Shown here: positions 1 through 44,350 of the stretch, piece by piece
Layout of the letters: each line of letters starts with the position of its first letter
How positions within the stretch are numbered: position 1 is the first letter of the stretch
Virus genome (UHGV): UHGV-0187309
Source: a virus
DNA length: 44,350 nt
Reading direction: 5' to 3' (one strand)
Notes under the pieces: model-generated
Database searches by the model: none
The model's input: only the letters and a program-made list of their open reading frames with translations
Told to the model about the DNA's origin: nothing
Translations under genes and position numbers: made by a program

Positions 1-344
1 TTACCTTTCTTAGAGATAACAGTGAGGACTCGACACTGCGATAATGATGCAGTTTTTAATCCTAAACCAAATCTTCCAAGGTCATTTGTAGCTCTTATAT
101 CTAATGGATTTCTGCTTCCATATTGCATAGCTTTATCAATTTCAGGTGCATCCATACCGTTACCATTATCTAGCACAGCTATGTAAGCATCACCGACAGG
201 GAAGAAAAATATATCTATATTCTCAGAGCAGGCAGCAATACTATTATCGATAATATCTGCTATTGCTGCATCTAACGTATAACCGATTGCCCTTGTAGAT
301 TCAATCAATGTGGGTGCATATGGCGGTAGTTCTATAGTGTGCAT
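1..344 (-). CDS. GHKL-type ATPase (histidine kinase-like ATPase fold), N-terminal part only; gene runs off the left edge of the window
   Basis: Reverse-strand translation from ATG at 342-344 reads MHTIELPPYAPTLIESTRAIGYTLDAAIADIIDNSIAA...VLDNGNGMD...GRFGLGLK, matching the N-box, G1 and G2 motifs of GHKL ATPases; GGAGGG RBS upstream on minus strand. Not in ORF track because truncated. Confidence 0.55.
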   Translation of the reverse strand, partial: MHTIELPPYAPTLIESTRAIGYTLDAAIADIIDNSIAACSENIDIFFFPVGDAYIAVLDNGNGMDAPEIDKAMQYGSRNPLDIRATNDLGRFGLGLKTASLSQCRVLTVISKKG

Positions 345-400
345 ATTTTCTCCCTCCAGTATAGATATAATTTGCGAACGGGTAAAATACCCCATAATCT

Positions 401-429
401 ACTATACCACAATCTGCTGATTTTTTCAA
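401..429 (-). promoter_or_regulatory. sigma70-like promoter for the GHKL ATPase gene (TTGAAA-17-TATAGT on minus strand)
   Basis: Reverse complement of 401-429 gives TTGAAA, 17 nt spacer, TATAGT, about 55 nt upstream of the ATG at 344. Confidence 0.4.
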
Positions 430-519
430 TACACGATCCGCACTTTTTCAGAAAAAAGTAGGTGTTTTGTTTCCTTTCATTTTGTAAAGAGTTACTTTTT
501 TCTCTTGACAAATCATGAT

Positions 520-573
520 AAGATGCGAAAAACTCTGTGCAAGCATCGGACATCAGTGTCCATTTGCACAGAG
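520..573 (-). terminator. Rho-independent terminator downstream of the HExxH protein gene
   Basis: Perfect 10 bp inverted repeat CTCTGTGCAA / TTGCACAGAG (533-542, 564-573) with a nested GGACA/TGTCC palindrome, followed on the minus strand by a T-run. Confidence 0.55.
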
Positions 574-607
574 TCTTATTCTATGATTTACTTTCTCTAC
601 GGACTTA

Positions 608-1705
608 TCACTCCGAATACTCTCTCGCCATCTCTTTTATCTTCTCAACCATCATATCGCTGATGCAGCTTCCGATCTTCTCTAAAGTGTCCTCGTCCAT
701 CAACCAGAAACCTTTCTTATTAAGGTGTGCATCAAGTATCTTATACATTTTCCACATATGCGGCTGATAACACTCTGGTATATCGCTGATGCAGGTCGGC
801 TCTATGTTTTCATCGGGATAAACGCCGCCATTGATCTTCAGCTTACCCTCGTTAGCGGCATTTACAAATAATATCGTCAGATCGTCTGTGAGCAATTTTG
901 CGAAGTAGTGGGCAAGCGCATACTCATCAATGGTGTGCGAATAGTAGTAAAGCGTTGCTTCAAGAAAATCCTCTAACTGATTTACTATCCCGCCCCATAC
1001 ATCTGTTGTCCAGTCGAGCATTTCCGGATGATAGCTGTCACCGCCGGAGCGAATCGTATAGCTGACATGGTTTGCGATTACTTCTGCGATAAACTCCTGC
1101 CAGAACCAGTAGCCTTCCTGCTTTCGGCGTTCACTGCTGTATCTGCAGCCGTCGATTGCTGCATCATATAAAGGAGAATCATCTATCAGACCGGGTTCAT
1201 TATAACGGTGCAGATCATCTACCTCTGCATTGATAGTGTAGAAATGCCCAAGTTCATGCCAGAAGAAATGTTCAAAATAAACACGCAGCTCGAAGTCGTC
1301 ATGCACAGGCAAGTCTGCCACAAGCTCCCTGCGAATCAGAATCGCATTGCCTTTCTCACCGTGTATGTATTCCATGATGGAGTCAGGCGGTTCCTCTGTA
1401 TGAGGACAGCCGATGCTTTTGATGATCTTCTTTCTTGTCCGGGAATAACTGCTTGCAGTTGAAGTATACACCGGCGGAAACGGAATGCCGAGATCAGGCA
1501 TGATCTGCTCAAACTGCATCTTTGCCATTTCAGCCCAGTAAAGAATCGTTGCTTCGGGTATCGGGCGCGGCTTTGGCAGTTCAGCAGGATGTGCGGTATC
1601 TTCGCCGTTAGTACGCTCGGCAAATTCAAGCATACTCTTTACAAAATCAAGCGGCAAGCCTTTTTCTTCTGCCAGCTTCTGTGCTTCGACTTCAAGTTCA
1701 TTCAT
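608..1705 (-). CDS. Hypothetical protein with HExxH zinc-metallopeptidase-like motif (WHELGH)
   Basis: 365 aa ORF; HELGH motif in FEHFFWHELGHFY; no other recognisable family by eye. Confidence 0.75.
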   Translation of the reverse strand: MNELEVEAQKLAEEKGLPLDFVKSMLEFAERTNGEDTAHPAELPKPRPIPEATILYWAEMAKMQFEQIMPDLGIPFPPVYTSTASSYSRTRKKIIKSIGCPHTEEPPDSIMEYIHGEKGNAILIRRELVADLPVHDDFELRVYFEHFFWHELGHFYTINAEVDDLHRYNEPGLIDDSPLYDAAIDGCRYSSERRKQEGYWFWQEFIAEVIANHVSYTIRSGGDSYHPEMLDWTTDVWGGIVNQLEDFLEATLYYYSHTIDEYALAHYFAKLLTDDLTILFVNAANEGKLKINGGVYPDENIEPTCISDIPECYQPHMWKMYKILDAHLNKKGFWLMDEDTLEKIGSCISDMMVEKIKEMAREYSE

Positions 1706-1851
1706 GCGCTTTACTCCTTGTAAAATAGTACAATAATTTATTTTTTATTATAGCACAATTGCCGCCTGTTTTCAAGCCTTTAGAGAGCGTTTTCATATAA
1801 AAACTCAGGCTCTGTGAGAAGACACTATACCTCTCACAGAGCCTCTATTCA

Positions 1852-2487
1852 TTATACAGCCTTTTCCATCACTACCTCAGTCAAAGCCCTCTTGCATATC
1901 TCAGCAGGATTCCCGTTCGGCTTTATCCAGCTTTCAACGTCCTCTCTACTCAGTATCACCGGCATTCGGTCGTGGATGCTTCTCAGTTCCTCGGTTGCGT
2001 CCCGTGTGATTACCGCAAACACCGGGCAATTAACTCCGTTTCTCTCCTCGATCCTATACAACAGCCCAGCAAGCAGCGTAGATTCGGCTCCTTTCGGCTG
2101 TATCAGGTATTTATCGCCAACCTTCTTCTTTTTCCCGTCCGGACTCCTGAAATGCTCCCATTCAAAGTACCAACTGCTCGGAATTACGCATCTACTTCGG
2201 AACCATGAGTCCTTCCACATTTCCTTCTGGTCAGCCGTTTCGAGGCGGCAGTTCACGATTGGAGCATCGGTCGCGTCATGACTGAAACCCCAGAGCATCG
2301 GAAAAACTTCCATTCTTCCGTCCTTATTCGGTGCTAAAACCGCAGCAACATCAGTCGGACGCAGTTCACCGGACATAAACAGCGGTTTGCCGAGTTTTAC
2401 CATGATAGTATTCGCTAGCTCCAGTTTCTGTGCCCGTGTGATCAGCGGAGCGAACTGAGCAGGCTCTACATAGAAGCGTGTACACAT
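1852..2487 (-). CDS. SOS-response-associated peptidase (SRAP / YedK / HMCES-like, DUF159) abasic-site processing protein
   Basis: 211 aa; N-terminal MCTRF with Cys2 (catalytic Cys of SRAP family), overall SRAP-like length and motif pattern. Confidence 0.8.
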   Translation of the reverse strand: MCTRFYVEPAQFAPLITRAQKLELANTIMVKLGKPLFMSGELRPTDVAAVLAPNKDGRMEVFPMLWGFSHDATDAPIVNCRLETADQKEMWKDSWFRSRCVIPSSWYFEWEHFRSPDGKKKKVGDKYLIQPKGAESTLLAGLLYRIEERNGVNCPVFAVITRDATEELRSIHDRMPVILSREDVESWIKPNGNPAEICKRALTEVVMEKAV

Positions 2488-2501
2488 AAGACCACGACCT
2501 T

Positions 2502-3059
2502 TCAGCCTTCGATCATTCTCAGCTTATAGTGTTTTCGGCAGAGTGCTGTATAACTCTCATTACCGCCGAGCTGTACCTGTTCTCCCTCTGTGACCATTTC
2601 ACCGTTCAGGAGTCTTGCATTGAAGTGCGCTCTTTTGCCGCACCAGCAGATGGTCTTGATCTGCTCAATATCGTCTGCAAGCTCCATGAGCCGCTGTGCG
2701 CCGGGAAACAGATGACTCTGGAAGTCTGTCCGCAGGCCGTAGCAGATAACTGTGATGCCATGAAAATCCACAAGATCACTGAGCTTGTCTATCATTTCAG
2801 GTGACAGGAACTGCACCTCGTCAACGATGATACAGTCATAATGCTCACCATTATAGTCAGCAAGGAAGTTTTCAGCAAACTCGCAGGGTTCTTCAAGTCC
2901 GATGCGGGATTTTAGGTTCTTCGCACCGTCCCTGTCCTCGCATCTCGGCTTCAGCAGAAGCACTTTTTTGTCTCTCTCATAGTAGTTATATCGAACCATA
3001 AGCGCATTGGCGGTCTTGGAGCTGCCCATTGCGCCGTATCTGAATATCAGTTTTGCCAT
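2502..3059 (-). CDS. tdk: Thymidine kinase
   Basis: 185 aa; P-loop YGAMGSSKT, IIVDEVQF Walker B, C-terminal Cys cluster (CWCG...C) typical of type II thymidine kinases. Confidence 0.9.
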   Translation of the reverse strand: MAKLIFRYGAMGSSKTANALMVRYNYYERDKKVLLLKPRCEDRDGAKNLKSRIGLEEPCEFAENFLADYNGEHYDCIIVDEVQFLSPEMIDKLSDLVDFHGITVICYGLRTDFQSHLFPGAQRLMELADDIEQIKTICWCGKRAHFNARLLNGEMVTEGEQVQLGGNESYTALCRKHYKLRMIEG

Positions 3060-3064
3060 CTGCC

Positions 3065-3955
3065 TTACTCCTCATCGTCCTCGTGCATGACTTCATATCG
3101 CTTGATATCTCTCTTGCTTGCAATGGAAGCGGGTTCAAGGATACCGAGAACGCGCCCGATCAGAGTGACATTGTCATATTCTGTGAATGTCATGGTATCA
3201 TACTTATCATTAAACGATACCAGACCTTCTTCCTCATATATCTTTATGTATGTACTGTTTCCAACCATGAAAGCGCCGACCTCATCGTATTGCAGCTCCG
3301 GACAGCCGGGATACTTCTCCACAAGAACAAGGTCGCCGTCATGATACTCAGGCTCCATACTGTCGCCGTTGACAGGAAACACAAGGTCTGCCTGCCGTAT
3401 TGCTGTGTTCGTATTCGGATACAGATAGATCGGTGTTCCGTTGTCCTCAAACTCCGCCCCGCCGTCAAAGCCTGCTGCAAGCCCCTTGTCGCAGAGTGTC
3501 AGTTTGATGATCTCCGGGAAGCTGCCGACAGTCTCTGCCGCTTCAAGCGAGGATAGCAGACTGTCCATTGCAAGCTGGTGCGGATACGACAGTCCACGGT
3601 ATCTCTCTACCATAGACTTTTCCTTATCAGTATAGGTATCTTGCTTGTTTTCGATGCCATATAGTTCATACAGCGTGATACCAAGTGCGTCACATAGCTT
3701 AGGAACAACGCTGAAATCCGGGCGGGTTCTTCCGTTCTCCCAGTTACTGATAGCATTTGAGGTCACGCCGATTTTTTCTGCAATCACTTTCTGATCTAAT
3801 TTTAGACGCTCCCTGTAGTATTTGATGCGACCGCCAACCGCGTGAGCGTCCTTACGGTGGGCAGGATCAGAGATGTTACTCTTAATATCCTTGCCTCCCT
3901 GTGAGACTGAGATATTCGGTTTCTTACGCTGTTTCATTACAAAGCTCTCCTTCAA
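3065..3955 (-). CDS. Phage CI/LexA-like repressor (XRE-type HTH plus S24 peptidase domain)
   Basis: 296 aa; N-terminal HTH (QKVIAEKIGVTSNAISNWENGRTRP), C-terminal S24 signature GDSMEP and a downstream Lys; divergent from the next gene with intervening promoters. Confidence 0.9.
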   Translation of the reverse strand: MKESFVMKQRKKPNISVSQGGKDIKSNISDPAHRKDAHAVGGRIKYYRERLKLDQKVIAEKIGVTSNAISNWENGRTRPDFSVVPKLCDALGITLYELYGIENKQDTYTDKEKSMVERYRGLSYPHQLAMDSLLSSLEAAETVGSFPEIIKLTLCDKGLAAGFDGGAEFEDNGTPIYLYPNTNTAIRQADLVFPVNGDSMEPEYHDGDLVLVEKYPGCPELQYDEVGAFMVGNSTYIKIYEEEGLVSFNDKYDTMTFTEYDNVTLIGRVLGILEPASIASKRDIKRYEVMHEDDEE

Positions 3956-4097
3956 GAATGTATGGGATAGTCAATCCTCAAAACGAACAAATATTCTTAT
4001 TGAAATCTGTGCAACCCTACAAAGTTTATCAAAGACTTTTCAACGCTGAAAACGTTAGAAATGCGAAATTTGGCGTAGGCATTGCATCTTTGATCAC

Positions 4098-4126
4098 ATT
4101 ATAGCACACAATCGGTGTTTTGTCAA
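4098..4126 (-). promoter_or_regulatory. Repressor promoter (TTGACA-17-TATAAT on minus strand)
   Basis: Reverse complement of 4098-4126 reads TTGACA, 17 nt, TATAAT with TGn extended -10. Confidence 0.6.
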
Positions 4127-4131
4127 TACAA

Positions 4132-4147
4132 AATTGCACTTGCAATT
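4132..4147. promoter_or_regulatory. Palindromic candidate operator AATTGCA-CT-TGCAATT overlapping the -35 of the rightward promoter
   Basis: Perfect 7 bp inverted repeat with 2 bp centre, located between the two divergent promoters. Confidence 0.5.
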
Positions 4148-4168
4148 CGTTTGACGGTGTGATATAAT
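4140..4168 (+). promoter_or_regulatory. Rightward promoter (TTGCAA-17-TATAAT) for the ImmA-like gene
   Basis: TTGCAA at 4140-4145, 17 nt spacer, TATAAT at 4163-4168; about 200 nt leader before ATG at 4370. Confidence 0.55.
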
Positions 4169-4369
4169 AGCAATGTCGGTATTCCGCCTACAGGAAAATG
4201 AGACCGAAGGCTGGTGCAGTGTGTCCGTCTTAAGGTGTGTGACAGGACAGACTGCCGGTCAGAGTACCGACAACTTCGCCATCAACCCACTTCGCCACGA
4301 TAGATATACAGAACAATAGAATGGAGCTAATGTTGGAAATACCATAAGTTGCGAAACAGGAGGGCGTAA

Positions 4370-6298
4370 ATGACTATATATCTTGATAGAGGACCGTTTC
4401 TCACCATTCCCGACAAGCTGCATTCGGGGCAGTACAGAGTGATCCGCAACCCCGACTGGCACGGAGTACTGCCGGAGATCGTGTCCTTCACCGATTTTCT
4501 CAAATGGAATTACACACTGGAGTATGGTCAGTATATCCGCAAATTGCACTACTACCACCAGCTTCCGCTGCCGTGGGTCGTTCCACAGGATGCCGAGATA
4601 GAAACTGTCATCATCGAGGAAGGCAGATATGACCGCATTGATCACAATTCCTTTGATATGTATGTGATATGCGATGTCGTGTTCGAGATGAACGGCTGCC
4701 GGCAGTGCCAGAAGTATATCGTACACGGCTTTTACTGCTCTTACGGCGGTTCAGACTTTCTGTGCGGTGCGGAGCTCTACAATGGTCAGTTTATCCGGCT
4801 GAACAATCCCTTAGATGAGTTTCTGGTTCCCATCCTTTCAAAGAAAGAATTTGCAAGCATTGCACAAGCAATCATCGACCACTACTATTCATACAAATCG
4901 AATTATCCCTGCCGCATCAATACTGCTTCAATTGCAAAGGCAATGGGTCACGATATAAAGTATGCCAGACTGTCAAAAAACGGAAATGTCAAGTCCAAGC
5001 TGATCCTGGACAAGCGGGATACGACCGTCTATGATAAGGAATACAAAGCTGTCAAAATGCGGATCGACAGTCCTACGATCCTTGTGGACGAGTCATTGGA
5101 GGAGGATGAAGCGCAGAACGCCATTATTCATGAGTGCGTTCACGCTTACCTTCACAACCTCTTCTATGAGCTGCAGAGCTACTATCGGAAAATGGTCGGC
5201 AGGAAGATGCCGGAGTTCAATGACTACTTCTATTCCAAGACGCAGCGTAGCTGCCTGAAATGGATGGAAACACAGGCAAATGCCATCCCACGCTTTATTC
5301 AGATGCCGGAGGAGCAGGCATCCGATGTCATCCTGAACTTCTTCGAGCGACTCCCCGGAGAGCCTGACTGGGACGATTACAGAGAACTGATCGACCTTGT
5401 GAAATGGAAGTTCGGAGTATCCCGCAATGCTGCGAAGAAGCGTATCATTGAGCTTGGCTGGCCGGAGGTGCGCGGTGTGTATGTCTACAACACCACAGGA
5501 TATGTTGAGGACTACGATGTAGAGCTAAGATTCCCGCAGGACTATACCTATACACTGTCATTCCGCCAAATCTCTGATGTGTTTGCATCCTGCGAGACCT
5601 TCGCAGAGCTTGTCCGTTCCAAGAAGTTCATCTATCTGGACGGTCATGTTGTGATCAACAGCGACAGGTATATCCGCAAGGAACACGGCTTAGCTATGGG
5701 CTTGACAGAGTATGCTAGACACCACATGGCAGAGTGCTGTCTGGATTTCAAGCGTATCTACGCAGAATTCGACTACAGCTATACCTATGGCGAGCTACAC
5801 AAGGATGACCTGACCGAGATCACGGCCGAAAACCGTTCGTTCAGCGATGAACAGCGAAAGAAGATCCGCATGGCAATGTATGAGATCACAGAAGAAAACT
5901 ATAAACTGACCGTTCCTTCAGATGTCAACGAATTCGGCAAGGCGGTGCGTTTCCATATGGAGAGATGCGGTCTCACCTCGGATCTGGTTGCAGACCGCAG
6001 CGGCATGGGTGTGAACACTGTCAATAAGATGCGCAGTGGCAAGAGAGTGAAGCTCGAAACAGTGCTAGCTTTTTGTGTCGCTTTGGAGCTTGAAGAGTCG
6101 TTCCGCATTGACCTTATGCAGAAAGCGAAGGTTGATTATGATATGAGCAATCCTGCCCATCGGCTCTATGTCACGATCTTTGAGCTGATGCCGAAGGCAA
6201 ATGTCTTTCAGATCAACGATCTGCTGAAGGCAGAAGGCTTTACGCCGTGGACGAGGGACTGCGAGGAAAAGAAGCGGTATGCTAAGAAAAGTATGTAA
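4370..6298 (+). CDS. Large ImmA/IrrE-like HExxH metallopeptidase-domain protein with C-terminal XRE-type HTH
   Basis: 642 aa; HExxH in IIHECVHAYLH; C-terminal HTH-like segment RSGMGVNTVNKMRSGKRVKLETVLAFCVALEL; AGGAGGG RBS. Confidence 0.8.
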   Translation: MTIYLDRGPFLTIPDKLHSGQYRVIRNPDWHGVLPEIVSFTDFLKWNYTLEYGQYIRKLHYYHQLPLPWVVPQDAEIETVIIEEGRYDRIDHNSFDMYVICDVVFEMNGCRQCQKYIVHGFYCSYGGSDFLCGAELYNGQFIRLNNPLDEFLVPILSKKEFASIAQAIIDHYYSYKSNYPCRINTASIAKAMGHDIKYARLSKNGNVKSKLILDKRDTTVYDKEYKAVKMRIDSPTILVDESLEEDEAQNAIIHECVHAYLHNLFYELQSYYRKMVGRKMPEFNDYFYSKTQRSCLKWMETQANAIPRFIQMPEEQASDVILNFFERLPGEPDWDDYRELIDLVKWKFGVSRNAAKKRIIELGWPEVRGVYVYNTTGYVEDYDVELRFPQDYTYTLSFRQISDVFASCETFAELVRSKKFIYLDGHVVINSDRYIRKEHGLAMGLTEYARHHMAECCLDFKRIYAEFDYSYTYGELHKDDLTEITAENRSFSDEQRKKIRMAMYEITEENYKLTVPSDVNEFGKAVRFHMERCGLTSDLVADRSGMGVNTVNKMRSGKRVKLETVLAFCVALELEESFRIDLMQKAKVDYDMSNPAHRLYVTIFELMPKANVFQINDLLKAEGFTPWTRDCEEKKRYAKKSM

Positions 6299-6312
6299 TA
6301 ACGGCATTTTCA

Positions 6313-6337
6313 GGAGGCTTTCGAGCCTCCTTTTTTT
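6313..6337 (+). terminator. Rho-independent terminator
   Basis: GGAGGCT-TTCG-AGCCTCC hairpin followed by TTTTTTT. Confidence 0.8.
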
Positions 6338-6946
6338 ATGCCCTGAAATATTTTCATGAAGCCCCCAGAAAAAATGGGGGCGATTTGCGTTTTTGAAATA
6401 GTTTAGAGACAGAATGTTCATAGAATATCCATTTAATTTAGATGATATGAACAAGTGAAGATGATATATCAAAGTTGAGATAAGCACAGTGCATAAAAAG
6501 CAGCCCCCATTTTTTATGTATGTAAAAGAAGATTCGGATATGTTATGATATAGACACGGTCAAGGACAGGCACCACCTTCCAAGACTGAAACACCACAAT
6601 GCCGGATGCATACGGCAGAGGATGTTCATATGATATCTGAACAGAATGCCATAGGTATACCCTGTGGTCGGAAGCCGATGTCATATGTCTACTCTGTGCT
6701 ATGCATCCGGCTATTTTTTTTGCCGCGGCATTCGGAGCATGGCAATTAGATCATTACATTTGTTAGTCAGGGCGCGCACTGGCGGACAGATGCTCATAGC
6801 GGAAATAACATCACGATTTGGAGTCTGTATAGACTGACAAGGTGTATTTCGTGTGGACATCGTCCCCTGCGTGCCTTTTTCTCTGGGACAGCAGTCGCGT
6901 TATGGGCATCTGCCGCTTGGTGTGTTCCTTGCAGAAAGGAACGATT

Positions 6947-7669
6947 ATGGAAAACGCAAATGTTCAGAATGCTGCCGCTATCACCGATAAGACCACCCTC
7001 GGCGAACTGCTTGCAATGCTTGACCTCGCTGATAAGGCAGGCAAGATGCCGACACCGAGAGAACTGTTTGAGACTGCCGGTTCGCCGATAGCCGATATGA
7101 ATGGCTGCACTCTCTTCAGCAACGGCTTCGCCATCTATCAGAATGTCACTGGGCGCACTGTTGTCTGGCTGCCGTACTGCAAGAGCTTCACCTATTACTT
7201 CGGCAAGCTCCGTGATTCCGAGAAAGACACGCTGACAGAGACCTATGAGCTGCCGGATGGATTTCTGGAAACACAGCCGTGGGTGATCGCAGTAACACTG
7301 ATCGGCGACCATCGTGTGGAGGCAAACAGCATGAACCGCACCGGCAGCCGCAAGGATACCACAGATTATGACAGCGCCGATAACGGCGATAAAGACGGTG
7401 ATGCAGAGGAGGCTTTGGCAGATCCGTATCGCAGGGCATTCAACTGGTATGACGGACGCATGGGCGAGAATCCGCAGGATGCCGTGGAGCGCAGAGAGAC
7501 ACGCGAGGAGATGCTTGCAGACATGACGGACAAGCAGCGTGAAGCCTTTATTATGTACTTCAGGGATGGTATGACGCAGGAAGAGATTGCTTCATATATA
7601 GGGGTAAGCCGTGATTCCATAAATGACAGGCTTGAAGGTGCTTTGAAAAAAGCAAAAAAATATTTTTAG
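6947..7669 (+). CDS. Sigma-70 region-4-like DNA-binding regulator
   Basis: C-terminal QREAFIMYFRDGMTQEEIASYIGVSRDSINDRLEGALKKAKK resembles sigma region 4 HTH; start at ATG 6947 (AAAGGAAC RBS) rather than the longer ORF start at 6842. Confidence 0.7.
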   Translation: MENANVQNAAAITDKTTLGELLAMLDLADKAGKMPTPRELFETAGSPIADMNGCTLFSNGFAIYQNVTGRTVVWLPYCKSFTYYFGKLRDSEKDTLTETYELPDGFLETQPWVIAVTLIGDHRVEANSMNRTGSRKDTTDYDSADNGDKDGDAEEALADPYRRAFNWYDGRMGENPQDAVERRETREEMLADMTDKQREAFIMYFRDGMTQEEIASYIGVSRDSINDRLEGALKKAKKYF

Positions 7670-7711
7670 GATACCCACAAAAAGACCTCTCCCACGACAG
7701 TATATGAGAGG
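7669..7711 (+). repeat. Copy 1 of a ~43 bp direct repeat (GGATACCCACAAAA-GCC-CTCTCCCACGACAGTATATGAG-GGG) containing a hairpin
   Basis: About 90 percent identical to 21496-21537; both copies lie just 3' of a gene end and are preceded by an A/T-rich run. Confidence 0.7.
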
Positions 7712-7806
7712 GCTTGAAAAGAAACCAAACCGCAAGCGGCTGCAAAGCCCTCGCAGCCGAACCATTATTACATCGGTCGAAAGACCTGAACAGAAAGGAA
7801 ATGCTT

Positions 7807-8169
7807 ATGCCTATGGAAAACAGAGTCCCGAAAAACCGCTACAACGGCGGTGCCGCAACCGATGCCGACAAGCAGGACAAGCCCGATGTGCTGAAGATGA
7901 TCGAAACGGCAATGGACAAGCGTGCGGCGGGCATCGCACAGACGGTCACGGATATGTTCCGTTTCATGTCGATGGCATCTGCCATGCTCCCGAATATGGA
8001 GATGGATGTCGGTGTGTTCCGTCTGAAGATCGACGATGACGGCATCTTTTTCGAGATCAACCATCCGTTCCGCAAGCGCAAGCAGCGTGATATCTCCAAT
8101 GACTGCTGTGCCGAGGAGCCGGACAACTATGATGATGACGAGGAGGGACTGATTTATGACGGAGACTGA
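7807..8169 (+). CDS. Hypothetical protein
   Basis: ORF 7714-8169; start placed at ATG 7807 after AAAGGA RBS; acidic C-terminus. Confidence 0.55.
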   Translation: MPMENRVPKNRYNGGAATDADKQDKPDVLKMIETAMDKRAAGIAQTVTDMFRFMSMASAMLPNMEMDVGVFRLKIDDDGIFFEINHPFRKRKQRDISNDCCAEEPDNYDDDEEGLIYDGD

Positions 8170-8650
8170 AAAGAAATTCCCTGTGCCGGGACCGCTTCCC
8201 GTAGACGCAAAGAAGCTGATCGATGGGCTTGGCACGATCTTCGGCGGCGTGATCCAGCTTCTGGCAGCAATGGAGCCGAACATGGCAAAGGAGCTGGCGG
8301 ACATGGCGATCAACGGTGTGCCAAAGGAGACTGCGCCGGAGGAAATCAATCCGGACGATTTCGAGGAGATCATCACCGCTGACGATCTGCCGTGGGATAC
8401 AGAGCCGGAGCAGCCCGAAGAGCCGAAACCTGCGGAAAAGCCCAAACCGAAGAAGGCGGCAAAGAGGGCGGAGCCTGCATCGGAGCTGACCGCTGATGAC
8501 CTCATCCGCGTGGTGACGCAGAAGATCAAGCAGAACCGTGCCAACAAGGACAAAGTGCTGGCGCTGCTGAAATCCTACGGTGCGGCAAAAGTCAGCGATA
8601 TACCTGCGGACAAGTACGAAGCGTTTCTCACTGACCTGTCGCAGCTCTGA
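8156..8650 (+). CDS. Hypothetical protein (Pro/Glu/Lys-rich central linker)
   Basis: 164 aa ORF with GAGGAGGGA RBS 7 nt upstream; overlaps previous stop. Confidence 0.7.
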   Translation: MTETEKKFPVPGPLPVDAKKLIDGLGTIFGGVIQLLAAMEPNMAKELADMAINGVPKETAPEEINPDDFEEIITADDLPWDTEPEQPEEPKPAEKPKPKKAAKRAEPASELTADDLIRVVTQKIKQNRANKDKVLALLKSYGAAKVSDIPADKYEAFLTDLSQL

Positions 8651-8664
8651 TCGGAGGTGGCACG

Positions 8665-9912
8665 ATGCCGGATGTTCATGCACTTCTGAGTGCATCCAGT
8701 TCCAAGCAATGGCTTCACTGTCCGCCGTCCGTCCGCCTGCAGGAGAACTTTCCGAACGAGAGCTCCGTGTATGCCGCCGAGGGAACATTCGCTCATGAGG
8801 TCTGCGAGTACAAGGTCCGCAAGTATCTGAAGGAGCGTGTGAAACGTCCGCAGTCCGAGGAATATGACACCGAGGAAATCGAGCAGATCACAGATGTGTA
8901 TGCGGAGTTCGTGATCTCCATCATTGAGCAGATGAAGGAGAACGGCTGTGAGTCGCTTGCTTTTGTTGAGGAGCGTGTGGACTACAGCCACATTGCCCCT
9001 TCCGGCTTTGGCACGGCAGATATGCTCATCATCGGTAAGGACGAGCAGGGACGCGGAATCCTTCATGTATGCGATTTCAAGACGGGTGCAGGCGTGTTTG
9101 TGGATGCAGACCACAACAGCCAGATGATGCTCTATGCGATCGGAGCTTTAGCCGCCTACGGCTTTTTGTATGATATTGAGATCGTGCGTATGAGCATCAT
9201 TCAGCCTCGTCTGGATAATATCAGCACATTCGAGTGCAGCAGAGCCGAGCTTGAGGAATGGGGCGAGAGCATCAAGCCCATTGCGAAACTTGCCTACGAG
9301 GGCAAGGGCGAACAAAGCCCCGGCGACTGGTGTCGGTTCTGCCGTGCAAAGCCTGTTTGCAAAGCGTGTGCCAATGAAGCACTGGCACTCTGCCGTGAGG
9401 ATTTCCTTGACCTCGATGCCGGAGCATTCGATGATACTGCGGAGGAAAGCGATATGACCGCACCCTACGAAGCGGATATACAGACTGCCGTATTCAAGCA
9501 GCCGGGACTGATTCCTATCAGCGAACTTGCGGAGATCCTGCCGACTCTGAACCGCATCAGCTCTTGGATCGAGGCGGTATTCGCATTCGTATCCTCCGAG
9601 GCGATCAATCACGGTGTACCGATTCCCGGCTATAAGGTGGTCGAAGGGCGCAGCAAGCGTGTATTCACAGATACAAAAGCTGTGGTCGATACCGCTGTTC
9701 AGAACGGGTACACCGACCTTTACAAGCAGACGCTCATCACGCTGACGGAATTTGAAAAGATGATGGGCAAGAAAAAGTTCAACGAGCTGCTCGGTGAGTA
9801 TGTCGCCAAGCCACCCGGAAAGCTGGCACTTGTGCCGGAGAGCGATCCGAGAGAACCCGTTGATCTCACAACACCCGGTCAGGAATTTGAAGTTCTCTCT
9901 GATGATGAGTGA
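8665..9912 (+). CDS. DUF2800-like PD-(D/E)xK nuclease (Cas4/RecB-like) with C-terminal Cys cluster
   Basis: 415 aa; CDFKTG nuclease-like core and CRFCRAKPVCKAC Cys cluster; sits in the phage replication arrangement DUF2800-DUF2815-PolA. Confidence 0.8.
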   Translation: MPDVHALLSASSSKQWLHCPPSVRLQENFPNESSVYAAEGTFAHEVCEYKVRKYLKERVKRPQSEEYDTEEIEQITDVYAEFVISIIEQMKENGCESLAFVEERVDYSHIAPSGFGTADMLIIGKDEQGRGILHVCDFKTGAGVFVDADHNSQMMLYAIGALAAYGFLYDIEIVRMSIIQPRLDNISTFECSRAELEEWGESIKPIAKLAYEGKGEQSPGDWCRFCRAKPVCKACANEALALCREDFLDLDAGAFDDTAEESDMTAPYEADIQTAVFKQPGLIPISELAEILPTLNRISSWIEAVFAFVSSEAINHGVPIPGYKVVEGRSKRVFTDTKAVVDTAVQNGYTDLYKQTLITLTEFEKMMGKKKFNELLGEYVAKPPGKLALVPESDPREPVDLTTPGQEFEVLSDDE

Positions 9913-9985
9913 GGATCATACAATAATGCCGCAATTATTCTGTTTGGTGAATACGCAAAATTGAATGAAATATAGGAGGTATACT

Positions 9986-10561
9986 ATGGCAAACACAACA
10001 CCCGCGACTAAAGTGGTTATTCCCTGTCGCATTTCTTTTGCGAACATCTGGGAGCCAAAATCAATTAATGGCAGCGAAGAGAAGTATTCCGTTTCCCTAC
10101 TGATCCCGAAGGATGACAAGGCAACGCTCGCCAAGATCAAGAAGGCAATTGAGGCGGCAAAGGAAGCGGCGAAGGAGAAGAAGTGGGGCGGCAAGATCCC
10201 GCCGAACCTCAAGCTGCCGATGCATGACGGCGACATCGACCGTCCTGATGACGAGAACTATGCCGGTCACTTCTTCTTCAATGCCACGAGCAAGGATGCA
10301 CCGCAGATCGTTGACCGCCATGTGCAGCCGATTCTCGATCCGATGGAGTGCGGCAGCGGTGACTATTGCAATGTCAGCGTGAACTTCTACGGTTTTGCAG
10401 CATCCGGCAACAAGGGCATCGCAGCAGGACTCCAGAACATCCAGCTTGTCCGCCACGGTGAGCGTCTTGCGGGCAGACCGACCGCAGCATCCGACTTCGT
10501 TGAGGTCGAGGGCGATGACACGGATGATCTCGCAGACGATGATCTGGATTTCCTGAACTGA
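9986..10561 (+). CDS. DUF2815-like phage protein (putative ssDNA-binding)
   Basis: About 191 aa from ATG 9986 (AGGAGGT RBS); acidic DDLDFLN tail typical of SSB-like proteins; conserved position between nuclease and polymerase. Confidence 0.75.
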   Translation: MANTTPATKVVIPCRISFANIWEPKSINGSEEKYSVSLLIPKDDKATLAKIKKAIEAAKEAAKEKKWGGKIPPNLKLPMHDGDIDRPDDENYAGHFFFNATSKDAPQIVDRHVQPILDPMECGSGDYCNVSVNFYGFAASGNKGIAAGLQNIQLVRHGERLAGRPTAASDFVEVEGDDTDDLADDDLDFLN

Positions 10562-10601
10562 CGCATAAGGGAGGCTTGCCTCCCTGTACATACACAAACA
10601 G

Positions 10602-13487
10602 GTGGTGATTTTATTGAGCAGACGTGTACTTTCCATCGACTTAGAGACCTATTCGGATGTAGACCTCCCGAACTGCGGTGTGTACCGCTATGTTGAGGGA
10701 GATTTCCATATCCTGCTGTTCGCATATGCATTTGACGATGAGGAGACAAAATGCGTGGATATGGCCTGCGGGGAGCAGCTCCCGGCAGAGGTCGTGGATG
10801 CGCTGCAGGATGACAGTATTATCAAATCGGCATGGAACGCACAGTTTGAGCGTACCTGCCTTTCAAAATATCTCGGTACGCAGATTTCTCCGGACTCGTG
10901 GCAATGCACGATGGTATGGGCGGCATCGCTTTCACTTCCGCTGAAGCTGGCAACGGCTGCACAGGCACTGAAAACTGCACAGCAGAAGGACGCTGTCGGT
11001 GAGCGTCTTATCCGTTATTTCTCTCTGCCCTGTAAGCCCACCAAAGCAAACGGCGGCAGAACAAGAAATCTGCCGGAACACGCCCCCGAAGACTGGAAGC
11101 TGTTCAAAAGCTACTGCATACAGGACGTGGAAACCGAGCGGGATATCCGCCGCAGGCTTGAAAAGTTCCCCCTGCTCCCGCAGGAATGGGACTACTACCA
11201 CATGGATCAGCGGATCAATGATCGCGGTATCCTGATCGACAAAGAGCTTGTGCAGCAGGCTATTATCTGCAATATGGCAATGTCCGAAGAAATGACAAAA
11301 CGTGCATACGCTCTGACAGGACTTGAAAATCCGAATTCCGTATCACAGCTCAAGGGATGGCTTGAGGAGCGTGGCATTGAGGTGGATTCCCTCGGCAAAA
11401 AGAATGTCGCTTCTCTTATCACAGACCTCGACAGGCACAGCGCAGACGGTGAGGCTCTGGATATGATGAAGCTGCGGTTGCAGATGGCAAAGTCCTCTGT
11501 GAAAAAGTATCAGGCGGCAGAGAGATACATCTGTCAGGACGGCAGGGCGCACGGACTGTTTCAGTTTTCCGGAGCTCAGCGAACACAGCGCTGGTGTCTT
11601 ACCGGCGATCATGAAATACTGACAGATAAAGGCTGGCTCAGGCTTGATAATTGGCAGGGCGGTAAGATTGCTTGTTGGAATCCTAATCAGGAAATGGTCT
11701 CGTTCCAGAAAGCGAACGTATTGTGCTTTGAATATGACGGTCCTATCTACCGCTATGAGGACAAACGGATCGATCAGATCAGCACGCCGGATCACAAAAT
11801 GCGTGTAAAGAAACGGTATAACGGCGAGTGGACGGATGACACTGTTGGCAATATGGAAAAGTATCGTCCTTCTATTCCGTTTACCGGACGCAGACAAACG
11901 ATGCCCGGCTTGGAGCACGCAGAACTGAGGGTACTGGTGATGACGCAGGCTGACGGCAGCTATAAAGAAGATGGAATGCTCTGCTTCCATTTCAAGAAGA
12001 AAAGGAAAATAGAACGGTGCAAACATCTGCTCAGACAGGCGGGCATTTATTTCACAGTGAATGAATGCAGGACAGATGGAACAACGCAGATCAAGATTCC
12101 TTCCCGTGAGCAGCCGATGTATCTAAGAATGTTTCATAACAAGACATTTGGAATGTGGCTTCTCGATGAAAGCCCGGATGTTTTCTTTGATGAGCTTCGG
12201 TATTGGGACGGATCGCAAAGCGCCAAAAACAGTATCCAATATACCACAACGAACAAAGTGAATGCCGATATTGTTCAGGCTTTTGCTCATACAAGTGGTC
12301 GCTGTGCAAAAATGAAAACGGTCATCCGGGATAAAGAACACCCGAATTGGAGCGATGCATACTATCTCGATATATGGCTCACTCCGAAAAACTGTCATGA
12401 AATCAGAGTGAAGCCGACTATCTCGCAATTCAGCGGCAAAATATACTGTGCTGAAACCCCAACCGGATACTTCCTTGTAAGACGTAATGGTAAAGTGTGG
12501 GTAACAGGAAACAGCGGGCGCGGCATTCAATTACAGAACCTGCCGCAGAACCACATCTCTACCCTCGATGAAGCAAGAGAACTTGTCAAAATGGGCTGCT
12601 TTGACATGATCGAAGCACTGTACGGCAATACGCCGGATATCCTGTCACAGCTTATCCGCACGATGCTCATTCCGAAGGACGGCTGTGAATTTATCGTGGC
12701 AGACTTCTCCGCCATTGAAGCGAGAGTACTTGCGTGGCTTGCCGGAGAACAGTGGCGGCTCGATGCCTTCAAGCGTGGCGAGGATATTTACTGTGCATCC
12801 GCATCGCAAATGTTCGGTGTTCCGGTCGTGAAGCACGGCATCAATGGAGAACTGCGGCAGAAAGGCAAGGTCGCTGAGCTTGCCTGTGGTTACGGAGGTG
12901 GCAGCGGTGCGCTGATCTCTATGGGTGCGCTGGATATGGGACTGAAAGAGGATGAACTTCCCGACATCATTTCAAGCTGGCGCGATGCAAACCCGGAGAT
13001 CGTGAAATTCTGGTATGCCGTGGAGAAAGCGGCGATCGAAACAGTCAAGGACCACGCGGAAAGAACGGTCGGCAGGATCGGTTTTCAGTTCTCTGCAAAT
13101 ACACTGTGGATCGTGCTGCCGTCCGGGCGCAGACTTGCCTACATCAAGCCGAGGTTACAGCCGAACCGTTTCGGGCGTATGGCGCTGACCTTTGAAGGAC
13201 TCGGTGCAAACAACAAATGGACGCGCGGTGAGACATACAGCGGCAAGCTGACGGAGAACATCACACAGGCGACCGCCCGTGACCTGCTTGCAGAGGCAAT
13301 GCACCGAATGGAGCTTGCGGGACTTGACATAGTCGGTCATGTGCATGATGAGGTCATTTTGGAAGTGCCGAAAAGACAATATACGGTCGATGATGTGTGC
13401 AATATCATGAATCAAAATCCGAGATGGGCAGACGGTCTGCCCTTATCATCTGCCGGATATACCGGCAATTACTACTTCAAAGACTGA
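10602..13487 (+). CDS. Family A DNA polymerase (3'-5' exonuclease plus polymerase domains) interrupted by an intein
   Basis: N-terminal LSIDLETYS exonuclease motif; after conceptual intein removal RTQRW|SGRGIQLQNLPQN resembles the PolA TGRLSSxxPNLQNIP motif; downstream HVHDEV motif C. Confidence 0.85.
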   Translation: MVILLSRRVLSIDLETYSDVDLPNCGVYRYVEGDFHILLFAYAFDDEETKCVDMACGEQLPAEVVDALQDDSIIKSAWNAQFERTCLSKYLGTQISPDSWQCTMVWAASLSLPLKLATAAQALKTAQQKDAVGERLIRYFSLPCKPTKANGGRTRNLPEHAPEDWKLFKSYCIQDVETERDIRRRLEKFPLLPQEWDYYHMDQRINDRGILIDKELVQQAIICNMAMSEEMTKRAYALTGLENPNSVSQLKGWLEERGIEVDSLGKKNVASLITDLDRHSADGEALDMMKLRLQMAKSSVKKYQAAERYICQDGRAHGLFQFSGAQRTQRWCLTGDHEILTDKGWLRLDNWQGGKIACWNPNQEMVSFQKANVLCFEYDGPIYRYEDKRIDQISTPDHKMRVKKRYNGEWTDDTVGNMEKYRPSIPFTGRRQTMPGLEHAELRVLVMTQADGSYKEDGMLCFHFKKKRKIERCKHLLRQAGIYFTVNECRTDGTTQIKIPSREQPMYLRMFHNKTFGMWLLDESPDVFFDELRYWDGSQSAKNSIQYTTTNKVNADIVQAFAHTSGRCAKMKTVIRDKEHPNWSDAYYLDIWLTPKNCHEIRVKPTISQFSGKIYCAETPTGYFLVRRNGKVWVTGNSGRGIQLQNLPQNHISTLDEARELVKMGCFDMIEALYGNTPDILSQLIRTMLIPKDGCEFIVADFSAIEARVLAWLAGEQWRLDAFKRGEDIYCASASQMFGVPVVKHGINGELRQKGKVAELACGYGGGSGALISMGALDMGLKEDELPDIISSWRDANPEIVKFWYAVEKAAIETVKDHAERTVGRIGFQFSANTLWIVLPSGRRLAYIKPRLQPNRFGRMALTFEGLGANNKWTRGETYSGKLTENITQATARDLLAEAMHRMELAGLDIVGHVHDEVILEVPKRQYTVDDVCNIMNQNPRWADGLPLSSAGYTGNYYFKD
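11595..12512 (+). mobile_element. Intein (about 306 aa) within the DNA polymerase
   Basis: Begins CLTGDHEILT (block A-like), ends YFLVRRNGKVWVTGN followed by Ser as +1 residue (block F/G-like); flanking exteins rejoin into a conserved polymerase motif. Confidence 0.65.
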
Positions 13488-13500
13488 GGAGGATATTCTT

Positions 13501-14550
13501 ATGAAACAGGGACGAGCATTACCGGAAGTGCTGACAGAGCTTCAGAGACAGAATGCAGCAAAGCAGGATTATATTGGCACGGCAGAGGCGTTCCGTCTGG
13601 ACGAGGACGGCAGCACCTTCCGGATCGGTGACGATCACAGCTTTGGTACCACACAGCTTTTCCATCGTCAGGTGGCATCGGCACTCGGCATTCCGGCGAA
13701 GTATTACGACATGATGCAGAAACAGAAGCCTGACCTTCTGGCAGACAATGTGAATGCATGGTTCAGTGACAAGGGCAGCAGCTACATGGTGCGTACCCTT
13801 GATTACGGCAGCGGACAGGTTGCGAGAGCCTTTCTGTCTGACCGTTACCGCCGTATCGATAACCTTGAAATTGCCTCGGCTGTTCTCCCGATTTTCGCCG
13901 GACAGGAAGGCATGGAGGTCATGAGCTGCGAGGTCACAGAGAATAAGCTGTATCTGAAGATCGTCAATCACCGTCTGGAAATGGCGTGTGTCGGTGACCG
14001 TGTGCAGGCAGGTGTCATCATCTCCAATTCGGAGGTTGGACTCGGTGCTGTGTCTGTTCAGCCGCTTGTCTATACACTTGCCTGCACCAACGGCATGGTG
14101 GTCAACAGTATGGGCGAACGCCGTACCCATGTCGGCAGGGCGGCGAAAGCACTGGAAGACAGCTTCAATATCTACACAAATGAAACCCTCGAAGCCGAAG
14201 ATAAGGCATTCATGCTGAAGCTCCGTGATACCACAATGGCAGCAATTGAAGAGGCTCGTTTCGCACAGATCATCGGTGTGTTGGAGCAGAGCCACGGCGC
14301 AAAGATCACAGGACGTGTGCAGGATGTCATCGAACTGACCGGCAAGGCGTATGACCTGAATCAGTCGGAACAGGACAGCATTCTGAACTATCTCATCAAG
14401 GGCGGCGATCTTTCCCTCTATGGTCTGAGCAATGCCATCACACGCGCTTCGCAGGATGTAGATTCCTACGACAGAGCCACTGCGTTAGAGGGCATCGGCT
14501 GGCAGGTGGCGACCATGCCTGCAAATCAGTGGAAGGAGATCAACGCATGA
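13501..14550 (+). CDS. Hypothetical phage protein (possibly DUF932-like)
   Basis: 349 aa, GAGGAGGA RBS; family assignment is from memory only. Confidence 0.75.
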   Translation: MKQGRALPEVLTELQRQNAAKQDYIGTAEAFRLDEDGSTFRIGDDHSFGTTQLFHRQVASALGIPAKYYDMMQKQKPDLLADNVNAWFSDKGSSYMVRTLDYGSGQVARAFLSDRYRRIDNLEIASAVLPIFAGQEGMEVMSCEVTENKLYLKIVNHRLEMACVGDRVQAGVIISNSEVGLGAVSVQPLVYTLACTNGMVVNSMGERRTHVGRAAKALEDSFNIYTNETLEAEDKAFMLKLRDTTMAAIEEARFAQIIGVLEQSHGAKITGRVQDVIELTGKAYDLNQSEQDSILNYLIKGGDLSLYGLSNAITRASQDVDSYDRATALEGIGWQVATMPANQWKEINA

Positions 14551-14780
14551 GCAGAACCTGGAAAGACAGAAAAGGATATAAAACACGCAGAAAACGACAC
14601 GGATATCCTGTGCCGGAGATCTGCAATTACACACGCGGCAGCTATGAAGATTATGACCACAGCGATGAGGAACTGTATGTCGATGACCAGTGCTGCGAGA
14701 ACTGCCGCTTTTGCGGATGTTGCCGTCATACACCGTTCCCGTCGGGCTGGTGCGAATACTGGAAGGACGGCACACATTGA
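14547..14780 (+). CDS. Small Cys-rich protein (putative zinc-binding)
   Basis: 77 aa from ATG 14547 overlapping previous stop; CCENCRFCGCCRH...WCEYW Cys cluster; GGAAGGAG RBS. Confidence 0.5.
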   Translation: MSRTWKDRKGYKTRRKRHGYPVPEICNYTRGSYEDYDHSDEELYVDDQCCENCRFCGCCRHTPFPSGWCEYWKDGTH

Positions 14781-15217
14781 GAGAATATGTTGTCGAAAAC
14801 GAGTTTGTCAAGGCGGTAAAAGCGGCAGGCGGTGTGGCATACAAGCTGACATCGCAGACCGCAAACGGACTGCCGGACAGACTCGTTCTGTTCCCGGCGG
14901 CAAAGACGATTTTCGTGGAGCTGAAAGCACCGGGGAAAATGATGCGACCGTTGCAGCGTAAAAGACGGTATCAGCTTATGAAACTCGGCTTTCCGGTGCT
15001 GTGCATTGACAGGATGCCGCAGATCAAGCCGTTCATATCAGCAGCATTGTCATGGACACCCGGTGAGCCGTTCCCGGAAGGCATCGGTGCGAAGATACCC
15101 GATCTGGAAAGGGCAACGCTGCCGACGGATATGGATAACTTCGGGGAAACGCTTGAACCCATCGATCCAGACAATCTGATAGAGTTTTATGAAATAGAGG
15201 ACGGTGATGATGCATGA
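14777..15217 (+). CDS. VRR-NUC domain nuclease
   Basis: ENEFVKAVKAAGGVAYKL...GLPDRLVLFP...FVELKAPGK pattern typical of VRR-NUC; likely TTG start at 14777 after GGAAGGACGG. Confidence 0.7.
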   Translation: MREYVVENEFVKAVKAAGGVAYKLTSQTANGLPDRLVLFPAAKTIFVELKAPGKMMRPLQRKRRYQLMKLGFPVLCIDRMPQIKPFISAALSWTPGEPFPEGIGAKIPDLERATLPTDMDNFGETLEPIDPDNLIEFYEIEDGDDA

Positions 15218-15711
15218 TTAACCCTAAACGCAGAGCTGTGAGAAAAAGCTGCTCATACTGCGGAACTGTCTTTACCTATGTCGGAAGTCATGGTACAAGA
15301 AATAAGCATTTTTTCTGTTCTCATGAATGCTATATTGCCTTTAAGACAAAGAAAGCAGAAGTGAAATGCGATTGGTGCGGCAAATCAATGCTGAAAAAAC
15401 GCTCTGATATATGGAGAACGGATCACAATTTCTGCTGCCCCGAATGCTGTTTACTGTATAGGCAAAAGCAAGGCGAAACTTCATGGAATCATCGTGTGAA
15501 TGGAATAACCGTACACAGGGGCATTTTGGAGAAGAAGCTCGGACGAGAACTGCGTGCGGATGAAGAAGTACACCTTATCGATGGTAACCATTTCAATAAT
15601 GATCCGGACAATCTCATCGCCCTTTCCAAATCGGAACACGCCAAAATTCATTCTTCTTGGAAAGCGAGGGACGAGTATGGAAAATACGTTAAAACGCAGT
15701 CAGATTCATGA
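15214..15711 (+). CDS. HNH homing-type endonuclease
   Basis: 165 aa; multiple CxxC pairs plus HLIDGNHFNNDPDNLIALSKSEHAKIH HNH motif. Confidence 0.85.
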   Translation: MINPKRRAVRKSCSYCGTVFTYVGSHGTRNKHFFCSHECYIAFKTKKAEVKCDWCGKSMLKKRSDIWRTDHNFCCPECCLLYRQKQGETSWNHRVNGITVHRGILEKKLGRELRADEEVHLIDGNHFNNDPDNLIALSKSEHAKIHSSWKARDEYGKYVKTQSDS

Positions 15712-17059
15712 ATACCAAAAATACTGTGTTGACTTTATTAAGTCTCATCCCGTATCAGCACTCTTTTTGGATTGCGGACTTGGAAAGACGATCATTTCAT
15801 TGACTGCAATATATGATCTAATGTTTGATGAGCTGAAGGTATCTAAAGTTCTTGTAATTGCCCCTCTAAGAGTGACAAATGTCTGGAAAGCGGAGGTTCA
15901 GAAATGGAGTCATCTGCAAGATGTTGATGTTGCGATAGTAGTCGGAACTGTAAAACAGCGGATTGCTGCGATTAACAGTAACGCTCTTGTTTACGCTGTC
16001 AACCGTGAAAATGTGAAGTGGCTCGTAGAGTATTACGAGAAGAACGGTCTTCGCTGGGATTACGATATGATCGTCATTGACGAGCTGAGTTCCTTCAAAA
16101 ACTACCAGTCACAGCGGTTCAAATGGTTGCGTAAGGTTCGGCCTTTCGTGAAGCGCTGGGTAGGATTGACAGGAACGCCGACTTCCAACGGTCTCATGGA
16201 CCTGTGGGCAGAGATCGGTATCCTTGACGGCGGTGAGCGGCTCGGACGGTTTATAGGCAGATTTCGTGAAAGCTATTTCAAGCCTGCGTCCATGAATCCG
16301 TCAACCGGTGTTGTTTTCAGCTACACCCCACGTCCCGTCGCAGAGGAGCAGATCTATAACAAAATCTCCGACATTACGATTTCCATGAAGGCACTGGATT
16401 ATCTGGATATGCCGGAATGTATCTTCGTCAATCATGAGGTCGAGATGAATGCAGCAGAGCGAAAACTATACGATCAGCTGAAACAGGATCTTATCATTCC
16501 GCTTGAGGACGGAGATATCGATGCTGCCAACGCTGCCTCTCTCTCCAACAAGCTGCTCCAGATGGCTAACGGCGCGGTCTATGACGAAAACAAGGAAGCC
16601 CGAATCATTCACAGCCGGAAACTGGAAATGCTGGAAGACCTGATCGAAGCCGCAAACGGACAGCCTGTTCTGGTCGGCTACTGGTTCAAGCATGACCGCA
16701 CTCGCATCATGGAGCATCTAACCGCCTGCGGTTACAGCCCTCGTGATATAAAGGATTCCGCCGACATCACAGACTGGAACGCCGGAAACATCCCGGTCGC
16801 TCTTATACACCCCGCTTCGGCAGGACACGGTCTGAACATTCAGTCCGGTGGCCATATCATGATCTGGTTCGGTCTGACATGGAGCTTAGAGCTTTATCAG
16901 CAGACAAATGCGCGTTTGTGGAGGCAGGGACAGAAGCACACTGTCACGATCCACCACATCGTAACAAAAGACAGTGTCGATGAGGATGTGCTTGCTGCTT
17001 TGGCCAATAAGGATGTAACACAGGAGAAATTGATCGCCGCTGTCAAGGCGAGATTATAG
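15677..17059 (+). CDS. SNF2-family (DEAD/DEAH-box type) helicase
   Basis: LDCGLGKT Walker A, VIDELSSFKN DExx box, C-terminal helicase motifs; commonly paired with VRR-NUC in phages. Confidence 0.85.
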   Translation: MENTLKRSQIHEYQKYCVDFIKSHPVSALFLDCGLGKTIISLTAIYDLMFDELKVSKVLVIAPLRVTNVWKAEVQKWSHLQDVDVAIVVGTVKQRIAAINSNALVYAVNRENVKWLVEYYEKNGLRWDYDMIVIDELSSFKNYQSQRFKWLRKVRPFVKRWVGLTGTPTSNGLMDLWAEIGILDGGERLGRFIGRFRESYFKPASMNPSTGVVFSYTPRPVAEEQIYNKISDITISMKALDYLDMPECIFVNHEVEMNAAERKLYDQLKQDLIIPLEDGDIDAANAASLSNKLLQMANGAVYDENKEARIIHSRKLEMLEDLIEAANGQPVLVGYWFKHDRTRIMEHLTACGYSPRDIKDSADITDWNAGNIPVALIHPASAGHGLNIQSGGHIMIWFGLTWSLELYQQTNARLWRQGQKHTVTIHHIVTKDSVDEDVLAALANKDVTQEKLIAAVKARL

Positions 17060-17144
17060 GATCATACTCTCCGTATGATCCGCACTGAAAAGACGACAAA
17101 GCGGCGACAAAACGGTTACACCGCACTCTATGGAGGTGAAAACT

Positions 17145-17648
17145 ATGGCGCGTAAGAACAAACGCCTGAAAACAGAATACCACAGAGGTCTCGGTTTTGA
17201 TCCGCGAAAGTATATGACTTCCTACTCCCACCAAACTCGCTGTGAATCAATTCCGACTCCCGACCGTGCTCCAAAGCGCGGCGATATCTGGTTTGCGCGG
17301 CTCGGCACACATCCGAATTCCAGTGTGCAGGGCGGCACCCGTCCCGTTATCATCATTTCTAACGACCTCGGCAACGAACACGCTGACACCGTCAATGTTG
17401 TGCCGATGACCAGACACCTGAAAAAGCCGGAGCTGCCTTGTCACACTCCGCTTTCTCCCGGCAGCATTACCGATAGCAGACAGCCGCTTGAACTGTCAAT
17501 GGTGCTGGCGGAGCAGCTCACAACTGTCAGCAAGAACGCACTTCGCTATTATGCAGGTCATATTTCCGATGACGAAGCTATGAACCGCATCGAAACCGCT
17601 GTTATTGCGCAGCTCAGTCTTGAAAGGAGATATTCCAAATGCCTGTGA
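17145..17648 (+). CDS. MazF/PemK-like endoribonuclease-fold protein with ~45 aa N-terminal extension
   Basis: KRGDIWFARLGTHPNSSVQGGTRPVIIISNDLGNEHADTVNVVPMT matches the PemK/MazF core pattern (GDIW...G.EQ.G.RPV.V.S...N....V.V.P.T); GGAGGTGA RBS. Confidence 0.65.
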   Translation: MARKNKRLKTEYHRGLGFDPRKYMTSYSHQTRCESIPTPDRAPKRGDIWFARLGTHPNSSVQGGTRPVIIISNDLGNEHADTVNVVPMTRHLKKPELPCHTPLSPGSITDSRQPLELSMVLAEQLTTVSKNALRYYAGHISDDEAMNRIETAVIAQLSLERRYSKCL

Positions 17649-20068
17649 ATTTTGTCAATATCCCAGATGTTCTGAAGCAGACCGCTTCTTTCTGTGTCTG
17701 GAAGCTGGAAAAGAGATCCGGCAGACCGACCAAAGTACCGTATAACCCTCGCACCGGTGCAATGGCGAGAACCAACGATCCGTCTACCTTTGCAGACTTC
17801 AATACAGCAATGAAATCCTATGCCATCGGCGGATGGGACGGTATCGGCTATCGTGTCAGCGAAGGCATCGGTGCAATCGACATCGACCACTGCATCCGTG
17901 AGGACGGCAGTCTCAATGATGTTGCAGCATCCATTCTCGGTATCTTCCCCGATGCGTACTTTGAGCGCAGCCCCTCTGGTACCGGCTTGCGCGGCTTTTT
18001 TCGCCTTTCTCCTGATTTCGCCTACGATAAGACTGTGTACTACATCAACAACCGAAAGCACGGTCTGGAGGTCTATCTTCCCGGTGTGACGAACCGCTTT
18101 GTGACTGTTACAGGAGATATGTTCCGCAATGGTGCAGTTACCCGAAATGACGGTTCCCTGCGCACACTACTTGATACCTTCATGAAGCGCAGCACCCGTG
18201 TATCTTCCAAGACTGTCGAGCCTGTGTCCTATCTCGATGATGACGGTGTTATCGCTCACGCATCGGCATCTGAATCCGGCGACAAGTTCAAAGCACTGTA
18301 TGCCGGTAACTGGGAGGAAGGCTACGATTCCCAGTCCGATGCAGATATGGCGCTTGTGTCTATCCTTGCATTCTGGTGCGGTAATGTCGAGGAGCAGATC
18401 GACCGTATCTTCCGAACTTCCGGTCTGATGCGTGATAAGTGGGATCGTATGACCGGAGACAGAACTTACGGACAGATCACGATCCGCAATGCTGTCGCTA
18501 CCAATTCCGCTGTCTATACACCGATTCAGGATTCTACGGCAGAAGATGACTTTGACGATATCGAGGGCGATGCGGAAAATGAGCAGCTTATGTTTGAGCC
18601 TGATCTCACCCATGTTTCCCTGACGCTGGAAGAAATGCAGCCGCACACGAATCCCCGCTATCAGCGTGACGAGATCGGCATCGGATATGCATTTGCGGAT
18701 TATTATAAGCCCATCGCTCGTTTTGACCGTGAGCGCGGCATCTGGTATGTCTTTGACGGGAAGGTGTGGCAGCCGGACGAGAATGCGCTTGCCGTGGCGG
18801 AGCTTGCAAAGCGTCTGGCAGACAGGCTGTATACCTTTGCCCTTCAGATCAAGGATGAGGACACACGCAACCGCTATATCAAGCGAGTGCAGAAGCTGCA
18901 AATGCGGAAGAACCGCCGCACCATGATCGAAGATGCGAAATCCGTGTATCCAGTGCCGCACGCTATCTTTGACCGCAATACCTACCTTTTCAACTGTCAG
19001 AACGGGACACTGAACCTCACCACAGGTGAATTCCGTCCGCACGATCCGGCAGACTTTCTCACCATGATGTCCGGTGTCACTTATGATCCGAACGCCACCT
19101 GTCCACGATGGGAGCAGTTCATTTCCGAAGTTATGTGTAATGATGCTGACCTCGCATTATACTTGCAAAAAGCCCTCGGATATGCGCTTACCGGCGACAC
19201 ATCACTGGAATGCCTGTTCATCCTCTACGGTGCAACATCCAGAAACGGCAAAGGCACCACAATGGAGACCTTTCTCAAAATCATGGGCGACTACGGCAAA
19301 ACCTCCAATCCGGAGATGCTGTCTACGAAATTCGGCAACACCAATGCTTCCGGACCGTCCGAAGAGATCGCCCGGCTTGCGGGTGTCCGTTTTGTCAATA
19401 TCTCCGAGCCGGAGAAGAAGATCACCTTCAATGCGGCACTGGTAAAGCGTATGACGGGTAATGATACACTGAATGCACGTTTCCTGCATGAGAATTCCTT
19501 CGACTTCCGACCGAATTTCAAGATCTTCATCAATACGAATTACAAACCGTCCGTTTCTGATATGACACTGTTTTACTCCAACCGTCTGAAGCTCATTCCG
19601 TTCAAACGCCATTTTGAGGAGCATGAGCAGGACAAAGGTCTGAAAGCATTTTTCAGTACGTATGTCTGCCTCTCTGCCATCTTCAACTGGTGCTATGAAG
19701 GATATAAGCGGTTCCGTTCCGAAGATCTGGAAGATCCGGCTGCTGTATCTCAAGCAACCAAGGAGTATCAGGAGGAGTCTGACCGTATCGGGCAGTTTGT
19801 GGATGCGTGGCTCGAAGAAGGCGAAGCATTTGAAGTCCGTACCTCTGCGGCATATAAGCTGTACGGTGAATGGTGCGATAAATATGGCTACCGCAAGGAA
19901 AACAGCACCAACTTCAATAACGCGATCCAGCGTTTCTTCCCCATCGTGCGTAAGCGCCCGAACGATACTAAGGGTGCGCAGAAAACAACGATGCTTGTGG
20001 GCTGTCGTTTTCTGGAGCATGAAAACGGCGAAGCTGACGAACCAGAGGAGTTTGCAGCTTTGGAGTAA
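17639..20068 (+). CDS. Phage/plasmid primase (prim-pol N-terminal domain plus D5-like SF3 helicase region)
   Basis: 809 aa; Walker A YGATSRNGKGT, primase C-terminal region, typical phage replication-module position. Confidence 0.85.
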   Translation: MPVNFVNIPDVLKQTASFCVWKLEKRSGRPTKVPYNPRTGAMARTNDPSTFADFNTAMKSYAIGGWDGIGYRVSEGIGAIDIDHCIREDGSLNDVAASILGIFPDAYFERSPSGTGLRGFFRLSPDFAYDKTVYYINNRKHGLEVYLPGVTNRFVTVTGDMFRNGAVTRNDGSLRTLLDTFMKRSTRVSSKTVEPVSYLDDDGVIAHASASESGDKFKALYAGNWEEGYDSQSDADMALVSILAFWCGNVEEQIDRIFRTSGLMRDKWDRMTGDRTYGQITIRNAVATNSAVYTPIQDSTAEDDFDDIEGDAENEQLMFEPDLTHVSLTLEEMQPHTNPRYQRDEIGIGYAFADYYKPIARFDRERGIWYVFDGKVWQPDENALAVAELAKRLADRLYTFALQIKDEDTRNRYIKRVQKLQMRKNRRTMIEDAKSVYPVPHAIFDRNTYLFNCQNGTLNLTTGEFRPHDPADFLTMMSGVTYDPNATCPRWEQFISEVMCNDADLALYLQKALGYALTGDTSLECLFILYGATSRNGKGTTMETFLKIMGDYGKTSNPEMLSTKFGNTNASGPSEEIARLAGVRFVNISEPEKKITFNAALVKRMTGNDTLNARFLHENSFDFRPNFKIFINTNYKPSVSDMTLFYSNRLKLIPFKRHFEEHEQDKGLKAFFSTYVCLSAIFNWCYEGYKRFRSEDLEDPAAVSQATKEYQEESDRIGQFVDAWLEEGEAFEVRTSAAYKLYGEWCDKYGYRKENSTNFNNAIQRFFPIVRKRPNDTKGAQKTTMLVGCRFLEHENGEADEPEEFAALE

Positions 20069-20374
20069 AAGTAGACTTTTCTCCGTATTTACGCTGTTTT
20101 CCGCAGTTGGGGCAGCGTGGGGCAAGTTTTTTCGGTGGTTATTATTATTACTTCTCTTTATATATATTACTATTTTTACTTGCCCCTACTTGCCCCAAAT
20201 AAATAAAAACAATAGAAAAGATAAGAAGAATAGAGGATTTTCACTGATTTGAACCATTACCCATTTTGCACTGTTTTGAACCTTGCCCGATGCTGTCACT
20301 GACAAAGAGTGTGTAAGCGACAAAGCGTGGCAAGGTCAAAATCCAATAAACAATCATACAGGAGGAACACGAAT

Positions 20375-21469
20375 ATGAGAATCATTACTTCAGAACAGGT
20401 ATCCGCAGGACATCCCGACAAGATCTGTGACCAAATCGCGGATGCCATCGTGACAGACTGCCTTCAGCATGACCGCAGCAGTCGTGTTGCGATAGAGTGT
20501 CTTTTCAAGAACCGCTGTCTTGTGATCGCCGGTGAGCTGACCAGTACCCATGAGCCGGACTACAAGGCTCTGGTGCAGCAGGTGTTCGACCGTATCAACA
20601 ACGGCGGAGCTGAGAACAGCGATGCGGGACTTGACTACAAGCTGGACTTCACCGCCGATGATCTGGACATTGCGATTCTGGTCGATCACCAGAGCAATGA
20701 CATTGCGCTCGGTGTGAATGTCGGCGGTGCAGGAGATCAGGGTATGATGTACGGCTATGCGACCAACGAAACGCCGGAGATGCTCCCGATCCCCTTCGTG
20801 CTGGCTACCAGATTTCTGGAACTGCTGAAAGCCTACCCCTGCCGTATGCTGAAAGCCGATGCAAAGGCACAGGTCAGCTATGACTATGACAGCGGTCGCA
20901 TTACCACCTTCCTCTGCTCGGTGCAGCATACACACGATGTGGATGTTGAGGACTTCAAGCCCATCATCGAAAAGCTGATGGTGAGAACGGCAACCGAATA
21001 CGGGCTGAATACAGACTTTGCAAAGCTCGTCAACCCGACCGGCAGATTTGTCATAGGCAGTTCCTTTGCGGACTGCGGCGTTACCGGACGCAAGCTCGCC
21101 TGCGATACCTATGGCGGTATCGGGCATATCGGCGGCGGTGCAATGTCCGGCAAAGATCCGTCTAAGGTTGACCGCAGCGGCGCATATGCAGCAAGAAAAA
21201 TCGCAAGGGATATCGTCAGCGCCGGATATTCAGACAAGGCAGAGGTGCAGATCGCATACGCCATCGGTGTGGCAGAGCCCGTATCCGTGTATGTAGAGAC
21301 TTTTGGCACGGAGCATCAGGATACGGAGTTCATCAACCAGTATGTTCGTGAGAATTATGACCTCACGCCGAGGGGAATCATCGAAGGGCTGCATCTGCTC
21401 GATGTGGACTATAACGCCATTTCCGCATACGGACACTTCGGAAAACAGAACCTTCCGTGGGAACTATAA
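20375..21469 (+). CDS. metK: S-adenosylmethionine synthetase
   Basis: GHPDKICDQIADAI, GGGAMSGKDPSKVDRSGAYAAR and overall MetK architecture; AGGAGGA RBS. Confidence 0.9.
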   Translation: MRIITSEQVSAGHPDKICDQIADAIVTDCLQHDRSSRVAIECLFKNRCLVIAGELTSTHEPDYKALVQQVFDRINNGGAENSDAGLDYKLDFTADDLDIAILVDHQSNDIALGVNVGGAGDQGMMYGYATNETPEMLPIPFVLATRFLELLKAYPCRMLKADAKAQVSYDYDSGRITTFLCSVQHTHDVDVEDFKPIIEKLMVRTATEYGLNTDFAKLVNPTGRFVIGSSFADCGVTGRKLACDTYGGIGHIGGGAMSGKDPSKVDRSGAYAARKIARDIVSAGYSDKAEVQIAYAIGVAEPVSVYVETFGTEHQDTEFINQYVRENYDLTPRGIIEGLHLLDVDYNAISAYGHFGKQNLPWEL

Positions 21470-21495
21470 TAAATTTTTTGAAATTTTTTTTGATT

Positions 21496-21537
21496 GGATA
21501 CCCACAAAATGCCCTCTCCCACGACAGTATATGAGGG
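21496..21537 (+). repeat. Copy 2 of the ~43 bp direct repeat seen at 7669-7711
   Basis: GGATACCCACAAAATGCCCTCTCCCACGACAGTATATGAGGGG; lies between metK and the HNH gene. Confidence 0.7.
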
Positions 21538-21632
21538 GCGTTGTTCAGACCGACCACAAACACACTACAAACCAAGCGGGACTGACCGCCCCTATCACTA
21601 TGCAACACCACTGTGGAAAGGAGGCAGAGACA

Positions 21633-21992
21633 ATGCCAAGCAGACCAAAAACACCATGCAGACACCCCGGCTGTGCTGCGCTCGTACCTTATGGCACCAA
21701 GTATTGTGACAAGCACCGTTCTCTCCATCCGGAGGACACACGCTCCGCAGGCAGTCGAGGCTATGGCACCACATGGAACAAGACCCGCAAGCGTTACCTT
21801 GAGACGCATCCGCTGTGCGTGGAGTGCATGAAGCAAGGGCGCTATATCAAGGCGACCGATGTCGATCACATCATGCCGCACCGAGGAGACAATGTTCTCT
21901 TCTGGGATCAGAGCAACTGGCAGAGCCTCTGCCACCGACACCACAGCATCAAGACCCGAAATGAGGATCACACCCCCGAGTACAAGTACTAA
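21633..21992 (+). CDS. HNH endonuclease
   Basis: 119 aa; CxxC pairs plus DVDHIMPHRGDNVLFWDQSNWQSLCHRHH HNH core; AAAGGAGG RBS. Confidence 0.8.
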   Translation: MPSRPKTPCRHPGCAALVPYGTKYCDKHRSLHPEDTRSAGSRGYGTTWNKTRKRYLETHPLCVECMKQGRYIKATDVDHIMPHRGDNVLFWDQSNWQSLCHRHHSIKTRNEDHTPEYKY

Positions 21993-22450
21993 ACGCAAGC
22001 CACACTCACTATCGTTGCAGTTCAGGCAGTCTCAGGGGTGTACCTATGGGCGGGGCTGGGGGCTGGGGTTGCCCGCCGGGGCGGGTTCACTTCTCTGTGT
22101 GAAAGCGAACACAAGACCGTCGGCCCCTCTCGTGTGAAAAAACGCGAATTTGCAAGGGCCCCGGTCATTTGGGACCCTGACAGAGATATATTAGCTGTAA
22201 ATGAAATACTGTGCAGAAAACAGAAAACGCAGATTTTTCGTGCTTTTCCATATGCTGCCGTAGGAAACTGCGGCGGCAGGATACATACAGAGTTTCGTTA
22301 CAAAATGCACTGTAAAACGGCGAATTTACGTCAAAAAGCGATAGAATTAGCACATTTTTAGCGCCAAACCGCATTTTACAGTTTTATTCTTGGCGGAGCC
22401 CGTGTGGATACCGAAAACCGCATAAAATCAGAAGTTTCGAGGTGAATCAG

Positions 22451-22756
22451 ATGACAGATTCTCAAAAATATCAAGTACGAATTATGCGGATGCAGGGCAT
22501 TGGATATAAGGCAATAGCAAGGTCGCTGGGCTTGAAAACCAATCAGGTGCAGCTCTTTTGCAAGGCTCACGGTCTTGCAGGAGACAATCATCTGGTCGAT
22601 GTCAACTATCAAATCTGGTGTCAGCAAAACAACCGCTGTCCGGTCTGCGGTGCAAAGGTCACCCAGCCGAGGACAGGACGGCGAAAACGCTTCTGTTCCG
22701 GACGGTGCAGAACAAGATATTATCGTGAAAAACTGGAGGAATCAAAATGCTTGTAA
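22451..22756 (+). CDS. Small HTH plus zinc-ribbon DNA-binding protein
   Basis: HTH-like GIGYKAIARSLGLKTNQVQLF and Cys4 ribbon CPVCG...CSGRC; GAGGTGA RBS. Confidence 0.65.
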   Translation: MTDSQKYQVRIMRMQGIGYKAIARSLGLKTNQVQLFCKAHGLAGDNHLVDVNYQIWCQQNNRCPVCGAKVTQPRTGRRKRFCSGRCRTRYYREKLEESKCL

Positions 22757-22932
22757 CCGTTTTGTGCCTTACTTACATGATGATCATCATCCTGATCCAT
22801 GCGATCTGGATATCTTCGATCATCAAGCATGACGGGAAATGCCACTACAACGACTGCGGTCACTGTCCGTATGACGCCTGGTGTCCGATGCAGGAGGAAA
22901 AACATGACACTGACAGAGAACTTCATTCGTGA
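22747..22932 (+). CDS. Small hydrophobic/Cys-containing hypothetical protein
   Basis: 61 aa ORF overlapping neighbours; hydrophobic N-terminus LVTVLCLTYMMIIILIHAIWI; weak support. Confidence 0.35.
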   Translation: MLVTVLCLTYMMIIILIHAIWISSIIKHDGKCHYNDCGHCPYDAWCPMQEEKHDTDRELHS

Positions 22933-23389
22933 TGCGATACAGCTTGACAGCGGTGCAGAGGTCATGTACGGCAGCGATCAGATCTATGACACCTACCCCT
23001 GCCGCTTTCCGACTGTCGAGTTCCAGCTCATGGCAACGGATGCACTTGCGGAGGTCGCAGACCGCATCCGAATGGAGAAAGGCTATCTCCCGATGCATCC
23101 GAGGGACGGGCGCACGGACGATGTTGACAATGACGGCTGGTACGACTTTTATATCGGGATTAGCAAGCTCCCCAGCGATCATAAGGAATGCAAACTTGAC
23201 AGCAGCATTAGTTTCGTGGTCGTCAATTCAGATTCCGATGACAACGAGGATATGTACAGCATTGACCTGACTGAAACAGAGCAGGCGTATGTGTATGAAA
23301 TACTGAACCGGCAATGCCGGAGATATCACGGGAAGGACTGTGCCACGCTTCTGGCAGAGTCTGAAAAGGAGCTGATGGATACAGCATGA
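22904..23389 (+). CDS. Hypothetical protein
   Basis: 161 aa from ATG 22904 with CAGGAGGAAA RBS; stop overlaps nrdD start. Confidence 0.65.
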   Translation: MTLTENFIRDAIQLDSGAEVMYGSDQIYDTYPCRFPTVEFQLMATDALAEVADRIRMEKGYLPMHPRDGRTDDVDNDGWYDFYIGISKLPSDHKECKLDSSISFVVVNSDSDDNEDMYSIDLTETEQAYVYEILNRQCRRYHGKDCATLLAESEKELMDTA

Positions 23390-25527
23390 GGATAATAAAA
23401 CGAAACGGCGCTGAGGTGCCGTATGACTGCGAAAAGATACGAGCCGCAATATCAGCGGCAAATGATGAAGTGCCGGAGAAGATATCAGATACAGTGATCG
23501 GATTCATTGTCGGGAATGTAGAAAAACGCTGTCATGCCCTTGCAAGACCTGTCCATGTCGAAGAAGTCCAGGACATGGTTCTTGATGAACTGGACAAGGC
23601 CGAGGCTTACAAACTTGCACGGCACTACAGTGAGTACCGCCTGTGGCATGAGCAGCAGCGCCGTATGAACACCACCGACGGCAAGATTCTCAGTCTGCTG
23701 GAACGCAACAACGAGGAGGCAAAGCAGGAGAACGCCAACAAGAACCCCATCATCAACAGCACGCTCCGTGACTATATGGCGGGAGAAGTCAGTCGGGATA
23801 TATGTCGGCGCTTCCTGTTTCCGGAGGATGTGATCGCCGCCCATGATGACGGCATCATTCATGTGCATGACCTCGACTACATCGCAGAGCCGATGCACAA
23901 TTGCTGTCTGGTGAATCTGGAGGATATGCTTCAAAACGGCACAGTGGTATCCGGTACTATGATTGAGAAGCCGCACAGCTTTTCGACTGCCTGCAATATC
24001 GCAACGCAGATCATTGCACAGGTGGCATCAAATCAGTACGGCGGACAGACGGTATCTCTGGCACATCTTGCGCCTTTCGTGGATATCAGCCGACAGAAAA
24101 TTCGTGCCGAGGTGTTCGAGGATGTGAACTGCGACTGCGGTGCAAAGCTGTCTGAAAAAGAACTGGACTACATCGTAGAAAAGCGCGTGCGACGGGAAGT
24201 CAAGCGAGGCGTACAAACGATCCAGTATCAGATCAACACGCTCCTGACAACCAACGGTCAGACACCGTTCGTGACGGTATTCATGTATCTGGACGAGGCA
24301 CCGGAGGGACAGACCAGAGATGACCTTGCACTCATTATCGAGGAAACGCTGCTTCAGCGTATCGAGGGCGTGAAAAACGAGAAGGGCGTGTGGATCACAC
24401 CGGCATTCCCGAAGCTGATCTATGTTCTCGATGAGGACAACATTCAGCCCGGTTCCAAGTATTACTACCTCACCGAGCTTGCGGCGAAGTGTACCGCAAA
24501 GCGTATGGTTCCCGACTATATTTCCGCAAAGGTGATGAAACGTCTGAAGGGTGATGTGTATGCCTGCATGGGCTGCCGGTCATTCCTGACACCTTCTGCC
24601 GACCACAAATACTACGGCAGATTCAATCAGGGAGTCGTCACGATCAACCTTGTGGATGTTGCGTGTAGCGCAGGCGGAGACGAAGATAAATTCTGGCAGC
24701 TTCTTGATGAACGCTGCGAACTGTGCCGCAAGGCTCTGATGTGCAGGCATGAACGTCTGAAAGGTACGCCGTCCGATGTTGCACCGATCCTCTGGCAGTA
24801 TGGCGCACTTGCGAGACTGAAGAACGGTGAGGTCATTGACAATTTGCTGTATAACAACTACAGCACGATCTCCCTCGGCTATGCCGGCATCGCGGAAATG
24901 ACCTACCGCATGACAGGCTGTTCGCATACAGAGTCGGAGGGAAAATCCTTCGCCATTTCAGTGATGCATTTTCTGAACGATAAGTGCAGCAAATGGAGAG
25001 CTGAAAGCAATATCTCGTTCTCGCTATACGGCACGCCGATGGAATCTGTGACCTACAAATTTGCAAAGTGTCTGCAAAGGCGGCATGGTATTATTCCGCA
25101 CGTCACGGACAGGAGCTACATTACCAACAGCTATCATGTCCATGTGACAGAGCCGATCGACGCCTTCAGCAAGTTGTCCTTTGAAGCGGAGTTTCAGGAG
25201 CTTTCTCCCGGCGGTGCGATTTCGTATGTAGAAGTGCCGAACCTTCAGAACAACATTCCTGCGGTTCTGGCACTCATGAAACACATTTACGAAACGATTT
25301 TATATGCTGAACTCAACACTAAGTCCGACTACTGTCAGGCTTGTGGCTATGACGGGGAGATGCAGATCGTGGAAGAGGACGGCAAGCTGATCTGGGAATG
25401 CCCGAACTGCGGCAACCGTGACCAGCGGACAATGAATGTCTGCCGCCGCACCTGCGGATATCTCGGAACGCAGTTCTGGAATCAAGGGCGCACACAGGAG
25501 ATCGCAGAAAGGGTGATGCACCTGTGA
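23386..25527 (+). CDS. nrdD: Anaerobic ribonucleoside-triphosphate reductase (class III RNR)
   Basis: N-terminal ATP-cone, C-terminal Zn ribbon CQACGY...CPNCG, glycyl-radical motif RRTCGYLG. Confidence 0.9.
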   Translation: MRIIKRNGAEVPYDCEKIRAAISAANDEVPEKISDTVIGFIVGNVEKRCHALARPVHVEEVQDMVLDELDKAEAYKLARHYSEYRLWHEQQRRMNTTDGKILSLLERNNEEAKQENANKNPIINSTLRDYMAGEVSRDICRRFLFPEDVIAAHDDGIIHVHDLDYIAEPMHNCCLVNLEDMLQNGTVVSGTMIEKPHSFSTACNIATQIIAQVASNQYGGQTVSLAHLAPFVDISRQKIRAEVFEDVNCDCGAKLSEKELDYIVEKRVRREVKRGVQTIQYQINTLLTTNGQTPFVTVFMYLDEAPEGQTRDDLALIIEETLLQRIEGVKNEKGVWITPAFPKLIYVLDEDNIQPGSKYYYLTELAAKCTAKRMVPDYISAKVMKRLKGDVYACMGCRSFLTPSADHKYYGRFNQGVVTINLVDVACSAGGDEDKFWQLLDERCELCRKALMCRHERLKGTPSDVAPILWQYGALARLKNGEVIDNLLYNNYSTISLGYAGIAEMTYRMTGCSHTESEGKSFAISVMHFLNDKCSKWRAESNISFSLYGTPMESVTYKFAKCLQRRHGIIPHVTDRSYITNSYHVHVTEPIDAFSKLSFEAEFQELSPGGAISYVEVPNLQNNIPAVLALMKHIYETILYAELNTKSDYCQACGYDGEMQIVEEDGKLIWECPNCGNRDQRTMNVCRRTCGYLGTQFWNQGRTQEIAERVMHL

Positions 25528-25991
25528 ATTACTGCGGTCTGAATAAAAACGATATTGCCAACGGTGAAGGTGTGCGTGTGTCGCTGTTCGTGTCCGGATG
25601 CCGGAATCACTGCATCGGCTGTCACAATCCCGAAGCATGGGATTTCGGCTACGGTCAGCCGTTTACCAAAGAAACCGAAAAAGAGATCATCGAAGCCCTG
25701 CGTCCTTCTTGGATACAGGGCATTTCTATACTCGGCGGTGAACCCTGCGAGGAGGAAAACGAGCGTGTTCTGATACCGTTTCTGAAACGGATAAAACTTG
25801 AGTCTCCGAATTCGGACACTTGGCTGTTCTCCGGATACACCTACGAAATGCTTCAGAATGATGAGATTCTCAAATACATTGATGTGCTTGTGGACGGGCC
25901 GTTCCTGATGGAACAGAAGAACATCTCCCTTGCATTCCGGGGCAGTCGGAATCAACGAATCCTCCGATTAAGAAATGGGGTGCGTGTATGA
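25524..25991 (+). CDS. nrdG: Anaerobic RNR activating protein (radical SAM)
   Basis: CRNHCIGCHN radical-SAM-type Cys motif; size and position immediately after nrdD. Confidence 0.85.
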   Translation: MNYCGLNKNDIANGEGVRVSLFVSGCRNHCIGCHNPEAWDFGYGQPFTKETEKEIIEALRPSWIQGISILGGEPCEEENERVLIPFLKRIKLESPNSDTWLFSGYTYEMLQNDEILKYIDVLVDGPFLMEQKNISLAFRGSRNQRILRLRNGVRV

Positions 25992-26305
25992 GAGCCAGAC
26001 TGAAACCGCCGGGAGATGCTGTCCGCTGCGATGCCTGCGGATGTGCCTTTGTGCCGGAGCCGAAAATGCAGCGTGAGGGAGAGATCGAATACAGCTTCCT
26101 CAACTGTGATTACTGTGGCAAAGCGTATATCGTGTCTGTGACCGATGCCGCACTCCGCCGGAGCATCCGCAAGTACCGGACGCTTGCCGAAAAGCTGAAG
26201 GGCAAGCCGTTGAGTGAAGATACGCTCCGTGAGGTCACGGCGCTGAAGGATGCGAACACAAAAAGAGCCGCAGAGCTGCGGCAGATGTATATTCGGGAGG
26301 GATGA
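25988..26305 (+). CDS. Small zinc-ribbon hypothetical protein
   Basis: CDACGC...CDYCG Cys4; translationally coupled between nrdG and the methyltransferase. Confidence 0.6.
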   Translation: MRARLKPPGDAVRCDACGCAFVPEPKMQREGEIEYSFLNCDYCGKAYIVSVTDAALRRSIRKYRTLAEKLKGKPLSEDTLREVTALKDANTKRAAELRQMYIREG

Positions 26306-26306
26306 G

Positions 26307-27578
26307 ATGAAAACAGCAGAACTTCGCATGATCCCTGTCTCGGAGCTGAAGCCTGCGGAATACAATCCGCGTAAAAAGCTGAAGCCCGGCGACAAGGAAT
26401 ACGAGAAGATCAAAAACAGCATCGAGGAATTCGGCTTTGCCGACCCGCTTGTTGTCAACGCCGACATGACGATCATCGGCGGACACCAGAGACTGACCGT
26501 AGCAACGGCGCTCGGTTACACGGAAGTTCCGTGTGCGGTGGTGGACATCGACAAAGTCCGTGAGAAGGCACTGAACATTGCGCTGAATAAGATCACGGGT
26601 GCATGGGACGAGAATCTTCTGGCGGAACTTCTCGAAGATATCCAGAGCAGCGATTTCGACCTCGGCAAGACCGGCTTTGATCCGCCGGAGATCGAGCAGC
26701 TTTTCAATGCCGTTCATGACAAGCAGGTCAGTGAGGACAGCTTCGATGTGGAGGAGGAGCTGCAAAAGCCGACATTCTCGCAGCCGGGAGATATCTGGAT
26801 TCTCGGCAGGCACAAAGTCATCTGCGGCGATAGTACAATCGCAGAGACATACACCAAGCTGATGGACGGGCAGAAGGCAAACCTCGTCCTGACCGATCCT
26901 CCGTACAATGTGGATGTTGAGGAAACTGCCGGAAAGATCATGAATGACAACATGAGCGACAGTGATTTCTATAGCTTCCTGCTTTCCGCTTACAAGTGTA
27001 TGTATGACAGTCTTGCCGATGACGGCAGCATTTATGTATGGCACGCCGACACCGAGGGGCTGAACTTCCGCAGAGCGTTCAAGGAGGCAGGCTTCCAGCT
27101 TTCTGGCTGCTGTATCTGGAAGAAGAATTCTCTGGTGCTGGGCAGAAGCCCCTATCAGTGGATTCATGAGCCGTGTCTCTTCGGGTGGAAACAGAAGGGC
27201 AAGCATCAGTGGTATGCCGACCGCAAGCAGACAACTGTATGGGAGTATGACAAGCCCAAGAGCAGCCCCGATCATCCGACCACAAAGCCTATCCCGCTGA
27301 TGGCGTACCCGATCAAGAACAGCACCATGACCAACGGCATCGTTCTCGATCCGTTCCTCGGCAGCGGTTCGACACTGATCGCCTGTTGCGAGACAGACCG
27401 TGTTTGTCGGGGCATCGAGCTTGATCCGAAGTTCGTGGATGTCATTGTCAAGAGGTATCTGGCATGGTGCCAAGAGAAGCAGACCGCCGAGGTCGCATAT
27501 GTCATTCGTGATGGACAGAAGCTCACCTATGAGGAGGCTATCGCAGCGATGCCGCAGGGCGGTGATGCAGTTGAGTGA
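26307..27578 (+). CDS. ParB-like nuclease-domain / DNA amino-methyltransferase fusion (N6-adenine or N4-cytosine)
   Basis: N-terminal ParB-like segment (IPVSELKPAEYNPRK...GGHQR); methyltransferase motif IV TDPPY and motif I DPFLGSGST near the C-terminus. Confidence 0.85.
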   Translation: MKTAELRMIPVSELKPAEYNPRKKLKPGDKEYEKIKNSIEEFGFADPLVVNADMTIIGGHQRLTVATALGYTEVPCAVVDIDKVREKALNIALNKITGAWDENLLAELLEDIQSSDFDLGKTGFDPPEIEQLFNAVHDKQVSEDSFDVEEELQKPTFSQPGDIWILGRHKVICGDSTIAETYTKLMDGQKANLVLTDPPYNVDVEETAGKIMNDNMSDSDFYSFLLSAYKCMYDSLADDGSIYVWHADTEGLNFRRAFKEAGFQLSGCCIWKKNSLVLGRSPYQWIHEPCLFGWKQKGKHQWYADRKQTTVWEYDKPKSSPDHPTTKPIPLMAYPIKNSTMTNGIVLDPFLGSGSTLIACCETDRVCRGIELDPKFVDVIVKRYLAWCQEKQTAEVAYVIRDGQKLTYEEAIAAMPQGGDAVE

Positions 27579-28350
27579 TGTGAAGTGTGTATTATATCAC
27601 GACAACTTCCAAAACTTCAAAGGCTACAGCATCCCGAAAGCGCAGCTCGTCATCGCTGACATCCCGTACAACATCGGCGGCGATTTTTACGCAAGCCGCC
27701 CCGACTGGTATGTGGACGGTGACAATCAGAACGGCGAAAGCAGCAAAGCACATAAGGCGGCATTCCATACAGATTACAGCTTTAACATTGCTGAATACTT
27801 CGCCTTCTGCAACCGACTGCTCAAAAAAGAGCCGCCAAAAGGTGAAAAGGATGCGCCGTGCATGATCGTGTTCTGTGCCTTTCAGCAGATACCGGAAGTC
27901 ATCCGGCAGGCGGAGAAATACGGCTTCAAGAAGTATCAGTTTTTGTGTTTTATGAAGAATTACAGTCCGCAGGTGTTGAAGGCGAACATGAGGATCGTGG
28001 GCGCAACGGAATACGCTCTGGTGCTGTACCGGGGCAAGCTGCCGAAATTCCGAAACACGGATGAGAATGGCAAACACCACATGATCTTCGACCATTTTGA
28101 CTGGATGCGGGACGGCAAGGATATCCCGAAGATACATCCTTCGCAGAAGCCGGTAAATCTCCTGAAACGGCTGATCGGGATATTTACCGACGAGGGTGAT
28201 GTGGTCATCGATCCCTGCGCCGGTTCCGGCTCAACGCTGCGTGCGGCGAGGGAGCTTGGCAGACACAGCTACGGCTTTGAAGTCAGCCGGGATTTTTATA
28301 ATAAAGCCTGTGAACTGATGCTTGGGGAGGATACCGATGACGAAGCATGA
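27565..28350 (+). CDS. DNA amino-methyltransferase (N6-adenine or N4-cytosine)
   Basis: ADIPYN (DPPY-like motif IV), C-terminal DPCAGSGST motif I; start ATG 27565 overlapping the upstream gene. Confidence 0.8.
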   Translation: MQLSDVKCVLYHDNFQNFKGYSIPKAQLVIADIPYNIGGDFYASRPDWYVDGDNQNGESSKAHKAAFHTDYSFNIAEYFAFCNRLLKKEPPKGEKDAPCMIVFCAFQQIPEVIRQAEKYGFKKYQFLCFMKNYSPQVLKANMRIVGATEYALVLYRGKLPKFRNTDENGKHHMIFDHFDWMRDGKDIPKIHPSQKPVNLLKRLIGIFTDEGDVVIDPCAGSGSTLRAARELGRHSYGFEVSRDFYNKACELMLGEDTDDEA

Positions 28351-28582
28351 ATGTGCGGTCGTGACCGCTTACACAGAGATTTCTATGCTCAAGGGCGACG
28401 ATCTGAAATATCTGTATGACTATCTTTCCGGCTTTATCGGCAGACCGGTGTATACACACGAGATTTCTGCTGTGGTGATGGCTTACAGAGAGCAGATCAG
28501 GGAGGACTTCCTCGATCTGTGCAGGAACGCAAAGGAGGCGGATGATGGATCAGAAACACTTGACTCTCGGCAGCTTATTTGA
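28337..28582 (+). CDS. Small hypothetical protein
   Basis: 81 aa ORF from ATG 28337; overlaps both neighbouring genes; no recognisable motif. Confidence 0.45.
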   Translation: MTKHECAVVTAYTEISMLKGDDLKYLYDYLSGFIGRPVYTHEISAVVMAYREQIREDFLDLCRNAKEADDGSETLDSRQLI

Positions 28583-31145
28583 CGGCTCCGGTGGCTTTCC
28601 GCTTGGCGGCATCCTTGCAGGGATCGAGCCGAAGTGGAGCAGCGAAATTGAACCATTCCCGGTGCTTGTCACGCACAAGCGGCTGCCGCAGGTGAAGCAC
28701 TACGGCGATGTATCCAAACTGAACGGAGCAGAGCTTCCGCCGGTGGATATCATCACCTTCGGCAGCCCGTGTCAGGATCTGTCCATAGCGGGCAAGCGCG
28801 CCGGAATCCATGACGGTGATCGGTCAAACCTGTTCTTTCAGGCGATCCGCATCATCAAAGAAATGAGGGATGCAACAAATGGACGATATCCGCGATACTG
28901 CGTCTGGGAAAATGTCCCCGGCGCTTTCTCATCCAACGGAGGAAACGACTTCAAGGCTGTCCTCGAAGCAGTTATCGGAGTTAAAGAAAAAGGGATCGAG
29001 GTGCCTGCGCCTGAAAATCACAGATGGGCAAAATCAGACGTATATCTGGGAGACGGATGGAGCGTGGCTTACCGAGTTTTCGATGCTCAATACTGGGGTG
29101 TCCCCCAACGCAGAGCAAGAATCTACCTTGTCGCAGATCTTGCTGGTGGAAGTGCCGGAGAAGTATTATTTAAGTCCGAAGGCGTGTCTGGGTATACTCC
29201 GCAGGGCTTCCGTGCGTGGCAAGGAGCTGCCGGAGGTGCTGAAGAAGGCACTGGAGAGACAGGCGGGCGGTCTGACGCTGGAGGTGGAACCCTCTGCCTG
29301 AATACACAGGGCAACAGCGGCGTCGGCATCACCGAGAACAAGGCTCTCGCACTGGTCGCACAGGATCATGGCAATCATCCGGCTGTGCTTCATGCGGTCG
29401 GTATCGACGGCTACAATGCTGCGGTCACCGATGATACGGCAGCAACGCTTGGTGTGAACTGCGGAATGTCCACAGGCAGAAACGGTGTCCTGCAGGCGGC
29501 GGGATTTTCCACAGAACACAGTGCAAAAGCAAGGAGCATCGGCTACGAGGAAGAGGTATCTCCCACACTTCGAGCCGGTGTTGTTCCGGCGGCAATGGAG
29601 TTATATGAAAATCATGGGCAGGACAGCAGATTCAGAGGACCTTTGGATGTAGCACAGCCTGTGACTGCTACCTACGGCATGGGCGGCAACAATCAGCCGC
29701 TTGTGGTAGAGAACAATCCCACGGACGGCAGAGCGAAGATCAATCCCGACGGTGTGTTTCAGACGCTCTGCGGACGAGCCGGAACAGGCGGAAACAACAC
29801 GCCGCTTGTTGCTGAACCGGTCACGCTGAAAATCAGGTCGGGATGTGAGGGCGGTGGCAAGGGTGCTTTATGGCAGACCGACAAGTCTGCTACGCTCGGC
29901 ACAAACAATGACCAGAGTGTATTTGTTCCGTTCGTCAAGGGAACACGTCCGCACTCTGCTGAAGAGGGGCAAACATGGAAACCCGGCGAGGTCGCCAATA
30001 CACTGAATACCTTTGATGTCGGTGAAAGTCGCTGCAATGAACTTGTGGTGGAAGAGCCGCAGATCAGGGCTTTCGGTGTATGCAGCAAGCATTCCAATGC
30101 GATGATGTCCGACAATCCGCACAGCGGATTCTATGAGGCGACCACAAGCAGAACGCTCGACCAAAGTGGTGGAAATTCTGTGACATCGAATCAGGGCGGC
30201 ATCTGCGTGGTAGCACCTGCGCCTGAAACCTTCGATGTGCGTTTCACATCAGACGGTACAAAAAACGCTCGTGGGCATTGCTATCCGACAGACATCTCCC
30301 GATGCCTTGATACGAGCGAGGGATCGCCAGACTCGAATCACGGCGGTGTCGCTGTGGTGGCTCTTGAACCGGGGGCTGCATCACGTGTCGGCGGTCATGT
30401 ATACAGTGACGGCAAAAGCGGTACGCTTCGAGCCAATGCCGGCGATAATCAGCAGGCTGTTGTGGTCGCCGAGCCGGAGACCTATGCTCTGCAAGGCTCG
30501 ATGATCGGTCGTGCCGACAAGAACGGTCCGCAGGGTGATGGCATCAACGAGGATGTGTGCTTTACGCTCAATACATCGGACAGACACGCCATTGCCGCAC
30601 CTGATCCGTCCTTCACAATTTCCCGCGACAACCATTTTGCCGTTTCGGAGGATGTATCCGTTACAGCCGTGGCAAGAGGCCCTGCGGCAGTCGCAGCACC
30701 GGCAGACCACTATTGCACCAGTAAGAATTCGCATCATACGGTCGCCGCCCATGAGCAGGCAAACACGCTGGTCGCTTCCGACTGGAAGGATCCGCCGCTT
30801 GTGAACGACCTTCCGAATGACGAGCCAGTATATATCGTTCGCCGCTTGACTCCGGTTGAGTGCGCCAGATTGCAGGGATTCCCTGACTGGTGGTGTGCCG
30901 ACCTTGCAATTACTGATCCTTCCGATGAGGAGATCGCCTTCTGGACGGAGGTCTGGGAGACATGGCGGCAGGTCACAAATCCCAAGGGCAAGCCGAAAAC
31001 GGAAAAGCAGATCCGCAAATGGCTGGCTGATCCGTACACGGATTCAGCGGAGTACAAGCTGTGGGGCAACGGTGTCTCAGAGCCGGTCGTATACTTCGTG
31101 CTTTCCGGCATCGCATGGGCAGCGCAGAGAGATACACAAAAGTGA
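28542..31145 (+). CDS. DNA cytosine-5 methyltransferase with an unusually long, internally repetitive variable (target-recognition) region
   Basis: Motif I LFDGSGGF, motif IV GSPCQDLS, motif VI ENVPG in first ~130 aa; motifs IX/X (RRLTPVECARLQGFPDWW ... LWGNGVSEPVVYF) only in the last ~100 aa; ~600 aa in between with recurring TL-containing modules. True start may be ATG 28545. Confidence 0.85.
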   Translation: MMDQKHLTLGSLFDGSGGFPLGGILAGIEPKWSSEIEPFPVLVTHKRLPQVKHYGDVSKLNGAELPPVDIITFGSPCQDLSIAGKRAGIHDGDRSNLFFQAIRIIKEMRDATNGRYPRYCVWENVPGAFSSNGGNDFKAVLEAVIGVKEKGIEVPAPENHRWAKSDVYLGDGWSVAYRVFDAQYWGVPQRRARIYLVADLAGGSAGEVLFKSEGVSGYTPQGFRAWQGAAGGAEEGTGETGGRSDAGGGTLCLNTQGNSGVGITENKALALVAQDHGNHPAVLHAVGIDGYNAAVTDDTAATLGVNCGMSTGRNGVLQAAGFSTEHSAKARSIGYEEEVSPTLRAGVVPAAMELYENHGQDSRFRGPLDVAQPVTATYGMGGNNQPLVVENNPTDGRAKINPDGVFQTLCGRAGTGGNNTPLVAEPVTLKIRSGCEGGGKGALWQTDKSATLGTNNDQSVFVPFVKGTRPHSAEEGQTWKPGEVANTLNTFDVGESRCNELVVEEPQIRAFGVCSKHSNAMMSDNPHSGFYEATTSRTLDQSGGNSVTSNQGGICVVAPAPETFDVRFTSDGTKNARGHCYPTDISRCLDTSEGSPDSNHGGVAVVALEPGAASRVGGHVYSDGKSGTLRANAGDNQQAVVVAEPETYALQGSMIGRADKNGPQGDGINEDVCFTLNTSDRHAIAAPDPSFTISRDNHFAVSEDVSVTAVARGPAAVAAPADHYCTSKNSHHTVAAHEQANTLVASDWKDPPLVNDLPNDEPVYIVRRLTPVECARLQGFPDWWCADLAITDPSDEEIAFWTEVWETWRQVTNPKGKPKTEKQIRKWLADPYTDSAEYKLWGNGVSEPVVYFVLSGIAWAAQRDTQK

Positions 31146-31222
31146 ACGCATAACGTGCCCGTTTTGAAACGATGAAACGAAAACTCCCGAATCTGCGTTA
31201 CTTTGATTTCGCAAAGATACAC

Positions 31223-31405
31223 TCATTCAGATTTCTTGTCTCCGCCAAGCTCGATCTTTCCGTGCTTTTCCTCATATTTTTCAATGCAGTCACGGATCAG
31301 GATCAGAACCTGACTGTTGGCAGAACGACCTTCGTAATCGGCAACAACGTGAAGTTTATCAAGCATCTCCTGTTCGATACGGATGGATACACTTTTAATA
31401 GCCAT
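31223..31405 (-). CDS. Ribbon-helix-helix (CopG/Arc/MetJ-like) DNA-binding protein
   Basis: 60 aa; MAIKSVSIRIEQEMLDKL N-terminal beta-strand plus helices typical of RHH; only minus-strand gene in a long plus-strand block. Confidence 0.7.
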   Translation of the reverse strand: MAIKSVSIRIEQEMLDKLHVVADYEGRSANSQVLILIRDCIEKYEEKHGKIELGGDKKSE

Positions 31406-31518
31406 AAAACAACTTCCTTTCAGATATATTATGACTTTATTTTAGACCTGTTTTGTGGTATAATGTTTGAAATGGATATAAAGTGTATCTAAAATATATC
31501 TATAAGAAGTTGTACGAT

Positions 31519-31857
31519 ATGAAAATAGCAATTATTGGCTCACGGGGACTTCATGTGAATGACCTTGAACGGTATCTTCCGGAAGATGTCACAGAAATCG
31601 TCAGCGGAGGAGCAAGGGGCATTGATTCGGATGCGCGGGCATACGCACAGGCACACGGCATTCCGCTGAAGGAGTTTCTGCCGGATTATGAACGCTTCGG
31701 CAGGAGCGCCCCGCTGAAACGGAATCTTGAGATCATCGCTTATGCCGATGTGGTGCTTGCATTCTGGGACGGACAGTCACGCGGCACGAAATATGTGATA
31801 GACCATTGCCGGGAACAGCACGTTCCGGTCAGGGTTTTCGCACCGAGAAAGAAATAG
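31519..31857 (+). CDS. SLOG-superfamily (DprA/LOG-like, DUF2493-like) small Rossmann-fold protein
   Basis: KIAIIGSRG ... VSGGARGIDSDA ... AFWDGQSRGT pattern shared with DprA/LOG-type domains; extended -10 TGGTATAAT promoter just upstream. Confidence 0.65.
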   Translation: MKIAIIGSRGLHVNDLERYLPEDVTEIVSGGARGIDSDARAYAQAHGIPLKEFLPDYERFGRSAPLKRNLEIIAYADVVLAFWDGQSRGTKYVIDHCREQHVPVRVFAPRKK

Positions 31858-31861
31858 TAAT

Positions 31862-31935
31862 AAAGAAGCCATGCAGCAAATTGTGAACATTCTGATACTA
31901 AATCAGATGTTCTGCCGCAGGGCTTCTTTCTATTC
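31862..31935 (+). terminator. Long hairpin terminator after the SLOG gene
   Basis: AAAGAAGCC ... GGCTTCTTTC inverted repeat with inner CTGAT/ATCAG hairpin, followed by T-rich tract. Confidence 0.5.
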
Positions 31936-31991
31936 TGTACTATGCACAATCTAAAGGGCAGACACGCCCCGTACATTCTCCGTTTTACAGT

Positions 31992-32035
31992 CTTGCATTC
32001 CGGGGCAAAAGACGGTAATATGTGACTACGAAAAC
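31992..32035 (+). promoter_or_regulatory. Cassette promoter P1 (CTTGCA-18-TAATAT) with conserved GTGAC downstream box
   Basis: First of nine near-identical promoter units; precedes ATG 32090. Confidence 0.6.
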
Positions 32036-32089
32036 GCCGCAGCCCAACGCACAAGGCTGAGGGGCGGCAGTAAAAACGGAGGTAATCAT

Positions 32090-32998
32090 ATGGAAATCAA
32101 GTTCAATATTGAAAAGAGCCAGCGCAAGGCACTGGCACAGAAAATCGGCGAGCTGACAGGAGCAGAGGTCAAGTACCTCGGTGTACCGGGCTGCAGATAC
32201 CAGATCGACTTCTTCACCCTGGACAAAAACGCAGTCCTCAGTTTCAGCGACCGCATCGACACAGATATCGTGGAGAAGGTACTGAATGGGCTTGCAGAGG
32301 CAGGATATGAAAGCAAAACAGTAGCACCGCCGGAAGAAACGGATGCTTCGGCTGAATCAGAGCCGGATATCCCTGACGAACCGAGCAGCGGATTTCCGCT
32401 GCTCGCAAGCATCAGCTTCCCGATTGCAGAGCACACGGTGCAGAGCCTTACAAACCTTATCTGCATGATCCACTCCCGCGGCGCACTTCTCAGCAAGGCG
32501 ACCGGCGGACAGTTCTTCGCAGACAAGAGCCTCGCCGATGCGATCCTCGATGACAAGACCTTCCGCAGCATCCACGAGCTTATCGCCTACATCAGAGTAT
32601 GGGAGGAAACGAATCCCGAACTGAAGGGCATCCGTTTCGCCGATGACAAGCTGATCTTTGACGGCTTCGGTGCAGCGCAGGATGCCGAAACGGTGCAGAC
32701 CTTCACCAAGCTCGCCACAGCCATGAACAGGATGGCGATCACGCAGAAACGTGTGCAGGCAAAGGATGTCGATGACAGCAACGAAAAGTACGCACTCCGC
32801 ATCTGGCTGATCCGCCTTGGGCTGAACGGCGCAGACTGCAAGGTTGACCGCAAGCGCCTCATGGCTCCGCTTTCCGGACACACCGCATTCCGCAACGATG
32901 CGGAGCGTGTGCGCTGGGAGGCAAAGCAAAAGGCAAAGCGTGATGCTGCCAGAACCGAACTGACCGAGGAGGATGAAAACGATGCAGTTTCCGAATGA
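32090..32998 (+). CDS. Hypothetical protein
   Basis: 302 aa; ACGGAGGTAA RBS; no recognisable motif. Confidence 0.75.
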   Translation: MEIKFNIEKSQRKALAQKIGELTGAEVKYLGVPGCRYQIDFFTLDKNAVLSFSDRIDTDIVEKVLNGLAEAGYESKTVAPPEETDASAESEPDIPDEPSSGFPLLASISFPIAEHTVQSLTNLICMIHSRGALLSKATGGQFFADKSLADAILDDKTFRSIHELIAYIRVWEETNPELKGIRFADDKLIFDGFGAAQDAETVQTFTKLATAMNRMAITQKRVQAKDVDDSNEKYALRIWLIRLGLNGADCKVDRKRLMAPLSGHTAFRNDAERVRWEAKQKAKRDAARTELTEEDENDAVSE

Positions 32999-33230
32999 AA
33001 GACAGCTCAGAGCCTTGCGGGAGCGTTATCCCGCAGGCACCCGCATCCGACTGAAGCATATGGATGACCCTTATGCACCCGTACCGCCCGGCACGGTCGG
33101 CGAGGTTCAGATGGTTGATGACGGCGGCAACATACACATGGTCTGGGAGAATGGCAGAACGCTCTCCCTTATAGACGGTGTCGATGATTTCCAGGTCATT
33201 TCTGACCGCAATGGGGGCTCCGGAAAATAA
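32982..33230 (+). CDS. DUF4314-like small protein
   Basis: PAGTRIRLKHMDDPYAPVPPGTVGEVQMVDDGGNIHMVWENGRTLSLIDGVDDF matches the DUF4314 pattern as I recall it; start at ATG 32982. Confidence 0.65.
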   Translation: MQFPNERQLRALRERYPAGTRIRLKHMDDPYAPVPPGTVGEVQMVDDGGNIHMVWENGRTLSLIDGVDDFQVISDRNGGSGK

Positions 33231-33341
33231 GAGATCCTATTCCATTGTATCCGAGTATACCATAGAATTTCAAGTATATCAAGTGTACACATACACCAGA
33301 TATGAGCAATGTATTTTCCTCGATATTCTGTGGTTTTAGCG

Positions 33342-33402
33342 GCTTGCTATATCCTCCGAAAGACGGTAATATGTGACACAACGGAAGGGCAAACGCCCAC
33401 CG
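33342..33402 (+). promoter_or_regulatory. Cassette promoter P2 (CTTGCT-19-TAATAT) plus conserved leader hairpin
   Basis: TAATATGTGACACAACGGAAGGGCAAACGCCCACCGAAAA leader. Confidence 0.6.
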
Positions 33403-33427
33403 AAAAACCGAATCGGAGGATACCAAA

Positions 33428-34372
33428 ATGACTGAGAAAACCGCACAGCAGATCAACAGAATGAAGGAGCAGACCATCGGGGTTGAGATCGAGATGAACA
33501 ACATCACCCGCAAGGCTGCCGCAAAGCTCGCCGCCGACTTCTTCGGCACGAACCGCTACGAGGACACGGCCTGCCGCAACGGCTACGAAACCTACAGTGC
33601 TTGGGACGCACAGGGACGCGAGTGGAAATTCCAGAAGGACGTCAGCATCGCAGGCCCCGACAGCGAAAAGTGCGAACTGGTCACACCGATCCTGCACTAC
33701 GCAGACATCGAAACCCTGCAGGAGCTTGTGAGAAGGCTCAGAAAGGCAGGAGCGCGCAGTGATTACACGCGGGGATGTGGAGTCCACTGCCACATTGGAG
33801 CCCAGGGACACACACCGCAGAGCCTCAGAAACCTCGCAAACCTTATGGCAAGCCACGAAACCCTGATCGCCGAGGCAATCAGAGTAGACCAGAGCAGAAT
33901 GCACCGCTACTGCAGAACAGTTGACCCGAGATTCCTTGAACAGCTCAACCGCAAAAAGCCCACCACGATGGCACAGCTTGCGGACATCTGGTACGGCGCA
34001 CAGGGCTGCGAATACGGCAGAACCCACCACTACAACGACAGCCGCTATCACATGCTCAACCTCCACGCTACCTTCACCAAAGGCACGGTCGAGTTCAGAC
34101 TTTTCCAGTTCGCACCGCCTTCCAACGGCAAGCAGAACGGGCTCCACGCAGGCAAGCTCAAGAGCTACATTCAGCTCTGCCTCGCAATGAGCCAGATGGC
34201 AAAGGACCTGCGGAGCGCCAGCCCCAAGGAACAGCAGAAGGAAAACAAAAAGTTCGCCATGCGGACTTGGCTGATGAGAATGGGATTCATCGGGGATGAA
34301 TTCGCAACGGCGAGAGAGGTCCTCACTGAGAACCTTACGGGCGACAACAGCTTCCGCTTCGGCAGATCTTAA
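33428..34372 (+). CDS. Putative amidoligase (glutamine-synthetase-like fold, Amidoligase_2-type)
   Basis: 314 aa; GVEIEMNN (ExE motif) and GCGVHCHIGAQGH (HxH motif) as in GS-like amidoligases of phages and conjugative elements; family call from memory. Confidence 0.7.
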   Translation: MTEKTAQQINRMKEQTIGVEIEMNNITRKAAAKLAADFFGTNRYEDTACRNGYETYSAWDAQGREWKFQKDVSIAGPDSEKCELVTPILHYADIETLQELVRRLRKAGARSDYTRGCGVHCHIGAQGHTPQSLRNLANLMASHETLIAEAIRVDQSRMHRYCRTVDPRFLEQLNRKKPTTMAQLADIWYGAQGCEYGRTHHYNDSRYHMLNLHATFTKGTVEFRLFQFAPPSNGKQNGLHAGKLKSYIQLCLAMSQMAKDLRSASPKEQQKENKKFAMRTWLMRMGFIGDEFATAREVLTENLTGDNSFRFGRS

Positions 34373-34636
34373 AGGCCTGCCCTTCGGGGCGGAAGAACAA
34401 GCGGAACGGCACGGCGGCGCACACAGCCGCCACGGTCTCGGCTCTCGCCTCGGTCGGTGCTTCTGCTTCGCAGAGGTTGCCACTGGCAACCCGCACCCCC
34501 GTGTGTGGCGGAAAGGGTATCCTCCGAATCGGTATCCCATCTCAGTCAACCGCGCCACACAGCGCAAATGTAGGCAAGGCATAAAATGCACAACATACGG
34601 CACAGAATCGCCCTCGATGATCTGTTCATTTACCCG

Positions 34637-34666
34637 CTTGATAATGCCGCCGAAATGAGTTAACAT
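34637..34666 (+). promoter_or_regulatory. Cassette promoter P3 (CTTGAT-18-TAACAT)
   Basis: Same -35/18/-10 geometry as other cassette promoters; precedes ATG 34706. Confidence 0.5.
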
Positions 34667-34705
34667 AGCACTACCGCAAGGAAAAAACGCAAAGGAGAAC
34701 ATAGC

Positions 34706-35173
34706 ATGAACAAGAAAAAATACTACATAGCCTACGGCAGCAACCTCAACATCCGCCAGATGCGATTCCGCTGCTCAGGCGCAAAGCCCATCGGCATTTC
34801 CGCGATTCCTGACTACGAACTGCTCTTCAAGGGCAGCAAGACGGGAGCGTACCTCACCATCGAGCCGAAGGACGGCGGGCTTGTTCCGGTCGCCGTGTGG
34901 GAAGTGACAGCCGACGATGAGAAGCACCTCGACATCTACGAGGGCTACCCGAACTTCTACTACAAGAAGGAAGTCCGCCTGCCAATCAGGCTGGCAAACG
35001 GCAAGACCAAAAAGGTCACGGCATTTGTCTACATCATGCACGAGGAGCGTGAGATTGCGATCCCGTCAATGACCTACATCCGCACCTGCGAGGAAGGCTA
35101 CCGCAACTTCGGCTTCGACACCAAGTTCCTTGATGCCGCCTACGAGATCAGCGCAAAGGAGGTACAGCGATGA
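34706..35173 (+). CDS. Gamma-glutamyl cyclotransferase-like (GGCT/AIG2-like) protein
   Basis: N-terminal YYIAYGSNLN signature and YEGYP Glu-containing motif. Confidence 0.8.
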   Translation: MNKKKYYIAYGSNLNIRQMRFRCSGAKPIGISAIPDYELLFKGSKTGAYLTIEPKDGGLVPVAVWEVTADDEKHLDIYEGYPNFYYKKEVRLPIRLANGKTKKVTAFVYIMHEEREIAIPSMTYIRTCEEGYRNFGFDTKFLDAAYEISAKEVQR

Positions 35174-35370
35174 AAGACCGCAACAAAGAGCCGCACATCT
35201 GCCCGAAATGCGGGCAGGCGTACACCGCCCGACCAGCTCTTTCCCGCGTGGATAACAGCCCAATCTGCCCCGACTGCGGAACGCGTGAAGCGCTTGAAAG
35301 CATCGGCGTCGGACGCGAGGAACAGGACAAGATTCTCGGCATCATCCACGAGAAGTACGAAGGCGAATAA
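35170..35370 (+). CDS. Small zinc-ribbon protein
   Basis: 66 aa; CPKCG...CPDCG Cys4; start overlaps the GGCT-like stop (ATGA). Confidence 0.6.
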   Translation: MKDRNKEPHICPKCGQAYTARPALSRVDNSPICPDCGTREALESIGVGREEQDKILGIIHEKYEGE

Positions 35371-35378
35371 GTCGGCAC

Positions 35379-35402
35379 AAAGGGGCGTTACAGCCCCTTT
35401 CC
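35379..35402 (+). terminator. Hairpin AAGGGGC-GTTACA-GCCCCTT after the zinc-ribbon gene (candidate terminator)
   Basis: 7 bp GC-rich stem with weak T-tract. Confidence 0.4.
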
Positions 35403-35526
35403 GCATTCTCAGGGATAACTTATCCCCCACTTTCCGGGCGTGACACGGCGCGTTCTGGCGCAAACTATGTACCTGTTCAGCTTGCTGAAAACGGCGATTC
35501 TTCTACGATTTATTTTGCACATAGGC

Positions 35527-35590
35527 GTGGACTTTTCAGGCAAAAGGCGGTAGTATGTGACACAACGGAAGGGCAGACAGCCCACCGGAA
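35527..35590 (+). promoter_or_regulatory. Cassette promoter P4 (GTGGAC-18-TAGTAT) plus conserved leader hairpin
   Basis: TAGTATGTGACACAACGGAAGGGCAGACAGCCCACCGG. Confidence 0.55.
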
Positions 35591-35613
35591 TTCATAACAT
35601 GGAGGATACGAAC

Positions 35614-36084
35614 ATGAACGACAGCTACTTTGAGGAGATGACCTTCCAGTGCGCCGCCTATGAACGCGCCAAAAAGGAGCGCGCCGAGCGCAAGGCTCAG
35701 ATTGCCGAAGCCCACGGCTACGACAGCCCGGAGGTGGACGCTTGGTACGCTGAGGAGAAGGCGGCAGGTCCTTACCCCTACAGCGGCAATGAGATGAAAG
35801 CCTACTGGGTGTACAAGATGCGCCGCGAGAACGACGGTGACGAGTTCGAGATGAGCGATTACTGCTGGGACAAGGAATTCCACGATTTCATCGAAACGCT
35901 CCGCAAGCTAGGCATCACCGAGTTCACGATCACCAATCAGAGCACGGCGCTGATGGAGAACATCTACGGATTTATTGCAGAAGGCTGCACGATGGTCGGA
36001 ACGCACACCATCACCAAGAAGAGCCTGCGCTGGGGCGAGGAAGAATACGAAACGGCACAGGGCATCCTTTTCAAGGTGAACTGA
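35614..36084 (+). CDS. Hypothetical protein
   Basis: 156 aa from ATG 35614 (GGAGGATACGAAC RBS). Confidence 0.7.
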   Translation: MNDSYFEEMTFQCAAYERAKKERAERKAQIAEAHGYDSPEVDAWYAEEKAAGPYPYSGNEMKAYWVYKMRRENDGDEFEMSDYCWDKEFHDFIETLRKLGITEFTITNQSTALMENIYGFIAEGCTMVGTHTITKKSLRWGEEEYETAQGILFKVN

Positions 36085-36092
36085 TATCGACA

Positions 36093-36130
36093 GGAGCAGG
36101 GCTTCGGCTCTGCTCCCCTCCCCCTTTTCC
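36093..36130 (+). terminator. Rho-independent terminator-like hairpin (10 bp stem, TTCG loop)
   Basis: GGAGCAGGGC-TTCG-GCTCTGCTCC followed by CCTCCCCCTTTTCC; near-identical hairpin also after 38529. Confidence 0.55.
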
Positions 36131-36200
36131 TCATGTGTAAATCCTACAATACGAAAGGCTGAGATCGGCGATTCTTCTACGTTTTATTTTGCACATAGGC

Positions 36201-36270
36201 GTGGACTTATCAGCAGGATCATGGTAATATGTGACACAACGGAAGGGCAGAACGCCTACCGAAAAACGAA
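36201..36270 (+). promoter_or_regulatory. Cassette promoter P5 (GTGGAC-18-TAATAT) plus leader hairpin
   Basis: TAATATGTGACACAACGGAAGGGCAGAACGCCTACCGAAAA. Confidence 0.55.
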
Positions 36271-36285
36271 ACGGAGGATAACACC

Positions 36286-36606
36286 ATGAACCCCTACACA
36301 CTGAGAAAGAGCCTGAACCTGATTGATGCCAACACGGCGATCACCCGCGAGGACTTCGAGAGCCTCTTCTGCAAGACTGCAGAGCGTGTCACCTTTACCT
36401 TCAACGGTTGGGACGGCAAGAGCTATGATGGCGAGAGGCGCAGCGGTTACGTTTACCGCACCATCATCGAGGGCTACGAGAATGTGAGATTCGTTAAGGT
36501 CGGCAAGGGACTGCATTACATCGATGAGGACAGCAGCATTACCGAGAAGGCTACGGGCATCGCCCACAAGGAAGCAGAGTGGCTGGTCGATGTGAAGAGA
36601 GCATAA
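36286..36606 (+). CDS. Hypothetical protein
   Basis: 106 aa; ACGGAGGATAA RBS. Confidence 0.7.
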   Translation: MNPYTLRKSLNLIDANTAITREDFESLFCKTAERVTFTFNGWDGKSYDGERRSGYVYRTIIEGYENVRFVKVGKGLHYIDEDSSITEKATGIAHKEAEWLVDVKRA

Positions 36607-36672
36607 GCAAAACAGCGGAGCCCTTCCTGCGGGGAGGGCTTACCGCAGAAAAAAACATGGAGGTTTACGAAC

Positions 36673-37056
36673 ATGAGTACGAATTCAAGAGTCGGAATTC
36701 TGCATCAGGACGGCGTCACGGAGACAATCTACTGCCATTGGGACGGCTACCCCGAACACCAGATGCCCATCCTCACCGAGCATTATAACACCGCCGAGAA
36801 GGTCAAGGCACTGCTTGCCCTTGGAGACATCAGCATCCTCGGCGAGCGCCTTGCTCCCGATGCGGATGAGCCGCACAGCTTTGAAAAGCCTGCCGATGGT
36901 GTGACGGTTGCTTACCACCGCGACCGCAAAGAGCCGATGCAGCCTGCGGTCACCCACAAGAGCGTTGTTTCCCTGATGAGCGATGACTGGGGCATTCCGT
37001 ATTACTACCTTTTCGATGAGGAAAAAGGAGCATGGCTTCCGCCGACCGAGGACTGA
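36673..37056 (+). CDS. Hypothetical protein
   Basis: 127 aa; GGAGG RBS; co-transcribed position after 36286 gene. Confidence 0.7.
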   Translation: MSTNSRVGILHQDGVTETIYCHWDGYPEHQMPILTEHYNTAEKVKALLALGDISILGERLAPDADEPHSFEKPADGVTVAYHRDRKEPMQPAVTHKSVVSLMSDDWGIPYYYLFDEEKGAWLPPTED

Positions 37057-37235
37057 TAGGTTCAGCCCTGCGGGGCTGACTTGCCCCACGTTGTCCTTTG
37101 TGCGGTTTTCCTGCGATAAGCTTGCCCCTGCGGAAAGCCGCCTCACACGGCGCGTTTGTGTGCCTCCTGTGGGCTTGGTGCTATGTATACAACAAATGGC
37201 GCAGATACGCCGATTTTGTTCTGAACATTTAGCCG

Positions 37236-37300
37236 CTTGCTATTCCGGAAAGATCATGGTAATATGCTACACAACGGAAGGGCAAACGCCCACCGAATAC
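37236..37300 (+). promoter_or_regulatory. Cassette promoter P6 (CTTGCT-18-TAATAT) plus leader hairpin
   Basis: TAATATGCTACACAACGGAAGGGCAAACGCCCACCGAATAC. Confidence 0.55.
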
Positions 37301-37321
37301 AAAACACGGAGGTAAACCACC

Positions 37322-37687
37322 ATGACAAAGAAGGAAATGAAAGCCGCAGTTGCCAAGCTGAAGATGCTGCAGAACGGCAAAGCCGCCCTTGAGGGAATGA
37401 CCGAAGCGGACTGCCTTGAGCTTTTCGGGATCAGCAGAGCGCAGGCACTTGCAAACACAAACGCCGCCCTTGCCAAAACCGAGCAGGAGATTTTCAGAGC
37501 CGAGCATCCGCTGACAGGCATCGACAAACAGCTCTTCGAGATCGCAGCAAAGCACCTGATCACGGTGCAGGAGCGCGGAGACCTTGAAGCCCGCCACTGC
37601 GACAGCGAGGACTTCATCGAGGGTTCGGTCTGGGGGCTGGAAGCCGCCCTCAAGGATGCCTACGAGGCAGGACGCAAGAGCAAGTAA
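37322..37687 (+). CDS. Hypothetical protein
   Basis: 121 aa; ACGGAGGTAAACC RBS. Confidence 0.7.
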   Translation: MTKKEMKAAVAKLKMLQNGKAALEGMTEADCLELFGISRAQALANTNAALAKTEQEIFRAEHPLTGIDKQLFEIAAKHLITVQERGDLEARHCDSEDFIEGSVWGLEAALKDAYEAGRKSK

Positions 37688-37749
37688 CCAAACGGAACAG
37701 CGCAGCCCTTCCGCAGGGAGGGGCTGCCAATCCCGAAGGAGGAAAGAAC

Positions 37750-37929
37750 ATGGATACATACGCACAGCTTGAAATGCTGACCGCAGTCATCGCAAACCTG
37801 TCGGCCACGGGAACATGGACGGAGCGAGAAGTGATGGAAACGCTGCTGGATGTCTTTGAACCGAAGGAGCTTGAACAGCTCGGCTACGGCGACTGCGTGA
37901 ACGCATACTTGGAAGAGTACGGCGGATAG
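37750..37929 (+). CDS. Small hypothetical protein (59 aa), absent from the supplied ORF track
   Basis: ATG 37750 preceded by GAAGGAGGAAAG RBS; translation MDTYAQLEMLTAVIANLSATGTWTEREVMETLLDVFEPKELEQLGYGDCVNAYLEEYGG; TAG at 37927-37929. Confidence 0.55.
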   Translation: MDTYAQLEMLTAVIANLSATGTWTEREVMETLLDVFEPKELEQLGYGDCVNAYLEEYGG

Positions 37930-38098
37930 CGACGACACACGCACCACGTTGCCTCGTGTGGGGCGGTGCCGGGGAGATGCGTACAGCTTGCCCCTGCGAA
38001 AAGCCGCCTTACACGGCGCGTTCTGGCGCGTCCTATACGATGTACAATTCCGCCCGACTTCCCGCCTCATGTTTGTCACATTTATTTTGCAGACAGAC

Positions 38099-38135
38099 GT
38101 GGACTTTTCTGCGAAAAGACGGTAATATGTGACTA
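38099..38135 (+). promoter_or_regulatory. Cassette promoter P7 (GTGGAC-18-TAATAT)
   Basis: GACGGTAATATGTGACTAC core as in P1. Confidence 0.55.
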
Positions 38136-38175
38136 CCGCAAGAGAAGCGGAATCAATCAAAAGGAGCGAATCTAC

Positions 38176-38529
38176 ATGAAAATTCTGGTATGCGAACCCG
38201 GCAAGCACCCCTACGTCAAGGACATCGAGTCGGGGCTGGAGAACCTTCAGCACGAGGTGGACGGACTGATTCAGGCCCTCTACCCATTTTCCGAAGAGGC
38301 GGCTGTTGTGTGCAACGAAGAAGGGCTGTTCCGCGATGACCTCGAATGGAACAGAACGGTCGATCCCTATGGTCCGATCAAGGGAACATTCTTCATTTGT
38401 GGGCTCGGCTTTGAAGATTTTACAGGACTGACCGATGAACAGATCGAAAAGTACACTAAGCTCTTCTGGCCTCCTGAGCTTTTCATCCCGACACCGAACG
38501 GCATGGTGGTGCTTCACATTGTGGAATGA
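38176..38529 (+). CDS. Hypothetical protein
   Basis: 117 aa from ATG 38176 (AAAAGGAGCG RBS). Confidence 0.7.
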   Translation: MKILVCEPGKHPYVKDIESGLENLQHEVDGLIQALYPFSEEAAVVCNEEGLFRDDLEWNRTVDPYGPIKGTFFICGLGFEDFTGLTDEQIEKYTKLFWPPELFIPTPNGMVVLHIVE

Positions 38530-38631
38530 CCGCAACAGGGGCAGGGCTTCGGCTCTGCTCCGCACTATTCCCCGGTCATAATGTACACAACTGAACGCCG
38601 AAAAATGCAGAAATGATCGTGATTACTCACG

Positions 38632-38695
38632 CTTGATAATGTAGGCAAGAAGAGTTATACTGTGTACAACGGAAGGGCGGAAAGCCCAGCCGAAA
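38632..38695 (+). promoter_or_regulatory. Cassette promoter P8 (CTTGAT-18-TATACT) plus leader hairpin
   Basis: TATACTGTGTACAACGGAAGGGCGGAAAGCCCAGCCGAAAA. Confidence 0.55.
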
Positions 38696-38718
38696 ACGAA
38701 AATGCGGAGGTACACACC

Positions 38719-38898
38719 ATGAAAACGAAGCAGGAACTGATCGAGAAGGCAAAGAAAGAGTGGGGCGAGACTTGGAACGAGGGCATGATCGAGTACGATG
38801 CCGAGTACAACGAGTACATCGTCTGGGTAGGCAAGCCGGACATCTACAAAGCCTTCTTCGATGCCGACACCCTCAGATGCATTGGCACGAAGTGCTGA
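38719..38898 (+). CDS. Small hypothetical protein (59 aa)
   Basis: ATG 38719 with GCGGAGGTACAC RBS. Confidence 0.6.
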   Translation: MKTKQELIEKAKKEWGETWNEGMIEYDAEYNEYIVWVGKPDIYKAFFDADTLRCIGTKC

Positions 38899-38953
38899 GA
38901 ACAACCGCCGCCCTTCGGGGCGGCACAACACCAATACTAAGGAGGACATTTAC

Positions 38954-39226
38954 ATGAGCGAGAACACAGAAAAGCGCGATGCAGCCGAAGAACTAGAACT
39001 TACCGATGCACAGGCAGACCGCAACGATGACATCTACGAGGCAGCTTTTGAATTCTGCAAGGTGCTGACCGAGAACCCCGACCTCGAATGGGACATGGCG
39101 TTCCTCGGTGAGATCGCCGACCTTGCCGCTGGCATCATGACCGAGCAGGGACACAAGGTGCGGTTCCCCAGTGTGGTCACCGAGCAGGACGGCACGCAGT
39201 ACATTGAAGAATACTACGGCGGCTGA
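38954..39226 (+). CDS. Small acidic hypothetical protein (90 aa)
   Basis: ATG 38954 with AAGGAGGACA RBS; highly acidic. Confidence 0.65.
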   Translation: MSENTEKRDAAEELELTDAQADRNDDIYEAAFEFCKVLTENPDLEWDMAFLGEIADLAAGIMTEQGHKVRFPSVVTEQDGTQYIEEYYGG

Positions 39227-39426
39227 TCGGCAAAACGGAGCAGTCCTTCTGCGGAGGGGCTGTTCCACGCCACGTTCGCTTGTGTGGGGGGCTTACGGCT
39301 TTCTGCGGATATCTTGCCCCGCGATAAAAGCCGCCCACACGGCGCATTTGTGTGCCTCCTGTGGCAAGGCATAATATGTACAACAACCGACAAAAAATCG
39401 CCTTGCACATTCTGGTAGTTTAGCCG

Positions 39427-39490
39427 CTTGATATATCTGCCGAAAAGAGTTATAGTGTGTACAACGGAACGGGAAACCGAGCCGAAAACT
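39427..39490 (+). promoter_or_regulatory. Cassette promoter P9 (CTTGAT-18-TATAGT) plus leader hairpin
   Basis: TATAGTGTGTACAACGGAACGGGAAACCGAGCCGAAAA. Confidence 0.55.
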
Positions 39491-39512
39491 ACGAAAGAAC
39501 GAGGTAAACACT

Positions 39513-39749
39513 ATGTGGCACGAAGGCACGATTCTGGCACCGACCAAGGAAGGCAAGACGGTGGTTCACTACTGGGCAAAGGTCTACGACGAGGGCAGCC
39601 AGTACGGCATCAACGAGGGCAGAATCAGTAAACTGACACTCAAGGAGAATGGCAAGGTCATCTACAACTATGACAGAGGCGAGGATGTACCCGAGCAGAA
39701 CGAGGCTGCGGAGATTGCCCTTGCGATCCTGATGTACGAGTACAAGTAA
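39513..39749 (+). CDS. Small hypothetical protein (78 aa)
   Basis: ACGAGGTAAACACT RBS. Confidence 0.65.
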   Translation: MWHEGTILAPTKEGKTVVHYWAKVYDEGSQYGINEGRISKLTLKENGKVIYNYDRGEDVPEQNEAAEIALAILMYEYK

Positions 39750-39834
39750 ATAGAACGGTCGGTAGGCGGTAGCATTAAGCCGCCCATCCAAACCAAGACG
39801 GACACACATATAAATTCAAGGTGGATATACATAG

Positions 39835-39870
39835 GAGAGGCTTGCAGCACGCAGGCCTTTTCTTTATGCA
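39835..39870 (+). terminator. Candidate terminator hairpin before the packaging genes
   Basis: AGGCTTGC-AGCAC-GCAGGCCT stem-loop followed by TTTTCTTTAT. Confidence 0.45.
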
Positions 39871-39897
39871 GATTTTTTGAGAAAAGGAGTGATGCGG

Positions 39898-40371
39898 ATG
39901 GCTCAGAGAGGCAGAAAACCGACGCCGACAGCAATCAAGGAACTGGAAGGCAATCCCGGAAAACGACCGCTGAATGATGCAGAGCCGAAGCCGGAACGCA
40001 AGGCACCGCCCTGTCCGAAGTGGCTGGAGCCCGAAGCAAAAAAGGAATGGCGCAGGCTGTCAAAGCAACTGGAGCAGATTGGTGTGCTGACCGAGGTCGA
40101 TCAGGCGGCATTCGCATCCTACTGTCAGGCATACGCACGATGGAAAGAAGCCGAGGAATTCATGACCCAGCACGGCACGATCGTAAAAACAAAATCAGGT
40201 TACTGGCAGCAGGTTCCGCAGGTATCCATTGCGCAAACTTATCTGAAGATCATGAACAAGATCGCAGAGCAGTTTGGCCTGACCCCGGCGGCAAGAAGCC
40301 GTATCACTGCCGGCGCAGATATGAAAAACGCTGCCGTTGACGATATGGATGAACTTCTCGGAGGTGGCTGA
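39898..40371 (+). CDS. Terminase small subunit (P27-family-like)
   Basis: MAQRGRKPTPTAIKELEGNPGKRP N-terminus and FGLTPAARSRI near the C-terminus; immediately upstream of and overlapping terminase large subunit. Confidence 0.8.
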   Translation: MAQRGRKPTPTAIKELEGNPGKRPLNDAEPKPERKAPPCPKWLEPEAKKEWRRLSKQLEQIGVLTEVDQAAFASYCQAYARWKEAEEFMTQHGTIVKTKSGYWQQVPQVSIAQTYLKIMNKIAEQFGLTPAARSRITAGADMKNAAVDDMDELLGGG

Positions 40372-43037
40372 TGGCGAGAACGGCAAAGGCAAGAGAAAGA
40401 CCTGCCAACTATCCGAAACTGAAGGATTATAAACCGACACGCTTTATGCTGCCGGAATCGCACTACGATGCGGCAAAGGCTGACCGAGCTGTGCGGTTCA
40501 TCGAGAATCTCTGCCATACCAAAGGACGCTGGGCAGGCAAACCGTTCTGGCTGCTTCCGTGGCAGGAACAGATCATCCGGGATATTTTCGGCATCGTCAA
40601 AGAGGACGATATGCGGCAATTTCGTACCGCCTATGTCGAAATTCCAAAGAAAAATGGGAAGCAGCTTGCACTGGATACACCGATCCCGACTCCGCAGGGA
40701 TTCACCAATATGGGAGATCTGAAGGTCGGAGATACAGTATTCGATGAAAACGGCATTCCGTGCCATGTGGTTGCGAAAAGTCCTGTGGATGATACAGAGC
40801 AAGCCTACAAGCTGACCTTCAAGGACGGCACCTCGATCATTGCCGGGGAAAGGCATCTGTGGAACTGTCAGTATATTTACGGCAAACGCAAGGATGTTCT
40901 CTGGACGACCGGCGAGATCTATCGCAGGACAACGGAATACAGACAGCGTTTTTCCGACAGACCACAGACAAAGCGGGATTCCCTTATCCGAATTCCGGTG
41001 TGCGGTGTCCTTCAGACAGAAGCGGCAGTTTTACCGATTGATCCGTATCTGTACGGCTACTGGCTCGGAAACGGTAATGTGACCATGCCGGAGATCACTG
41101 TTCGGACGGAGGATGTCGAGGATATCATCTCGAATATTCCGTATAAGGTACACAACCGTTATCCGCAGAAATGCGGCGGCAGTGAGATCATAAAGTACAA
41201 TGAACTGAAAGCAGTACTACTTGACAGCTTCCGTGAAAAGAAGATCCGACCAGAATATCTGAGGGCATCCGCAGAGCAGAGATGGGCATTACTGCAAGGG
41301 CTTATGGATTCGGACGGCTGTATCGGCGAACGCAAAGGGCAAAGTGTGTATGTCACAACGCTGCGAGAGCTGGCGCTTTCCGTCAGAGAACTGCTGTGGT
41401 CACTCGGCATCAAAAATGCAGTGAAATGTGAGCCTTCTACACGGCATGGGTGGCCGACCGGCGAGATTTTGTATATCGTCCGTTTTACAACCTTTGATGG
41501 CCAACCGACATCAAGGCTTAAACGCAAAAATACACGCACACAGGCGCGGTTAAAGGAAACTCGCTCCTGTTTTCATTATCTGCTGGATATTCAACCTGTA
41601 AATCATCCTGTAAAAATGCAGTGCATTCAGGTGGACAGTCCGAGTCACCAATATCTCGCAGGACCGTCATTTGTGCCTACGCACAACAGTGAGCTTGCAG
41701 CGGCAATTGCACTGTATCTGCTCTACGCCGACAACGAGCCGTCTGCTGAGGTCTACGGCGCTGCTGCTGATCGTGGGCAGGCATCCATTGTATTCGATGT
41801 CGCCAAAAGAATGGTTGAGATGACACCGGCACTTCTGAAACGCTCAAAAATCATGGCGGCGACAAAGCGTCTGGTGAATTACAGTAATGTTGGCTTTTAT
41901 CAGGTGCTTTCAGCGGAAGTCGGTACAAAGCACGGATTGAATGTATCCGGTCTGGTTTTGGATGAACTTCATGCCCAACCGAACCGCAGCCTTGTGGATG
42001 TTCTCACAAAGGGTTCCGGTGATGCCCGTACTCAGCCGCTGTACTTCCTGATCACAACCGCCGGAACGGATCGCAACAGCATCTGCTACGAGTATCACAC
42101 GAAAGCAAAAGATATTCTGGACGGCAGGCGCATTGATCCGTCCTTCTATCCTGTGATCTACGGCTTGAACGATGATGACGACTGGAACGCAGAGGAGTCA
42201 TGGTATAAGGCAAATCCCTCGCTCGGATACACTATCGCCATCGACCGAGTCCGCGATGCTCACCGGGAAGCCCTTACAAATCCCGCTGAAGAAAATGTAT
42301 TCCGTCAGCTGAGGCTTGACCAGTGGGTAGGCAGTGCGGTGGCATGGATTCCGGAGCATATCTACGACAGGGGCAATCTTCCGATCGACCTCGAAAAGCT
42401 CCGGGGACGGGAGTGCTACGCAGGTCTTGACCTATCCAGCACATCGGATATCACGGCATTTGTGCTGGTGTTCCCTCCGCTGCATGACGGCGAGAAATAC
42501 ATCGTTGTCCCGCACTTCTGGCTGCCGAGAGAAACGCTCGATTTGCGAGTACGGCGAGACCATGTTCCCTACGATGTATGGGAGCGCATGGGATTATTTC
42601 ATATCACCGAGGGCAATGTGGTCGATTACAATTTCGTGCGGAAAACGATCAACGAGCTGCACACGATGTACAACATCAAGGAAATTGCTGCCGACCGCTG
42701 GAATGCCACACAGCTTATCACAGACCTTGAGGGAGACGGATTTACCGTTGTTCCGATGGGTATGGGCTTCAAGGATATGTCCCCGCCGATGAAGGAACTG
42801 TACAAGCTCATACTCGAGGGGCAGTTTATCCACGGCGGCAACCCTGTACTCCGCTGGATGGCAGGAAATGTGGTCGCTGAAATTGATGCAGCGGAGAACA
42901 TCAAACCAAGTAAAAAGAAAAGTACAGAAAAGATTGACGGTATCGTGGCATGGATCATGGCACTTGACCGCTGCATCCGCCACGAAATGCAGGGCAGTGT
43001 CTATGACGAACCCGGCCACGATCTTGTGGTCATCTGA
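40371..43037 (+). CDS. Terminase large subunit interrupted by an intein in the Walker A P-loop
   Basis: N-extein ends YVEIPKKNGK and C-extein resumes SELAAAIALYLLYADNEPSAEVYGAA, together restoring PKKNGKS; downstream VLDELH Walker B and nuclease domain. Confidence 0.9.
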   Translation: MARTAKARERPANYPKLKDYKPTRFMLPESHYDAAKADRAVRFIENLCHTKGRWAGKPFWLLPWQEQIIRDIFGIVKEDDMRQFRTAYVEIPKKNGKQLALDTPIPTPQGFTNMGDLKVGDTVFDENGIPCHVVAKSPVDDTEQAYKLTFKDGTSIIAGERHLWNCQYIYGKRKDVLWTTGEIYRRTTEYRQRFSDRPQTKRDSLIRIPVCGVLQTEAAVLPIDPYLYGYWLGNGNVTMPEITVRTEDVEDIISNIPYKVHNRYPQKCGGSEIIKYNELKAVLLDSFREKKIRPEYLRASAEQRWALLQGLMDSDGCIGERKGQSVYVTTLRELALSVRELLWSLGIKNAVKCEPSTRHGWPTGEILYIVRFTTFDGQPTSRLKRKNTRTQARLKETRSCFHYLLDIQPVNHPVKMQCIQVDSPSHQYLAGPSFVPTHNSELAAAIALYLLYADNEPSAEVYGAAADRGQASIVFDVAKRMVEMTPALLKRSKIMAATKRLVNYSNVGFYQVLSAEVGTKHGLNVSGLVLDELHAQPNRSLVDVLTKGSGDARTQPLYFLITTAGTDRNSICYEYHTKAKDILDGRRIDPSFYPVIYGLNDDDDWNAEESWYKANPSLGYTIAIDRVRDAHREALTNPAEENVFRQLRLDQWVGSAVAWIPEHIYDRGNLPIDLEKLRGRECYAGLDLSSTSDITAFVLVFPPLHDGEKYIVVPHFWLPRETLDLRVRRDHVPYDVWERMGLFHITEGNVVDYNFVRKTINELHTMYNIKEIAADRWNATQLITDLEGDGFTVVPMGMGFKDMSPPMKELYKLILEGQFIHGGNPVLRWMAGNVVAEIDAAENIKPSKKKSTEKIDGIVAWIMALDRCIRHEMQGSVYDEPGHDLVVI
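40662..41687 (+). mobile_element. Intein (about 342 aa) with LAGLIDADG-like homing endonuclease region, class-3-like features
   Basis: Begins QLALDTPI (block A-like, Gln not Cys/Ser at position 1), block B GTSIIAGERHLW, LAGLIDADG-like LLQGLMDSDGCIGE, block F/G MQCIQVDSPSHQYLAGPSFVPTHN then Ser. Confidence 0.65.
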
Positions 43038-43052
43038 CAGGAGGTAATGTTT

Positions 43053-44350
43053 ATGAGCTTTTTAAGCTGGCTCGGCATCAGCAAGCCGAGAGATGCGCCG
43101 ATGCTGCCTGATATTCAGGACAATGTCCGTGATTCTGGAAATCTGTTCGTATTCGGCATGACGCACAGCGGTGAACGTGTCGATGAGCGCACGGCGATGC
43201 AGATCGTGACTGTTTACGCCTGTGTTCGACTGCTCTCCAACACCATCGCAGGACTGCCGCTGCACCTATACAGATACACCGGCAAAGGCGATGATAAGGA
43301 ATTAGCCATTGACCATCCGCTGTACAAAATACTCTATCGGCAGCCGAATCCCGAAATGAGTTCATTCTCGTTCTGGGAAGCACTGATGTGCCACCTTTTA
43401 CTATGGGGCAACGCCTATGCACAGATTGTCCGGGACGGCAAAAACGGCATCCTCGGTCTCTATCCCCTGCTTCCCGAAAATGTCGAGATCGACCGTGATC
43501 CGAAATCCGGCGACCTGATCTACACTTACCACGCCTACACCGACGAAAAGCCCGGTGAGCATGACAAGGATATTATCTTCCGCAGGGATGAAATCTTACA
43601 CATCCCCGGTCTGGGATTCAATGGACTGGTCGGTTTCTCACCGATAGCGATGATGAAAAATGCACTCGGTGCGGTCATGGCAGTAGAGCGATACGGCAGC
43701 GCCTTCTTCAAAAACGGAGCGCAGCCTGCCGGAGTTCTCGAACATCCGGGCGTGCTGAAGGATCCGCAGAAGATCCGCGACAACTGGACAAAGGCATACG
43801 GCGGCGCACGGAACGCACACCGCATCGCAGTCCTCGAAGAAGGTATGCAGTATAAGCCAATCTCCCTGCCGCCGGAGGATTCGCAGTTTCTGTCCACAAG
43901 AGAATTCGATGTGGAGGAAATCTGCCGGATGTTTCAGGTTCCGCCGCATCTGGTACAAGACCTCAAACGCAGTACCTTCAATAACATCGAGCATCAGGGT
44001 ATTGCATTTGTGCAGTATTCTCTTATGCCGTGGATCATTCGCATCGAAAAGGGCATCATGAAAGACCTTCTTCTGGAGGAAGAACAGAATGTATATTTCC
44101 CGAAATTCAATGTGGACGGTCTGATGCGCGGCGACTACCAGAGCCGAATGAACGCCTACGCTATCGGTGTCGGCAACGGCTTTATGTCGCCCAATGATGT
44201 GCGCCGTCTTGAAAATATGGACTTGATCCCTGACGATCAGGGCGGCAACGACTACTACCTGAACGGCTCGTATAACAAGCTGGAGGATGCAGGTGCGGCA
44301 TATGCTCTGAATCAGCCGCAGGAACAGCCGGATACCGAGGAACAGGATGA
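43053..44350 (+). CDS. Portal protein (HK97-family-like); 3' end beyond window
   Basis: ATG 43053 with ACAGGAGGTAA RBS; open to the end of the window; position right after terminase large subunit. Confidence 0.8.
   Translation, partial: MSFLSWLGISKPRDAPMLPDIQDNVRDSGNLFVFGMTHSGERVDERTAMQIVTVYACVRLLSNTIAGLPLHLYRYTGKGDDKELAIDHPLYKILYRQPNPEMSSFSFWEALMCHLLLWGNAYAQIVRDGKNGILGLYPLLPENVEIDRDPKSGDLIYTYHAYTDEKPGEHDKDIIFRRDEILHIPGLGFNGLVGFSPIAMMKNALGAVMAVERYGSAFFKNGAQPAGVLEHPGVLKDPQKIRDNWTKAYGGARNAHRIAVLEEGMQYKPISLPPEDSQFLSTREFDVEEICRMFQVPPHLVQDLKRSTFNNIEHQGIAFVQYSLMPWIIRIEKGIMKDLLLEEEQNVYFPKFNVDGLMRGDYQSRMNAYAIGVGNGFMSPNDVRRLENMDLIPDDQGGNDYYLNGSYNKLEDAGAAYALNQPQEQPDTEEQD

Follow-up and report, generated by a model that had tools for sequence, protein, structure and literature searches.

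A Gly-Asn-ended intein in a prophage family A DNA polymerase is an ordinary member of a large phage intein family

The 44,350-nt stretch of viral DNA analysed here (UHGV-0187309; hereafter the window) carries a family A DNA polymerase gene whose product contains a 306-residue segment ending in Gly-Asn. An earlier note, made from the letters alone, read this segment as an intein and singled out the Gly preceding the terminal Asn. The locus thus raises the questions of whether the segment is an intein, whether its C-terminus is peculiar to this copy, and how such an element would splice and spread. The reading frame matches Pfam DNA_pol_A (E = 3.4e-21) and PHROG 17, DNA polymerase (E = 5.6e-137). 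The insert, CLTGDHEILT...KVWVTGN (translation of 11595-12512, plus strand), lies between ...GAQRTQRW and SGRGIQLQNLPQN; Gly305 is its penultimate and Asn306 its last residue, and the +1 residue is a Ser encoded by AGC at 12513-12515. The features of the locus are listed in Table 1.

Table 1. Features of the polymerase locus, in coordinates of the window
Feature	Position	Strand	Evidence or remark
Family A DNA polymerase precursor ORF with intein	10602..13487	+	961 aa plus stop; single uninterrupted ORF
N-extein, 331 aa, ending ...GAQRTQRW	10602..11594	+	Intein-free alleles align as far as base 11594
Intein, 306 aa: HINT splicing domain and nested LAGLIDADG homing endonuclease	11595..12512	+	Absence from 120 close homologues; fold; full-length homologues in unrelated phage proteins
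HINT N-lobe, residues 1-101	11595..11897	+	Cys1 at 11595-11597; block B T64-P-D-H67 at 11784-11795; retained in mini-inteins
LAGLIDADG homing endonuclease domain, residues 102-267	11898..12395	+	Deleted in mini-inteins P0033/P0035
LAGLIDADG motif 1, VLVMTQADGS (Asp120)	11931-11960	+	
LAGLIDADG motif 2, FFDELRYWDGS (Asp205)	12183-12215	+	
HINT C-lobe, residues 268-306	12396..12512	+	Conservation in the family
Block F, KIYCAETPTGYFLV, with Cys285 at F:4	12438-12479	+	
Block G, KVWVTGN: Thr304, Gly305, Asn306	12492-12512	+	
C-extein, 324 aa plus stop, starting at Ser+1: SGRGIQLQNLPQN...	12513..13487	+	Empty alleles align again from 12516 onwards
Extein DNA flanking the junction, about -22 to +27 nt from the insertion point	11573..12539	+	Divergent from empty alleles

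None of the 120 closest polymerase homologues (95-98% identity) contains the insert; all read ...RTQRW-AGRGIQLQNLP... without a gap. The closest intein-free polymerases have 650-665 residues, compared with 655 for the spliced product here. At the DNA level, the alignment with the empty alleles stops at 11594 and restarts at 12516, and the boundaries proposed in the earlier note, after RTQRW and before Ser, are exact. The insertion falls within the TGRLS...NLQNIP motif, between the equivalents of L669 and S670 of E. coli Pol I and one residue past R668, and the restored motif matches T666-P680 of Pol I over 15 residues without a gap. Alignment with intein-free PolA homologues, which the earlier note had suggested as a check, therefore confirmed the insertion point, the motif being contiguous in 120/120 homologues as well as in E. 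coli Pol I. The intein profile search that it had also suggested gave no significant intein match in either Pfam or NCBIfam; NCBIfam returned nothing, and Pfam only a weak hit to LAGLIDADG_3 (E = 0.039, under the profile cut-off). In a phmmer search of the PDB, just a short stretch at the N-terminus aligned, with the Spl DnaX mini-intein (E = 1e-3). Partial homologues that break at polymerase residue ~480, considered as a split gene or a frameshift, proved to be contig ends or assembly breaks.

The AlphaFold model of the insert (pLDDT 92.7, pTM 0.90) was compared with the PDB using Foldseek. The top 16 matches were all inteins, and the best of them were the endonuclease-containing inteins TliVMA (E = 1.2e-14), PI-SceI, PI-PfuI and PhoVMA. 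The polymerase insert shares its two-domain fold with PI-SceI, PI-PfuI and TliVMA (Foldseek E = 1e-14 to 1e-8, TM about 0.6-0.69); these are larger, are 8-15% identical to it and have His-Asn ends, whereas the polymerase insert is compact. Its endonuclease part matched I-DmoI, I-Tsp061I and I-WcaI over ~174 columns at E values of about 1e-5, and both LAGLIDADG helices end in an acidic residue (Asp120 and Asp205). The hallmarks Cys1, TxxH in block B, C-terminal Asn306 and Ser+1 are present; the penultimate His (G:6), which is frequent in inteins without being required, is absent. Because of the intein-free homologues, the fold and the family homology described below, we conclude, by comparison of sequences and models, that the segment at 11595-12512 is an intein, as had been claimed.

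End-to-end homologues of the intein were found within RtcB, the alpha and beta subunits of ribonucleotide reductase (RNR), primase/helicase, PhoH, another DNA polymerase and others; the same module thus occupies at least seven unrelated host proteins. Conservation was counted over 176 family members drawn from 157 representative proteins. The penultimate Gly is present in 172/176, and the terminal residue is Asn in 172/176, with Gly-Gln ends in the remaining 4. Cys occupies block F:4 in 171/176, and Cys1 and Thr B:7 (Thr64) are each found in 170/176; His B:10 (His67) is invariant (176/176). Position G:5 is Thr in 137 and Ser in 26 members (163/176 together), the +1 residue is Ser, Cys or Thr in all 176, mostly Ser or Thr, and B:12 is M, V, I, L or F and Trp in 0/176. 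The acidic endonuclease residues are similarly retained, with D or E at the Asp120 position in 174/176 and D at the Asp205 position in 169/176. The polymerase intein is homologous to this family in both its HINT and endonuclease parts and has the signature residues 'Cys1 ... Cys F:4 ... Gly-Asn'. The Gly-Asn end that the earlier note had observed is thus genuine, but it is not unusual for the element: judged from these alignments, it is a near-invariant signature of the whole phage intein family and no oddity of the polymerase copy. A profile search (A1) in a word-indexed database added few distant members. The exhaustive search with profile A2 gave 19,653 raw matches, a number that is inflated because the profile included extein columns and that is not a family size.

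One member of this family has been shown to splice. The intein in the gp51 recombination directionality factor (RDF) of mycobacteriophage Bethlehem, which also has a penultimate Gly, splices completely; its G316H mutation slows splicing, and its endonuclease is toxic (Kelley et al. 2016, mBio, PMC5050341). The two inteins align by BLASTP from block B to the C-terminus with about 23% identity (E = 1e-10). Like the polymerase intein, the gp51 intein has about 310 residues, a HINT domain with a LAGLIDADG endonuclease, Cys1, Cys at F:4 (...VWCLRV...) and a ...LTGN-S end; unlike it, the gp51 intein resides in an RDF metallophosphoesterase and in an actinobacteriophage, whereas the polymerase intein belongs to a Ruminococcus/Oscillospiraceae prophage. 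The RNR alpha intein of phiCbK, which has been linked to invertebrate iridescent virus 6 (PMC3556154), has Cys1 and a Gly-Gln C-terminus. It resembles the polymerase intein, by features alone, in its phage replication-gene host, Cys1 and penultimate Gly, and differs from it in ending with Gln, not Asn, and in its host protein. The polymerase intein is therefore a real but ordinary addition to a large phage intein family.

The PolA site itself is, as far as metagenomic sequences tell, widely occupied. About 80 polymerases, with exteins as low as roughly 50% identity, carry an intein at the same position. Allelic copies in public metagenomes and MAGs (for instance, locus L039 of Oscillospiraceae bacterium S32_Bin2) share the TGR[W/F/Y]-SGR point, the length and the C1...YCA.T...VTGN-S pattern of the window copy; they are unannotated, and the TQRW exteins of the window are of a lineage in which empty alleles mostly have Ala+1. 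These copies are 62-85% identical and keep all splicing and endonuclease residues, which implies purifying selection. Mini-inteins that lack the endonuclease (P0033/P0035) also occupy this site and keep every splicing block. Among about 20 close genomic relatives, only one carries the intein. At +1, 120/120 of the closest empty alleles have Ala, and all alleles with the intein have Ser. The GC content of the intein is 45.8%, compared with 53% for the exteins; like the wide occupation of the site and the scarcity of the intein among close relatives, this is a sign of mobility. No DNA-level match to the polymerase region was found among deposited phage genomes, and no published description of an intein at this site was found in the literature searched, which covers the field incompletely.

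Bins of +/-50 nt at the junction have 80-86% identity to four empty alleles, whereas neighbouring bins reach 96-100%. The private extein residues near the junction are Q326 and S332; the AGC codon for Ser+1 is common to the window allele and the intein-bearing L039 but not to the empty alleles. We presume from this pattern that the divergent tract of ~50 bp centred on the junction is a homing-site or co-conversion region. It could also be an old haplotype rather than a product of co-conversion; some alleles without the intein encode the same Q...S protein haplotype, but with other codons. A divergent tract of ~600 nt downstream of the junction, seen relative to allele L017 and considered as co-conversion, turned out to be ordinary polymorphism when 120 proteins and four DNA alleles were compared.

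We favour, with a probability of about three in four, the reading of the element as a class-1-type intein that is mobile, has a LAGLIDADG endonuclease nested within it and sits in the TGR[L/W]-S...LQN[I/L]P motif of a family A polymerase encoded by a prophage. The class 1 N-junction set, Cys1 with Thr B:7 and His B:10, is present. As its reading frame shows, the 961-residue precursor is translated as a single chain, and in the model its HINT domain folds so as to bring both junctions together. Cys1, aided by Thr64 and His67, would form a thioester at the Trp(-1)-Cys1 junction, and the N-extein would be handed to the Ser+1 hydroxyl. Cyclisation of Asn306, with Gly305 in place of the usual His, would free the intein, and an O-N shift would restore ...TQRW-SGRGIQLQNLP... 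in a 655-residue polymerase. The thioester, transfer, cyclisation and O-N shift steps are drawn from the conserved residues and from the experimentally splicing homologue. The freed 306-residue protein is expected to cleave, at the insertion site, those polymerase alleles of related phages and prophages that lack the intein, and repair of the break would copy the intein into the cut allele, a homing process to which the distribution and sequence of the element point. What departs from the textbook class 1 intein is Cys285 at F:4, where Asp is the commonest class 1 state; Cys is the second commonest residue at this position of inteins (PMC4031507). As blocks F and G contain no His anywhere, the chemistry that assists N-extein transfer and Asn cyclisation would not be that of the textbook.

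The lack of a significant match to standard intein profiles would suit a segment that stays in the protein, either because this polymerase lineage has it as an integral accessory domain or because a free-standing endonuclease gene was fused to the polymerase. This reading has virtually no probability left: the near-identical polymerases that do without the segment, the motif that is contiguous there and in Pol I, the HINT fold with its splicing residues and the recurrence of the module in unrelated hosts already contradict it. An intein in decay, with an endonuclease that has stopped cutting or with impaired splicing, so that the polymerase is inactivated or a selfish remnant merely persists, is very unlikely, even though few close relatives have the allele with the intein, most related prophages by far carry an Ala+1 that is unable to host it, and some lineages have lost the endonuclease. 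The ORF is intact across 2,886 nt, the catalytic residues of both activities equal the family consensus and are preserved in the diverged allelic copies, and the exteins share 95-98% identity with intact homologues.

A route resembling that of class 3 inteins deserves closer weighing and is, in our estimate, unlikely. Here Cys285, activated by His67 and Thr304, would attack the N-terminal junction first to form a block-F branched thioester, from which the N-extein would pass to Ser+1, with Cys1 dispensable or an alternative entry. Five representative clusters of polymerase inteins of the same clade, three at the same PolA site and two four residues upstream, begin with Pro1 rather than Cys1 and retain every other residue, both endonuclease Asp included; the Pro1 codon, CCG, was verified within an intact ORF. 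Pro cannot undergo an N-S acyl shift. No further Pro1 relatives were present in the viral and metagenome contigs scanned. The family also keeps Cys F:4, His B:10 and Thr (or Ser) G:5 at the frequencies given above, and in class 3 inteins of solved structure this trio makes up the catalytic triad (PMC7664689). The predominance of Ser or Thr at +1 is likewise a class 3 trait, and three inteins that have the Trp-Cys-Thr (WCT) triplet and start with Ser or Cys were noted by Tori et al. (2010; PMC2807308). The polymerase intein thus resembles class 3 inteins such as Bethlehem DnaB and the DnaB1 inteins of M. smegmatis and M. chimaera (Tori 2010; Beyer 2020) in Cys F:4, Thr G:5, His B:10, Ser/Thr+1 and phage association, and differs from them in having Cys1 and Thr B:7, Gly rather than His at G:6, and no Trp B:12. 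Its triplet is incomplete, with Met69 at B:12, and Cys1 provides the N-terminal nucleophile whose lack is a criterion of class 3. Against this route, the family as a whole keeps the class 1 N-junction residues and never has the Trp B:12 that class 3 N-terminal activation needs (PMC2807308), and the homologous RDF intein was filed as class 1 by Kelley et al. (PMC5050341). A WCT triplet grafted on a class 1 intein led to cleavage without splicing (PMC7664689), so that having the trio is no proof of its use. Membership of the polymerase intein in class 3 is ruled out by the missing Trp B:12 and the presence of Cys1. Given the invariant trio and the loss of every His from blocks F and G, we entertain, as a doubtful proposal, that the Gly-Asn family is mechanistically intermediate between classes 1 and 3, that Cys285 is a working nucleophile or relay, and that class 3, for which a phage origin has been proposed, arose from such class 1 stock. 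If true, this would explain how the Pro1 sub-clade survives without Trp B:12 in the same polymerases, and the polymerase intein would be a convenient Cys1-bearing member with which to test the idea.

The window's second intein, which the earlier note had placed in the terminase, is real: it occupies residues 98-439 (nt 40662-41687) of the ORF at 40371-43037 and belongs to class 3. The polymerase intein has no detectable sequence similarity to it, which also speaks against the class-3-like route, and sequence shared by the two inteins was rejected as a cause of assembly breaks. The co-occurrence that the note had found striking is less so, since multiple inteins per phage genome are already documented: phiCbK has inteins in TerL and RNR (PMC3556154), and mycobacteriophages commonly carry inteins (PMC5050341).

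The polymerase of this phage should be annotated as a 655-residue enzyme plus a 306-residue intein. Both Pfam and NCBIfam overlook the very abundant Gly-Asn phage intein family, and many public phage proteins are therefore probably mis-sized or called hypothetical. In phage family A polymerases, insertions recur at the TGRxS...LQNxP motif, where full inteins, mini-inteins and a split intein accompanied by a GIY-YIG gene have all landed. As related prophages mostly carry Ala at +1, insertion there would be lethal unless the +1 codon were converted simultaneously. With its compact size (306 residues; about 140 as a mini-intein), Ser+1, Cys F:4 and no penultimate His, the polymerase intein is a candidate for learning how Asn cyclisation and the coordination of the two junctions proceed without the textbook residues, a question that its Pro1 relatives make directly testable.

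Translation of the polymerase ORF reads ...FSGAQRTQRW, the insert and then SGRGIQLQNLPQN..., in exact agreement with the coordinates, boundary residues and Gly-Asn ending given in an earlier note made from the sequence alone. The host ORF encodes a family A DNA polymerase (PolA; Pfam DNA_pol_A, E = 3.4e-21; PHROG 17, E = 5.6e-137). The conceptually spliced 655-aa protein retrieved at least 120 proteins of 650-665 aa with 95-98% identity, and ...RTQRW-AGRGIQLQNLP... runs ungapped over the junction in 120/120 intein-free polymerases (proteins P0058-P0177), bearing out the proposed insertion point and the contiguous polymerase motif. At the DNA level, the alignment with an empty allele, that of locus L017, runs to base 11594 and picks up at 12516. 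The restored 15-residue motif, TQRWSGRGIQLQNLP, is an ungapped match to E. coli Pol I T666-GRLSSTDPNLQNI-P680, which places the insert between the counterparts of L669 and S670, one position past R668. In the Klenow fragment, R668 touches the primer terminus. Because the insert lies so near the equivalent of this residue, the unspliced precursor is unlikely to be an active polymerase.

Coordinates of the features in the window and in related loci
Feature	Position	Strand	Remarks
PolA precursor ORF, 961 aa	10602-13487	+	single ORF
PolA intein, 306 aa	11595-12512	+	CLTGDHEILT...KVWVTGN (translation)
C5 cytosine methyltransferase, 867 aa	28542-31145	+	Pfam DNA_methylase, E = 3.3e-37, three stretches
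Terminase intein, 342 aa	40662-41687	+	terminase residues 98-439; large terminase ORF 40371-43037
L017, free-standing HNH_3/AP2 endonuclease gene	7629-8114		between exonuclease and SSB genes
L051, PolA-N and N-intein fragment	1702-3066		SRTGRY, then CLAEGTKILV...
L051, free-standing GIY-YIG endonuclease	3030-3932		Pfam E = 1.7e-6
L051, C-intein fragment	3824-4975		...MRTYDIINAGPHNRFMANGRIVSN, then SGRNIQLQNLP...
L063, mini-intein	~3540-4000		same PolA site
L127, Pro1 intein	5045-5992		gene 4001-6976; codon CCG (DNA-level check)

Homologous inserts, catalytic residues and fold all identify the insert as an intein, as the earlier note had proposed, and one that carries a homing endonuclease. The profile search suggested there was of no help, as the standard profiles fail on the element: Pfam gave LAGLIDADG_3 alone (E = 0.039) and NCBIfam no match. 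By tblastn, end-to-end homologues with 21-30% identity were found in 334 phage records, where the annotated hosts include RtcB, RNR alpha, RNR beta, primase/helicase, PhoH/TOPRIM, a RecD-like helicase, NAMPT, a protein phosphatase and another DNA polymerase. Each of seven homologous inserts that we extracted starts at Cys1 and closes with [T/C/S]-G-N, and the next residue is Cys, Ser or Thr. Invariant in a 12-sequence alignment are Cys1, His67 (block B TxxH), Asp120 and Asp205 (in the LAGLIDADG motifs VLVMTQADGS and FFDELRYWDGS, respectively), Cys285 (block F position 4, F:4), Gly305 and Asn306. AlphaFold, given an alignment of relatives, produced a confident model (pLDDT 92.7, pTM 0.90), whose best PDB matches were all intein-borne homing endonucleases (TliVMA, 1.2e-14; PI-SceI, PI-PfuI, PhoVMA and PI-TkoII), followed by free-standing LAGLIDADG enzymes such as I-DmoI.

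The Gly-Asn ending, which the earlier note had singled out as unusual, is indeed present but is the norm of a large, partly characterised phage intein family. An intein-only HMM yielded 176 complete inteins in 157 proteins, mostly 50%-identity cluster representatives from an exhaustive search and the remainder from a profile search. A His occurs anywhere in the last 25 residues in only 56/176, and in the window's copy nowhere. The intein of mycobacteriophage Bethlehem gp51 (RDF), which ends ...VWCLRVPNGRFFIEDGGKIHLTGN before Ser, belongs to the same family (BLASTP E = 1e-10, block B through the end). It splices completely, its precursor builds up when the penultimate Gly is changed to His, and its endonuclease proved toxic to E. 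coli; phage class 1 inteins as a group show poor conservation of the penultimate His (Kelley et al. 2016, PMC5050341). Another published penultimate Gly is that of the phiCbK RNR intein, which has Cys1 and a C-terminal Gly-Gln (PMC3556154).

Residues at the block positions of 176 complete family inteins
Position	Residues
1	Cys 170/176
B:7	Thr 170/176
B:10	His 176/176
B:12	Met/Val/Ile/Leu/Phe; Trp 0/176
F:4	Cys 171/176, Asp 4/176
G:5	Thr 137/176, Ser 26/176, Cys 9/176
G:6 (penultimate)	Gly 172/176
G:7	Asn 172/176, Gln 4/176
+1	Ser 108/176, Cys 45/176, Thr 23/176

By its signature (Cys1, Thr B:7 and His B:10), the window's intein is assigned to class 1. Class 3, as defined by Tori et al. 2010 (PMC2807308), is ruled out by the N-terminal nucleophile and the lack of Trp B:12. 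Nonetheless, the intein has Cys F:4, His B:10 and Thr G:5, which constitute the class 3 catalytic triad (Beyer et al. 2020, PMC7664689). Moreover, Pro replaces Cys1 in polymerase inteins of the same clade from five separate representative clusters (P0249, P0257, P0258, P0275 and P0280), three at the window's PolA insertion site and two 4 residues upstream. This sub-clade retains Thr B:7, His B:10, both LAGLIDADG Asp residues, Cys F:4, Thr-Gly-Asn and a +1 Ser/Thr, and lacks Trp B:12. In locus L127, the Pro1 intein, 40% identical to the window's, is encoded within an uninterrupted 991-aa ORF of a 24.8-kb contig. The class 1 route opens with an acyl shift of which Pro is incapable; that step is thus closed to these relatives, which do not match the class 3 signature either; they need another route or are inactive. 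The triad and the Pro1 relatives thus keep a class-3-like use of Cys285 alive as a minority reading for the window's intein, against which stand its own Cys1 and missing Trp B:12. Given the class 1 signature, the best explanation is that it would splice by the canonical class 1 pathway.

The second intein that the earlier note had placed in the terminase also exists. It interrupts the P-loop (...KKNGK, then QLALDT...FVPTHN, then SELAAA) and is class 3, since it has Gln1, Trp B:12 (GERHLW), Cys F:4 (MQCIQV) and Thr G:5. Among solved structures, it matches the class 3 DnaB1 inteins 6bs8 (M. smegmatis; phmmer E = 1.3e-21) and 6rix (1.1e-18), and Pfam LAGLIDADG_3 matches residues 303-369 in its region. 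The window carries one intein of each type, and direct comparison detected no sequence similarity between the two. Both are real, and multi-intein phages are already documented.

The PolA insertion site is common in public sequence data, and we found no published description of an intein there. At this site (TGR[W/F/Y], then SGR), 14 IMG/VR contigs have the same intein with 62-68% identity, and the site is also occupied in ~45 metagenome contigs (gut, rumen, marine and fermentation samples), 22 representative protein clusters and 3/34 genomic loci examined. Among the latter, the nearest occupied locus is L039, whose intein is 85% identical to the window's; it alone has the intein among ~20 genomic relatives whose exteins are at least 84% identical. 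The intein is poorer in GC (45.8%) than the exteins (52.6-53.6%). Mini-inteins of ~140-153 aa at the same site (protein fragments P0033 and P0035; locus L063) have lost intein residues 102-267, the endonuclease domain, and retain every splicing block. They are the decay stage expected in a homing cycle, and are also evidence of selection on splicing itself.

Other family inteins appear to lie at neighbouring motif positions (...G/intein/SNLQN, PNLQN/intein and .../CQN[IL]P; P0213, P0222, P0224, P0244, P0254, P0250, P0220, P0285 and P0243), and 34/140 proteins with complete copies carry two or three. In L051 (Lawsonibacter asaccharolyticus; 1702-4975) and L046 (Ruminococcus sp. UBA3855), a split intein at the same site breaks the polymerase gene. 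Public assemblies of related prophages often break within the PolA intein (many of the fragments P0001-P0057; L001, 7300-7487, whose ORF has a stop 38 nt ahead of the contig end), so that contigs end in the endonuclease domain and gene callers give truncated 'polymerases'.

We compared the junction with intein-free sequences (P0058-P0177, L017, L028, L029 and L031-L043). Set against four independent empty alleles, the window diverged consistently (80-86% identity) in a tract of just ~50 bp with the junction at its centre, and identity in the adjoining bins rose to 96-100%. Private to the window were Gln at -6 (Asn in the empty alleles) and Ser at +1 (Ala in 120/120). This divergence fits a short co-conversion tract that arrived with the intein; alternatively, it may represent an older haplotype. 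The Ser+1 codon, AGC, is common to the window and the intein-bearing L039; in empty alleles this codon is GCA/GCx (Ala), except for a minority 'Q...S' haplotype, where it is TCx (Ser). That haplotype, the same as the window's at the protein level, is found in the empty alleles of L037, L044 and L066. The common Ala+1 allele could not support splicing without simultaneous codon conversion, as insertion alone would leave Ala at +1 and splicing blocked.

The window is a prophage or phage replication/packaging region, with genes for a PD-(D/E)XK exonuclease, an Enc34-type SSB, PolA, a DUF932 protein, an SNF2 helicase, a D5-type primase, NrdD, a ParB-methyltransferase, a C5 methylase and the large terminase. 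The genomes and MAGs that hold its nearest relatives are those of Ruminococcus flavefaciens, other Ruminococcus and Oscillospiraceae; at the DNA level, no deposited phage genome matched the region. The C5 methyltransferase has a middle part of ~500 aa rich in Gly/Ala/Ser/Thr and no intein hallmarks. The HNH_3/AP2 gene of the related intein-free prophage L017 is missing at window 9908-9919; mobile endonuclease genes therefore vary among these otherwise collinear replication modules.

These results show that the finding is real and that its original interpretation was right. The remaining interest lies in a possible function of the block F Cys, which is invariant in a family that no longer has the block G His, in the Pro1 relatives, and in the fact that standard profiles overlook the family.

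Follow-up and report, generated by a model that had tools for sequence, protein, structure and literature searches.

[quoted passage not shown] The centre of such an origin is AT-rich and is flanked on each side by at least two iterons, in opposite orientation. Experiments have also shown that binding and melting of the origin by Rep do not require ATP, and that Rep is self-loading (PMC9371898). In the alpha protein of P4, a primase, an SF3 helicase and a C-terminal winged-helix origin-binding domain are combined in one polypeptide, which binds repeated sites (PMC4234260). The phage-encoded resistance (PER) elements of dairy streptococcal and lactococcal phages, e.g. the 302-bp element of Sfi21, behave as phage-activated origins, and titrate replication proteins when present in multicopy (PMC6356513).

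Origins are almost never annotated in metagenomic phage genomes. The current study deals with a non-coding stretch (20069–20374) in the virus genome UHGV-0187309, of which 44,350 nucleotides were analysed (referred to here as the window). This stretch is located between the gene of an 809-residue primase-helicase and metK. An earlier note had suggested, from repeats and an AT-rich element beside the primase/helicase genes, that it might be an origin. The conservation of the layout, the covariation of the repeat sequence with a predicted wing of the primase-helicase and the SaPI-like anatomy argue in favour of this suggestion, and the part from 20069 to 20236 is probably a phage replication origin, with iterons as found with SF3 initiator-helicases that load themselves. 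Another origin elsewhere is possible, the window not being the whole genome.

Genomic context

The window belongs to a temperate phage or prophage. Among its products are a CI/LexA-like repressor, encoded on the minus strand, and a protein with sigma-70 region 4. The replication module comprises a DUF2800 exonuclease, an Enc34-type SSB, a family-A polymerase, an SNF2 helicase, a MazF-like gene and the primase-helicase, and is followed by metK, NrdD/NrdG, two DNA methylases and the large terminase. The genes flanking the repeat region are all on one strand, as are all genes from 4.3 kb onwards. The cumulative GC skew, proposed in the earlier note as a check, was calculated for the window and showed only a plateau at 16–22 kb, which is uninformative with regard to an origin because transcription is on one strand.

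An identical primase is present in nr as 'MAG TPA: Superfamily 3 helicase [Caudoviricetes sp.]', and a 92%-identical homologue is named 'phage/plasmid primase, P4 family' in one database source. More than 3400 primase homologues were found with E <= 1e-20, and the loci of the relatives occur in rumen and gut Oscillospiraceae, Ruminococcus, Lachnospiraceae, Faecalibacterium and Blautia genomes. Among GenBank phages there was no close DNA relative covering the intergenic region, the match being to metK only. Rfam searches of the whole window (at the gathering threshold) and of the region (at E <= 1) gave nothing meaningful apart from a spurious MIR172 hairpin match, and no tRNA genes were found.

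Repeat organization downstream of the primase-helicase gene

A repeat scan of the region detected two inverted arms of 21 nt each, which are 81% complementary and 50 nt apart. The inverted repeats that the earlier note had described across an AT-rich tract after the primase gene are therefore real. The repeat unit within the arms is a 7-bp core, TGGGGCA, with a phasing of 10 bp inside each arm, and the first core starts 40 nt past the stop codon of the primase-helicase gene at 20068 (Table 1).

When any exact 6-mer was admitted, an arrangement of two tandem copies (8–12 bp apart) and two inverted tandem copies occurred a single time in the window, namely at this site. The same 2+2 layout arose in one of 200 block-shuffles of the whole window. 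TGGGGCA is not over-represented window-wide (7 copies vs 5.8 expected), as might be expected if the repeats were due to chance, but three exact copies and one variant copy are clustered within 90 bp. It is this clustering, rather than the overall frequency of the 7-mer, that sets the locus apart.

In the left flank of the candidate origin, the block listed in table 1 is partly kept in close relatives regardless of their iteron class (alignment of 16). A short hairpin, ACGCTG...CAGCGT, overlaps iteron 1, and the RNA fold has a z-score of -1.9.

Table 1. Position of the features in the primase-helicase gene and in the region downstream of it.
Feature	Position	Strand	Remarks
Primase-helicase gene, 809 aa	17639-20068	+	Proposed origin-binding initiator; Pfam, PHROG
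Codons for residues 778-782 (K-G-A-Q-K), predicted wing-loop tip	19970-19984	+	Proposed determinant of iteron-core specificity
Left flank of candidate origin	20069-20107	+	Block TTTTCTCC-GTATTTACGC-TGTTTTCC
Left arm	20107-20127		TTGGGGCAGCGTGGGGCAAGT
Iteron 1, outer left	20108-20114	+	TGGGGCA; sequence, repeat scan
Iteron 2, inner left	20118-20124	+	TGGGGCA; 10 bp from iteron 1
AT-rich spacer, 56 bp	20125-20180	.	Candidate DNA unwinding element between the inner iterons
Class-invariant spacer block	20156-20169		CTTTATATATATTA
Right arm	20178-20198		ACTTGCCCCTACTTGCCCCAA
Iteron 3, inner right	20181-20187	-	Variant AGGGGCA; centre 63 bp from centre of iteron 2
Iteron 4, outer right	20191-20197	-	TGGGGCA; centre 83 bp from centre of iteron 1
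A-rich polypurine tract	20198-20236	+	AAATAAATAAAAACAATAGAAAAGATAAGAAGAATAGAGG; conserved beside the right arm in close relatives whatever the iteron class
Imperfect tandem of 27 nt (TTTGAACC repeats)	20238-20264 and 20265-20291	+	78% identity
Second conserved non-coding element	20279-20345	+	Just 5' of the ribosome-binding site of the next gene
metK, S-adenosylmethionine synthetase	20375-21469	+	First downstream gene; Pfam

Conservation of the layout in related phages

Loci encoding relatives of the primase were gathered from viral contigs, genomes and metagenomes, and the sequence past the stop codon was inspected. An automatic test, which required a tandem pair of units, an inverted tandem pair and an AT-rich gap between the two pairs, was passed by 92 of the 110 distinct loci with enough sequence, in each case after the same gene, with primases down to about 58% identity. 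Several of the 18 loci that failed the test show the layout by eye (e.g. L027, L033 and L046). The spacing of the units is 9 or 10 bp across the relatives, and the distance between the inner sites is mostly 62–63 bp, sometimes about 67 or 85 bp. The iterons begin 38–250 nt past the stop codon and, in one locus (L021), after an insertion of 1.4 kb.

Absence of the repeats from related phages had been named in the earlier note as an argument against an origin. Instead, they were present at the same position, and their sequences had changed in a concerted manner. In an alignment of 16 relatives, positions 3 and 4 of the core vary between phages, and always in all four copies together. The cores of close relatives are TGGGGCA, TGTAGCA, TGTCGCA and TGGGCA, and the same layout is built in distant relatives from TGTTGCA, TGTAGGA, TGTAGAT, TGTAGTG, TGGGGAT, TGGGGAG, GGGAAAG, GTAAAAG and TGTGCAG.

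The 2+2 layout also follows a homologous primase (about 31% identity) in Bacillus phage phi105, where the units are TGTTACTT (twice) and AGTAACAA (twice), and in Listeria phage PSA, where the unit is GGTGGATAGTT. No origin is annotated at the site of the iterons in either record. The layout is general and under-annotated, since it is present in both phages and yet not annotated. With this degree of conservation, and given the result of the shuffles, the explanation that the repeats arose by chance or by a recent local duplication and have no function is refuted, and we assign it practically no probability.

Binding sites versus base-paired structure

The single-stranded DNA from 20100 to 20205 folds as a hairpin (-15.75 kcal/mol, z -3.9), and the changes in the arms are compensatory across relatives. 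Moreover, proteins of the pRN1 type, with AEP, SF3 and winged-helix domains, were reported to use a stem-loop that lies 3' of their gene (PMC4234260). The locus might therefore be an element defined by structure, i.e. a hairpin or cruciform, a stem-loop origin as in pRN1 and Bordetella phage BIP-1, or a terminator before metK. An arm-to-arm hairpin, however, results automatically from four identical inverted sites, and the compensatory changes fit a stem as well as sites. What favours sites is that the tandem copies inside each arm always carry one common core while the linkers are unpaired: a repeated protein-binding site needs identical tandem copies, and a stem does not. Outside the cores, only 80 of 204 columns (39%) are complementary between the arms, and pairing is confined to the four cores instead of defining one long continuous stem-loop, as in pRN1 and BIP-1.

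As to termination, a bidirectional terminator separating the replication genes from metK had been offered in the earlier note as the alternative to an origin. The terminator scan gave a weak match at 20088–20121 with a tail to 20131, consisting of 13 pairs, of which 4 are G-C, and a T-run that starts 5 nt past the stem. This differs from an intrinsic terminator, with its short GC-rich hairpin, its loop of 3–8 nt and its directly following U-run, and the loop between the arms has 50 nt. Terminator-like matches in the region numbered 3, compared with 2.5 in shuffles, and the counts of sigma-70 promoters were likewise at shuffle level. Together with the low pairing outside the cores and the orientation of the flanking genes on one strand, these data speak against a bidirectional terminator.

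The upstream RNA fold is also unexceptional (z -1.9), the Rfam search gave no family match, and a structure-based element would leave the covariation with a protein loop (see below) unexplained. Such an element is thus very unlikely, and the repeats are best regarded as four candidate protein-binding sites.

The C-terminal domain of the primase-helicase

The primase-helicase consists, in this order, of an AEP prim-pol domain, an NrS-1-type helix bundle, D5_N, the SF3 helicase and a C-terminal domain resembling Pox_D5 and winged helices. The Pfam matches include D5_N, DUF5906 and Pox_D5. Its best solved relative is 7OLA (E 4.6e-42 over the full length), which we take to be the SaPI5 PriRep5 structure of PMC9371898. 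A profile of the C-terminal domain, made from 32 sequences, matched the C-terminal domain of 7OLA with E 2.4e-6, and the DNA-binding domain of RFX5 weakly, with E 0.015.

In the alignment with RFX5, the motif RKRPxDGxG lies opposite the RFX wing, ARRLGGRGQS. A Pfam match to RFX_DNA_binding was obtained at E 6.6e-4, below the curated cut-off, and an AlphaFold2 model of the domain (27 sequences), of low confidence (pLDDT 51), has the order strand, helix, helix, strand, loop, strand, with the loop formed by residues 773–783. The winged helix of RFX1 contacts the major groove via its wing and not via a helix (PMC4333399). On the basis of this precedent, the RFX5 alignment, the sub-threshold Pfam match and the low-confidence model, it is plausible that residues 778–782 are part of a wing that reads DNA.

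Covariation of the predicted wing with the iteron core

In an alignment of 32 primases (888 columns), the only columns that separate the iteron classes among close relatives are those of residues 778, 780, 781 and 782, which set GGGGCA apart from GTAGCA and GTCGCA. The wing reads ND[TG][KN]GAQK-TTM in the GGGGCA class, SDGSGG-P-TTM in the GTAGCA class, GS-Q-TTM in the GTCGCA class and GS-A-TTM in the GTTGCA class. In a set of 53 non-redundant full-length primases, the highest mutual information with the core was found for columns 780 and 781 (1.3 of 1.81 bits), the next best column reaching 0.99.

A tblastn control gave 780 and 782 as the only discriminating positions of the primase. In the same control, the MazF-like gene and metK had no class-discriminating position, and were rejected as specificity partners. 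Positions were also listed for SNF2 (residues 1–50), and these were discounted as artefacts because data were missing for most iteron classes.

The residue at the tip of the predicted wing was compared with the core in distinct loci. All 40 loci with Lys had G-run cores, all 10 with Pro had GTAG, and the 10 with Thr, Val or Ser all had GTTG. With Gln, the core was GTCG in 9 loci, GTAG in 18 and GTTG in one; among close relatives Gln pairs with TCG. The 18 loci with Gln and GTAG, in which the wing context is GGG-Q, are so similar that they appear to represent a single human-gut lineage. At larger distance there are exceptions to the rule, with Gln accompanying GTAG in L099 and L131, and Ala accompanying GTAG in L081, L089 and L119.

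With only about 125 nt between the wing codons and the first iteron, hitch-hiking had to be considered. The intervening sequence, however, encodes the C-terminal tail, which assorts independently of the iteron class: EEFAALE accompanies either GGGG or GTAG, and DHAAT...AFS either GTAG or GTCG. In addition, the pairing survives in L021, where the 1.4-kb insertion, carrying two reverse-strand genes, splits the primase gene from the origin. Simple linkage is therefore ruled out as the cause of the pairing.

From the wing of L021 (GG-P), TGTAGCA was predicted before the iterons were inspected, and was found. The locus P0017/L125, with the wing GQK, has iterons of the GGGGCA type, matching the prediction. 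For two further loci no prediction had been made; P0005 and P0011, with the wing S-V, both have TGTTGCA. P0016 (wing GGGQ) has TGTAGC, like L099, and P0006 (wing GGSP), on a truncated contig, has an arm in which TGTTGCA and TGTAGCA are mixed. The covariation, the controls and the two confirmed predictions are strong, though indirect, evidence for the proposed specific recognition of the iterons by the primase-helicase.

These data can tentatively be read as a compact code, in which one or two residues at the wing tip set positions 3 and 4 of the core (Lys for GG, Pro for TA, Gln for TC, and Thr, Val or Ser for TT), so that origin specificity would have been re-set repeatedly, within this very large family of Clostridia phages, by a tiny change in the protein and a concerted change of the four sites. 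We regard such a code as quite possible, though somewhat short of probable. If it were true, the selective pressure could be the avoidance of cross-talk or hijacking between co-resident prophages and satellites, and origin specificity and incompatibility groups would be readable from sequence and could be re-engineered.

The AT-rich spacer and the polypurine tract

The 50-mer from 20129 to 20178, within the spacer, is 82% A+T. Its duplex stability is -50.5 kcal/mol (window mean -70.3, sd 4.6), and only one other 50-mer in the 44-kb window is less stable. The sole comparable site of low stability, at 31459–31508, has a TGnTATAAT box and corresponds to an ordinary region of divergent promoters.

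The block CTTTATATATATTA was unchanged in 16 of 16 aligned close relatives, which cover four iteron classes. In the same alignment, the T-run 3' of the left arm (20127–20132, inside the spacer) and the polypurine tract 3' of the right arm were well conserved. The polypurine tract probably belongs to the origin, where it may have a role in bending, melting or priming. We speculate that CTTTATATATATTA and the polypurine tract serve tasks that are independent of specificity, such as melting, bending and priming.

Elements between the candidate origin and metK

The earlier note had also pointed to TTTGAACC direct repeats downstream of the arms. They do exist, as an imperfect tandem, but the element is present in single copy in the closest relatives (L009, L012 and L022), which places the repeats outside the conserved structure. 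As far as can be judged from these comparisons, they are a local duplication and not a conserved component of the origin.

The second conserved element contains the blocks CTTGCC, GACAAAGnGTG (twice) and TGGCAAGGT, and is kept in relatives even where the downstream gene differs. It more probably acts as a regulatory leader or promoter than as a component of the origin. An alignment fold gave no covariation-supported RNA structure in this element, and the leader from 20236 to 20380 had a z-score of -0.74 when folded as a single sequence; a structured RNA is rejected on the present evidence. The promoter scan found no sigma-70-like promoter on the plus strand across the region, and one match on the minus strand (20381–20353). 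A motif search of the window with GACAAAGnGTG and CTTTGTGG gave no informative second location.

Function of the candidate sites

In principle, the primase domain might bind here for the purpose of autoregulation and not of initiation. The four repeats would then be real sites for the C-terminal domain of the primase-helicase, acting as an operator or roadblock (in autoregulation, or in the control of read-through into the metK operon) and not as an origin. The covariation is compatible with this, as it shows coupling to the protein and not the consequence of binding. The sites are also located between two operons, with a T-run after the left arm and a separate conserved element just downstream. 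An operator, however, would not need a class-invariant, easily melted spacer, whereas these sites flank one of the two least stable duplexes in the window, the core of which is invariant across classes. Furthermore, there is no sigma-70-like promoter at the arms or in the spacer, and in the closest homologue that has been characterised exactly this layout serves as the origin (PMC9371898). An operator or roadblock is for these reasons considered unlikely, and an origin is preferred.

The SaPI-like anatomy and the homology of the initiator suggest how binding, melting and loading at this origin might proceed. The primase-helicase, encoded upstream, would recognize TGGGGCA via its C-terminal wing loop (about residues 773–783, with Lys782 at the tip). 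The four sites form two 10-bp-phased pairs that face each other, with centres 63 and 83 bp apart; since these spacings correspond to about 6 and 8 helical turns, the sites would lie on roughly one face of the helix. The primase-helicase could then assemble on either side of the 56-bp spacer, after which the spacer would melt, SF3 rings would be loaded and the N-terminal AEP domain would prime. In the last step, the family-A polymerase, SSB and exonuclease of the phage would take over elongation.

For a very abundant group of Clostridia phages and prophages of the rumen and the human gut, these results provide a signature by which the probable origin can be recognized: an AEP-SF3 primase-helicase gene is directly followed by 2+2 phased sites, with CTTTATATATATTA between them. 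They also provide a testable hypothesis on how origin specificity is encoded, in the form of the candidate wing-to-iteron code. Both have a bearing on prophage compatibility, on phage-resistance elements of the titration type, and on replicons for gut anaerobes that are poorly tractable.

Comparison with known origins

The locus resembles the SaPI origin in its position directly downstream of the ORF of the initiator-helicase, in its AT-rich centre with 2+2 opposed iterons, and in the SF3 helicase with a C-terminal winged helix, for which the weak RFX matches and the low-confidence model are the basis here. As in SaPI5, an AEP primase is fused to the initiator (PMC9371898). The element is nevertheless that of a phage or prophage of rumen and gut Clostridia and not of a satellite island, because genes for a polymerase, an SSB, an exonuclease, the large terminase and a CI/LexA-like repressor are all present in the window. 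It also differs in having four 7-bp cores with a phasing of 9–10 bp, compared with 6–12 penta- or hexanucleotide iterons in SaPIs, and the C-terminal domains are only remotely similar.

As in P4, primase, SF3 helicase and C-terminal winged helix are predicted to form one polypeptide, but the P4 primase is of the Toprim (DnaG) type, whereas homology to NrS-1-type and PriRep5 primases identifies that of the present phage as an AEP. Replication of P4 depends on two separated clusters of repeats (ori and crr); a second TGGGGCA cluster similar to crr was not found in the 44-kb window, which is not the whole genome.

[quoted passage not shown] These origins have been described as stem-loops of about 100 nt without iterons, whereas the present locus has four discrete 7-bp sites with unpaired linkers. 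The Sfi21-type PER elements are similar in being short, non-coding and located within the replication module; they are a functional precedent, possibly with other initiators. The large T antigen of SV40 and E1 of papillomaviruses form SF3 double hexamers on four short sites, arranged as inverted pairs, near AT-rich or easily melted DNA. In these proteins of eukaryotic viruses the origin-binding domain has another fold and is N-terminal to the helicase, and no primase is fused.

Since this kind of origin is already known from SaPIs and P4, its occurrence here is confirmatory rather than surprising. What is added is a signature by which origins can be recognized in the phages of a very large gut and rumen group, together with a candidate specificity code.

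Variation of the proposed origin among relatives

The proposed iteron origin varies in its surroundings among the loci of other phages, prophages and contigs that encode relatives of the primase-helicase (L numbers). In L021, an insert of 1.4 kb (5412-6890), with two ORFs on the reverse strand, lies between the primase stop codon and the origin; beyond it the origin is otherwise intact, and its iteron class (variant of the core sequence) is that predicted from the primase wing. Extra iteron copies directly after the primase stop were found in L019, L017 and L128, and direct-repeat arrays up- or downstream of the core origin in L046 (five copies of GCAACA, 5690-5750), L027 (three copies of a 20-bp unit) and L132 (five copies of a 15-bp unit).

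Prophages of this family that share one genome assembly differed in iteron class in all five testable pairs (L058/L071, L062/L090, L067/L080, L103/L106 and L070/L085), although with about ten iteron classes this is not significant taken alone. The difference fits selection against cross-talk between origins.

Transcription-related features

The non-coding element before metK consists of the blocks CTTGCC, two copies of GACAAAGnGTG, and TGGCAAGGT. It is still kept in relatives that have a gene other than metK downstream, and in more distant relatives [CT]TTGTGG occurs twice, ahead of GGCAAAGG..GCTTTG. No sigma-70 promoter was detected on the plus strand of this element, and no RNA structure was supported there. 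It may be a promoter for the phage's own sigma-like protein, or an operator. The window encodes a protein with a sigma-70 region-4 domain, and non-canonical promoters could be driven by this sigma-like factor.

The least stable duplex of the whole window falls within 31400-31520; given its divergent arrangement, extended -10 box and small minus-strand gene, this is an ordinary promoter region rather than a second origin candidate.

Features in the window outside the proposed core origin
Feature	Position	Description
Sigma-70 region-4 protein	6842-7669	275 residues
Family-A DNA polymerase ORF	10602-13487	961 residues
ORF with HNH_3 endonuclease domain	15214-15711	
MazF/PemK-like toxin gene	17130-17648	inside replication module, between SNF2 helicase and primase
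Second conserved non-coding element	20279-20345	between origin and ribosome-binding site of next gene
Divergent intergenic region	31400-31520	extended -10 box (TGGTATAAT), small minus-strand gene
Large terminase	40371-43037	888 residues; LAGLIDADG_3 domain at residues 303-369

Neighbors of the primase and probable or possible inserted elements

The MazF/PemK-like gene overlaps the primase start, and just upstream of it (17094-17115) is a perfect-phase tandem repeat of two CGACAAAACGG units. The HNH_3 ORF overlaps the GTG at 15554, which was called mechanically as the start of the SNF2 helicase ORF; the helicase's real start probably lies further downstream.

The LAGLIDADG_3 domain of the large terminase precedes the ATPase and nuclease domains, and this part of the protein probably represents an intein or an inserted homing endonuclease. 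In the polymerase ORF, the Pfam DNA_pol_A match is confined to residues 683-814, while residues 332-657 match PHROG families of ribonucleotide reductase and PhoH-like proteins; these matches suggest that the ORF is interrupted by an inserted element, possibly an intein.

Cultured phages with the same layout

The records of Bacillus phage phi105 and Listeria phage PSA carry no origin annotation at the corresponding site. In both phages, two plus two inverted iterons surround an AT-rich spacer directly after the homologous primase gene (phi105, L133 3655-3775; PSA, L134 3540-3730), as in the window.

Follow-up and report, generated by a model that had tools for sequence, protein, structure and literature searches.

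Introduction

Among the Ca. Heliusvirales gut phages described by de Jonge et al. in 2024, 67% of genomes encode a C5 cytosine methyltransferase and 58.9% encode the S-adenosylmethionine (SAM) synthetase MetK, and both were treated as auxiliary metabolic genes with no mechanism proposed (PMC11283538). In surveys, no "auxiliary" genes of these phages are commoner than metK and dcm, so that the pairing of metK with a C5 methyltransferase, already at the top of the auxiliary gene lists for the lineage, is not new as an annotation (PMC11283538; PMC12180181). The heliusvirus NatCom_34192 arranges this cargo in the order metK, HNH, ParB-domain methyltransferase, C5 methyltransferase, amidoligase, GGACT, TerS, TerL. 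In the Streptococcus phi1207.3, phi-SsUD.1 and Javan prophages and in Erysipelothrix phi1605 the order, shared with the genome analyzed here, runs from primase/helicase through SNF2 and further genes to SAM synthetase, ParB-domain adenine methyltransferase, C5 methyltransferase and TerS/TerL/portal.

The multispecific C5 methyltransferases of Bacillus phages (M.SPRI, M.Phi3TI, M.Rho11sI, M.H2I and M.SPBetaI), characterized by Trautner and colleagues, are phage-borne orphan enzymes with one catalytic core and 2–4 active target recognition domains (TRDs), each of which determines one specificity. Phages also carry class III ribonucleotide reductases as dNTP-supply modules, such as T4 NrdD/NrdG, which pair a glycyl-radical NrdD with a radical-SAM NrdG. 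Phage T3 acts on the SAM pool in another way: its SAM lyase breaks SAM down and blocks MetK, and so defeats Type I restriction-modification and BREX (bioRxiv 10.1101/2023.02.27.530186).

Results

The window, by which we mean the whole 44,350-nucleotide stretch analyzed, is the viral genome UHGV-0187309, a temperate siphophage of the Ca. Heliusvirales type. Its portal protein is best matched by those of the NatCom phages (55–57% identity), and it shares with Ca. Heliusvirales the replication markers DUF2800 exonuclease, Enc34-type SSB, PolA and SNF2 helicase. At the DNA level no GenBank phage is close, the best matches being ~72% identical fragments. The nearest phages have hosts in Oscillospiraceae, Acutalibacteraceae and Ruminococcus, and these hosts, together with nrdDG, are consistent with the anaerobic host that an earlier sequence-only reading had deduced from the nrdDG genes.

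Positions 20375–31145 carry metK, nrdD and nrdG, a ParB-domain amino-methyltransferase, a second amino-methyltransferase and a C5 methyltransferase, all of which are, as that reading had described them, intact and uninterrupted open reading frames on the + strand, the strand of every feature located below. We think it somewhat probable that this interval, taken jointly with the scheme set out in the Discussion, is the DNA-modification and nucleotide-supply section of the early/replication operon of a heliusvirus-type phage of anaerobic gut Clostridia. Compared with the NatCom genomes in GenBank, UHGV-0187309 stands out in combining metK, nrdDG, three methyltransferases and one of the longest C5 methyltransferases, whereas most of its relatives with long C5 methyltransferases lack metK.

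The metK gene (20375–21469) begins at an ATG preceded by the ribosome-binding site AGGAGG and encodes a SAM synthetase of 364 residues belonging to a phage-type clade. The protein matches all three S-AdoMet synthetase Pfam domains (N, M and C), scores 385.5 bits against the TIGR01034 equivalog (cutoff 309.4), matches solved MetK structures in the PDB with E = 1e-90, and contains the conserved motifs GHPDK, GAGDQG, DAK, DxGxTGRK and GGGAxSGKDPSKVDRS. The gene has a dN/dS of 0.09 (68 comparisons) and is under purifying selection equal to that on the primase. The possibility, raised in the same reading, that MetK is catalytically dead is thus contradicted by the intact motifs and the low dN/dS. 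Identity to cellular MetKs does not exceed 46%, whereas other phage and prophage copies share 53% or more with the protein. Given its place in a diverged phage clade, its intactness and the selection on it, we regard metK as a long-standing phage gene and not a recent passenger.

This divergence from cellular MetKs would also fit a counter-defense or competition device, in which the phage enzyme is insensitive to host regulation or to factors that deplete SAM or inhibit MetK; SAM lyases made by competing phages, or possible host defenses based on SAM depletion, would be examples. SAM is a known battleground, with the T3 SAM lyase as the example (bioRxiv 10.1101/2023.02.27.530186). Both that lyase and the MetK of the window are phage enzymes that alter the SAM pool of the host against a background of restriction-modification and BREX, but they are not homologous and the strategies are opposite, T3 destroying SAM and the present phage making it. 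We consider a counter-defense role highly improbable: a search for PADLOC or other defense-related matches to MetK found none, such a threat is without support in these hosts, and more SAM would, if anything, help SAM-dependent Type I/III and BREX restriction.

A terminator-like hairpin (20088–20121) lies between the primase stop and metK and is a possible transcription-unit boundary, although it comes from a consensus scan in which the total of such hairpins was not above shuffled expectation. Preceded by this hairpin, metK could be a separate transcription unit, which would fit a role in lysogenic conversion, its expression from the prophage shifting the host methyl cycle, AI-2 and surface properties to the benefit of the lysogen. 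In S. agalactiae 12/111phiA, deleting and complementing the metK of a prophage altered autoaggregation, chain formation and biofilm (PMC8223999). This result points towards a function of the gene in the lysogen and counts against the explanation we favor, but the authors admit confounding secondary mutations in their mutants. In the present genome metK is embedded among the co-oriented genes of the replication/modification operon, which is not a typical moron position, and far from the repressor/lysogeny module at 1–4 kb. Since no convincing sigma-70 promoter was found upstream of metK either, lysogenic conversion appears quite unlikely.

Relatives of metK are present on 441 IMG/VR contigs. 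The order metK, HNH, (nrdDG), ParB-domain methyltransferase, (second methyltransferase), C5 methyltransferase is found on dozens to hundreds of these viral contigs and in the Streptococcus phi1207.3/Javan phages, and its repetition in dozens of independent contigs indicates that the clustering is not due to chance. Among viral metK loci with at least 8 kb of downstream sequence, 43 of 45 have a DNA methyltransferase downstream, whereas homologues of the window's methyltransferases lie within 10 kb of metK in 0 of 52 cellular loci. The MetK proteins of the phi1207.3, phi-SsUD.1, Javan and phi1605 phages are 55–58% identical to that of the window. Unlike the window, these phages lack nrdDG and the second amino-methyltransferase, their C5 methyltransferase is of ordinary length (422 residues) with a single-size variable region, and the phi1207.3/Javan-type hosts are aerotolerant streptococci.

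The order metK, ParB-domain methyltransferase, C5 methyltransferase is kept in Streptococcus phage Javan499, the phi1207.3 family and Erysipelothrix phi1605. In Faecalibacterium phage FP_Brigit, whose replication module is unrelated, a DAM-like/GNAT DNA-modification protein is encoded ~2 kb downstream of metK. Together with these Streptococcus, Erysipelothrix and Faecalibacterium phages, metK adjoins a DNA-modification gene on three phage backbones. Conserved order within a phage operon may reflect inheritance of a module and not functional coupling, and this is a caveat to the explanation we prefer.

The region is variable, with nrdDG, the second amino-methyltransferase, DUF7736 and the C5 methyltransferase each present or absent among close relatives, and nearby inteins and HNH genes are a sign that mobile elements have moved through it. 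Both observations would fit a linkage that is historical only, metK, HNH, nrdDG and the methyltransferases having collected as independent cargo at a single permissive site, with the replication module on one side and the packaging module on the other. However, the three different backbones, the contrast between viral and cellular loci and the primase-like selection on metK make this account distinctly unlikely.

A long C5 methyltransferase is encoded by ~19 heliusviruses in GenBank, only one of which (NatCom_42228) has metK. As ~18 of these 19 relatives lack the gene, metK can be a booster at most, and heavy methylation evidently runs on host SAM alone. The gene also accompanies ordinary C5 methyltransferases of 420–430 residues, and so is not tied to the hyper-modular enzyme described below.

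An HNH endonuclease gene (about 21600–21992; Pfam HNH; phrog_144, 6e-36; dN/dS 0.10) lies directly after metK, as it does in 77 of 80 viral loci. The sequence-only reading had counted two HNH endonucleases, but only one was found: tblastn queries with five different HNH proteins detected no further copy, and the remaining small open reading frames of the interval are zinc-ribbon or other proteins (phrog_2308, phrog_1315, DUF7736). The HNH gene is followed by a small basic zinc-ribbon protein (phrog_2308; 22451–22756) and by a conserved acidic protein of 161 residues and pI 4.3 (22904–23389) that travels with the nrdDG cassette. The nrdD gene (23386–25527) encodes a class III (anaerobic) ribonucleoside-triphosphate reductase with Pfam NRDD (4e-192), Gly_radical and ATP-cone domains and 903 bits against NF006732 (cutoff 657); its C-terminus reads as an RTCGY glycyl-radical motif with a CxxC...CxxC zinc ribbon. 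Its radical-SAM activase NrdG (25524–25991; Pfam Fer4_12 and Radical_SAM) scores 175 bits against TIGR02491 (cutoff 126), with CRNHCIGC as its CX3CX2C motif, and is followed by a second small zinc-ribbon protein (phrog_1315; 25988–26305). The protein pair is that of T4 NrdD/NrdG, but here, unlike in T4, it forms an optional cassette in a modification region together with the acidic protein. The cassette is inserted between metK-HNH and the methyltransferases and lies outside the conserved core: nrdDG is missing from 17 of the 45 viral metK loci, and there the methyltransferases follow 0.8–4 kb after metK.

The ParB_N domain of the first methyltransferase (26307–27578, the likely start within a frame that opens at 26250) is fused to a beta-class N6/N4 amino-methyltransferase (Pfam ParB_N and N6_N4_Mtase; phrog_498, 1e-183; PADLOC PDLC03229). 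DPPY precedes FxGxG and is kept in 48 of 51 orthologues, and the gene has a dN/dS of 0.09. The second, predicted beta-class amino-methyltransferase has 261 residues (27565–28350, in a frame opening at 27400 with the likely start at 27565; Pfam N6_N4_Mtase, 6e-27), and the closest solved structure is that of a DpnA-like adenine methyltransferase (6e-16). Its motif IV is the variant DIPY, not DPPY; this variant is invariant in 26 orthologues and counts against our preferred explanation. Neither Pfam nor PADLOC identified a restriction endonuclease in the neighborhood of the methyltransferases, and all three are orphans without a restriction partner.

The C5 cytosine methyltransferase (28542–31145; Pfam DNA_methylase), preceded by a small DUF7736 protein (28337–28582; 2e-12), contains the most unusual part of the interval, about 13 tandem recognition modules. 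The 867-residue protein has one catalytic core, with motifs I to VIII (I, IV, VI and VIII) at residues 13–193 and motifs IX and X at residues 767–844. It matches the PADLOC orphan-methyltransferase (oMTase) model PDLC03715 with 856 bits and has more than 8000 close homologues of 750–866 residues. The ~570-residue variable region holds 13 tandem TRD-like modules (29268–30821; residues 243–760) of 33–55 residues, which are defined by sequence, the AF2 model being unusable (pLDDT 28.9). Most units have an S/A/N-T-L core and a hydrophobic VV[AE][EP] end. Unit-against-unit hhalign comparisons reach 96% probability, the maximum score of the shuffled control being 15.3, and residual DNA repeats pair U4 with U5, U8 with U9, U11 with U12 and U1 with U13. 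Whole units are gained or lost among homologues more than 80% identical, and the order and combination of units differ among 50%-cluster representatives. All units are under purifying selection (dN/dS at most 0.17). The 13-module array, the selection on all its units and their reordering among relatives are new here.

As in the Bacillus-phage multispecific methyltransferases, the variable region that separates motif VIII from motif IX is expanded, short TRDs with a T-[LV] core directly follow one another in it, and the modules are exchangeable. The core of U11, CFTLNTSDRHAIA, resembles AFTVNTIDRHGVA in a TRD of SPbeta M.SPBetaI, and SPTL in U3 resembles LSPTLTT. The variable region of M.SPBetaI (443 residues) measures ~185 residues against ~570 residues and ~13 modules here, and the catalytic cores are only 21% identical. 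From these sequence features the C5 methyltransferase appears to be an extreme version of the Bacillus-phage enzymes, and every module would then confer one specificity.

The phage genome is evidently under heavy restriction pressure. Palindromic 6-mers have a median observed/expected ratio of 0.42, whereas the remaining 6-mers stand at 1.0 (p = 7e-15). The genome contains 23 copies of GGCC where 172 would be expected, and 7 of CCWGG where 53 would be; these classic C5-methyltransferase targets are thus strongly avoided and not tolerated, which indicates that methylation misses some threats and counts against the explanation we prefer.

Discussion

The NrdG activase, 4 kb downstream of metK, is itself a user of SAM, and the window holds further nucleotide-metabolism helpers in nrdDG and the thymidine kinase gene (2502–3059). 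MetK might therefore be a general auxiliary enzyme that, during infection, stands in for the host MetK or adds to it wherever SAM is needed (polyamines, methylation of RNA and protein, and radical-SAM enzymes including NrdG), with no special tie to DNA methylation. The many methyltransferase-bearing relatives without metK agree with this, as do surveys that class metK simply under cysteine/methionine metabolism (PMC11283538; PMC12180181; PMC13644194). We nevertheless judge it fairly unlikely. The gene stays beside methyltransferases where nrdDG is missing and in FP_Brigit with its unrelated replication module, and a search of the window for other SAM-consuming enzymes found none. The demand of NrdG is negligible, since this radical-SAM chemistry uses about one SAM per NrdD activation.

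The sequence-only reading held that the phage supplies its own methyl donor for anti-restriction self-methylation. An intact and selected MetK, orphan methyltransferases, the conserved synteny and the avoidance of palindromes all speak for this proposal; against it, metK is dispensable for heavy methylation, and we infer the link between SAM supply and methylation load. Self-methylation against restriction, fed by SAM that the phage itself makes, has the best support of the readings considered, and we put it at slightly better than even.

A typical bacterial SAM pool, from metabolite measurements in E. coli, is ~10^5 molecules. If ~13 specificities each had ~200 sites per 44 kb, then methylation of two strands in 100–200 genome copies would call for ~10^6 methyl groups per cell in order of magnitude, several times that pool, which we count in favor of a SAM booster. 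SAM would on these assumptions become limiting during infection, and the methyltransferases would act on phage DNA.

In the self-methylation scheme, active phage MetK would make SAM from methionine and ATP in the infected cell during lytic replication, alongside the co-expressed ParB-domain amino-methyltransferase, second amino-methyltransferase and multi-module C5 methyltransferase. MetK would most likely serve to prevent the methylation burst from being limited by the SAM pool or the SAM:SAH ratio, as an optional booster and not an obligatory component. The nrdDG genes would supply dNTPs under anoxia, with NrdG drawing on SAM only stoichiometrically. New phage DNA would be methylated by the three enzymes at many different sites, which may shield the progeny from the varied Type II-like restriction systems that potential hosts carry.

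Genome layout and affiliation

All or most of a temperate siphophage genome lies in the window. On the minus strand, its lysogeny side carries an SRAP peptidase (1852-2487), a thymidine kinase and a LexA-like repressor (3065-3955). The plus-strand operon begins with a sigma-like factor, a DUF2800 exonuclease, an Enc34-type SSB and PolA, and continues through a DUF932 protein, an SNF2 helicase, a PemK/MazF-like protein and a D5-type primase-helicase to the interval 20375-31145. Downstream of this interval lie a SLOG/YpsA-like protein (31519-31857, plus strand), DUF4314, Amidoligase_2 and GGACT proteins, the small and large terminase subunits, and the portal. A YpsA-like protein (yoqJ) and an SRAP protein (yoqW) also occur in SPbeta, a Bacillus phage that has a multispecific C5 methyltransferase and an RNR.

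Six heliusvirus markers are found within the window (DUF2800 exonuclease, Enc34 SSB, PolA, SNF2 helicase, the large terminase TerL and portal), and the heliusvirus protease and MCP would fall past its end. The best matches of the portal are all to the NatCom genomes, which are GenBank records of Candidatus Heliusvirales gut phages. No GenBank phage exceeds about 73% DNA identity to the window, and no tRNAs were found in it.

Several genes outside the interval have unusual features. The 961-residue DNA polymerase ORF (10602-13487, plus strand) matches Pfam DNA_pol_A only over residues 683-814; either its N-terminal region is large and divergent, or it contains an insertion. The 888-residue TerL (40371-43037, plus strand) likely bears an intein or homing-endonuclease insertion, since a LAGLIDADG_3 domain at residues 303-369 precedes the ATPase and nuclease domains; the TerL of Erysipelothrix phage phi1605 is annotated as intein-containing. 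The PemK/MazF-like toxin-fold protein between the SNF2 helicase and the primase (17130-17648, plus strand; Pfam 9e-22) has no obvious antitoxin. Of 80 related loci, 66 have its gene in the same place, and the NatCom_34192 copy bears the annotation 'MazF-like growth inhibitor'. The cluster of DUF4314, Amidoligase_2 and gamma-glutamyl cyclotransferase-like (GGACT) genes between the methyltransferases and the terminase (32973-35173, plus strand) recurs in NatCom_34192 as well as many related loci, and suggests a so far uncharacterised system that ligates peptides or metabolites.

An intact SAM synthetase of phage type

The metK gene (20375-21469, plus strand) has an AGGAGG ribosome-binding site ahead of its ATG and encodes a protein with the Pfam N, M and C domains of the three-domain S-adenosylmethionine (SAM) synthetase architecture. 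MetK scores 385.5 bits against the TIGR01034 equivalog model (cutoff 309.4), aligns over its full length with structurally solved bacterial MetKs of the E. coli type (E = 1e-90), and conserves all of the motifs GHPDK, GAGDQG, DAK(S/A)QV, DxGxTGRK and GGGAxSGKDPSKVDRS. The sequence-only reading had described a complete metK, and this description stands: the ORF is intact, a search for losses of conserved catalytic residues found none, and dN/dS across 68 orthologues from related viral contigs is 0.09, alongside 0.10 for the primase and 0.09 for the ParB-domain methyltransferase. Judged by its motifs, domains and the selection acting on it, MetK does not appear to be catalytically dead and is predicted to be active. 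No Rfam match to a SAM riboswitch or other RNA element 5' of metK was obtained anywhere in the window at gathering thresholds.

Phage and prophage copies of MetK are at least 53% identical to one another and at most 46% identical to any cellular MetK, likely host families included; by this measure MetK falls with these copies in a separate clade. Among species-representative genomes no MetK is more than 73% identical to that of the window. Phage-type MetKs are present in the bacterial genomes of Oribacterium parvum (NZ_KE148312.1, 58% identical) and a Clostridia MAG (53%). Tblastn found no homologues of the window's methyltransferases or replication genes in the neighbourhoods of these two copies, which may belong to another mobile element or be domesticated. 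Matches to a Helicobacter 'phage metK' were rejected as host metK genes beside a prophage integration hotspot. In six NatCom records (PV036427, PV036428, PV036430, PV036444, PV036445 and PV036448, with the gene of one record, L082, at 11998-13044) metK is labelled 'peptidase', and so is hidden from text searches of those genomes.

metK travels with DNA methyltransferases

Relatives of the window's MetK occur on 441 IMG/VR contigs, and an HNH endonuclease gene follows metK in 77 of the 80 loci fetched. Where at least 8 kb of downstream sequence was available (45 metK loci), a methyltransferase homologue was present in 43, a C5 methyltransferase in 32 and nrdD in 28. By comparison, homologues of the window's methyltransferases lay within 10 kb of cellular metK genes in 0 of 52 control loci. 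This synteny speaks for placing phage MetK among the DNA-modification genes.

In GenBank, MetK matches occur in 138 phage records (127 of these at E <= 1e-30), and 90 of the records are Streptococcus phages (phi1207.3, phi-SsUD.1 and the Javan series). In Javan499 the order runs primase/helicase, SNF2, SAM synthetase, ParB-adenine methyltransferase, C5 methyltransferase, terminase, and in phi1605 metK, HNH, ParB-methyltransferase. In NatCom_34192 the cargo order is the same as in the window through amidoligase, GGACT and terminase. The Faecalibacterium phage FP_Brigit differs in having an unrelated replication module of RecT/DnaC type, yet here too metK is followed, at a distance of ~2 kb, by genes for a DAM-like/GNAT DNA-modification protein and for a ParB_N protein. 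Weighed against these gene orders, which recur in collinear and in unrelated surroundings, a merely historical linkage of metK to the methyltransferases is decidedly unlikely.

The association is asymmetric: metK is almost always found with methyltransferases, but methyltransferases are often found without metK. The long C5 methyltransferase described below is present in about 19 GenBank heliusviruses, of which only NatCom_42228 also has metK, and ordinary C5 methyltransferases of 420-430 residues also accompany metK. Going by this GenBank subset, any correlation of metK with the number of methyltransferase genes or TRD modules may be weak. With synteny on one side and this asymmetry on the other, a general role for metK in SAM homeostasis, as an auxiliary metabolic gene (AMG), seems unlikely.

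nrdDG is an optional cassette

The nrdDG genes, the three methyltransferases and metK named in the sequence-only reading are all present and intact within 20375-31145. That reading also placed two HNH endonucleases here, of which we recover one, at about 21600-21992 on the plus strand; searches of the interval with Pfam, PHROGs, NCBIfam and tblastn (five HNH queries) found no second. The remaining small ORFs of the interval encode zinc-ribbon proteins or proteins of unknown function.

Both nrd genes are assigned above the equivalog cutoffs of NCBIfam: nrdD (23386-25527, plus strand) at 903 bits against NF006732 (cutoff 657) and nrdG (25524-25991, plus strand) at 175 bits against TIGR02491 (cutoff 126). 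NrdD has a C-terminal glycyl-radical motif RTCGY and a zinc ribbon CQACG...CPNCG, and NrdG has the CX3CX2C radical-SAM cluster motif in the form CRNHCIGC; the pair thus carries the sequence hallmarks of a class III RNR. A conserved acidic protein of 161 residues (22904-23389, plus strand) accompanies them. Where nrdDG is absent, the methyltransferases start 0.8-4 kb after metK; the three genes thus make up an optional cassette, placed downstream of metK-HNH and upstream of the methyltransferases. We reject nrdDG as the main reason for metK, nrdDG being missing from 17 of 45 metK loci. Consumption of SAM by NrdG is only stoichiometric, which together with the dispensability of nrdDG makes NrdG support a weak explanation of metK.

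Orphan methyltransferases in a genome with signs of restriction pressure

The first of the two amino-methyltransferases, most likely at 26307-27578 (plus strand), matches Pfam ParB_N at its N-terminus and N6_N4_Mtase. Its DPPY motif, present in 48 of 51 orthologues, lies N-terminal to FLGSG, and this placement of motif IV ahead of motif I (FxGxG) is that of beta-class N6A/N4C enzymes. The second N6_N4 methyltransferase, most likely at 27565-28350 (plus strand), has a motif I, CAGSG, and a motif IV, DIPY, that departs from the canonical (D/N/S)PP(Y/F/W) and is invariant in all 26 orthologues examined. Beta-class methyltransferases act as dimers, and the DIPY protein could be an active variant or else serve as a partner subunit without catalysis.

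No restriction endonuclease family was found by Pfam, PHROGs or PADLOC among the ORFs neighbouring the methyltransferases, and the C5 methyltransferase matches the PADLOC orphan-methyltransferase model. As these searches gave the methyltransferases no endonuclease partner, we reject a Type II restriction-modification system.

Palindrome counts point to strong restriction pressure on the genome. Across the whole window, 6-mer palindromes have a median observed/expected ratio (O/E) of 0.42, against 1.0 for other 6-mers (p = 7e-15), and 4-mer palindromes one of 0.75, against 1.02 for other 4-mers (p = 1e-7). GGCC occurs 23 times where 172 are expected (O/E 0.13), CCWGG 7 times where 53 are expected, and CTAG has an O/E of 0.17; CCATGG, GGCGCC and GTGCAC are absent from the window. 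GATC, AGCT and TCGA are at expectation, and such non-avoided sites are candidate methyltransferase targets. This strong avoidance indicates that the phage combines site avoidance with methylation. That metK is itself a counter-defence device is very improbable.

The C5 methyltransferase has a large array of modules

The third methyltransferase (28542-31145, plus strand; 867 residues; Pfam PF00145, 3e-37) has its motifs in canonical order: I (FxGxGG) at 13, IV (PCQ) at 76, VI (ENV) at 123, VIII (QxRxR) at 189, IX at 767 and X (GNG) at 842. Motifs I-VIII span residues 13-193 and IX-X residues 767-844, leaving a variable region between VIII and IX of about 570 residues, compared with about 185 in the multispecific M.SPBetaI of phage SPbeta. 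Multispecific C5 methyltransferases of Bacillus phages have one catalytic core and an enlarged VIII-IX region that holds several contiguous short target-recognition domains (TRDs).

Alignment with relatives splits the variable region into 13 units (U1-U13) of 33-55 residues, most with an S/A/N-T-L core and a hydrophobic VV[AE][EP] terminal strand. BLASTP self-comparison of the variable region gave no internal matches, and the repeats are visible only by profile-profile comparison and as low-stringency DNA repeats. Hhalign relates U8 to U9 and U4 to U5 with 96% probability and U1 to U13 with 91%, the maximum score being 42.4 for real units and 15.3 for column-shuffled controls. Residual DNA repeats, 63-82% identical at low stringency, pair U4/U5, U8/U9, U11/U12 and U1/U13.

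The units are exchanged in the manner of TRDs, with whole-unit gain and loss, a moved unit and shuffled order in relatives. Seven come and go as whole blocks among homologues otherwise more than 80% identical, one is at a different position in another phage (L059), and unit HMMs run on 50%-cluster representatives find units in different orders and combinations. One TRD of M.SPBetaI resembles the core of U11 (HMM i-E 5e-6) and another the SPTL core of U3. The variable region alone matches 3,275 clusters at 50% identity (189 at E <= 1e-30), with 2-9 separate matching stretches in proteins of up to 1,236 residues. A C5 methyltransferase homologue of 1159 residues (P0037) contains Hint/Hom_end domains.

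Pooled dN/dS is 0-0.17 over all 13 units and 0.14-0.18 over the catalytic core. Since no unit exceeds 0.17, none looks like a decaying pseudo-domain, and this constraint is the only, and indirect, evidence that each unit may confer a target specificity of its own. The linker that joins motif VIII to the first unit (residues 201-242; 29142-29267, plus strand), rich in Gly, Ala and Glu, has a pooled dN/dS of 1.04, and so evolves nearly neutrally within constrained surroundings. An AlphaFold2 model built with 32 close homologues was unusable (mean pLDDT 28.9). On sequence grounds, the variable region appears to be a module array that fits the classical multispecific phage architecture. We found no description of a C5 methyltransferase with about 13 modules in the literature searched.

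Discussion

The most economical account of the metK-methyltransferase association is the one first proposed from the sequence, in which the phage supplies its own methyl donor for heavy self-methylation against restriction. During lytic growth the phage would methylate its own replicating DNA at many motifs, and MetK would keep SAM and the SAM:SAH ratio from limiting this methylation. As a rough estimate, ~13 C5 specificities with ~200 sites each, on two strands and in 100-200 genome copies, would call for methyl groups of the order of 10^6 per cell, several times what a typical bacterial SAM pool contains, and this lends support to the account. Orphan methyltransferases, signs of restriction pressure and metK-methyltransferase synteny bear out part of the proposal; the usual absence of metK beside the long C5 methyltransferase in GenBank heliusviruses limits the link between MetK and methylation. 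Since the long-methyltransferase heliusviruses of GenBank mostly do without metK, and metK also accompanies ordinary methyltransferases, MetK is at most an optional booster.

The module is widespread and already catalogued, and this reading of it is not original to the present genome. In Candidatus Heliusvirales, C5 methyltransferase (K00558) is reported in 67% and MetK (K00789) in 58.9% of genomes; both were listed as putative AMGs, and a common DNA methyltransferase was considered likely to protect against restriction (PMC11283538). In a gut-phage FMT study no AMGs were more frequent than dcm and metK (PMC12180181), and an anaerobic-digester study stated that the role of phage SAM synthetase was undetermined (PMC13644194). 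The metK/methyltransferase arrangement is thus known at the annotation level. The only functional work on phage-encoded MetK found in the literature concerns a Streptococcus agalactiae prophage: deleting its metK altered the aggregation and biofilm of the host, but the mutants also carried secondary mutations that confound the result (PMC8223999). With this phenotype to be set against the confounded strains and the synteny with methyltransferases, a role for metK as a lysogenic-conversion gene is quite unlikely. The 'cysteine/methionine metabolism' label given to phage metK and dcm is probably misleading, and placing phage MetK with DNA modification would change how AMG tables of viromes are to be interpreted.

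The feature most worth following up is the hyper-modular C5 methyltransferase, a more valuable by-product of the analysis than the metK module. Its family numbers more than 3000 clusters at 50% identity, and the variable regions reach about 790 residues. We tentatively raise the possibility, itself doubtful, that the 867-residue enzyme is hyper-multispecific: its ~13 units would be functional cassettes, each adding a methylated motif, which gut phages duplicate, lose and shuffle as a combinatorial anti-restriction repertoire, with the phage MetK retained in lineages such as this one to pay for the SAM. If so, this would be the most extreme natural modular engineering of DNA recognition in a methyltransferase, and a ready source of new m5C specificities and of a portable TRD library for epigenetic tools. 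If each module is active, it would explain how one gene carries temperate gut phages across many restriction barriers.

Follow-up and report, generated by a model that had tools for sequence, protein, structure and literature searches.

What does a 458-nt non-coding gap (21993-22450) do between the genes of an HNH nuclease and an HTH/zinc-ribbon protein in a temperate phage? The window, the whole stretch of DNA analysed, is a 44,350-nt segment of such a genome with nearly all its genes on the + strand. SNF2 helicase, D5-type primase/helicase and SAM synthetase (20309-21469) genes lead to the HNH gene (21633-21992) and the gap, and a DNA polymerase gene also lies upstream. The HTH/zinc-ribbon gene (22451-22756) follows the gap, and then come NrdD, NrdG, ParB-N6 methylase, C5 methylase, amidoligase and terminase genes.

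The initial annotation had taken the long gap for a functional element and named poor conservation among the findings that would refute it. The gap aligns over nearly its full length, at 68-95% nucleotide identity, in all 23 of the 23 viral loci found via the HTH/zinc-ribbon protein. Conservation is thus clear and bears out the functional reading. The most conserved 20-nt block of the gap is AAGACCGTCGGCCCCTCTCG.

The gap had also been said to hold no RBS-supported ORF, and this stands. Of the 16 other alignment rows, 15 interrupt a 107-aa GTG-started ORF (22038-22361), even L001 of 95% identity, and the sole intact row, L003, is identical to the window there. The length differences among these rows are often not multiples of three. 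Because of the stops, frameshifts and non-triplet indels in the relatives, the coding reading of this ORF was rejected and the gap is regarded as non-coding.

General searches returned little. Rfam gave no match in the whole window at the gathering score and only noise of E about 9 in 21900-22550 when searched to E 10, and no tRNA was found. A promoter and terminator scan of 21500-23000 detected nothing inside the gap and no sigma-70-like promoter; its three terminator-like matches were all outside the gap on the - strand. Megablast and blastn of the window's own region matched none of the GenBank phages, and GenBank records were reached only by querying with the element of a low-GC relative.

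The gap is made of two separable modules, a 5′ half with a G-rich run and a 3′ half with an inverted repeat. They are separable since the G-run's quadruplex (G4) motif is present in 29 of 40, and the gene-proximal block TTGGCGRAGCCNGTGTGG in 19 of 39, of the subfamily's metagenome contigs (a set of 41 unique contigs). We consider it probable, with good confidence, that the gap joins a cos packaging site (22031-22185) to a conserved RNA-like hairpin region (22250-22410).

Module 1 (about 22031-22185) holds an element of some 100 nt that recurs in more than 120 phage contigs, where it directly follows a packaging-type HNH gene. A 17-nt pattern from its most conserved block, AGACCGYCGNCCCCTYT, hit at least 119 loci in IMG/VR. 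The profile of window 22025-22190 hit 123 loci, 86 of them unique, and matched over about 90-160 nt, well beyond the 17-mer. In the window itself the element is single-copy, scoring 80 bits (E 2e-24) in a profile search of the 44 kb, where the next best match scored 2.9 bits.

The element's context is equally regular. Of 77 related loci, 62 have an HNH homologue whose end lies 24-125 nt upstream of the core; in the window the distance is 121 nt. The next sizeable gene downstream encodes a Terminase_4 small terminase at 15 loci, a ParB-methylase at 19 and TerL at one. The small terminase gene, terS, follows at 17.7 kb in the window and at 3.9 kb in Streptococcus phi1207.3. The order MetK, HNH, element, x, ParB methylase, C5 methylase and terS is identical in phi1207.3 and Javan124.

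The left boundary of module 1, CTCAGGGGTGT (22031-22047, + strand), repeats in inverted form the ACACCCC(T/C)GAG of 21970-21980, which lies within the 3′ end of the HNH gene. The two copies are complementary at 11 of 11 positions in 8 of 15 relatives, and the 50 nt or so between them are variable or deleted. Further right in the 86-element alignment, the C-run/G-run palindrome CCCGCCGGGGCGGG is followed by an (A)ATCTCT-type block, here CTTCTCT (together 22072-22096, + strand). These form the widely conserved left cos flank, about 22-46 nt before the cut, which in the wider family reads as a CCCC-N-GGGG.GGGT palindrome and then AATCTCT.

From the profile and the alignment to known phage ends, the predicted nicking core (cosN) is AAGAC/CGTCGGCCC/CTCT at 22113-22130, with no strand assigned; slashes in such notations mark cuts. 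The predicted 9-nt 3′ overhang is CGTCGGCCC at 22118-22126. The right flank (22131-22185, + strand) consists of CGTGTGAAAAAACGCG, a small palindrome or A-tract, then AATTTGCAA and GGGCCCC...GGGACCC. It is conserved across the 86 elements with palindrome variants that shift register, and by analogy is a candidate terminase-binding, cosB-like segment.

Within the core, a scan by the right-hand flank only found GACCG and CCCCTCT invariant, with GACCG unchanged in every element seen. The four bases between them vary (CCGC, CGGC, GCGC, TCGG, CAGC and others). Such fixed edges around a variable middle would be expected if the interior of the overhang were under a looser constraint than the nick positions.

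The core GAC/CG-N4-CCC/CTCT aligns with the ends of Bacillus phage phi105, of phi4I1/BtCS33 and of Paenibacillus phage Diva, where the phi105 cos is annotated and the others are deposited record ends. The phi105 junction reads ...GCCGGAGACC/GCGCTCC/CCTCCCC..., the annotated cos being the 7-mer that follows GGAGACC. The phi4I1 junction reads ...CCTGGAGAC/CGCCGCCTA/GCTTTCCGTGCAAAAAG..., with the 9-mer at both record ends and GGAGAC before it; the BtCS33 record begins 3 nt after the phi4I1 start. The Diva ends read ...CCCCAAC/CGACTGCCC/ and then CCATCG..., aligned by eye as the profile gave no match. The window's counterpart is ...CACAAGAC/CGTCGGCCC/CTCTCGTGTGAAAAAACGCG.

When the junctions were circularised and searched with the 86-element profile, the best match fell exactly at the cut in both phi105 (793 nt searched) and phi4I1 (791 nt), though with weak scores of 8-9 bits (E 1e-3 and 2e-3, respectively). 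The exact nick positions are uncertain by a base or so, since the phi105 overhang is 7 nt long and offset by 1 nt. In phi105, phi4I1, Diva and the window alike, the cut is preceded at 35-45 bp by a G:C tract and followed by an A-tract or small palindrome. The phi4I1 end continues into CCGTGCAAAAAGTTCG, similar to the palindrome/A-tract of the window's right flank.

The cos phages of P. larvae carry a 9-nt 3′ overhang of CGACTGCCC or CGACGGCCC, their last gene is HNH, and their terS begins 50 bp after base 1 (PMC6070908). The window's CGTCGGCCC is identical to CGACGGCCC at 8 of 9 positions. As the core lines up with the known phage ends and with this overhang, module 1 is, by homology and context, most likely a cos site.

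The encoded enzymes fit such a site. The HNH gene next to the gap (MPSRPK...TPEYKY*, + strand; Pfam HNH, PHROG 144) encodes a packaging-type endonuclease. Many linear phage records, such as phi105, phi4I1, mEp234, OP1 and PY54, have a homologue of it as their last gene on the right. The small terminase (39877-40371, + strand) belongs to the P27 family (Pfam Terminase_4, TIGR01558), and the large one (40371-43037, + strand) matches PHROG TerL. The C-terminal half of the latter is 28-37% identical to TerL of phi105, the P. larvae phages, mEp234 and Staphylococcus phage 47, and we take mEp234 and phage 47 to be cos phages. By this relatedness, the window's large terminase would be of the cos type.

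The small HNH enzymes encoded next to cos, when purified, nick CG/GT, which is AC/CG on the other strand (PMC3592412). A CG/GT nick would be the left overhang boundary on the bottom strand and so fits a 3′ overhang.

We infer the following course of cutting. The P27-type small terminase would recruit the large terminase and the upstream-encoded HNH nuclease, and the two would make nicks 9 nt apart. The HNH enzyme would nick the bottom strand at CG/GT, opposite the AC/CG boundary at 22117/22118 of the top strand. The terminase would nick the top strand after 22126 to leave CGTCGGCCC as the 3′ overhang. Packaging would then proceed rightwards, with the HTH/zinc-ribbon gene side entering first.

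The window thus resembles the HNH-dependent, 3′-overhang cos phages of Firmicutes in having its site right after a small packaging-type HNH gene, a P27-type TerS with a related TerL, and a (G)AC/CG-N-CCC core with a GC-rich overhang of 7-9 nt. It differs from them in two respects. On its top strand the window has a G-rich G:C tract with a four-run G4 motif, but the tract is C-rich in phi105, phi4I1 and Diva. And 17.7 kb of NrdDG, methylase and amidoligase genes separate cos from terS in the window, instead of the 50 bp or so of the known cos phages.

The element is also shared with Streptococcus phi1207.3, phi-m46.1 and Javan phages and with the gut 'Ca. Heliusvirales' NatCom phages. The phi1207.3 version reads AAGAC CGACGCCCC CTCA... 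within the same MetK-HNH-element-methylase-terS synteny. Another carrier of the element is the lysogen Ruminococcus flavefaciens 007c, on contig NZ_ATAX01000017. The phi1207.3, Javan and Heliusvirales records either leave the element unannotated or place a 'hypothetical protein' call over it. Unlike the window, the Streptococcus and Heliusvirales phages have neither the G4 extension nor the leader module before an HTH/zinc-ribbon gene. In searchable papers on phi1207.3 or Heliusvirales packaging, we found no mention of cos or packaging ends.

In lambda, the left cos flank is needed at the last-packaged end and the right flank lies towards the first-packaged genes. Its cos yields a 12-nt 5′ overhang, is cut by gpNu1/gpA without an HNH partner and contains IHF sites. 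The tripartite layout that we propose for the window, left flank, nicking core and right flank, is like the lambda cosQ-cosN-cosB. The two differ in overhang type and length, HNH use and IHF sites. The likeness of the flanks is one of analogy only.

Contig ends do not mark the predicted cut. None of about 160 viral and metagenome contigs with the right-hand flank (IMG/VR and JGI/ENA metagenomes) starts there, and the contig ends around the element scatter without any pile-up at the cut (IMG/VR, JGI). The GenBank relatives are all prophage-ordered records.

The G-run GGGCGGGGCTGGGGGCTGGGG had been reported as a canonical G-quadruplex pattern. The motif is correct but it lies at 22048-22068 on the + strand, 6 nt to the left of the 22054-22074 first given. 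Both strands of the 44,350-nt window hold just this one (G3+N1-7)x3 G3+ motif between them, against 0.34 expected under a first-order Markov model. A G4 motif lies 43-53 nt upstream of AGACC in 16 of 83 viral loci, and 43-46 nt upstream in 15 of these. In the 29 of 40 metagenome loci of the subfamily that have it, its distance from the core is also nearly fixed.

The wider element family has a single G-tract at the left, and the four-run motif is absent from it as well as from the Bacillales cos sites. In the Ruminococcus/Oscillospiraceae subfamily, the left flank is lengthened leftwards by GGGGC(T) repeats into a G4 motif. Hence the G-run amounts to a lengthening of the left cos flank that is specific to the subfamily, and this flank would belong to the right chromosome end.

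A quadruplex switch for the HTH/zinc-ribbon gene, as the initial annotation implied, does not agree with this distribution, for the G-run tracks the HNH-linked cos element and not that gene. Of 39 metagenome members of the subfamily, 20 lack the block TTGGCGRAGCCNGTGTGG downstream of the cos core, yet 29 of 40 have the G4 motif. From these comparisons the G-run is most likely a duplex flank of cos rather than a promoter element. The predicted cut would leave it 50-70 bp in from the right terminus of the virion chromosome, where it might serve as a flanking recognition or termination sequence, cosQ-like by analogy with lambda.

E. coli Chi is GCTGGTGG, and the tandem GCTGGGG of the G-run resembles it in the active orientation. 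With 4 copies of GCTGGGG in the window versus 4.9 expected, there is no enrichment, and this sequence by itself lends a Chi-like role no support.

Module 2 (about 22250-22410, + strand) is found solely in front of the HTH/zinc-ribbon gene. This gene has an RBS, GAGGTG, at 22439-22444, an ATG at 22451 and a stop at 22756 on the + strand. Its product belongs to PHROG 2308, of unknown function, and gives weak matches to YacG-type zinc ribbons, with no relative in the PDB and no NCBIfam assignment. Its similarity to the phi105 zinc-ribbon protein ORF20 is not significant (E 0.047), and that candidate was rejected. The gene-proximal block TTGGCGRAGCCNGTGTGG occurs only in contigs that also carry the HTH/zinc-ribbon gene, apart from nine further viral matches that lie inside unrelated genes and are chance hits.

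The predicted + strand fold of module 2 has two parts. Hairpin H1 (GCUGCCGUAGGAAACUGCGGCGGCAG, 22253-22278) has a dG of -21.3 kcal/mol and a z of -5.6. RNAalifold then gives a 120-nt composite hairpin (22284-22406), in which the closing helix H2 (22284-22300 with 22391-22406) encloses H3 (22309-22317 with 22374-22382) and a small apical helix H4 (22320-22327 with 22344-22351).

H3 is the inverted repeat that had been noted earlier. Its arms ACTGTAAAA and TTTTACAGT are indeed 100% complementary, 56 nt apart, and the second arm was correctly placed at 22374-22382, while the first is at 22309-22317 and not at 22311-22319. A perfect 9-mer inverted repeat is not improbable in 458 nt, with an estimated chance expectation of about 0.4. 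As DNA, it is complementary at 9 of 9 positions only in the four closest relatives and at 5-7 of 9 in the other alignable ones.

The pairing was assessed in 17 distinct sequences, five of them from MAGs, which represent only 3-5 lineages and from which the structure itself was derived. H1 has compensatory changes in 8 of its 10 pairs. The paired fraction is 96.5% in H2, where five switches are one-sided (U.G to U-A or C-G) and one pair is compensatory, and 80% in H3, which has four compensatory pairs. Over the whole structure, 85.7% of cells are paired versus 39-48% with the partners slid, among sequences that are related and that defined the structure. The covariation score is 0.206 versus 0.138 for shuffles and was reached by none of 500 shuffles, again with a structure from the same sequences.

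Folding the homologues one by one gave a similar picture. Independent minimum free energy folds of five of them all contain the same closing helix, with z of -2.2 to -3.75 in four and +1.03 in L106. The window's minus strand gives a z of -1.2 and does not form the closing helix; H2 exists on the + strand only, because several of its pairs are G.U. The MAG variants L228 and L232 have lost H1 and have one or two H2 pairs broken.

The inverted repeat had been proposed as an operator for the HTH/zinc-ribbon product. That role is not borne out, as the dyad is not kept as DNA, yet 80% of it is kept as RNA pairs. Decaying as DNA while pairing as RNA inside a larger hairpin, it is better explained as part of an RNA structure than as a protein operator. 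The direct repeat claimed just before 22451 is real, its two copies sharing the exact core AAACCGCAT at 22366-22374 and 22415-22423. Both copies lie outside the predicted helices, with ACCGCA kept in nearly all relatives. Two AAACCGCAU motifs, single-stranded in the predicted fold, are possible protein-binding sites.

We infer that 22250-22410 is transcribed with the + strand operon, folding into H1 and the 120-nt composite hairpin, and has a role as RNA. The structure would act in processing, stability or translation control of the HTH/zinc-ribbon gene operon. Whether module 2 is such a leader or processing structure of the operon mRNA is, on the modelled fold, an even call. RNase III-type processing hairpins occur in phage polycistronic mRNAs, as in the T7 early region and lambda. 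Module 2 shares with them the form of a long, irregular hairpin on the coding strand, set between genes of one orientation. The likeness is a functional analogy, with no sequence or Rfam relationship to those hairpins, and membership is not claimed.

Three other accounts of the gap compete with a cos site joined to an RNA-like hairpin region. One takes the whole gap as the promoter/operator of the HTH/zinc-ribbon gene, with the G4 as a switch and the repeats as operators for its own product. The gap does lie directly upstream of a gene of DNA-binding type, its gene-proximal half always accompanies that gene, and ACCGCAT is repeated 49 nt apart and conserved. However, about half of the subfamily members have the G-run module but not the gene's upstream block, and in the wider family module 1 precedes terS or methylase genes instead. 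The decay of the inverted repeat to 5-7 of 9 positions as DNA also opposes it; its differences, like those of H2, are transitions that keep the pairs of the + strand RNA only. With the lack of a sigma-70-like promoter in addition, we regard this account as unlikely. A replication origin, with AT-rich DNA, iteron-like repeats and a GC-rich clamp beside the replication module, is extremely improbable. Primase/helicase, SNF2 and DNA polymerase genes do lie upstream, and the iteron-like AAAACG..GA.TTT occurs at 22224 and 22314. Two exact copies of AAAACGSNGAWTTT lie in the gap where the window-wide expectation at up to 1 mismatch is 0.22, a post hoc test since the pattern was derived from the same two copies. 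These two, 90 nt apart, are the only exact ones. Moreover, no GC-skew switch occurs at the gap, and across very different phages the conserved core is linked with HNH and terminase genes rather than with those of replication.

The third account makes the G-rich half a structured non-coding RNA, in which GGGGCGGG(TC) pairs with (GA)CCGxCGxCCCC and closes a domain of variable hairpins. Most of the 86 elements have complementary G and C blocks, the stretch of about 25 nt between them is often hairpin-capable despite differing sequences, and the whole gap folds with a z of -2.8. But RNAalifold finds only 2 of 32 pairs compensatory with a slightly unfavourable covariation term of +0.93 kcal/mol, the G block stays unchanged when the middle of the core varies, and Rfam is silent even at E 10. 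Between the near-identical L048 and L084, the inner stem is broken without compensation. phi105, phi4I1 and Diva keep the core but have a C-rich tract on the same strand, which argues against a helix of G block and core. With hardly any covariation, uncoupled variation and these C-rich tracts, that helix was rejected, and a structured RNA in the G-rich half seems highly unlikely.

Two more ambitious readings would build on the cos site and the hairpin region, and taken together we find them doubtful. In one, the four-run G tract has an active role at the chromosome end. It would be placed on the strand that ends 3′ at the right terminus made by the predicted cut. It could fold into a G4 or be bound and so stop the terminase at the packaging end, or alternatively it could protect the first-exposed end from host exonucleases. 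In the other, the 120-nt hairpin and the two AAACCGCAU motifs may be an undescribed cis-regulatory RNA for the accessory operon at the left chromosome end.

As a cos site, module 1 gives a concrete genome-end position for a large, little-studied group of temperate Firmicutes phages. The group includes Ruminococcus/Oscillospiraceae prophages, relatives of 'Ca. Heliusvirales' and the Streptococcus phi1207.3/Javan elements. Current records leave the site without annotation or miscall it as a small protein. It is a packaging site of known type, useful for annotation and genome orientation though unsurprising to a specialist.

The GACCG-N4-CCCC core is common to Bacillus, Paenibacillus, Streptococcus and rumen Clostridia phages, which suggests that the HNH-plus-terminase cutting chemistry constrains the cos sequences across that range. 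It could be used as a search key for orienting such genomes. On the cos reading, the cargo of methylase and nucleotide-metabolism genes would follow cos directly and so come first on the chromosome, at its far left. The RNA-like hairpins add a new lead, if a modest one. As a separate observation, some of the Streptococcus phi1207.3/Javan elements carry macrolide-resistance genes.

The predicted cohesive-end packaging site (cos element; 22031-22185, core 22113-22130) begins with an inverted copy of the 3′ end of the packaging-type HNH endonuclease gene directly upstream (21633-21992). The motif ACACCCC(T/C)GAG at 21970-21980 makes up the last codons of this gene, encoding ..TPE.., and its inverted repeat CTCAGGGGTGT at 22031-22041 lies exactly at the start of the conserved non-coding module. 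The two copies match at 11 of 11 positions in 8 of the 15 relatives, and the roughly 50 nt between them are variable or deleted. The pair could form a hairpin spanning the stop codon or could mark a recombination boundary.

In the gap between the HNH and HTH/zinc-ribbon genes, AAAACGSNGAWTTT occurs in two exact copies at 22224-22237 and 22314-22327 with a spacing of 90 nt, and looser copies of its A-tract/GC/T-tract type lie at 22135 and 22343. The significance of the pattern is uncertain because it was derived from these same copies. The repeats could serve for terminase binding or as bending tracts.

Upstream of cos, three related viral loci of high GC content (L031, L202 and L222) differ from the window in that tandem units stand where the window has its adjacent HNH gene. 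They carry two to three tandem copies of a unit of about 38-45 nt directly upstream of the cos element, 150-450 nt from the respective cores, and each unit has its own hairpin of the GGACTTCTCC...GGAGAAGTCC type. Among the gut ‘Ca. Heliusvirales’ phage records listed as GenBank matches to the cos-like element (the NatCom set, PV036xxx), many have a ‘hypothetical protein’ CDS covering the element, as in PV036434.1 at 40013-40104, and this CDS is probably an over-call.

The cargo between cos and the small terminase gene is unusually large (22799-37700). It includes NrdD/NrdG, a ParB-N6 methylase, a C5 methylase of 867 aa, two amidoligase-like genes, a gamma-glutamyl cyclotransferase, a GTP-binding-domain protein, DUF6900 and DUF3846 proteins and a 196-aa ORF without a family. 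If the cos call is true, the virion chromosome would carry this whole cargo at its left end. Beyond it, a terminator-like hairpin followed by a T-run, GGCTTGCAGCACGCAGGCCTTTTCTTT, is located at 39839-39865 with the small terminase start about 10 nt downstream, and could divide the accessory operon from the packaging/structural operon.

The large terminase has 888 aa (40371-43037) and looks like a protein with an intein or an inserted domain. Its match to Streptococcus Javan large terminases is split in two, leaving out residues ~100-450, and this segment matches mycobacteriophage proteins annotated either as HNH endonuclease or as DarB-like or helicase-like. A full-length match comes from the homologue in mycobacteriophage Phaux, which is annotated as an exonuclease.

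Elsewhere in the window, a 642-aa protein (4370-6298) joins an IrrE/ImmA-type M78 peptidase domain to a C-terminal Cro/C1-type HTH. It is a single-polypeptide fusion of what is usually a pair of anti-repressor protease and repressor.

Follow-up and report, generated by a model that had tools for sequence, protein, structure and literature searches.

A phage-encoded cytosine-5 methyltransferase with an array of separable TL-centred cassettes, a candidate extreme of the multispecific design

Using sequence and structure-prediction analyses, we examined a cytosine-5 (C5) DNA methyltransferase gene in a 44,350-nucleotide stretch of viral DNA (UHGV virus genome UHGV-0187309, in full the window), and consider it likely, as judged from the sequence, that the gene encodes an orphan phage multispecific enzyme in which the principle of the SPR and phi3T methyltransferases is taken to an extreme. 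Natural deletions, insertions and permutations among its relatives show that motifs VIII and IX are separated not by one domain but by a series of separable, TL-centred cassettes, and the enzyme probably gives the phage simultaneous protection against many restriction enzymes of its hosts. Since the 1980s, textbooks have treated multispecific cytosine methyltransferases as a curiosity of a few Bacillus phages, in which the number of recognition domains runs from two to about five; here this classical design is expanded to about a dozen cassettes. The present design is an extreme, abundant and previously undescribed variant of these known phage enzymes. Bacillus temperate phages array multiple target-recognition domains (TRDs) on one polypeptide (PMC12707154, PMC8936443), and the TL motif forms the centre of a TRD (PMC2413257).

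Catalytic core and gene neighbourhood

The original prediction of an 867-residue C5 methyltransferase gene proved exact (Table 1). Translation probably begins at the second ATG, at position 28545, yielding 866 residues, a start that is favoured because a 100% identical database protein (P0001) has this length, homologs start with MD or MK, and a ribosome-binding site, AAAGGAGG, lies at 28531-28538 ahead of the ATGs. Motifs I, IV and VI had been placed in the first ~130 residues and motifs IX and X in the last ~100, and we located all of them there (aa 13-125 and 767-845, respectively). Motif I, the SAM-binding FxGxG, reads FDGSGG (aa 13-18) and aligns to FAGLGG of M.HhaI, the best solved relative of the protein. 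Motif IV (SPCQ, aa 75-78, with the catalytic cysteine in the context GSPCQDLS, aa 74-81) and motif VI (ENV, aa 123-125) are invariant among 66 diverse homologs, while motif VIII (QRRARIY, aa 189-195, with the QxRxR form QRRAR at aa 189-193), motif IX (of the RxLTPxE type, RRLTPVECARLQGFP, aa 767-781) and motif X (GNGV, aa 842-845) follow in canonical order. AlphaFold (AF2) modeled the N-terminal lobe (aa 1-199) with a pLDDT of 70-96 and the C-terminal part (aa 766-867) with a pLDDT of 68-93, and the best Foldseek matches of this core model were M.HhaI, the top hit at E = 1e-12, and M.HaeIII (E = 1e-12 to 1e-10 for these matches, ~200 columns). Given the intact C5 motifs and the M.HhaI-like core model, catalytic competence is a plausible prediction.

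The gene lies between the replication and packaging genes of a temperate phage, with phage genes on both sides, and no nuclease was found among the adjacent genes, which encode methyltransferases, a DUF7736 protein, an Arc-like protein, a SLOG protein and an amidoligase. This setting supports the assignment of the predicted enzyme as a phage-borne orphan. The gene order of the cluster led by an amino-methyltransferase is repeated on an independent 94-kb contig, and a phage-encoded S-adenosylmethionine (SAM) synthetase plausibly supplies the methyl donor to all three methyltransferases. The phage is temperate, comes from the gut and is of the Ca. Heliusvirales type; its methyltransferase has its closest annotated relatives in Heliusvirales genomes PV0364xx (40-50% identity, full length), and the C5 methyltransferases of Ca. 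Heliusvirales gut phages, annotated as K00558 'auxiliary metabolic gene', evidently belong to the same gene family. A survey of this group (PMC11283538) reported the methyltransferase in 67% of genomes and a SAM synthetase in 58.9%, classing the former generically, as a methyltransferase or metabolic gene, and leaving its multi-cassette architecture undescribed.

Table 1. Features of the methyltransferase gene, its cassettes and neighbouring genes in the window.
Feature	Coordinates	Strand	Residues	Remarks
C5 DNA methyltransferase ORF	28542-31145	+	867 aa	Pfam PF00145, E = 3e-37
N-terminal catalytic lobe	28542-29138	+	1-199	motifs I, IV, VI, VIII
Conserved leader/linker of variable region	29139-29246	+	200-235	occupancy 1.00, identity 0.70 (139-sequence alignment); predicted helical
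Cassette 1 (GGGTLCLNTQGNSG...)	29247-29390	+	236-283	TL at aa 250; in 97% of 138 homologs
Cassette 2 (AATLGVNCGMSTGRNG)	29391-29495	+	284-318	accessory; cleanly missing from P0036, P0044, P0076, P0099, P0119, P0120; present without cassette 1 in P0121 subfamily
Cassette 3 (SIGYEEEVSPTLRAGVVPAA)	29496-29594	+	319-351	core; in 99% of 138 homologs, identity 0.87; leave-one-out z = 6.2
Cassette 4 (TATYGMGGNNQPLVV)	29595-29708	+	352-389	accessory, paralog of cassette 5; missing from 9/16 close homologs
Cassette 5 (FQTLCGRAGTGGNNTPLVA)	29709-29813	+	390-424	core; in 100% of 138 homologs
Cassette 6 (VTLKIRSGCEGGGKG...SATLGTNNDQ)	29814-29927	+	425-462	two TL; P0119 and P0120 lack the whole unit; leave-one-out z = 3.4
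Cassette 7 (VANTLNTFDVGESRCNELVV)	29928-30053	+	463-504	accessory; missing from 8/16 close homologs; in 17% of 138 homologs
Cassette 8 (TSRTLDQSGGNSVTSNQGGICVVA)	30054-30215	+	505-558	core; in 99% of 138 homologs, identity 0.80
Cassette 9 (ISRCLDTSEGSPDSNHGGVAVVAL)	30216-30365	+	559-608	accessory, paralog of cassette 8; CL replaces TL; in 30% of 138 homologs; placed before cassette 8 in P0463 and P0410
Cassette 10 (GGHVYSDGKSGTLRANAGDNQQAVVVAE)	30366-30473	+	609-644	accessory; missing from P0096; leave-one-out z = 9.1
Cassette 11 (NEDVCFTLNTSDRHAIA)	30474-30605	+	645-688	core; homolog of C-terminal TRD common to four classical enzymes; in 234/237 homologs
Cassette 12 (SEDVSVTAVARGPAAVAAP)	30606-30704	+	689-721	accessory, degenerate paralog of cassette 11; no TL; missing from P0002, P0036, P0096, P0120
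Cassette 13 (QANTLVASDWKDPPLV)	30705-30836	+	722-765	directly before motif IX; in 100% of 138 homologs
C-terminal catalytic part	30837-31145	+	766-867	motifs IX (RRLTPVECARLQGFP) and X (GNGV)
S-adenosylmethionine synthetase	20309-21469	+		phage-encoded; Pfam PF00438, PF02772, PF02773
ParB_N + N6/N4 amino-methyltransferase	26250-27578	+		Pfam PF02195, PF01555; first gene of methyltransferase cluster
Second N6/N4 amino-methyltransferase	27577-28350 (start approximate)	+		Pfam PF01555, E = 6e-27; listed ORF begins 27400; gene call on related contig gives 257 aa
DUF7736 small protein	28322-28582	+		Pfam PF24875, E = 2e-12; PHROG 13999; overlaps C5 methyltransferase start

TL-centred units between motifs VIII and IX

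The stretch from motif VIII to motif IX spans 571 aa, compared to 179-272 aa in four classical multispecific enzymes, which carry 2-4 units there against 11-13 cassettes here, and to 116 aa in E. coli Dcm, bearing out the prediction that this region is several-fold longer than a typical single TRD. All eight TL peptides listed in that prediction were found (aa 250, 302, 342, 408, 451, 487, 628 and 675), along with three more TL dipeptides (aa 428, 538 and 742). TL is the most over-represented dipeptide of the insert, with 11 occurrences versus 2.25 expected and none of 20,000 composition-preserving shuffles reaching 11, and the combination of TL with a hydrophobic strand after it was counted 8 times (0.64 expected). 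The insert can be parsed into ~11-13 units, each of 33-54 aa. In a leave-one-out profile test, nine of 13 modules equalled or outscored no fewer than 199 of 200 of their own shuffles, whereas cassettes 1, 5, 8 and 9 did not. Direct repeats at the DNA level, in register, coincide with module ends and junctions: the copy of repeat D1 in cassette 4 lies 105 nt from that in cassette 5, repeat D3 pairs cassettes 8 and 9 (copies 147 nt apart), and repeat D6 links cassettes 11 and 12, 99 nt apart. The region is repetitive, as claimed, in its short motifs alone: self-BLASTP of the protein found no internal repeats.

The composition of the insert is low in hydrophobics (G 13%, A 11%, L 5%, I 2%), and AF2 returned a pLDDT of ~25 with almost no secondary structure. 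Such a hydrophobic-poor region, modelled as unstructured, would suit a relaxed or near non-specific cytosine methyltransferase, in which the G/N/T-rich array acts as a flexible DNA-binding tail and most short-context cytosines are methylated, a reading that can also point to adenine precedents in phages and plasmids, such as M.EcoGII (cited in PMC12707154), and to the phage SAM synthetase, which suggests a large methyl demand. A generic tail, however, needs no cassette-specific conservation, no TRD-like TL spacing and no unit-wise gain or loss, and avoidance in the phage genome is selective among C-containing palindromes, some being strongly avoided and others not, which argues against blanket protection. 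We therefore regard a non-specific enzyme as very unlikely.

It is even harder to credit that the insert is some other single domain or a protein-interaction region within a monospecific methyltransferase, with TL recurrences that are incidental. The lack of repeats in self-BLAST would be in keeping with this, as would the outcome of the Pfam, PDB and Foldseek searches, none of which gave a match covering the insert (PDB sequence searches with the module profile and with the insert found nothing even at E <= 10). Against it stand the TL enrichment, which none of the shuffles reproduced, and the ability of the module profile to find TL-centred units in the classical enzymes (see below), and we consider it extremely improbable.

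Natural cassette variation among relatives

Relatives of the protein vary in units of whole cassettes. Proteins with 85-97% identity at aligned positions are set apart by clean indels of 33-43 aa that correspond to single modules, and 138 homologs display 27 patterns of cassette presence and absence. About 16 TL-cassette types recur, the rarest in 14 and the commonest in 234 of 237 proteins, and their order is permuted in relatives, as in P0503, which reads 6-2-10-8-3-5-7. Across 65 diverse representatives with pairwise identity <= 50%, insert length followed 37.5 x TL count + 134 (r = 0.81), with 279 TL dipeptides observed versus 76 expected, and one relative, 925 aa long, reaches 17 TL units. 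One interdependent domain could not accommodate the cassette indels, the permutations and the length scaling; the single-domain reading is largely refuted by the indels, the permuted order and the profile matches to classical units. Judged by this natural variation, the cassettes appear to be autonomous units, which natural proteins lose, gain or relocate apparently without upsetting the others. The family numbers thousands of members: at E <= 1e-3 it draws matches from more than 33,000 representative clusters, and relatives are encoded on at least 595 IMG/VR viral contigs.

Conservation differs between cassettes. When present, they are 0.56-0.95 identical among the 138 homologs, compared to 0.69-0.79 for the catalytic core. 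In distant homologs, with a core identity of 0.69, cassettes 1, 10, 12 and 13 reach only 0.30-0.43 and may be fast-evolving, misaligned or decaying. These low values, the four cassettes that fail the leave-one-out test, and cassette 12, a degenerate copy of cassette 11 without TL, would fit a mostly fossil array, with one to three active cassettes, the rest being pseudo-TRDs or spacers that duplication and recombination left behind, and hence few specificities. The strong avoidance of GGCC and CCWGG by the phage, as though these sites were unprotected, points in the same direction, as does the sequence TTMGEGHRE in M.Rho11sI where M.Phi3TI and M.H2I read TTMGGGHRE, a change that fits the inactive 'pseudo-domains' that Lange et al. 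reportedly described in classical enzymes in 1991. Decaying relics would not be expected, however, to be conserved at least as well as the core, as cassettes 3, 6, 8 and 11 are (0.70-0.82 in the distant homologs). Furthermore, seven cassettes are kept in at least 97% of the 138 homologs, and accessory cassettes vanish as exact units and not by erosion, so that we judge a mostly inactive array to be unlikely.

Kinship with known enzymes and restriction avoidance

The array is related to the variable regions of the classical Bacillus phage enzymes. A search profile built solely from the insert units of the present protein matched two units in M.Phi3TI, four in M.Rho11sI, four in M.H2I and two to three in M.SPRI, all TL-centred and in the variable regions, while the shuffle control yielded 0.01-0.05 matches and none of 300 shuffles reached the observed score. 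Cassette 11 matched the TRD shared by the SPRI, Rho11sI, H2I and Phi3TI enzymes at z = 6.0-6.9 (0/300 shuffles), with a BLASTP HSP of E = 0.003. Lesser similarities were found for cassette 10 to the M.SPRI/M.H2I unit GNVYNSSGLSPTITTNKGEG (z ~4), cassette 7 to the classical C-terminal TRD (z = 3.3-3.7), cassette 13 to HTLSASDWR of M.SPRI (z = 3.2) and, weakly, cassette 5 to the M.H2I unit SPDGVSPTLTTMGGGHREPKIA (z = 3.0), which M.Phi3TI also has; most other cassettes showed weak or no pairwise similarity to classical TRDs. The alignment with M.SPRI and M.Phi3TI TRDs that had been suggested as a check thus found the units to be homologous, and the proposed SPR/phi3T-type likeness, with tandem TL-bearing units, is supported by the profile matches, cassette 11 and the 11 TL dipeptides in 571 aa; each element of that interpretation open to computational testing was borne out.

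Like the SPR, phi3T, rho11s and H2 enzymes, the present protein is a phage-encoded orphan with one core and an enlarged VIII-IX region of contiguous TL-centred TRDs, and it would share their anti-restriction logic (PMC12707154). It differs in its core, which is only 31% identical to M.SPRI and places it in a separate lineage within the PF00145 superfamily; membership in the close SPbeta-group sequence clade is ruled out by the same value. An M.SPRI-like N-terminal probe gave 90-91% for M.Rho11sI and M.H2I and 59% for M.Phi3TI. The hosts of the classical enzymes are Bacillus, whereas those of the present family are gut Clostridia (Oscillospiraceae, Ruminococcus, Lachnospiraceae) and Streptococcus, and its natural populations, unlike the SPR/phi3T type, are combinatorial in cassette content and order. 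M.BssHII and M.phiBssHII, from a Bacillus stearothermophilus prophage, are likewise multispecific C5 enzymes with several TRDs and, with about five specificities, held the earlier record. The TRDs of M.phiBssHII reportedly lie at separated locations (Sethmann, 1999), whereas the units of the present protein all lie between motifs VIII and IX and are at least twice as many TRD-like units, a comparison with these two enzymes made at the level of their description. M.HhaI, M.HaeIII and Dcm share the catalytic fold and motifs, yet such monospecific enzymes carry one TRD of ~80-120 aa (116 aa in Dcm), and each present cassette is similar to one half of such a TRD, the C-terminal one that contains the TL (consensus in PMC2413257). 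The Dcm TRD was weakly similar to cassette 3 and showed no significant similarity to cassette 13.

If the multispecific reading is correct, each active cassette would in turn pair with the single catalytic core and read its own short target, in which the pair would flip and methylate a cytosine. During lytic growth, the progeny DNA would become 5mC-modified at several different sites, and this modification, together with that by the two amino-methyltransferases and fed by the SAM synthetase, could allow escape from many Type II systems of the Clostridia hosts. Gain, loss, duplication and shuffling of cassettes would retune the protection spectrum between phage lineages. We counted against the multispecific reading the potential steric conflict of twelve cassettes alternating at one catalytic cleft, as well as the insert pLDDT of ~25, the missing PDB match and the four of 13 modules that are not individually significant; the degenerate cassette 12, the low distant identity of cassettes 1, 10, 12 and 13, GGCC avoidance and the clade-confounded CCWGG association (see below) were counted likewise.

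With active cassettes, a single enzyme would account for the passage of these temperate phages through the dense restriction barriers of gut Clostridia, and heavy 5mC on their DNA would have consequences for host-linking by methylation and for virome sequencing biases. The natural series of deletions, insertions and permutations, unusually tractable as a system, could yield rules for how ~40 residues specify a DNA target and be used for engineering programmable methyltransferases. More tentatively, and with considerable doubt on our part, phages of gut Clostridia might draw on a natural combinatorial library, with no fewer than 25 minimal TRD cassettes (33-54 aa) that are shuffled, copied and swapped on a common C5 methyltransferase scaffold, giving enzymes with at least ten independent specificities. 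Such a library would mean that one gene confers near-universal Type II protection in the most prevalent human gut phage order, Ca. Heliusvirales-type phages being reported in 82% of human gut metagenomes, and would provide a ready-made dictionary between short peptide cassettes and DNA target sequences.

Palindrome avoidance in the phage genome is very strong, showing heavy restriction pressure, a context that fits the multispecific reading. GGCC is strongly avoided (O/E 0.13 in the present phage; median 0.33 over all 58 relatives analysed), although the near-universal cassette 11 resembles the TRD common to GGCC-methylating Bacillus enzymes; either the specificity of cassette 11 has changed, or methylation leaves selection against GGCC in place. 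CCWGG is strongly avoided in the present phage as well, and among relatives its avoidance was associated with the cassette repertoire at p = 5e-8, an association confounded by clade.

The C5 methyltransferase gene, its core and its insert

The original prediction of a C5 DNA methyltransferase with tandem target-recognition domains (TRDs) gained computational support from the separability of its cassettes and their apparent homology to TRDs. As far as computation goes, the protein is best read as a multi-TRD enzyme of the SPR/phi3T design that belongs to a separate lineage. The ORF is real and encodes 867 aa, but the second ATG is probably the true start codon, judging by a GGAGG ribosome-binding site ahead of the ORF and a 100% identical database protein of 866 aa (see table). 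The Pfam family PF00145 matched the protein in three stretches (E = 3e-37), and alignment with M.HhaI located the catalytic motifs that had been claimed. An oversized intervening region was borne out as well, with 571 aa from motif VIII to motif IX (hereafter the insert), the corresponding span being 179-272 aa in M.SPRI, M.Phi3TI, M.Rho11sI and M.H2I, the four classical multispecific Bacillus phage enzymes, and 116 aa in Escherichia coli Dcm.

Coordinates of the features discussed (nt, position in the window; aa, residue of the 867-aa protein unless stated otherwise)
Feature	Position	Strand	Remark
MazF/PemK-family toxin gene	nt 17130-17648	+	replication module, between SNF2 helicase and D5 primase-helicase
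SAM synthetase	nt 20309-21469	+
GGAGG ribosome-binding site	nt 28531-28538
C5 methyltransferase ORF	nt 28542-31145	+
Second ATG	nt 28545
AT-rich gap	nt 31146-31500
Arc-like ribbon-helix-helix gene	nt 31223-31405	-	60 aa; within AT-rich gap
SLOG/YspA-like protein	nt 31483-31857	+
302-aa protein	nt 32090-32998	+	'amidoligase' PHROG match
Amidoligase_2	nt 33428-34372	+
GGACT/AIG2 cyclotransferase	nt 34706-35173	+
TerL	nt 40371-43037	+	888 aa; LAGLIDADG_3 at TerL aa 303-369, upstream of ATPase and nuclease domains
Motif I FDGSGG	aa 13-18		M.HhaI alignment
Motif IV SPCQ	aa 75-78		M.HhaI alignment
Motif VI ENV	aa 123-125		M.HhaI alignment
Motif VIII QRRARIY	aa 189-195		M.HhaI alignment
Motif IX RRLTPVECARLQGFP	aa 767-781		M.HhaI alignment
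Motif X GNGV	aa 842-845		M.HhaI alignment
Indel cassette 2	aa 284-318		16-homolog alignment
Indel cassette 4	aa 352-386		16-homolog alignment
Indel cassette 6	aa ~425-462		16-homolog alignment
Indel cassette 7	aa 463-504		16-homolog alignment
Indel cassette 10	aa 610-644		16-homolog alignment
Indel cassette 12	aa 689-721		16-homolog alignment

The best PHROG match, PHROG 38038 ('unknown function', aa 560-865, E = 1e-139), takes in only the C-terminal cassettes and motifs IX-X, which suggests that long multi-cassette methyltransferases are split or shortened in many phage annotations. Public databases list the protein under generic names only, for example DAZ37254.1 'Cytosine specific methyltransferase [Caudoviricetes sp.]' and an entry from a Ruminococcus sp. 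MAG.

Structure prediction with AF2 was informative for the core only. A model from a 37-sequence alignment (mean pLDDT 28) was discarded. With 139 more diverse sequences, the core (aa 1-224 and 769-867) reached a pLDDT of 70-96, and this core alone superposed on M.HhaI and M.HaeIII (Foldseek E = 1e-12 to 1e-10). The whole insert, where the cassette alignment was noisy, stayed at a pLDDT of about 25 with hardly any secondary structure, so the model says nothing on the cassettes as similar mini-domains and lends no support to a single compact domain either. The insert is rich in G (13%) and A (11%) and scarce in large hydrophobic residues, and its low confidence may stem partly from this composition and from the noisy alignment of non-orthologous cassettes. 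Profile and single-sequence searches of PDB sequences with the modules or the insert gave zero matches at E <= 10.

TL-centred cassettes and their likeness to classical TRDs

The claim of a repetitive region held for short TL motifs, with all the TL peptides originally listed being found in the protein. Self-BLASTP gave no internal HSP, and the repetition is hence weak in sequence terms and at motif level only. TL was the most enriched dipeptide of the insert (11 versus 2.25 expected; at least 11 in 0 of 20,000 shuffles), and TL followed by a hydrophobic strand occurred 8 times against 0.64 expected. When the insert was parsed into 13 consecutive modules, or cassettes, of 33-54 aa, 9 of the 13 beat at least 199 of 200 of their own shuffles in a leave-one-out profile. 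Direct repeats in the DNA fall at module ends: repeat D1 has four in-register copies where cassettes 4, 5, 10 and 13 end in a G(M/T)GGNN(Q/T)PLV-type sequence, and those of cassettes 4 and 5 are spaced by exactly 105 nt, while D3 joins cassettes 8 and 9 (147 nt apart) and D6 joins cassettes 11 and 12 (99 nt apart). These repeats mark some cassettes as old tandem duplicates.

Using a profile built from these 13 modules alone, we found matches in the variable regions of all four classical enzymes (sequences from the original GenBank records): four each in M.Rho11sI and M.H2I, two in M.Phi3TI, and two plus a weak one in M.SPRI. Shuffled variable regions gave a mean of 0.01-0.05 matches, and the summed score was equalled in 0 of 300 shuffles. 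The strongest pairing was that of cassette 11 (DVCFTLNTSDRHAIA) with the C-terminal TRD common to the four enzymes (EPAFTVNTIDRHGVA; z = 6.0-6.9, 0 of 300 shuffles), also recovered by BLASTP (E = 0.003), while cassettes 10, 5, 7 and 13 resembled other classical units more weakly (z = 3-4). Judged by sequence, the cassettes appear to be TRD homologs. The C-terminal TRD common to the classical enzymes confers GGCC specificity; the label 'GGCC-type' for cassette 11 would denote homology only. Core identity to M.SPRI is only 31%, placing the protein in a separate lineage, and it carries about a dozen cassettes as compared to two to four in SPR/phi3T-type enzymes. For M.BssHII, about five specificities are known.

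By analogy with the classical enzymes, each active cassette would pair in turn with the single catalytic core, and such pairing could give multi-site 5mC protection of progeny DNA. In Bacillus temperate phages, tandem TRD arrays yield several specificities (PMC12707154, PMC8936443), and, as cited in PMC2413257, Trautner's group delimited the TRDs of multispecific enzymes by TL, the motif at the TRD centre.

We gave no cassette a target sequence, because comparison with the TRD of Dcm (CCWGG) showed no similarity for cassette 13 and a marginal one for cassette 3; target assignment on this basis was rejected.

M.Rho11sI reads TTMGEGHRE within aa 336-346, where M.H2I and M.Phi3TI read TTMGGGHRE in an otherwise near-identical TRD. 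This fits the inactive 'pseudo-domain' that has been reported, in which case M.Rho11sI shows that a single substitution can silence a TRD-like unit.

Cassette gain, loss and order among homologs

Differences among 16 close homologs (85-97% identity to the query protein over aligned positions) were clean indels of 33-43 aa, each matching one module (see table), and the homolog P0096 carries an additional NTL-bearing cassette ahead of motif IX. Natural deletion variants include P0036 and P0044 (cassette 2 missing), P0003 (4), P0119 (6), P0012 (7), P0096 (10) and P0002 (12). In an alignment of 139 sequences, cassettes 1, 3, 5, 6, 8, 11 and 13 were found in at least 97% of homologs, while six accessory cassettes occurred in fewer (2 in 17%, 4 in 14%, 7 in 17%, 9 in 30%, 10 in 58% and 12 in 43%), making up 27 distinct presence/absence patterns. 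Clustering of TL-centred 26-mers yielded ~16 recurrent cassette types, each present in 14 to 234 of 237 homologs. Cassette order also varies between relatives: P0503 (925 aa, 17 TL) arranges its query-type cassettes as 6-2-10-8-3-5-7, cassette 5 precedes 4 in P0241, cassette 9 precedes 8 in P0463, and cassette 2 occurs in the P0121 subfamily in the absence of cassette 1. Across 65 representatives with pairwise identity of at most 50%, insert length followed 37.5 x (number of TL) + 134 aa (r = 0.81), that is, one TL per ~37 aa of insert family-wide, and TL occurred 279 times versus 76 expected by composition; protein sizes in the family range from about 400 (the P0375 type, for example) to 970 aa. 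The enzyme is a member of a very large gut-phage family, with relatives on at least 595 IMG/VR contigs, whose cassettes have been combinatorially gained, lost, duplicated and reordered. Screening for cassette identity far above core identity, a sign of recent transfer between divergent backbones, revealed no clear excess.

The main rival reading is that most cassettes are pseudo-TRDs. Cassette identity, where a cassette is present, was 0.56-0.95 versus 0.69-0.79 for the catalytic core (139 sequences). In distant homologs with cores ~0.69 identical, cassettes 1, 10, 12 and 13 drop to 0.30-0.43 identity, and the pseudo-TRD reading is plausible for such fast-diverging cassettes, which may alternatively be under other constraints or misaligned. 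Conservation speaks against it for cassettes 3, 6, 8 and 11: given the 0.70-0.82 identity that they keep in the same homologs, at least these four look unlike remnants in decay.

Long N-terminal extensions or insertions occur in several of the 50%-identity representatives. The homolog P0037 (1159 aa, 83% identity, outside the window) contains Hint and homing-endonuclease domains (PF05204, PF13403) belonging to an intein that interrupts the methyltransferase.

Palindrome avoidance and phage context

The window showed extreme avoidance of some C-containing palindromes and absence of avoidance for others. GGCC occurred 23 times versus 172 expected (O/E 0.13), followed by CTAG (0.17), ACGT (0.31) and CGCG (0.40), with CCWGG at 7 copies in 44 kb and eight 6-mer palindromes at zero; GCNGC (347 copies), AGCT (1.03), GATC (0.92), TCGA (0.90), GCGC (0.76) and CCGG (0.69) were not avoided. 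Over 58 related phage loci, median O/E was low for GGCC (0.33), GGWCC (0.19) and CTAG (0.03), and GCNGC (0.86), GCGC (0.85) and CCNGG (1.11) were not avoided. GGCC avoidance was universal while cassette 11 was near-universal, which speaks against the assumption of continued GGCC protection by cassette 11. CCWGG ranged from 0.02 to 1.65 and tracked clade and cassette repertoire; the cassette type SPTLTKQNAGGNQRMP went with non-avoidance of CCWGG (O/E 1.19 versus 0.54, p = 5e-8), an association confounded by clade. We rejected the assignment of this cassette to CCWGG across the 58 phages, because cassette types co-vary by clade and counter-examples exist.

The window is a temperate phage, neither chromosome nor plasmid, and its phage gene content rules out a conjugative element. 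It encodes an HTH-S24 (CI/LexA-type) repressor, thymidine kinase, SRAP, a DUF2800 nuclease, an Enc34-type SSB, family-A DNA polymerase, SNF2 helicase, D5/NrS-1 primase-helicase and NrdD/NrdG, together with a ParB-N6/N4 methyltransferase, a second N6/N4 methyltransferase, DUF7736 and the C5 methyltransferase. No antitoxin was identified for the MazF/PemK-family toxin. As the SAM synthetase lies ~5 kb upstream of the cluster of three DNA methyltransferases, it suggests a phage-driven supply of methyl donor. None of the methyltransferase neighbours resembles a restriction nuclease, so we regard the C5 methyltransferase as an orphan. The gap that follows it (GC 0.46 versus about 0.55 either side) could mark a regulatory boundary that separates transcription units.

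A 94-kb metagenomic contig carries an identical protein in unchanged gene order. Among annotated genomes, those of Ca. Heliusvirales gut phages (PV0364xx; 40-50% identity full length) come closest, and shorter relatives are found in Streptococcus Javan prophages. In a survey of Heliusvirales, 67% of genomes carried a C5 methyltransferase and 58.9% a SAM synthetase, and the order was present in 82.1% of individuals; the survey gives no account of the multi-cassette architecture (PMC11283538). Our literature search found no earlier account of gut-phage C5 enzymes with such a large number of TRDs.

In the Heliusvirales phage NatCom_17901 (PV036423), a 'phosphoadenosine phosphosulfate reductase' (11126-11986) sits between an amino-methyltransferase and a multi-cassette C5 methyltransferase, the slot that in the window holds the second N6/N4 methyltransferase and DUF7736. 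The cluster at 31483-35173 (+), directly downstream of the methyltransferase, resembles peptide-ligation/modification systems. The LAGLIDADG_3 domain in TerL is probably an intein or homing-endonuclease insertion, and this feature recurs on the related 94-kb contig.

Follow-up and report, generated by a model that had tools for sequence, protein, structure and literature searches.

A predicted repressor-gated SLOG gene cassette in a temperate phage of gut Clostridia

In the immI region of the temperate phage P22, the ribbon-helix-helix (RHH) proteins Mnt and Arc act at the divergent promoters Pant and Pmnt, thereby controlling the gene ant. A comparable layout is found in the window analyzed here, by which we mean the whole 44,350-nucleotide stretch of viral DNA designated UHGV-0187309. 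As in P22, a small RHH gene, whose nearest solved relatives are Arc and Mnt, stands opposite the strong promoter of a single cargo gene within an accessory region of a temperate phage; subsites one helical turn apart and back-to-back, overlapping promoters are further parallels, which in our case are predicted from the sequence. However, the cargo is a SLOG domain rather than an antirepressor, and most of the loci considered below have one RHH gene, with two tandem subtypes present in some. The P22 operators presumably also differ from the arrangement proposed here, in which three direct or partly inverted 11-bp units are joined by a fourth in the RHH leader.

A second comparison is provided by the acr-aca systems, among them that of Aca14, an RHH protein that represses anti-defence operons and belongs to a setting in which HTH and RHH regulators interchange (bioRxiv 10.64898/2026.07.27.740549). 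The predicted features of the present locus include the same combination of a strong promoter, a small cargo, and a minimal repressor with sites at the promoter. In addition, the same cargo is found with regulators of either family, RHH or HTH (seven XRE-HTH loci here), and the cassette is variable between close relatives. Known aca genes, however, share an operon with their cargo, whereas the regulator here is divergent in every locus examined, and the predicted operators lie after the -10 element, not over it as in acr-aca/Aca14.

The cargo itself has relatives of several kinds. Its best sequence and structure matches are the Rossmann (SLOG) domains of DprA, ShosA, and PsyrA, with which it has GSR, SGGAxGxD, and LxRN in common. 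Yet at 112 aa it is far shorter than the solved chains of DprA and ShosA (roughly 215-310 aa), it has no SAM or C-terminal domains, and it lies outside any competence or toxin-antitoxin locus. It also resembles the viral SLOG domains of the YpsA clade (YAcAr/DUF2493, the 'mycobacteriophage D29 gp61' family; Iyer et al. 2022, PMC9503650) in its Pfam membership, its same-name BFVD neighbors, and its occurrence as a small stand-alone protein in a tailed phage. In that source, viral SLOG domains are computationally predicted to handle nucleotide-derived signals, and those of the YpsA clade to counter signals of the cADPR type. What sets the present lineage apart is its coupling to a dedicated divergent repressor, of which no mention was found in the relevant passages of PMC9503650 or in the other literature retrieved. 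Finally, YpsA of Bacillus subtilis belongs to the same SLOG clade and has a dose-dependent phenotype (PMC6459960), but it is a chromosomal protein of 178 aa, reported to be syntenic with gpsB, and a search for a sequence-level match between it and the phage protein found none.

The two genes and their genomic setting

The window is a temperate siphophage-like genome with Oscillospiraceae/Ruminococcus-type hosts (gut Clostridia), and its genes include those for a CI/LexA-like repressor, PolA, D5 primase-helicase, NrdDG, three methylases, TerS, and TerL. It is not a defence island, and the conflict-system context suggested in a preliminary description of this DNA is not supported. That description had also presented the RHH gene as the only minus-strand gene in a block of about 27 kb. 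The first part stands, in that gene calls on near-identical contigs show the RHH gene as the sole one on its strand for 10 kb in both directions; the block itself is longer, running from about 4370 to at least 43037. The pair lies between a C5 methylase gene and an amidoligase-like gene, directly after a DNA-modification block of three adjacent methylases, and the RHH gene shares its strand with the gene for the CI-like repressor. Base composition was considered as a sign of foreign origin and set aside: GC is 0.44 in the RHH gene and 0.25 in the intergenic region, but 0.53 in the SLOG gene against 0.52 for the genome. An Rfam scan of 31000-40400 gave a single match, far below the gathering score and at chance level.

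31223..31405, minus strand: Arc/Mnt-type ribbon-helix-helix repressor gene, 60 aa (Pfam, PHROG, and PDB matches)
31519..31857, plus strand: stand-alone SLOG-domain gene (YAcAr/DUF2493, DprA-like), 112 aa

The RHH protein scores 25.2 bits against Pfam Arc PF03869, above the gathering cut-off of 20.4, which places it within the Arc/MetJ group, and it matches PHROG 228, 'Arc-like repressor'. Its nearest solved relatives in the PDB are single-chain Arc (8.3e-5), P22 Arc (0.03), and Mnt (0.031), with the GRSxNS motif in common. Conservation extends over residues 1-52; beyond G53, the tail differs from protein to protein both in sequence and in length (0-16 residues). A 106-aa plus-strand ORF that lies over this gene (31172-31492) is an artefact; it is called in one contig (L010), where the RHH gene is intact.

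The SLOG protein scores 34.1 bits against Pfam YAcAr PF10686 (cut-off 28.2, E = 2.4e-8), a match in which residues 24-60 alone align to a short model of 66 positions. The choice of ATG as start finds support in 43 homologues that begin M-K/R-[IV]-A-[IV]-I-G-S-R, and a GTG start at 31483, upstream of it, is an over-extension. The motifs already recognized in the preliminary description, IIGSRG (residues 5-10) and SGGARGID (residues 29-36), are both present, and G7, R9, S29-G31, A32, G34, and D36 are invariant in 44 SLOG sequences. The protein thus has the glycine-rich loop after strand 1 and the GGxxGxD-type motif after strand 2 that characterize SLOG domains. The fold that had been proposed agrees with the AF2 model (pLDDT 92.3), which predicts a Rossmann-like, three-layer structure with a 5-stranded sheet whose nearest structural neighbors are SLOG proteins; the BFVD matches to this model are viral DUF2493/YAcAr proteins. 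Given these matches, the identities of both genes, which the preliminary description had named correctly, are very nearly certain. Homologues of the two proteins at E<=1e-3 number 5960 and 4657, and since the divergent arrangement also recurs, the pairing is not a matter of chance.

Two more specific assignments for the SLOG protein were rejected. It does not have the PGGxGTxxE motif of a LOG hydrolase, which includes the catalytic Glu: by motif inspection rather than structural superposition, the corresponding stretch in the 44 sequences reads W-D-G-x-S-x-G-T-K-[YF]-V-I, where GT is followed by no acidic residue. Nor does it belong to a SLOG-containing defence system such as Thoeris, in which a SLOG sensor would be joined to a SIR2 or TM effector and a TIR or another signal-producing partner would be encoded close by; here the SLOG domain stands alone and its neighbors are methylases and amidoligase-like genes. 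A search with PADLOC returned a weak, partial match to PsyrA and nothing else.

A predicted control region between the genes

The genes are separated by a control region of 113 bp (31406-31518), to which the following features were assigned.

31417..31427, minus strand: left operator unit ATATCTGAAAG, in the leader of the RHH gene immediately before the ribosome-binding site; putatively autoregulatory
31436..31444, no strand assigned: conserved block TTTATTTTA, the candidate -10 element of the RHH promoter, conserved across RHH-type lineages
31454..31464, plus strand: SLOG extended -10 promoter TGTGGTATAAT (TRTG-type -16 element plus TATAAT), with TGGTATAAT at 31456-31464
31474..31506, plus strand: predicted right operator of three tandem 11-bp units, GGATATAAAGT, GTATCTAAAAT, and ATATCTATAAG, between the -10 element and the SLOG ribosome-binding site

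The extended -10 promoter, which had been pointed out before, takes the conserved form TGTGnTAnAAT in the intergenic alignment of 14 sequence lineages. We infer that TTTATTTTA serves as the -10 element of the RHH promoter because the minus strand reads TAAAAT there; no convincing -35 was seen for this putative promoter. The block also fills the -35/UP position of the SLOG promoter, and therefore the two promoters would overlap back to back.

The repeats of the right operator, which are direct or partly inverted, start about 9 bp after the -10 element and end at the SLOG ribosome-binding site. When the sequences of the 14 lineages are shifted by 11 against themselves, identity is 0.457, compared with 0.286 +/- 0.021 in shuffled sequences (about 8 sd), and no shift besides 11 stands out. 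Subsites phased by about a helical turn at a regulated promoter are typical of Arc/MetJ regulators, and these predicted units conform to that pattern. The left unit, ATATCTGAAAG, departs from the 11-mer RTATCTAWAAK at a single position, and in four other loci (L075, L081, L095, and L100) the lineage's own motif is copied at this same position. The sequence of the repeats varies with the RHH lineage, TGACGCA, GTACTTAA, and GCGTTCA being examples of the types. When the strand residues of the RHH proteins are aligned to those of Arc, the distant subtypes agree with covariation, R-T-R being found with TGACGCA or TGTCAT, and H-G-H with GTACTTAA; the common RHH subtypes, however, share S-S-R and yet are found with both GATATAC-type and GCGTTCA-type repeats. 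Covariation between the predicted base-contact residues and the operators is suggestive, but it is not clean. With promoters and candidate operators placed in this way, the RHH protein is likely to be a local repressor of the SLOG promoter.

These elements suggest a mechanism. An Arc/Mnt-type RHH protein would bind the three phased 11-bp repeats as cooperating dimers and would also bind the one inverted copy in its own leader, thus blocking transcription of the SLOG gene while limiting its own expression. The result would be a short burst of SLOG protein after DNA entry or induction, followed by silence in the lysogen, a regulatory logic that by analogy would match the action of Mnt and Arc on P22 Pant, and that of Aca repressors where they control anti-defence operons.

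An optional insert with a recurring design

31129..31868, no strand assigned: accessory cassette, an indel relative to close relatives without the pair; about 740 bp, two genes
31862..31929, plus strand: hairpin followed by a U-rich tract, a probable intrinsic terminator that spans the right cassette junction

Comparison with close relatives lacking the pair (L216, L217, L200, and L215) defines the limits of the cassette, since homology to the window ends at 31128 and restarts at 31869-31871, with about 11 bp between. Among the AML302-anchored IMG/VR loci, the pair is present in 10 and absent in 22, with 4 uninformative, and in another locus (L221) the cassette site is occupied by different cargo, a 170-aa minus-strand ORF. 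The pair is very probably a discrete accessory cassette in a temperate phage. Furthermore, judging from its predicted regulatory sites, it is a self-contained and locally regulated one, drawn from a very common phage family.

The hairpin at the right junction has a minimum free energy of -31.1 kcal/mol (z = -5.06), and none of 200 shuffled sequences folds as well. A hairpin with a T-tract is found 3' of the SLOG gene in 26 of 44 distinct downstream sequences. The inner part of the hairpin, however, is backbone sequence that also exists in relatives without the pair, and for this reason the idea that the cassette owns its terminator was downgraded. For the RHH gene, a search for a minus-strand terminator gave a fold no better than shuffled sequence (z = -0.86).

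In the preliminary description, the pair was thought perhaps to regulate the accessory array or to sense a nucleotide signal; as a model, the SLOG protein would sense such a signal and the RHH protein, alone or with it, would control the downstream array. The pair does lie immediately upstream of the array, and phage SLOG-HTH fusions are reported as 'SLOG sensor-activated systems' in PMC9503650. However, the operator repeat motifs cluster in the pair's own control region only; elsewhere in the window, the 11-mer occurs as one-mismatch single copies at 211, 358, 6518, and 15839, which is the chance level, and no operator unit falls in the array. In addition, a repeated promoter/leader of a different kind belongs to the array genes themselves, the hairpin and U-tract intervene after the SLOG gene, the 22 relatives without the pair retain the array, and there are other phages that have the pair but no amidoligases. 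The predicted sites thus point to an RHH protein limited to its own promoter region and to refutation of the array-regulator idea, which we now consider very improbable.

The divergent arrangement noted in the preliminary description is not peculiar to this genome. It is present in every locus retrieved by exact look-up (L001-L020) and in 80 of 80 sampled IMG/VR loci, whose SLOG proteins are 64-99% identical; in 77 of these 80, the spacer between the RHH and SLOG genes is 106-125 bp. In genome contigs, 74 loci were informative: 49 have RHH, 7 a divergent XRE-HTH, and 18 no adjacent regulator. In four of the XRE-HTH loci (L161, L171, L184, and L186), palindromic sites flank the -10 element and reach the ribosome-binding site, and related repeats are found in the remaining XRE-HTH chromosomal loci. 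As far as such predicted sites can be read, the regulator family is swapped, from RHH to an unrelated HTH, and the design is retained. Three loci (L045, L080, and L094) have an extra gene between the promoter/operator and the SLOG gene, and therefore the control region stays with the RHH gene; most of these extra ORFs and of the small array ORFs have no Pfam family.

Were the pair a type II toxin-antitoxin module, the RHH protein would be the antitoxin and the SLOG protein the toxin. The sizes of 60 and 112 aa are fitting, the exchange of RHH for HTH resembles antitoxin diversity, and the DprA-like proteins ShosA and PsyrA serve as the antitoxins in defence toxin-antitoxin systems. Yet the genes here are divergent rather than co-transcribed, the RHH protein is a bare DNA-binding core whose tail of 0-16 residues has no conserved neutralizing segment, the SLOG gene stands alone in many loci, and an RHH protein of 83% identity is found without SLOG. 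We regard this explanation as scarcely credible.

Gating is not intrinsic to the SLOG family, because 18 of the 74 loci have no adjacent regulator and because in five of five distant phages the SLOG gene lies ungated, without an RHH or HTH repressor, in co-directional replication or nucleotide-metabolism operons. This finding counts against the reading of the pair as repressor-gated counter-defence cargo, which is preferred below, and it bears also on the possibility that the cargo serves in host takeover and is toxic in excess, as a YpsA-like division inhibitor would be, and that the lysogen needs the repressor just as P22 ant needs Mnt. In B. subtilis, overproduced YpsA perturbs the assembly of FtsZ, and division is impaired both in this species and in S. 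aureus (PMC6459960). The tight placement of the predicted operators between the -10 element and the ribosome-binding site, their retention despite the regulator swap, and the position of the RHH gene on the strand of the CI-like repressor would also be in keeping with a need for silence. Nevertheless, no repressor accompanies the gene in the 18 chromosomal loci or in any of the five distant phages, and we consider a takeover protein of this kind unlikely.

The pair also resembles a moron in being a predicted separate transcription unit with its own promoter, found in some relatives and missing in others at a site flanked by conserved phage genes. As a further reading, it may serve lysogenic conversion: SLOG protein produced by the prophage at a set level would aid the host, through superinfection defence or nucleotide or redox homeostasis, and the RHH protein would be homeostatic. 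Besides the independence of the unit and its variable presence among relatives, this idea can draw on the SLOG domains of defence systems such as Thoeris (7uxs) and on the occurrence of chromosomal HTH-SLOG islands. It is less easily reconciled with a 112-aa SLOG protein that has no effector domain and for which the PADLOC match to PsyrA is weak and partial. Moreover, the predicted operators extend over the transcription start and the leader, a position that suggests silencing and not fine adjustment. A benefit to the lysogen of this sort therefore seems to us decidedly improbable.

Possible roles of the SLOG product

Of the readings considered, the best is that the SLOG gene is aca-like, repressor-gated accessory cargo. 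In the explanation as a whole, which leads its rivals but whose chances we put at a little less than even, the cargo of the repressor-gated cassette would be a dose-sensitive early counter-defence factor. Dose sensitivity is plausible because the SLOG protein YpsA blocks cell division when it is overproduced (PMC6459960). The conserved pocket formed by GSR, SGGAxGxD, LxRN, and SxGT would bind, and possibly cleave, a phosphate-bearing ligand, most likely an immune signal of the ADP-ribose type, and the protein would not be a LOG-type hydrolase. That the cargo is a counter-defence ligand binder is a more doubtful part of the prediction. SLOG homologues of 63-70% identity are found in apparently ordinary chromosomal neighborhoods, which is unexpected for a purely anti-defence gene, and the closest relatives in both sequence and structure, DprA and ShosA, are ssDNA binders rather than ligand sensors.

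These relatives have led to another hypothesis, which leaves the regulation of the cassette unchanged but has as its cargo a minimal ssDNA binder of the DprA type, acting in phage DNA metabolism or protecting incoming or replicating DNA, for instance alongside the adjacent methylases. H. pylori DprA is the best solved relative at the sequence level (profile E = 1.4e-4), there are partial matches to TIGR00732, Pfam DNA_processg_A, and PADLOC PsyrA, and the conserved GSR, SGGAxGxD, and LxRN are by inspection of the DprA type. In addition, other phages place the gene among those for helicase, primase, endonuclease VII, exonuclease, and dNMP kinase, ICP1 HelB joins a SLOG domain to a Dda-like helicase, and the present gene directly follows the DNA-modification block. 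However, the protein does not qualify as a DprA: against the TIGR00732 equivalog, residues 2-43 align with 20 bits, compared with a cut-off of 191, and the score of 22.1 against DNA_processg_A is below its cut-off of 29.6. The 112-aa chain is without the SAM domain, extended sheet, and C-terminal domain of DprA, and its net charge, counted from the sequence, is only about +2. Furthermore, a housekeeping factor would not be expected to come and go between close relatives or to need a dedicated repressor. An ssDNA-binding role is in our opinion rather unlikely.

For the counter-defence reading, a more specific form can be proposed. The phage SLOG protein may represent a new counter-defence class, either a sponge or an N-glycosidase that removes ADP-ribose-derived signals (cADPR isomers of the Thoeris type or their relatives). 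An Aca-like repressor, RHH or HTH, would confine its production to a short pulse, as too much of it would do harm. Stated so narrowly, the proposal is a speculative one, with the chances distinctly against it. If it is true, the regulator-SLOG module would flag thousands of uncharacterized DUF2493 genes as anti-signalling, and the prediction made in PMC9503650 would become a tested mechanism. The product of the cargo gene appears to be sensitive to timing or dose, and the module is compact enough for experiment, with about 740 bp, two small proteins, and a single control region of 113 bp. In annotation, the pair should be labelled neither as a defence system nor as a regulator of the amidoligase array.

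DUF2493/YAcAr is among the larger phage protein families without an experimentally shown function in the literature found, and our search of that literature turned up no work on what small DprA-like or DUF2493 proteins of phages do. To this family the present lineage adds a compact and optional cassette with a dedicated repressor, with predicted operators that can be read from the sequence, and with a design that recurs with an unrelated HTH. The family as a whole comprises 18,575 clusters at 50% identity and is present in 642 of 50,697 GenBank phage records.

The divergent gene pair and its control region

The pair and the sequence elements around it are arranged in the window as follows.

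31223-31405, minus strand: RHH gene, an ORF of 60 aa
31417-31427: fourth 11-bp unit, inverted (ATATCTGAAAG), in the RHH leader
31456-31464: extended -10 promoter of SLOG (TGGTATAAT)
31474-31506: 11-bp units GGATATAAAGT, GTATCTAAAAT and ATATCTATAAG
31519-31857, plus strand: SLOG gene, an ORF of 112 aa

The RHH protein passes the curated Pfam threshold for Arc (25.2 bits against 20.4), and the solved structures closest to it are P22 Arc and Mnt, with which it has the helix start GRSxNS in common. The SLOG protein scores above the cut-off of the SLOG family YAcAr/DUF2493 (34.1 against 28.2), clearly matches PHROG 289, and gives partial, weaker matches to DprA models; its AlphaFold2 model, made from a 44-sequence input, is confident (pLDDT 92.3). 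Because all of its homologues begin at the methionine of MK[IV]A[IV]IGSR, the 112-aa reading is the right one, and a 124-aa version with a GTG extension is ruled out. The preliminary description of a 60-aa minus-strand RHH protein, a divergent 112-aa DprA/LOG-like protein, and an extended -10 promoter for the latter is confirmed in all particulars.

RHH lies divergently upstream of SLOG in all 80 IMG/VR loci (SLOG 64-99% identical), and the spacer between them is 106-125 bp in 77 of these. In the remaining three (L045, L080, L094), a ~105-aa ORF (MRAYFISKPRTYRDLL...) that belongs to no Pfam family has been inserted after the promoter/operator and ahead of SLOG, making it the first gene, and SLOG the second, of a unit that RHH would control. 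Alignment of 56 distinct spacers has revealed two conserved blocks. One, TGTGnTAnAAT, is an extended -10 whose TRTG element is of Gram-positive type; the other, TTTATTTTA, lies 12-14 bp upstream of the first and reads TAAAAT on the other strand. The latter is likely the -10 of the RHH promoter, and the RHH and SLOG promoters would overlap back to back.

The segment directly after the -10 differs between lineages, yet within each it repeats itself every 11 bp: a shift of 11 gives a self-identity of 0.457 over 14 representative lineages, versus 0.286 +/- 0.021 in shuffles, and other shifts are unremarkable. Unit types in other lineages are TGACGCA, TGTCAT, GTACTTAA or GCGTTCA, and these too cluster in the control region. 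Arc-type RHH dimers (Arc, Mnt, MetJ) use subsites one helical turn apart. Since the predicted sites lie downstream of the -10 and ahead of the ribosome-binding site, RHH would be expected to repress the SLOG promoter; judging by the copy in its leader, it would also repress its own gene, in each case through putative binding to the 11-bp units. Judging from sequence, the regulatory half of the pair would function in the manner of P22 Mnt/Arc at Pant and the Aca repressors. In L079, L082, L087 and L092, two RHH genes stand in tandem upstream of SLOG; they represent two subtypes (KS[VL]SIRI and L[PL]R[FY]TLRV) and recall arc and mnt.

An optional cassette beside an accessory array

RHH and SLOG form a discrete cassette that related phages may have or lack. 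Among 36 IMG/VR loci anchored on the downstream amidoligase-like gene, RHH and SLOG are present in 10 and both missing in 22, the other four being uninformative. In L216, L217, L200 and L215, the match with the window breaks off at 31128, among the final codons of the methylase, and restarts at 31869-31871, with just ~11 bp in place of the cassette between the two homology blocks. In a related phage, the place of the cassette (window 31129-31868) is taken exactly by an unrelated 170-aa ORF (L221:2242-2754, minus strand), which marks the junction following the C5 methylase as a hotspot for alternative accessory cargo.

It had been proposed that RHH may regulate the array of accessory genes downstream of the pair, an idea that was not borne out. 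The 11-mer operator unit has zero copies in window 32-40 kb, and the array genes are preceded by a repeated element of their own, a promoter-like box and, after it, a conserved leader (ACAACGGAAGGGCAAACGCCCACCGAAAA...GGAGG), in five to eight copies versus none expected by chance.

32009-32026, 33360-33377, 35544-35561, 36218-36235, 38116-38133: AAGACGGTAATATGTGAC boxes (five matches)
33350-33431, 36208-36289, 37243-37324, 38653-38694, about 39445: extended copies

Furthermore, a hairpin (-31 kcal/mol, z = -5.1) that runs into a U-rich tail lies after SLOG. In addition, some phages carry the pair without the amidoligase, which, together with the 22 loci without the pair, indicates that the array neither needs nor accompanies it. 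Taken together, operator absence, the array's own element, the hairpin, and the presence/absence data lead to rejection of RHH as array regulator at the sequence level.

The array element, for which Rfam gave no match, could be a phage-specific promoter, perhaps used by the sigma-like protein at 6842-7669, plus a structured leader. More repeat families occur upstream (e.g., at 37108, 37974 and 39300). A 302-aa protein at 32090-32998 matches PHROG 2443 'amidoligase enzyme' (1e-43), has no Pfam hit, and has diverged from its paralogue, the Amidoligase_2 gene at 33428-34372; with DUF4314 and GGACT, it makes up a block conserved across these phages.

Regulator exchange and the role of the SLOG cargo

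In a sample of one genome per species, 80 loci have a SLOG gene whose product is 61-79% identical. The regulator is a divergent RHH at 49 of these and a divergent XRE-type HTH at seven; 18 have neither, and six are cut by a contig end. The HTH proteins belong to several HTH_3/HTH_26 families, and their surroundings are ordinary chromosome. In L161, L171, L184 and L186, palindromic sites are found on both sides of the extended -10 and in the gap that separates it from the SLOG ribosome-binding site, and the other three have related repeats. The HTH loci thus repeat the RHH-SLOG design.

In five distant phages (Alicyclobacillus MMB025, Mycobacterium MaCh, Escherichia DE5, Bacillus TsarBomba and Rhodobacter RcMrWorf; 47-31% identity), the SLOG gene is part of co-directional operons whose other genes serve replication, recombination and nucleotide metabolism, and all five lack such a regulator beside it. 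Conversely, an 83%-identical RHH occurs without SLOG in a Ruminococcus flavefaciens chromosome. Consequently, the coupling is a trait of this clostridial subfamily rather than of SLOG domains generally, and within the subfamily, the swap of repressor family around the same cargo argues for selection for tight repression of SLOG. At the R. flavefaciens locus (L107:4001-4365), the RHH genes form a tandem pair (83% and 51% identical) that adjoins glnA-III, again with no SLOG.

The cargo comes from a known, very large family (18,575 clusters at 50% identity; 642 of 50,697 phage records) and is a typical example of it; literature searches found no published work establishing its role. The most likely reading is that SLOG is a repressor-gated, early counter-defence binder; for the cargo itself, counter-defence binding is a tentative and rather doubtful assignment. 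A nucleotide-signal role, also raised in the preliminary description, is favored by membership in YAcAr and by a specialist survey, which predicts that viral SLOG domains sense or degrade cADPR-type signals (PMC9503650). It is also favored by the optional presence of the pair among close relatives with a dedicated repressor of interchangeable type, a combination that is a hallmark of acr-aca anti-defence loci; these now include an RHH repressor, Aca14 (bioRxiv 10.64898/2026.07.27.740549). The finding that YpsA overproduction blocks division (PMC6459960) was counted for dose sensitivity of the cargo. The main rival to a counter-defence binder is a DprA-like ssDNA binder: DprA and ShosA are the nearest relatives in sequence and structure, the ShosA Rossmann domain binds ssDNA, SLOG keeps company with replication genes in other phages, and in ICP1 HelB a SLOG domain is fused to a helicase. 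A LOG-type enzyme was counted against, as by inspection the SxGT motif is not followed by an acidic residue.

As far as literature searches showed, the novelty lies in describing the compact regulator-SLOG module, its putative operators, the indel boundaries, and the RHH/HTH replacement. The module is a useful experimental handle rather than a surprise.

The phage genome around the pair

The window, read together with gene calls on near-identical contigs of 80-96 kb, is a temperate tailed-phage genome rather than a defence island or integron-like array.

Left end, minus strand: CI/LexA-like repressor, thymidine kinase, SRAP
Plus-strand block, in order: ImmA-like protein, sigma-like protein, DUF2800 nuclease, PolA, SNF2 helicase
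Continuing, plus strand: MazF-like protein, D5 primase-helicase, SAM synthetase, NrdD/NrdG
Immediately upstream of the pair, plus strand: ParB-methylase, N6/N4 methylase, 867-aa C5 methylase
Immediately downstream of the pair, plus strand: two amidoligase-like genes, DUF4314, GGACT, several small ORFs
End of the block, plus strand: TerS, then TerL with LAGLIDADG insert

Close homologues carry labels such as Oscillospiraceae, Ruminococcus and Acutalibacter. By SLOG protein identity the nearest GenBank phage is Ruminococcus phage NatCom_28274 (Ca. Heliusvirales), and the best DNA match of the region is Acutalibacteraceae phage NatCom_991.

At the left edge, a GHKL/HATPase-like ORF (1-345, minus strand; translation inspected by eye) continues past the window where GC is low (0.39), and may be host flank or a further accessory gene beside the lysogeny module. 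The PemK/MazF-like toxin-fold gene (17130-17648; 77.7 bits) is directly upstream of the D5 primase-helicase and overlaps its start. The 888-aa large terminase (40371-43037) carries its LAGLIDADG-type insert, probably an intein or homing endonuclease, between the N-terminus and the ATPase domain. In many IMG/VR relatives (e.g., L038, L047, L060, L108), the whole block of ParB-methylase, C5 methylase, RHH/SLOG and amidoligases sits between the small and large terminase genes, whereas in the window TerS directly precedes TerL.
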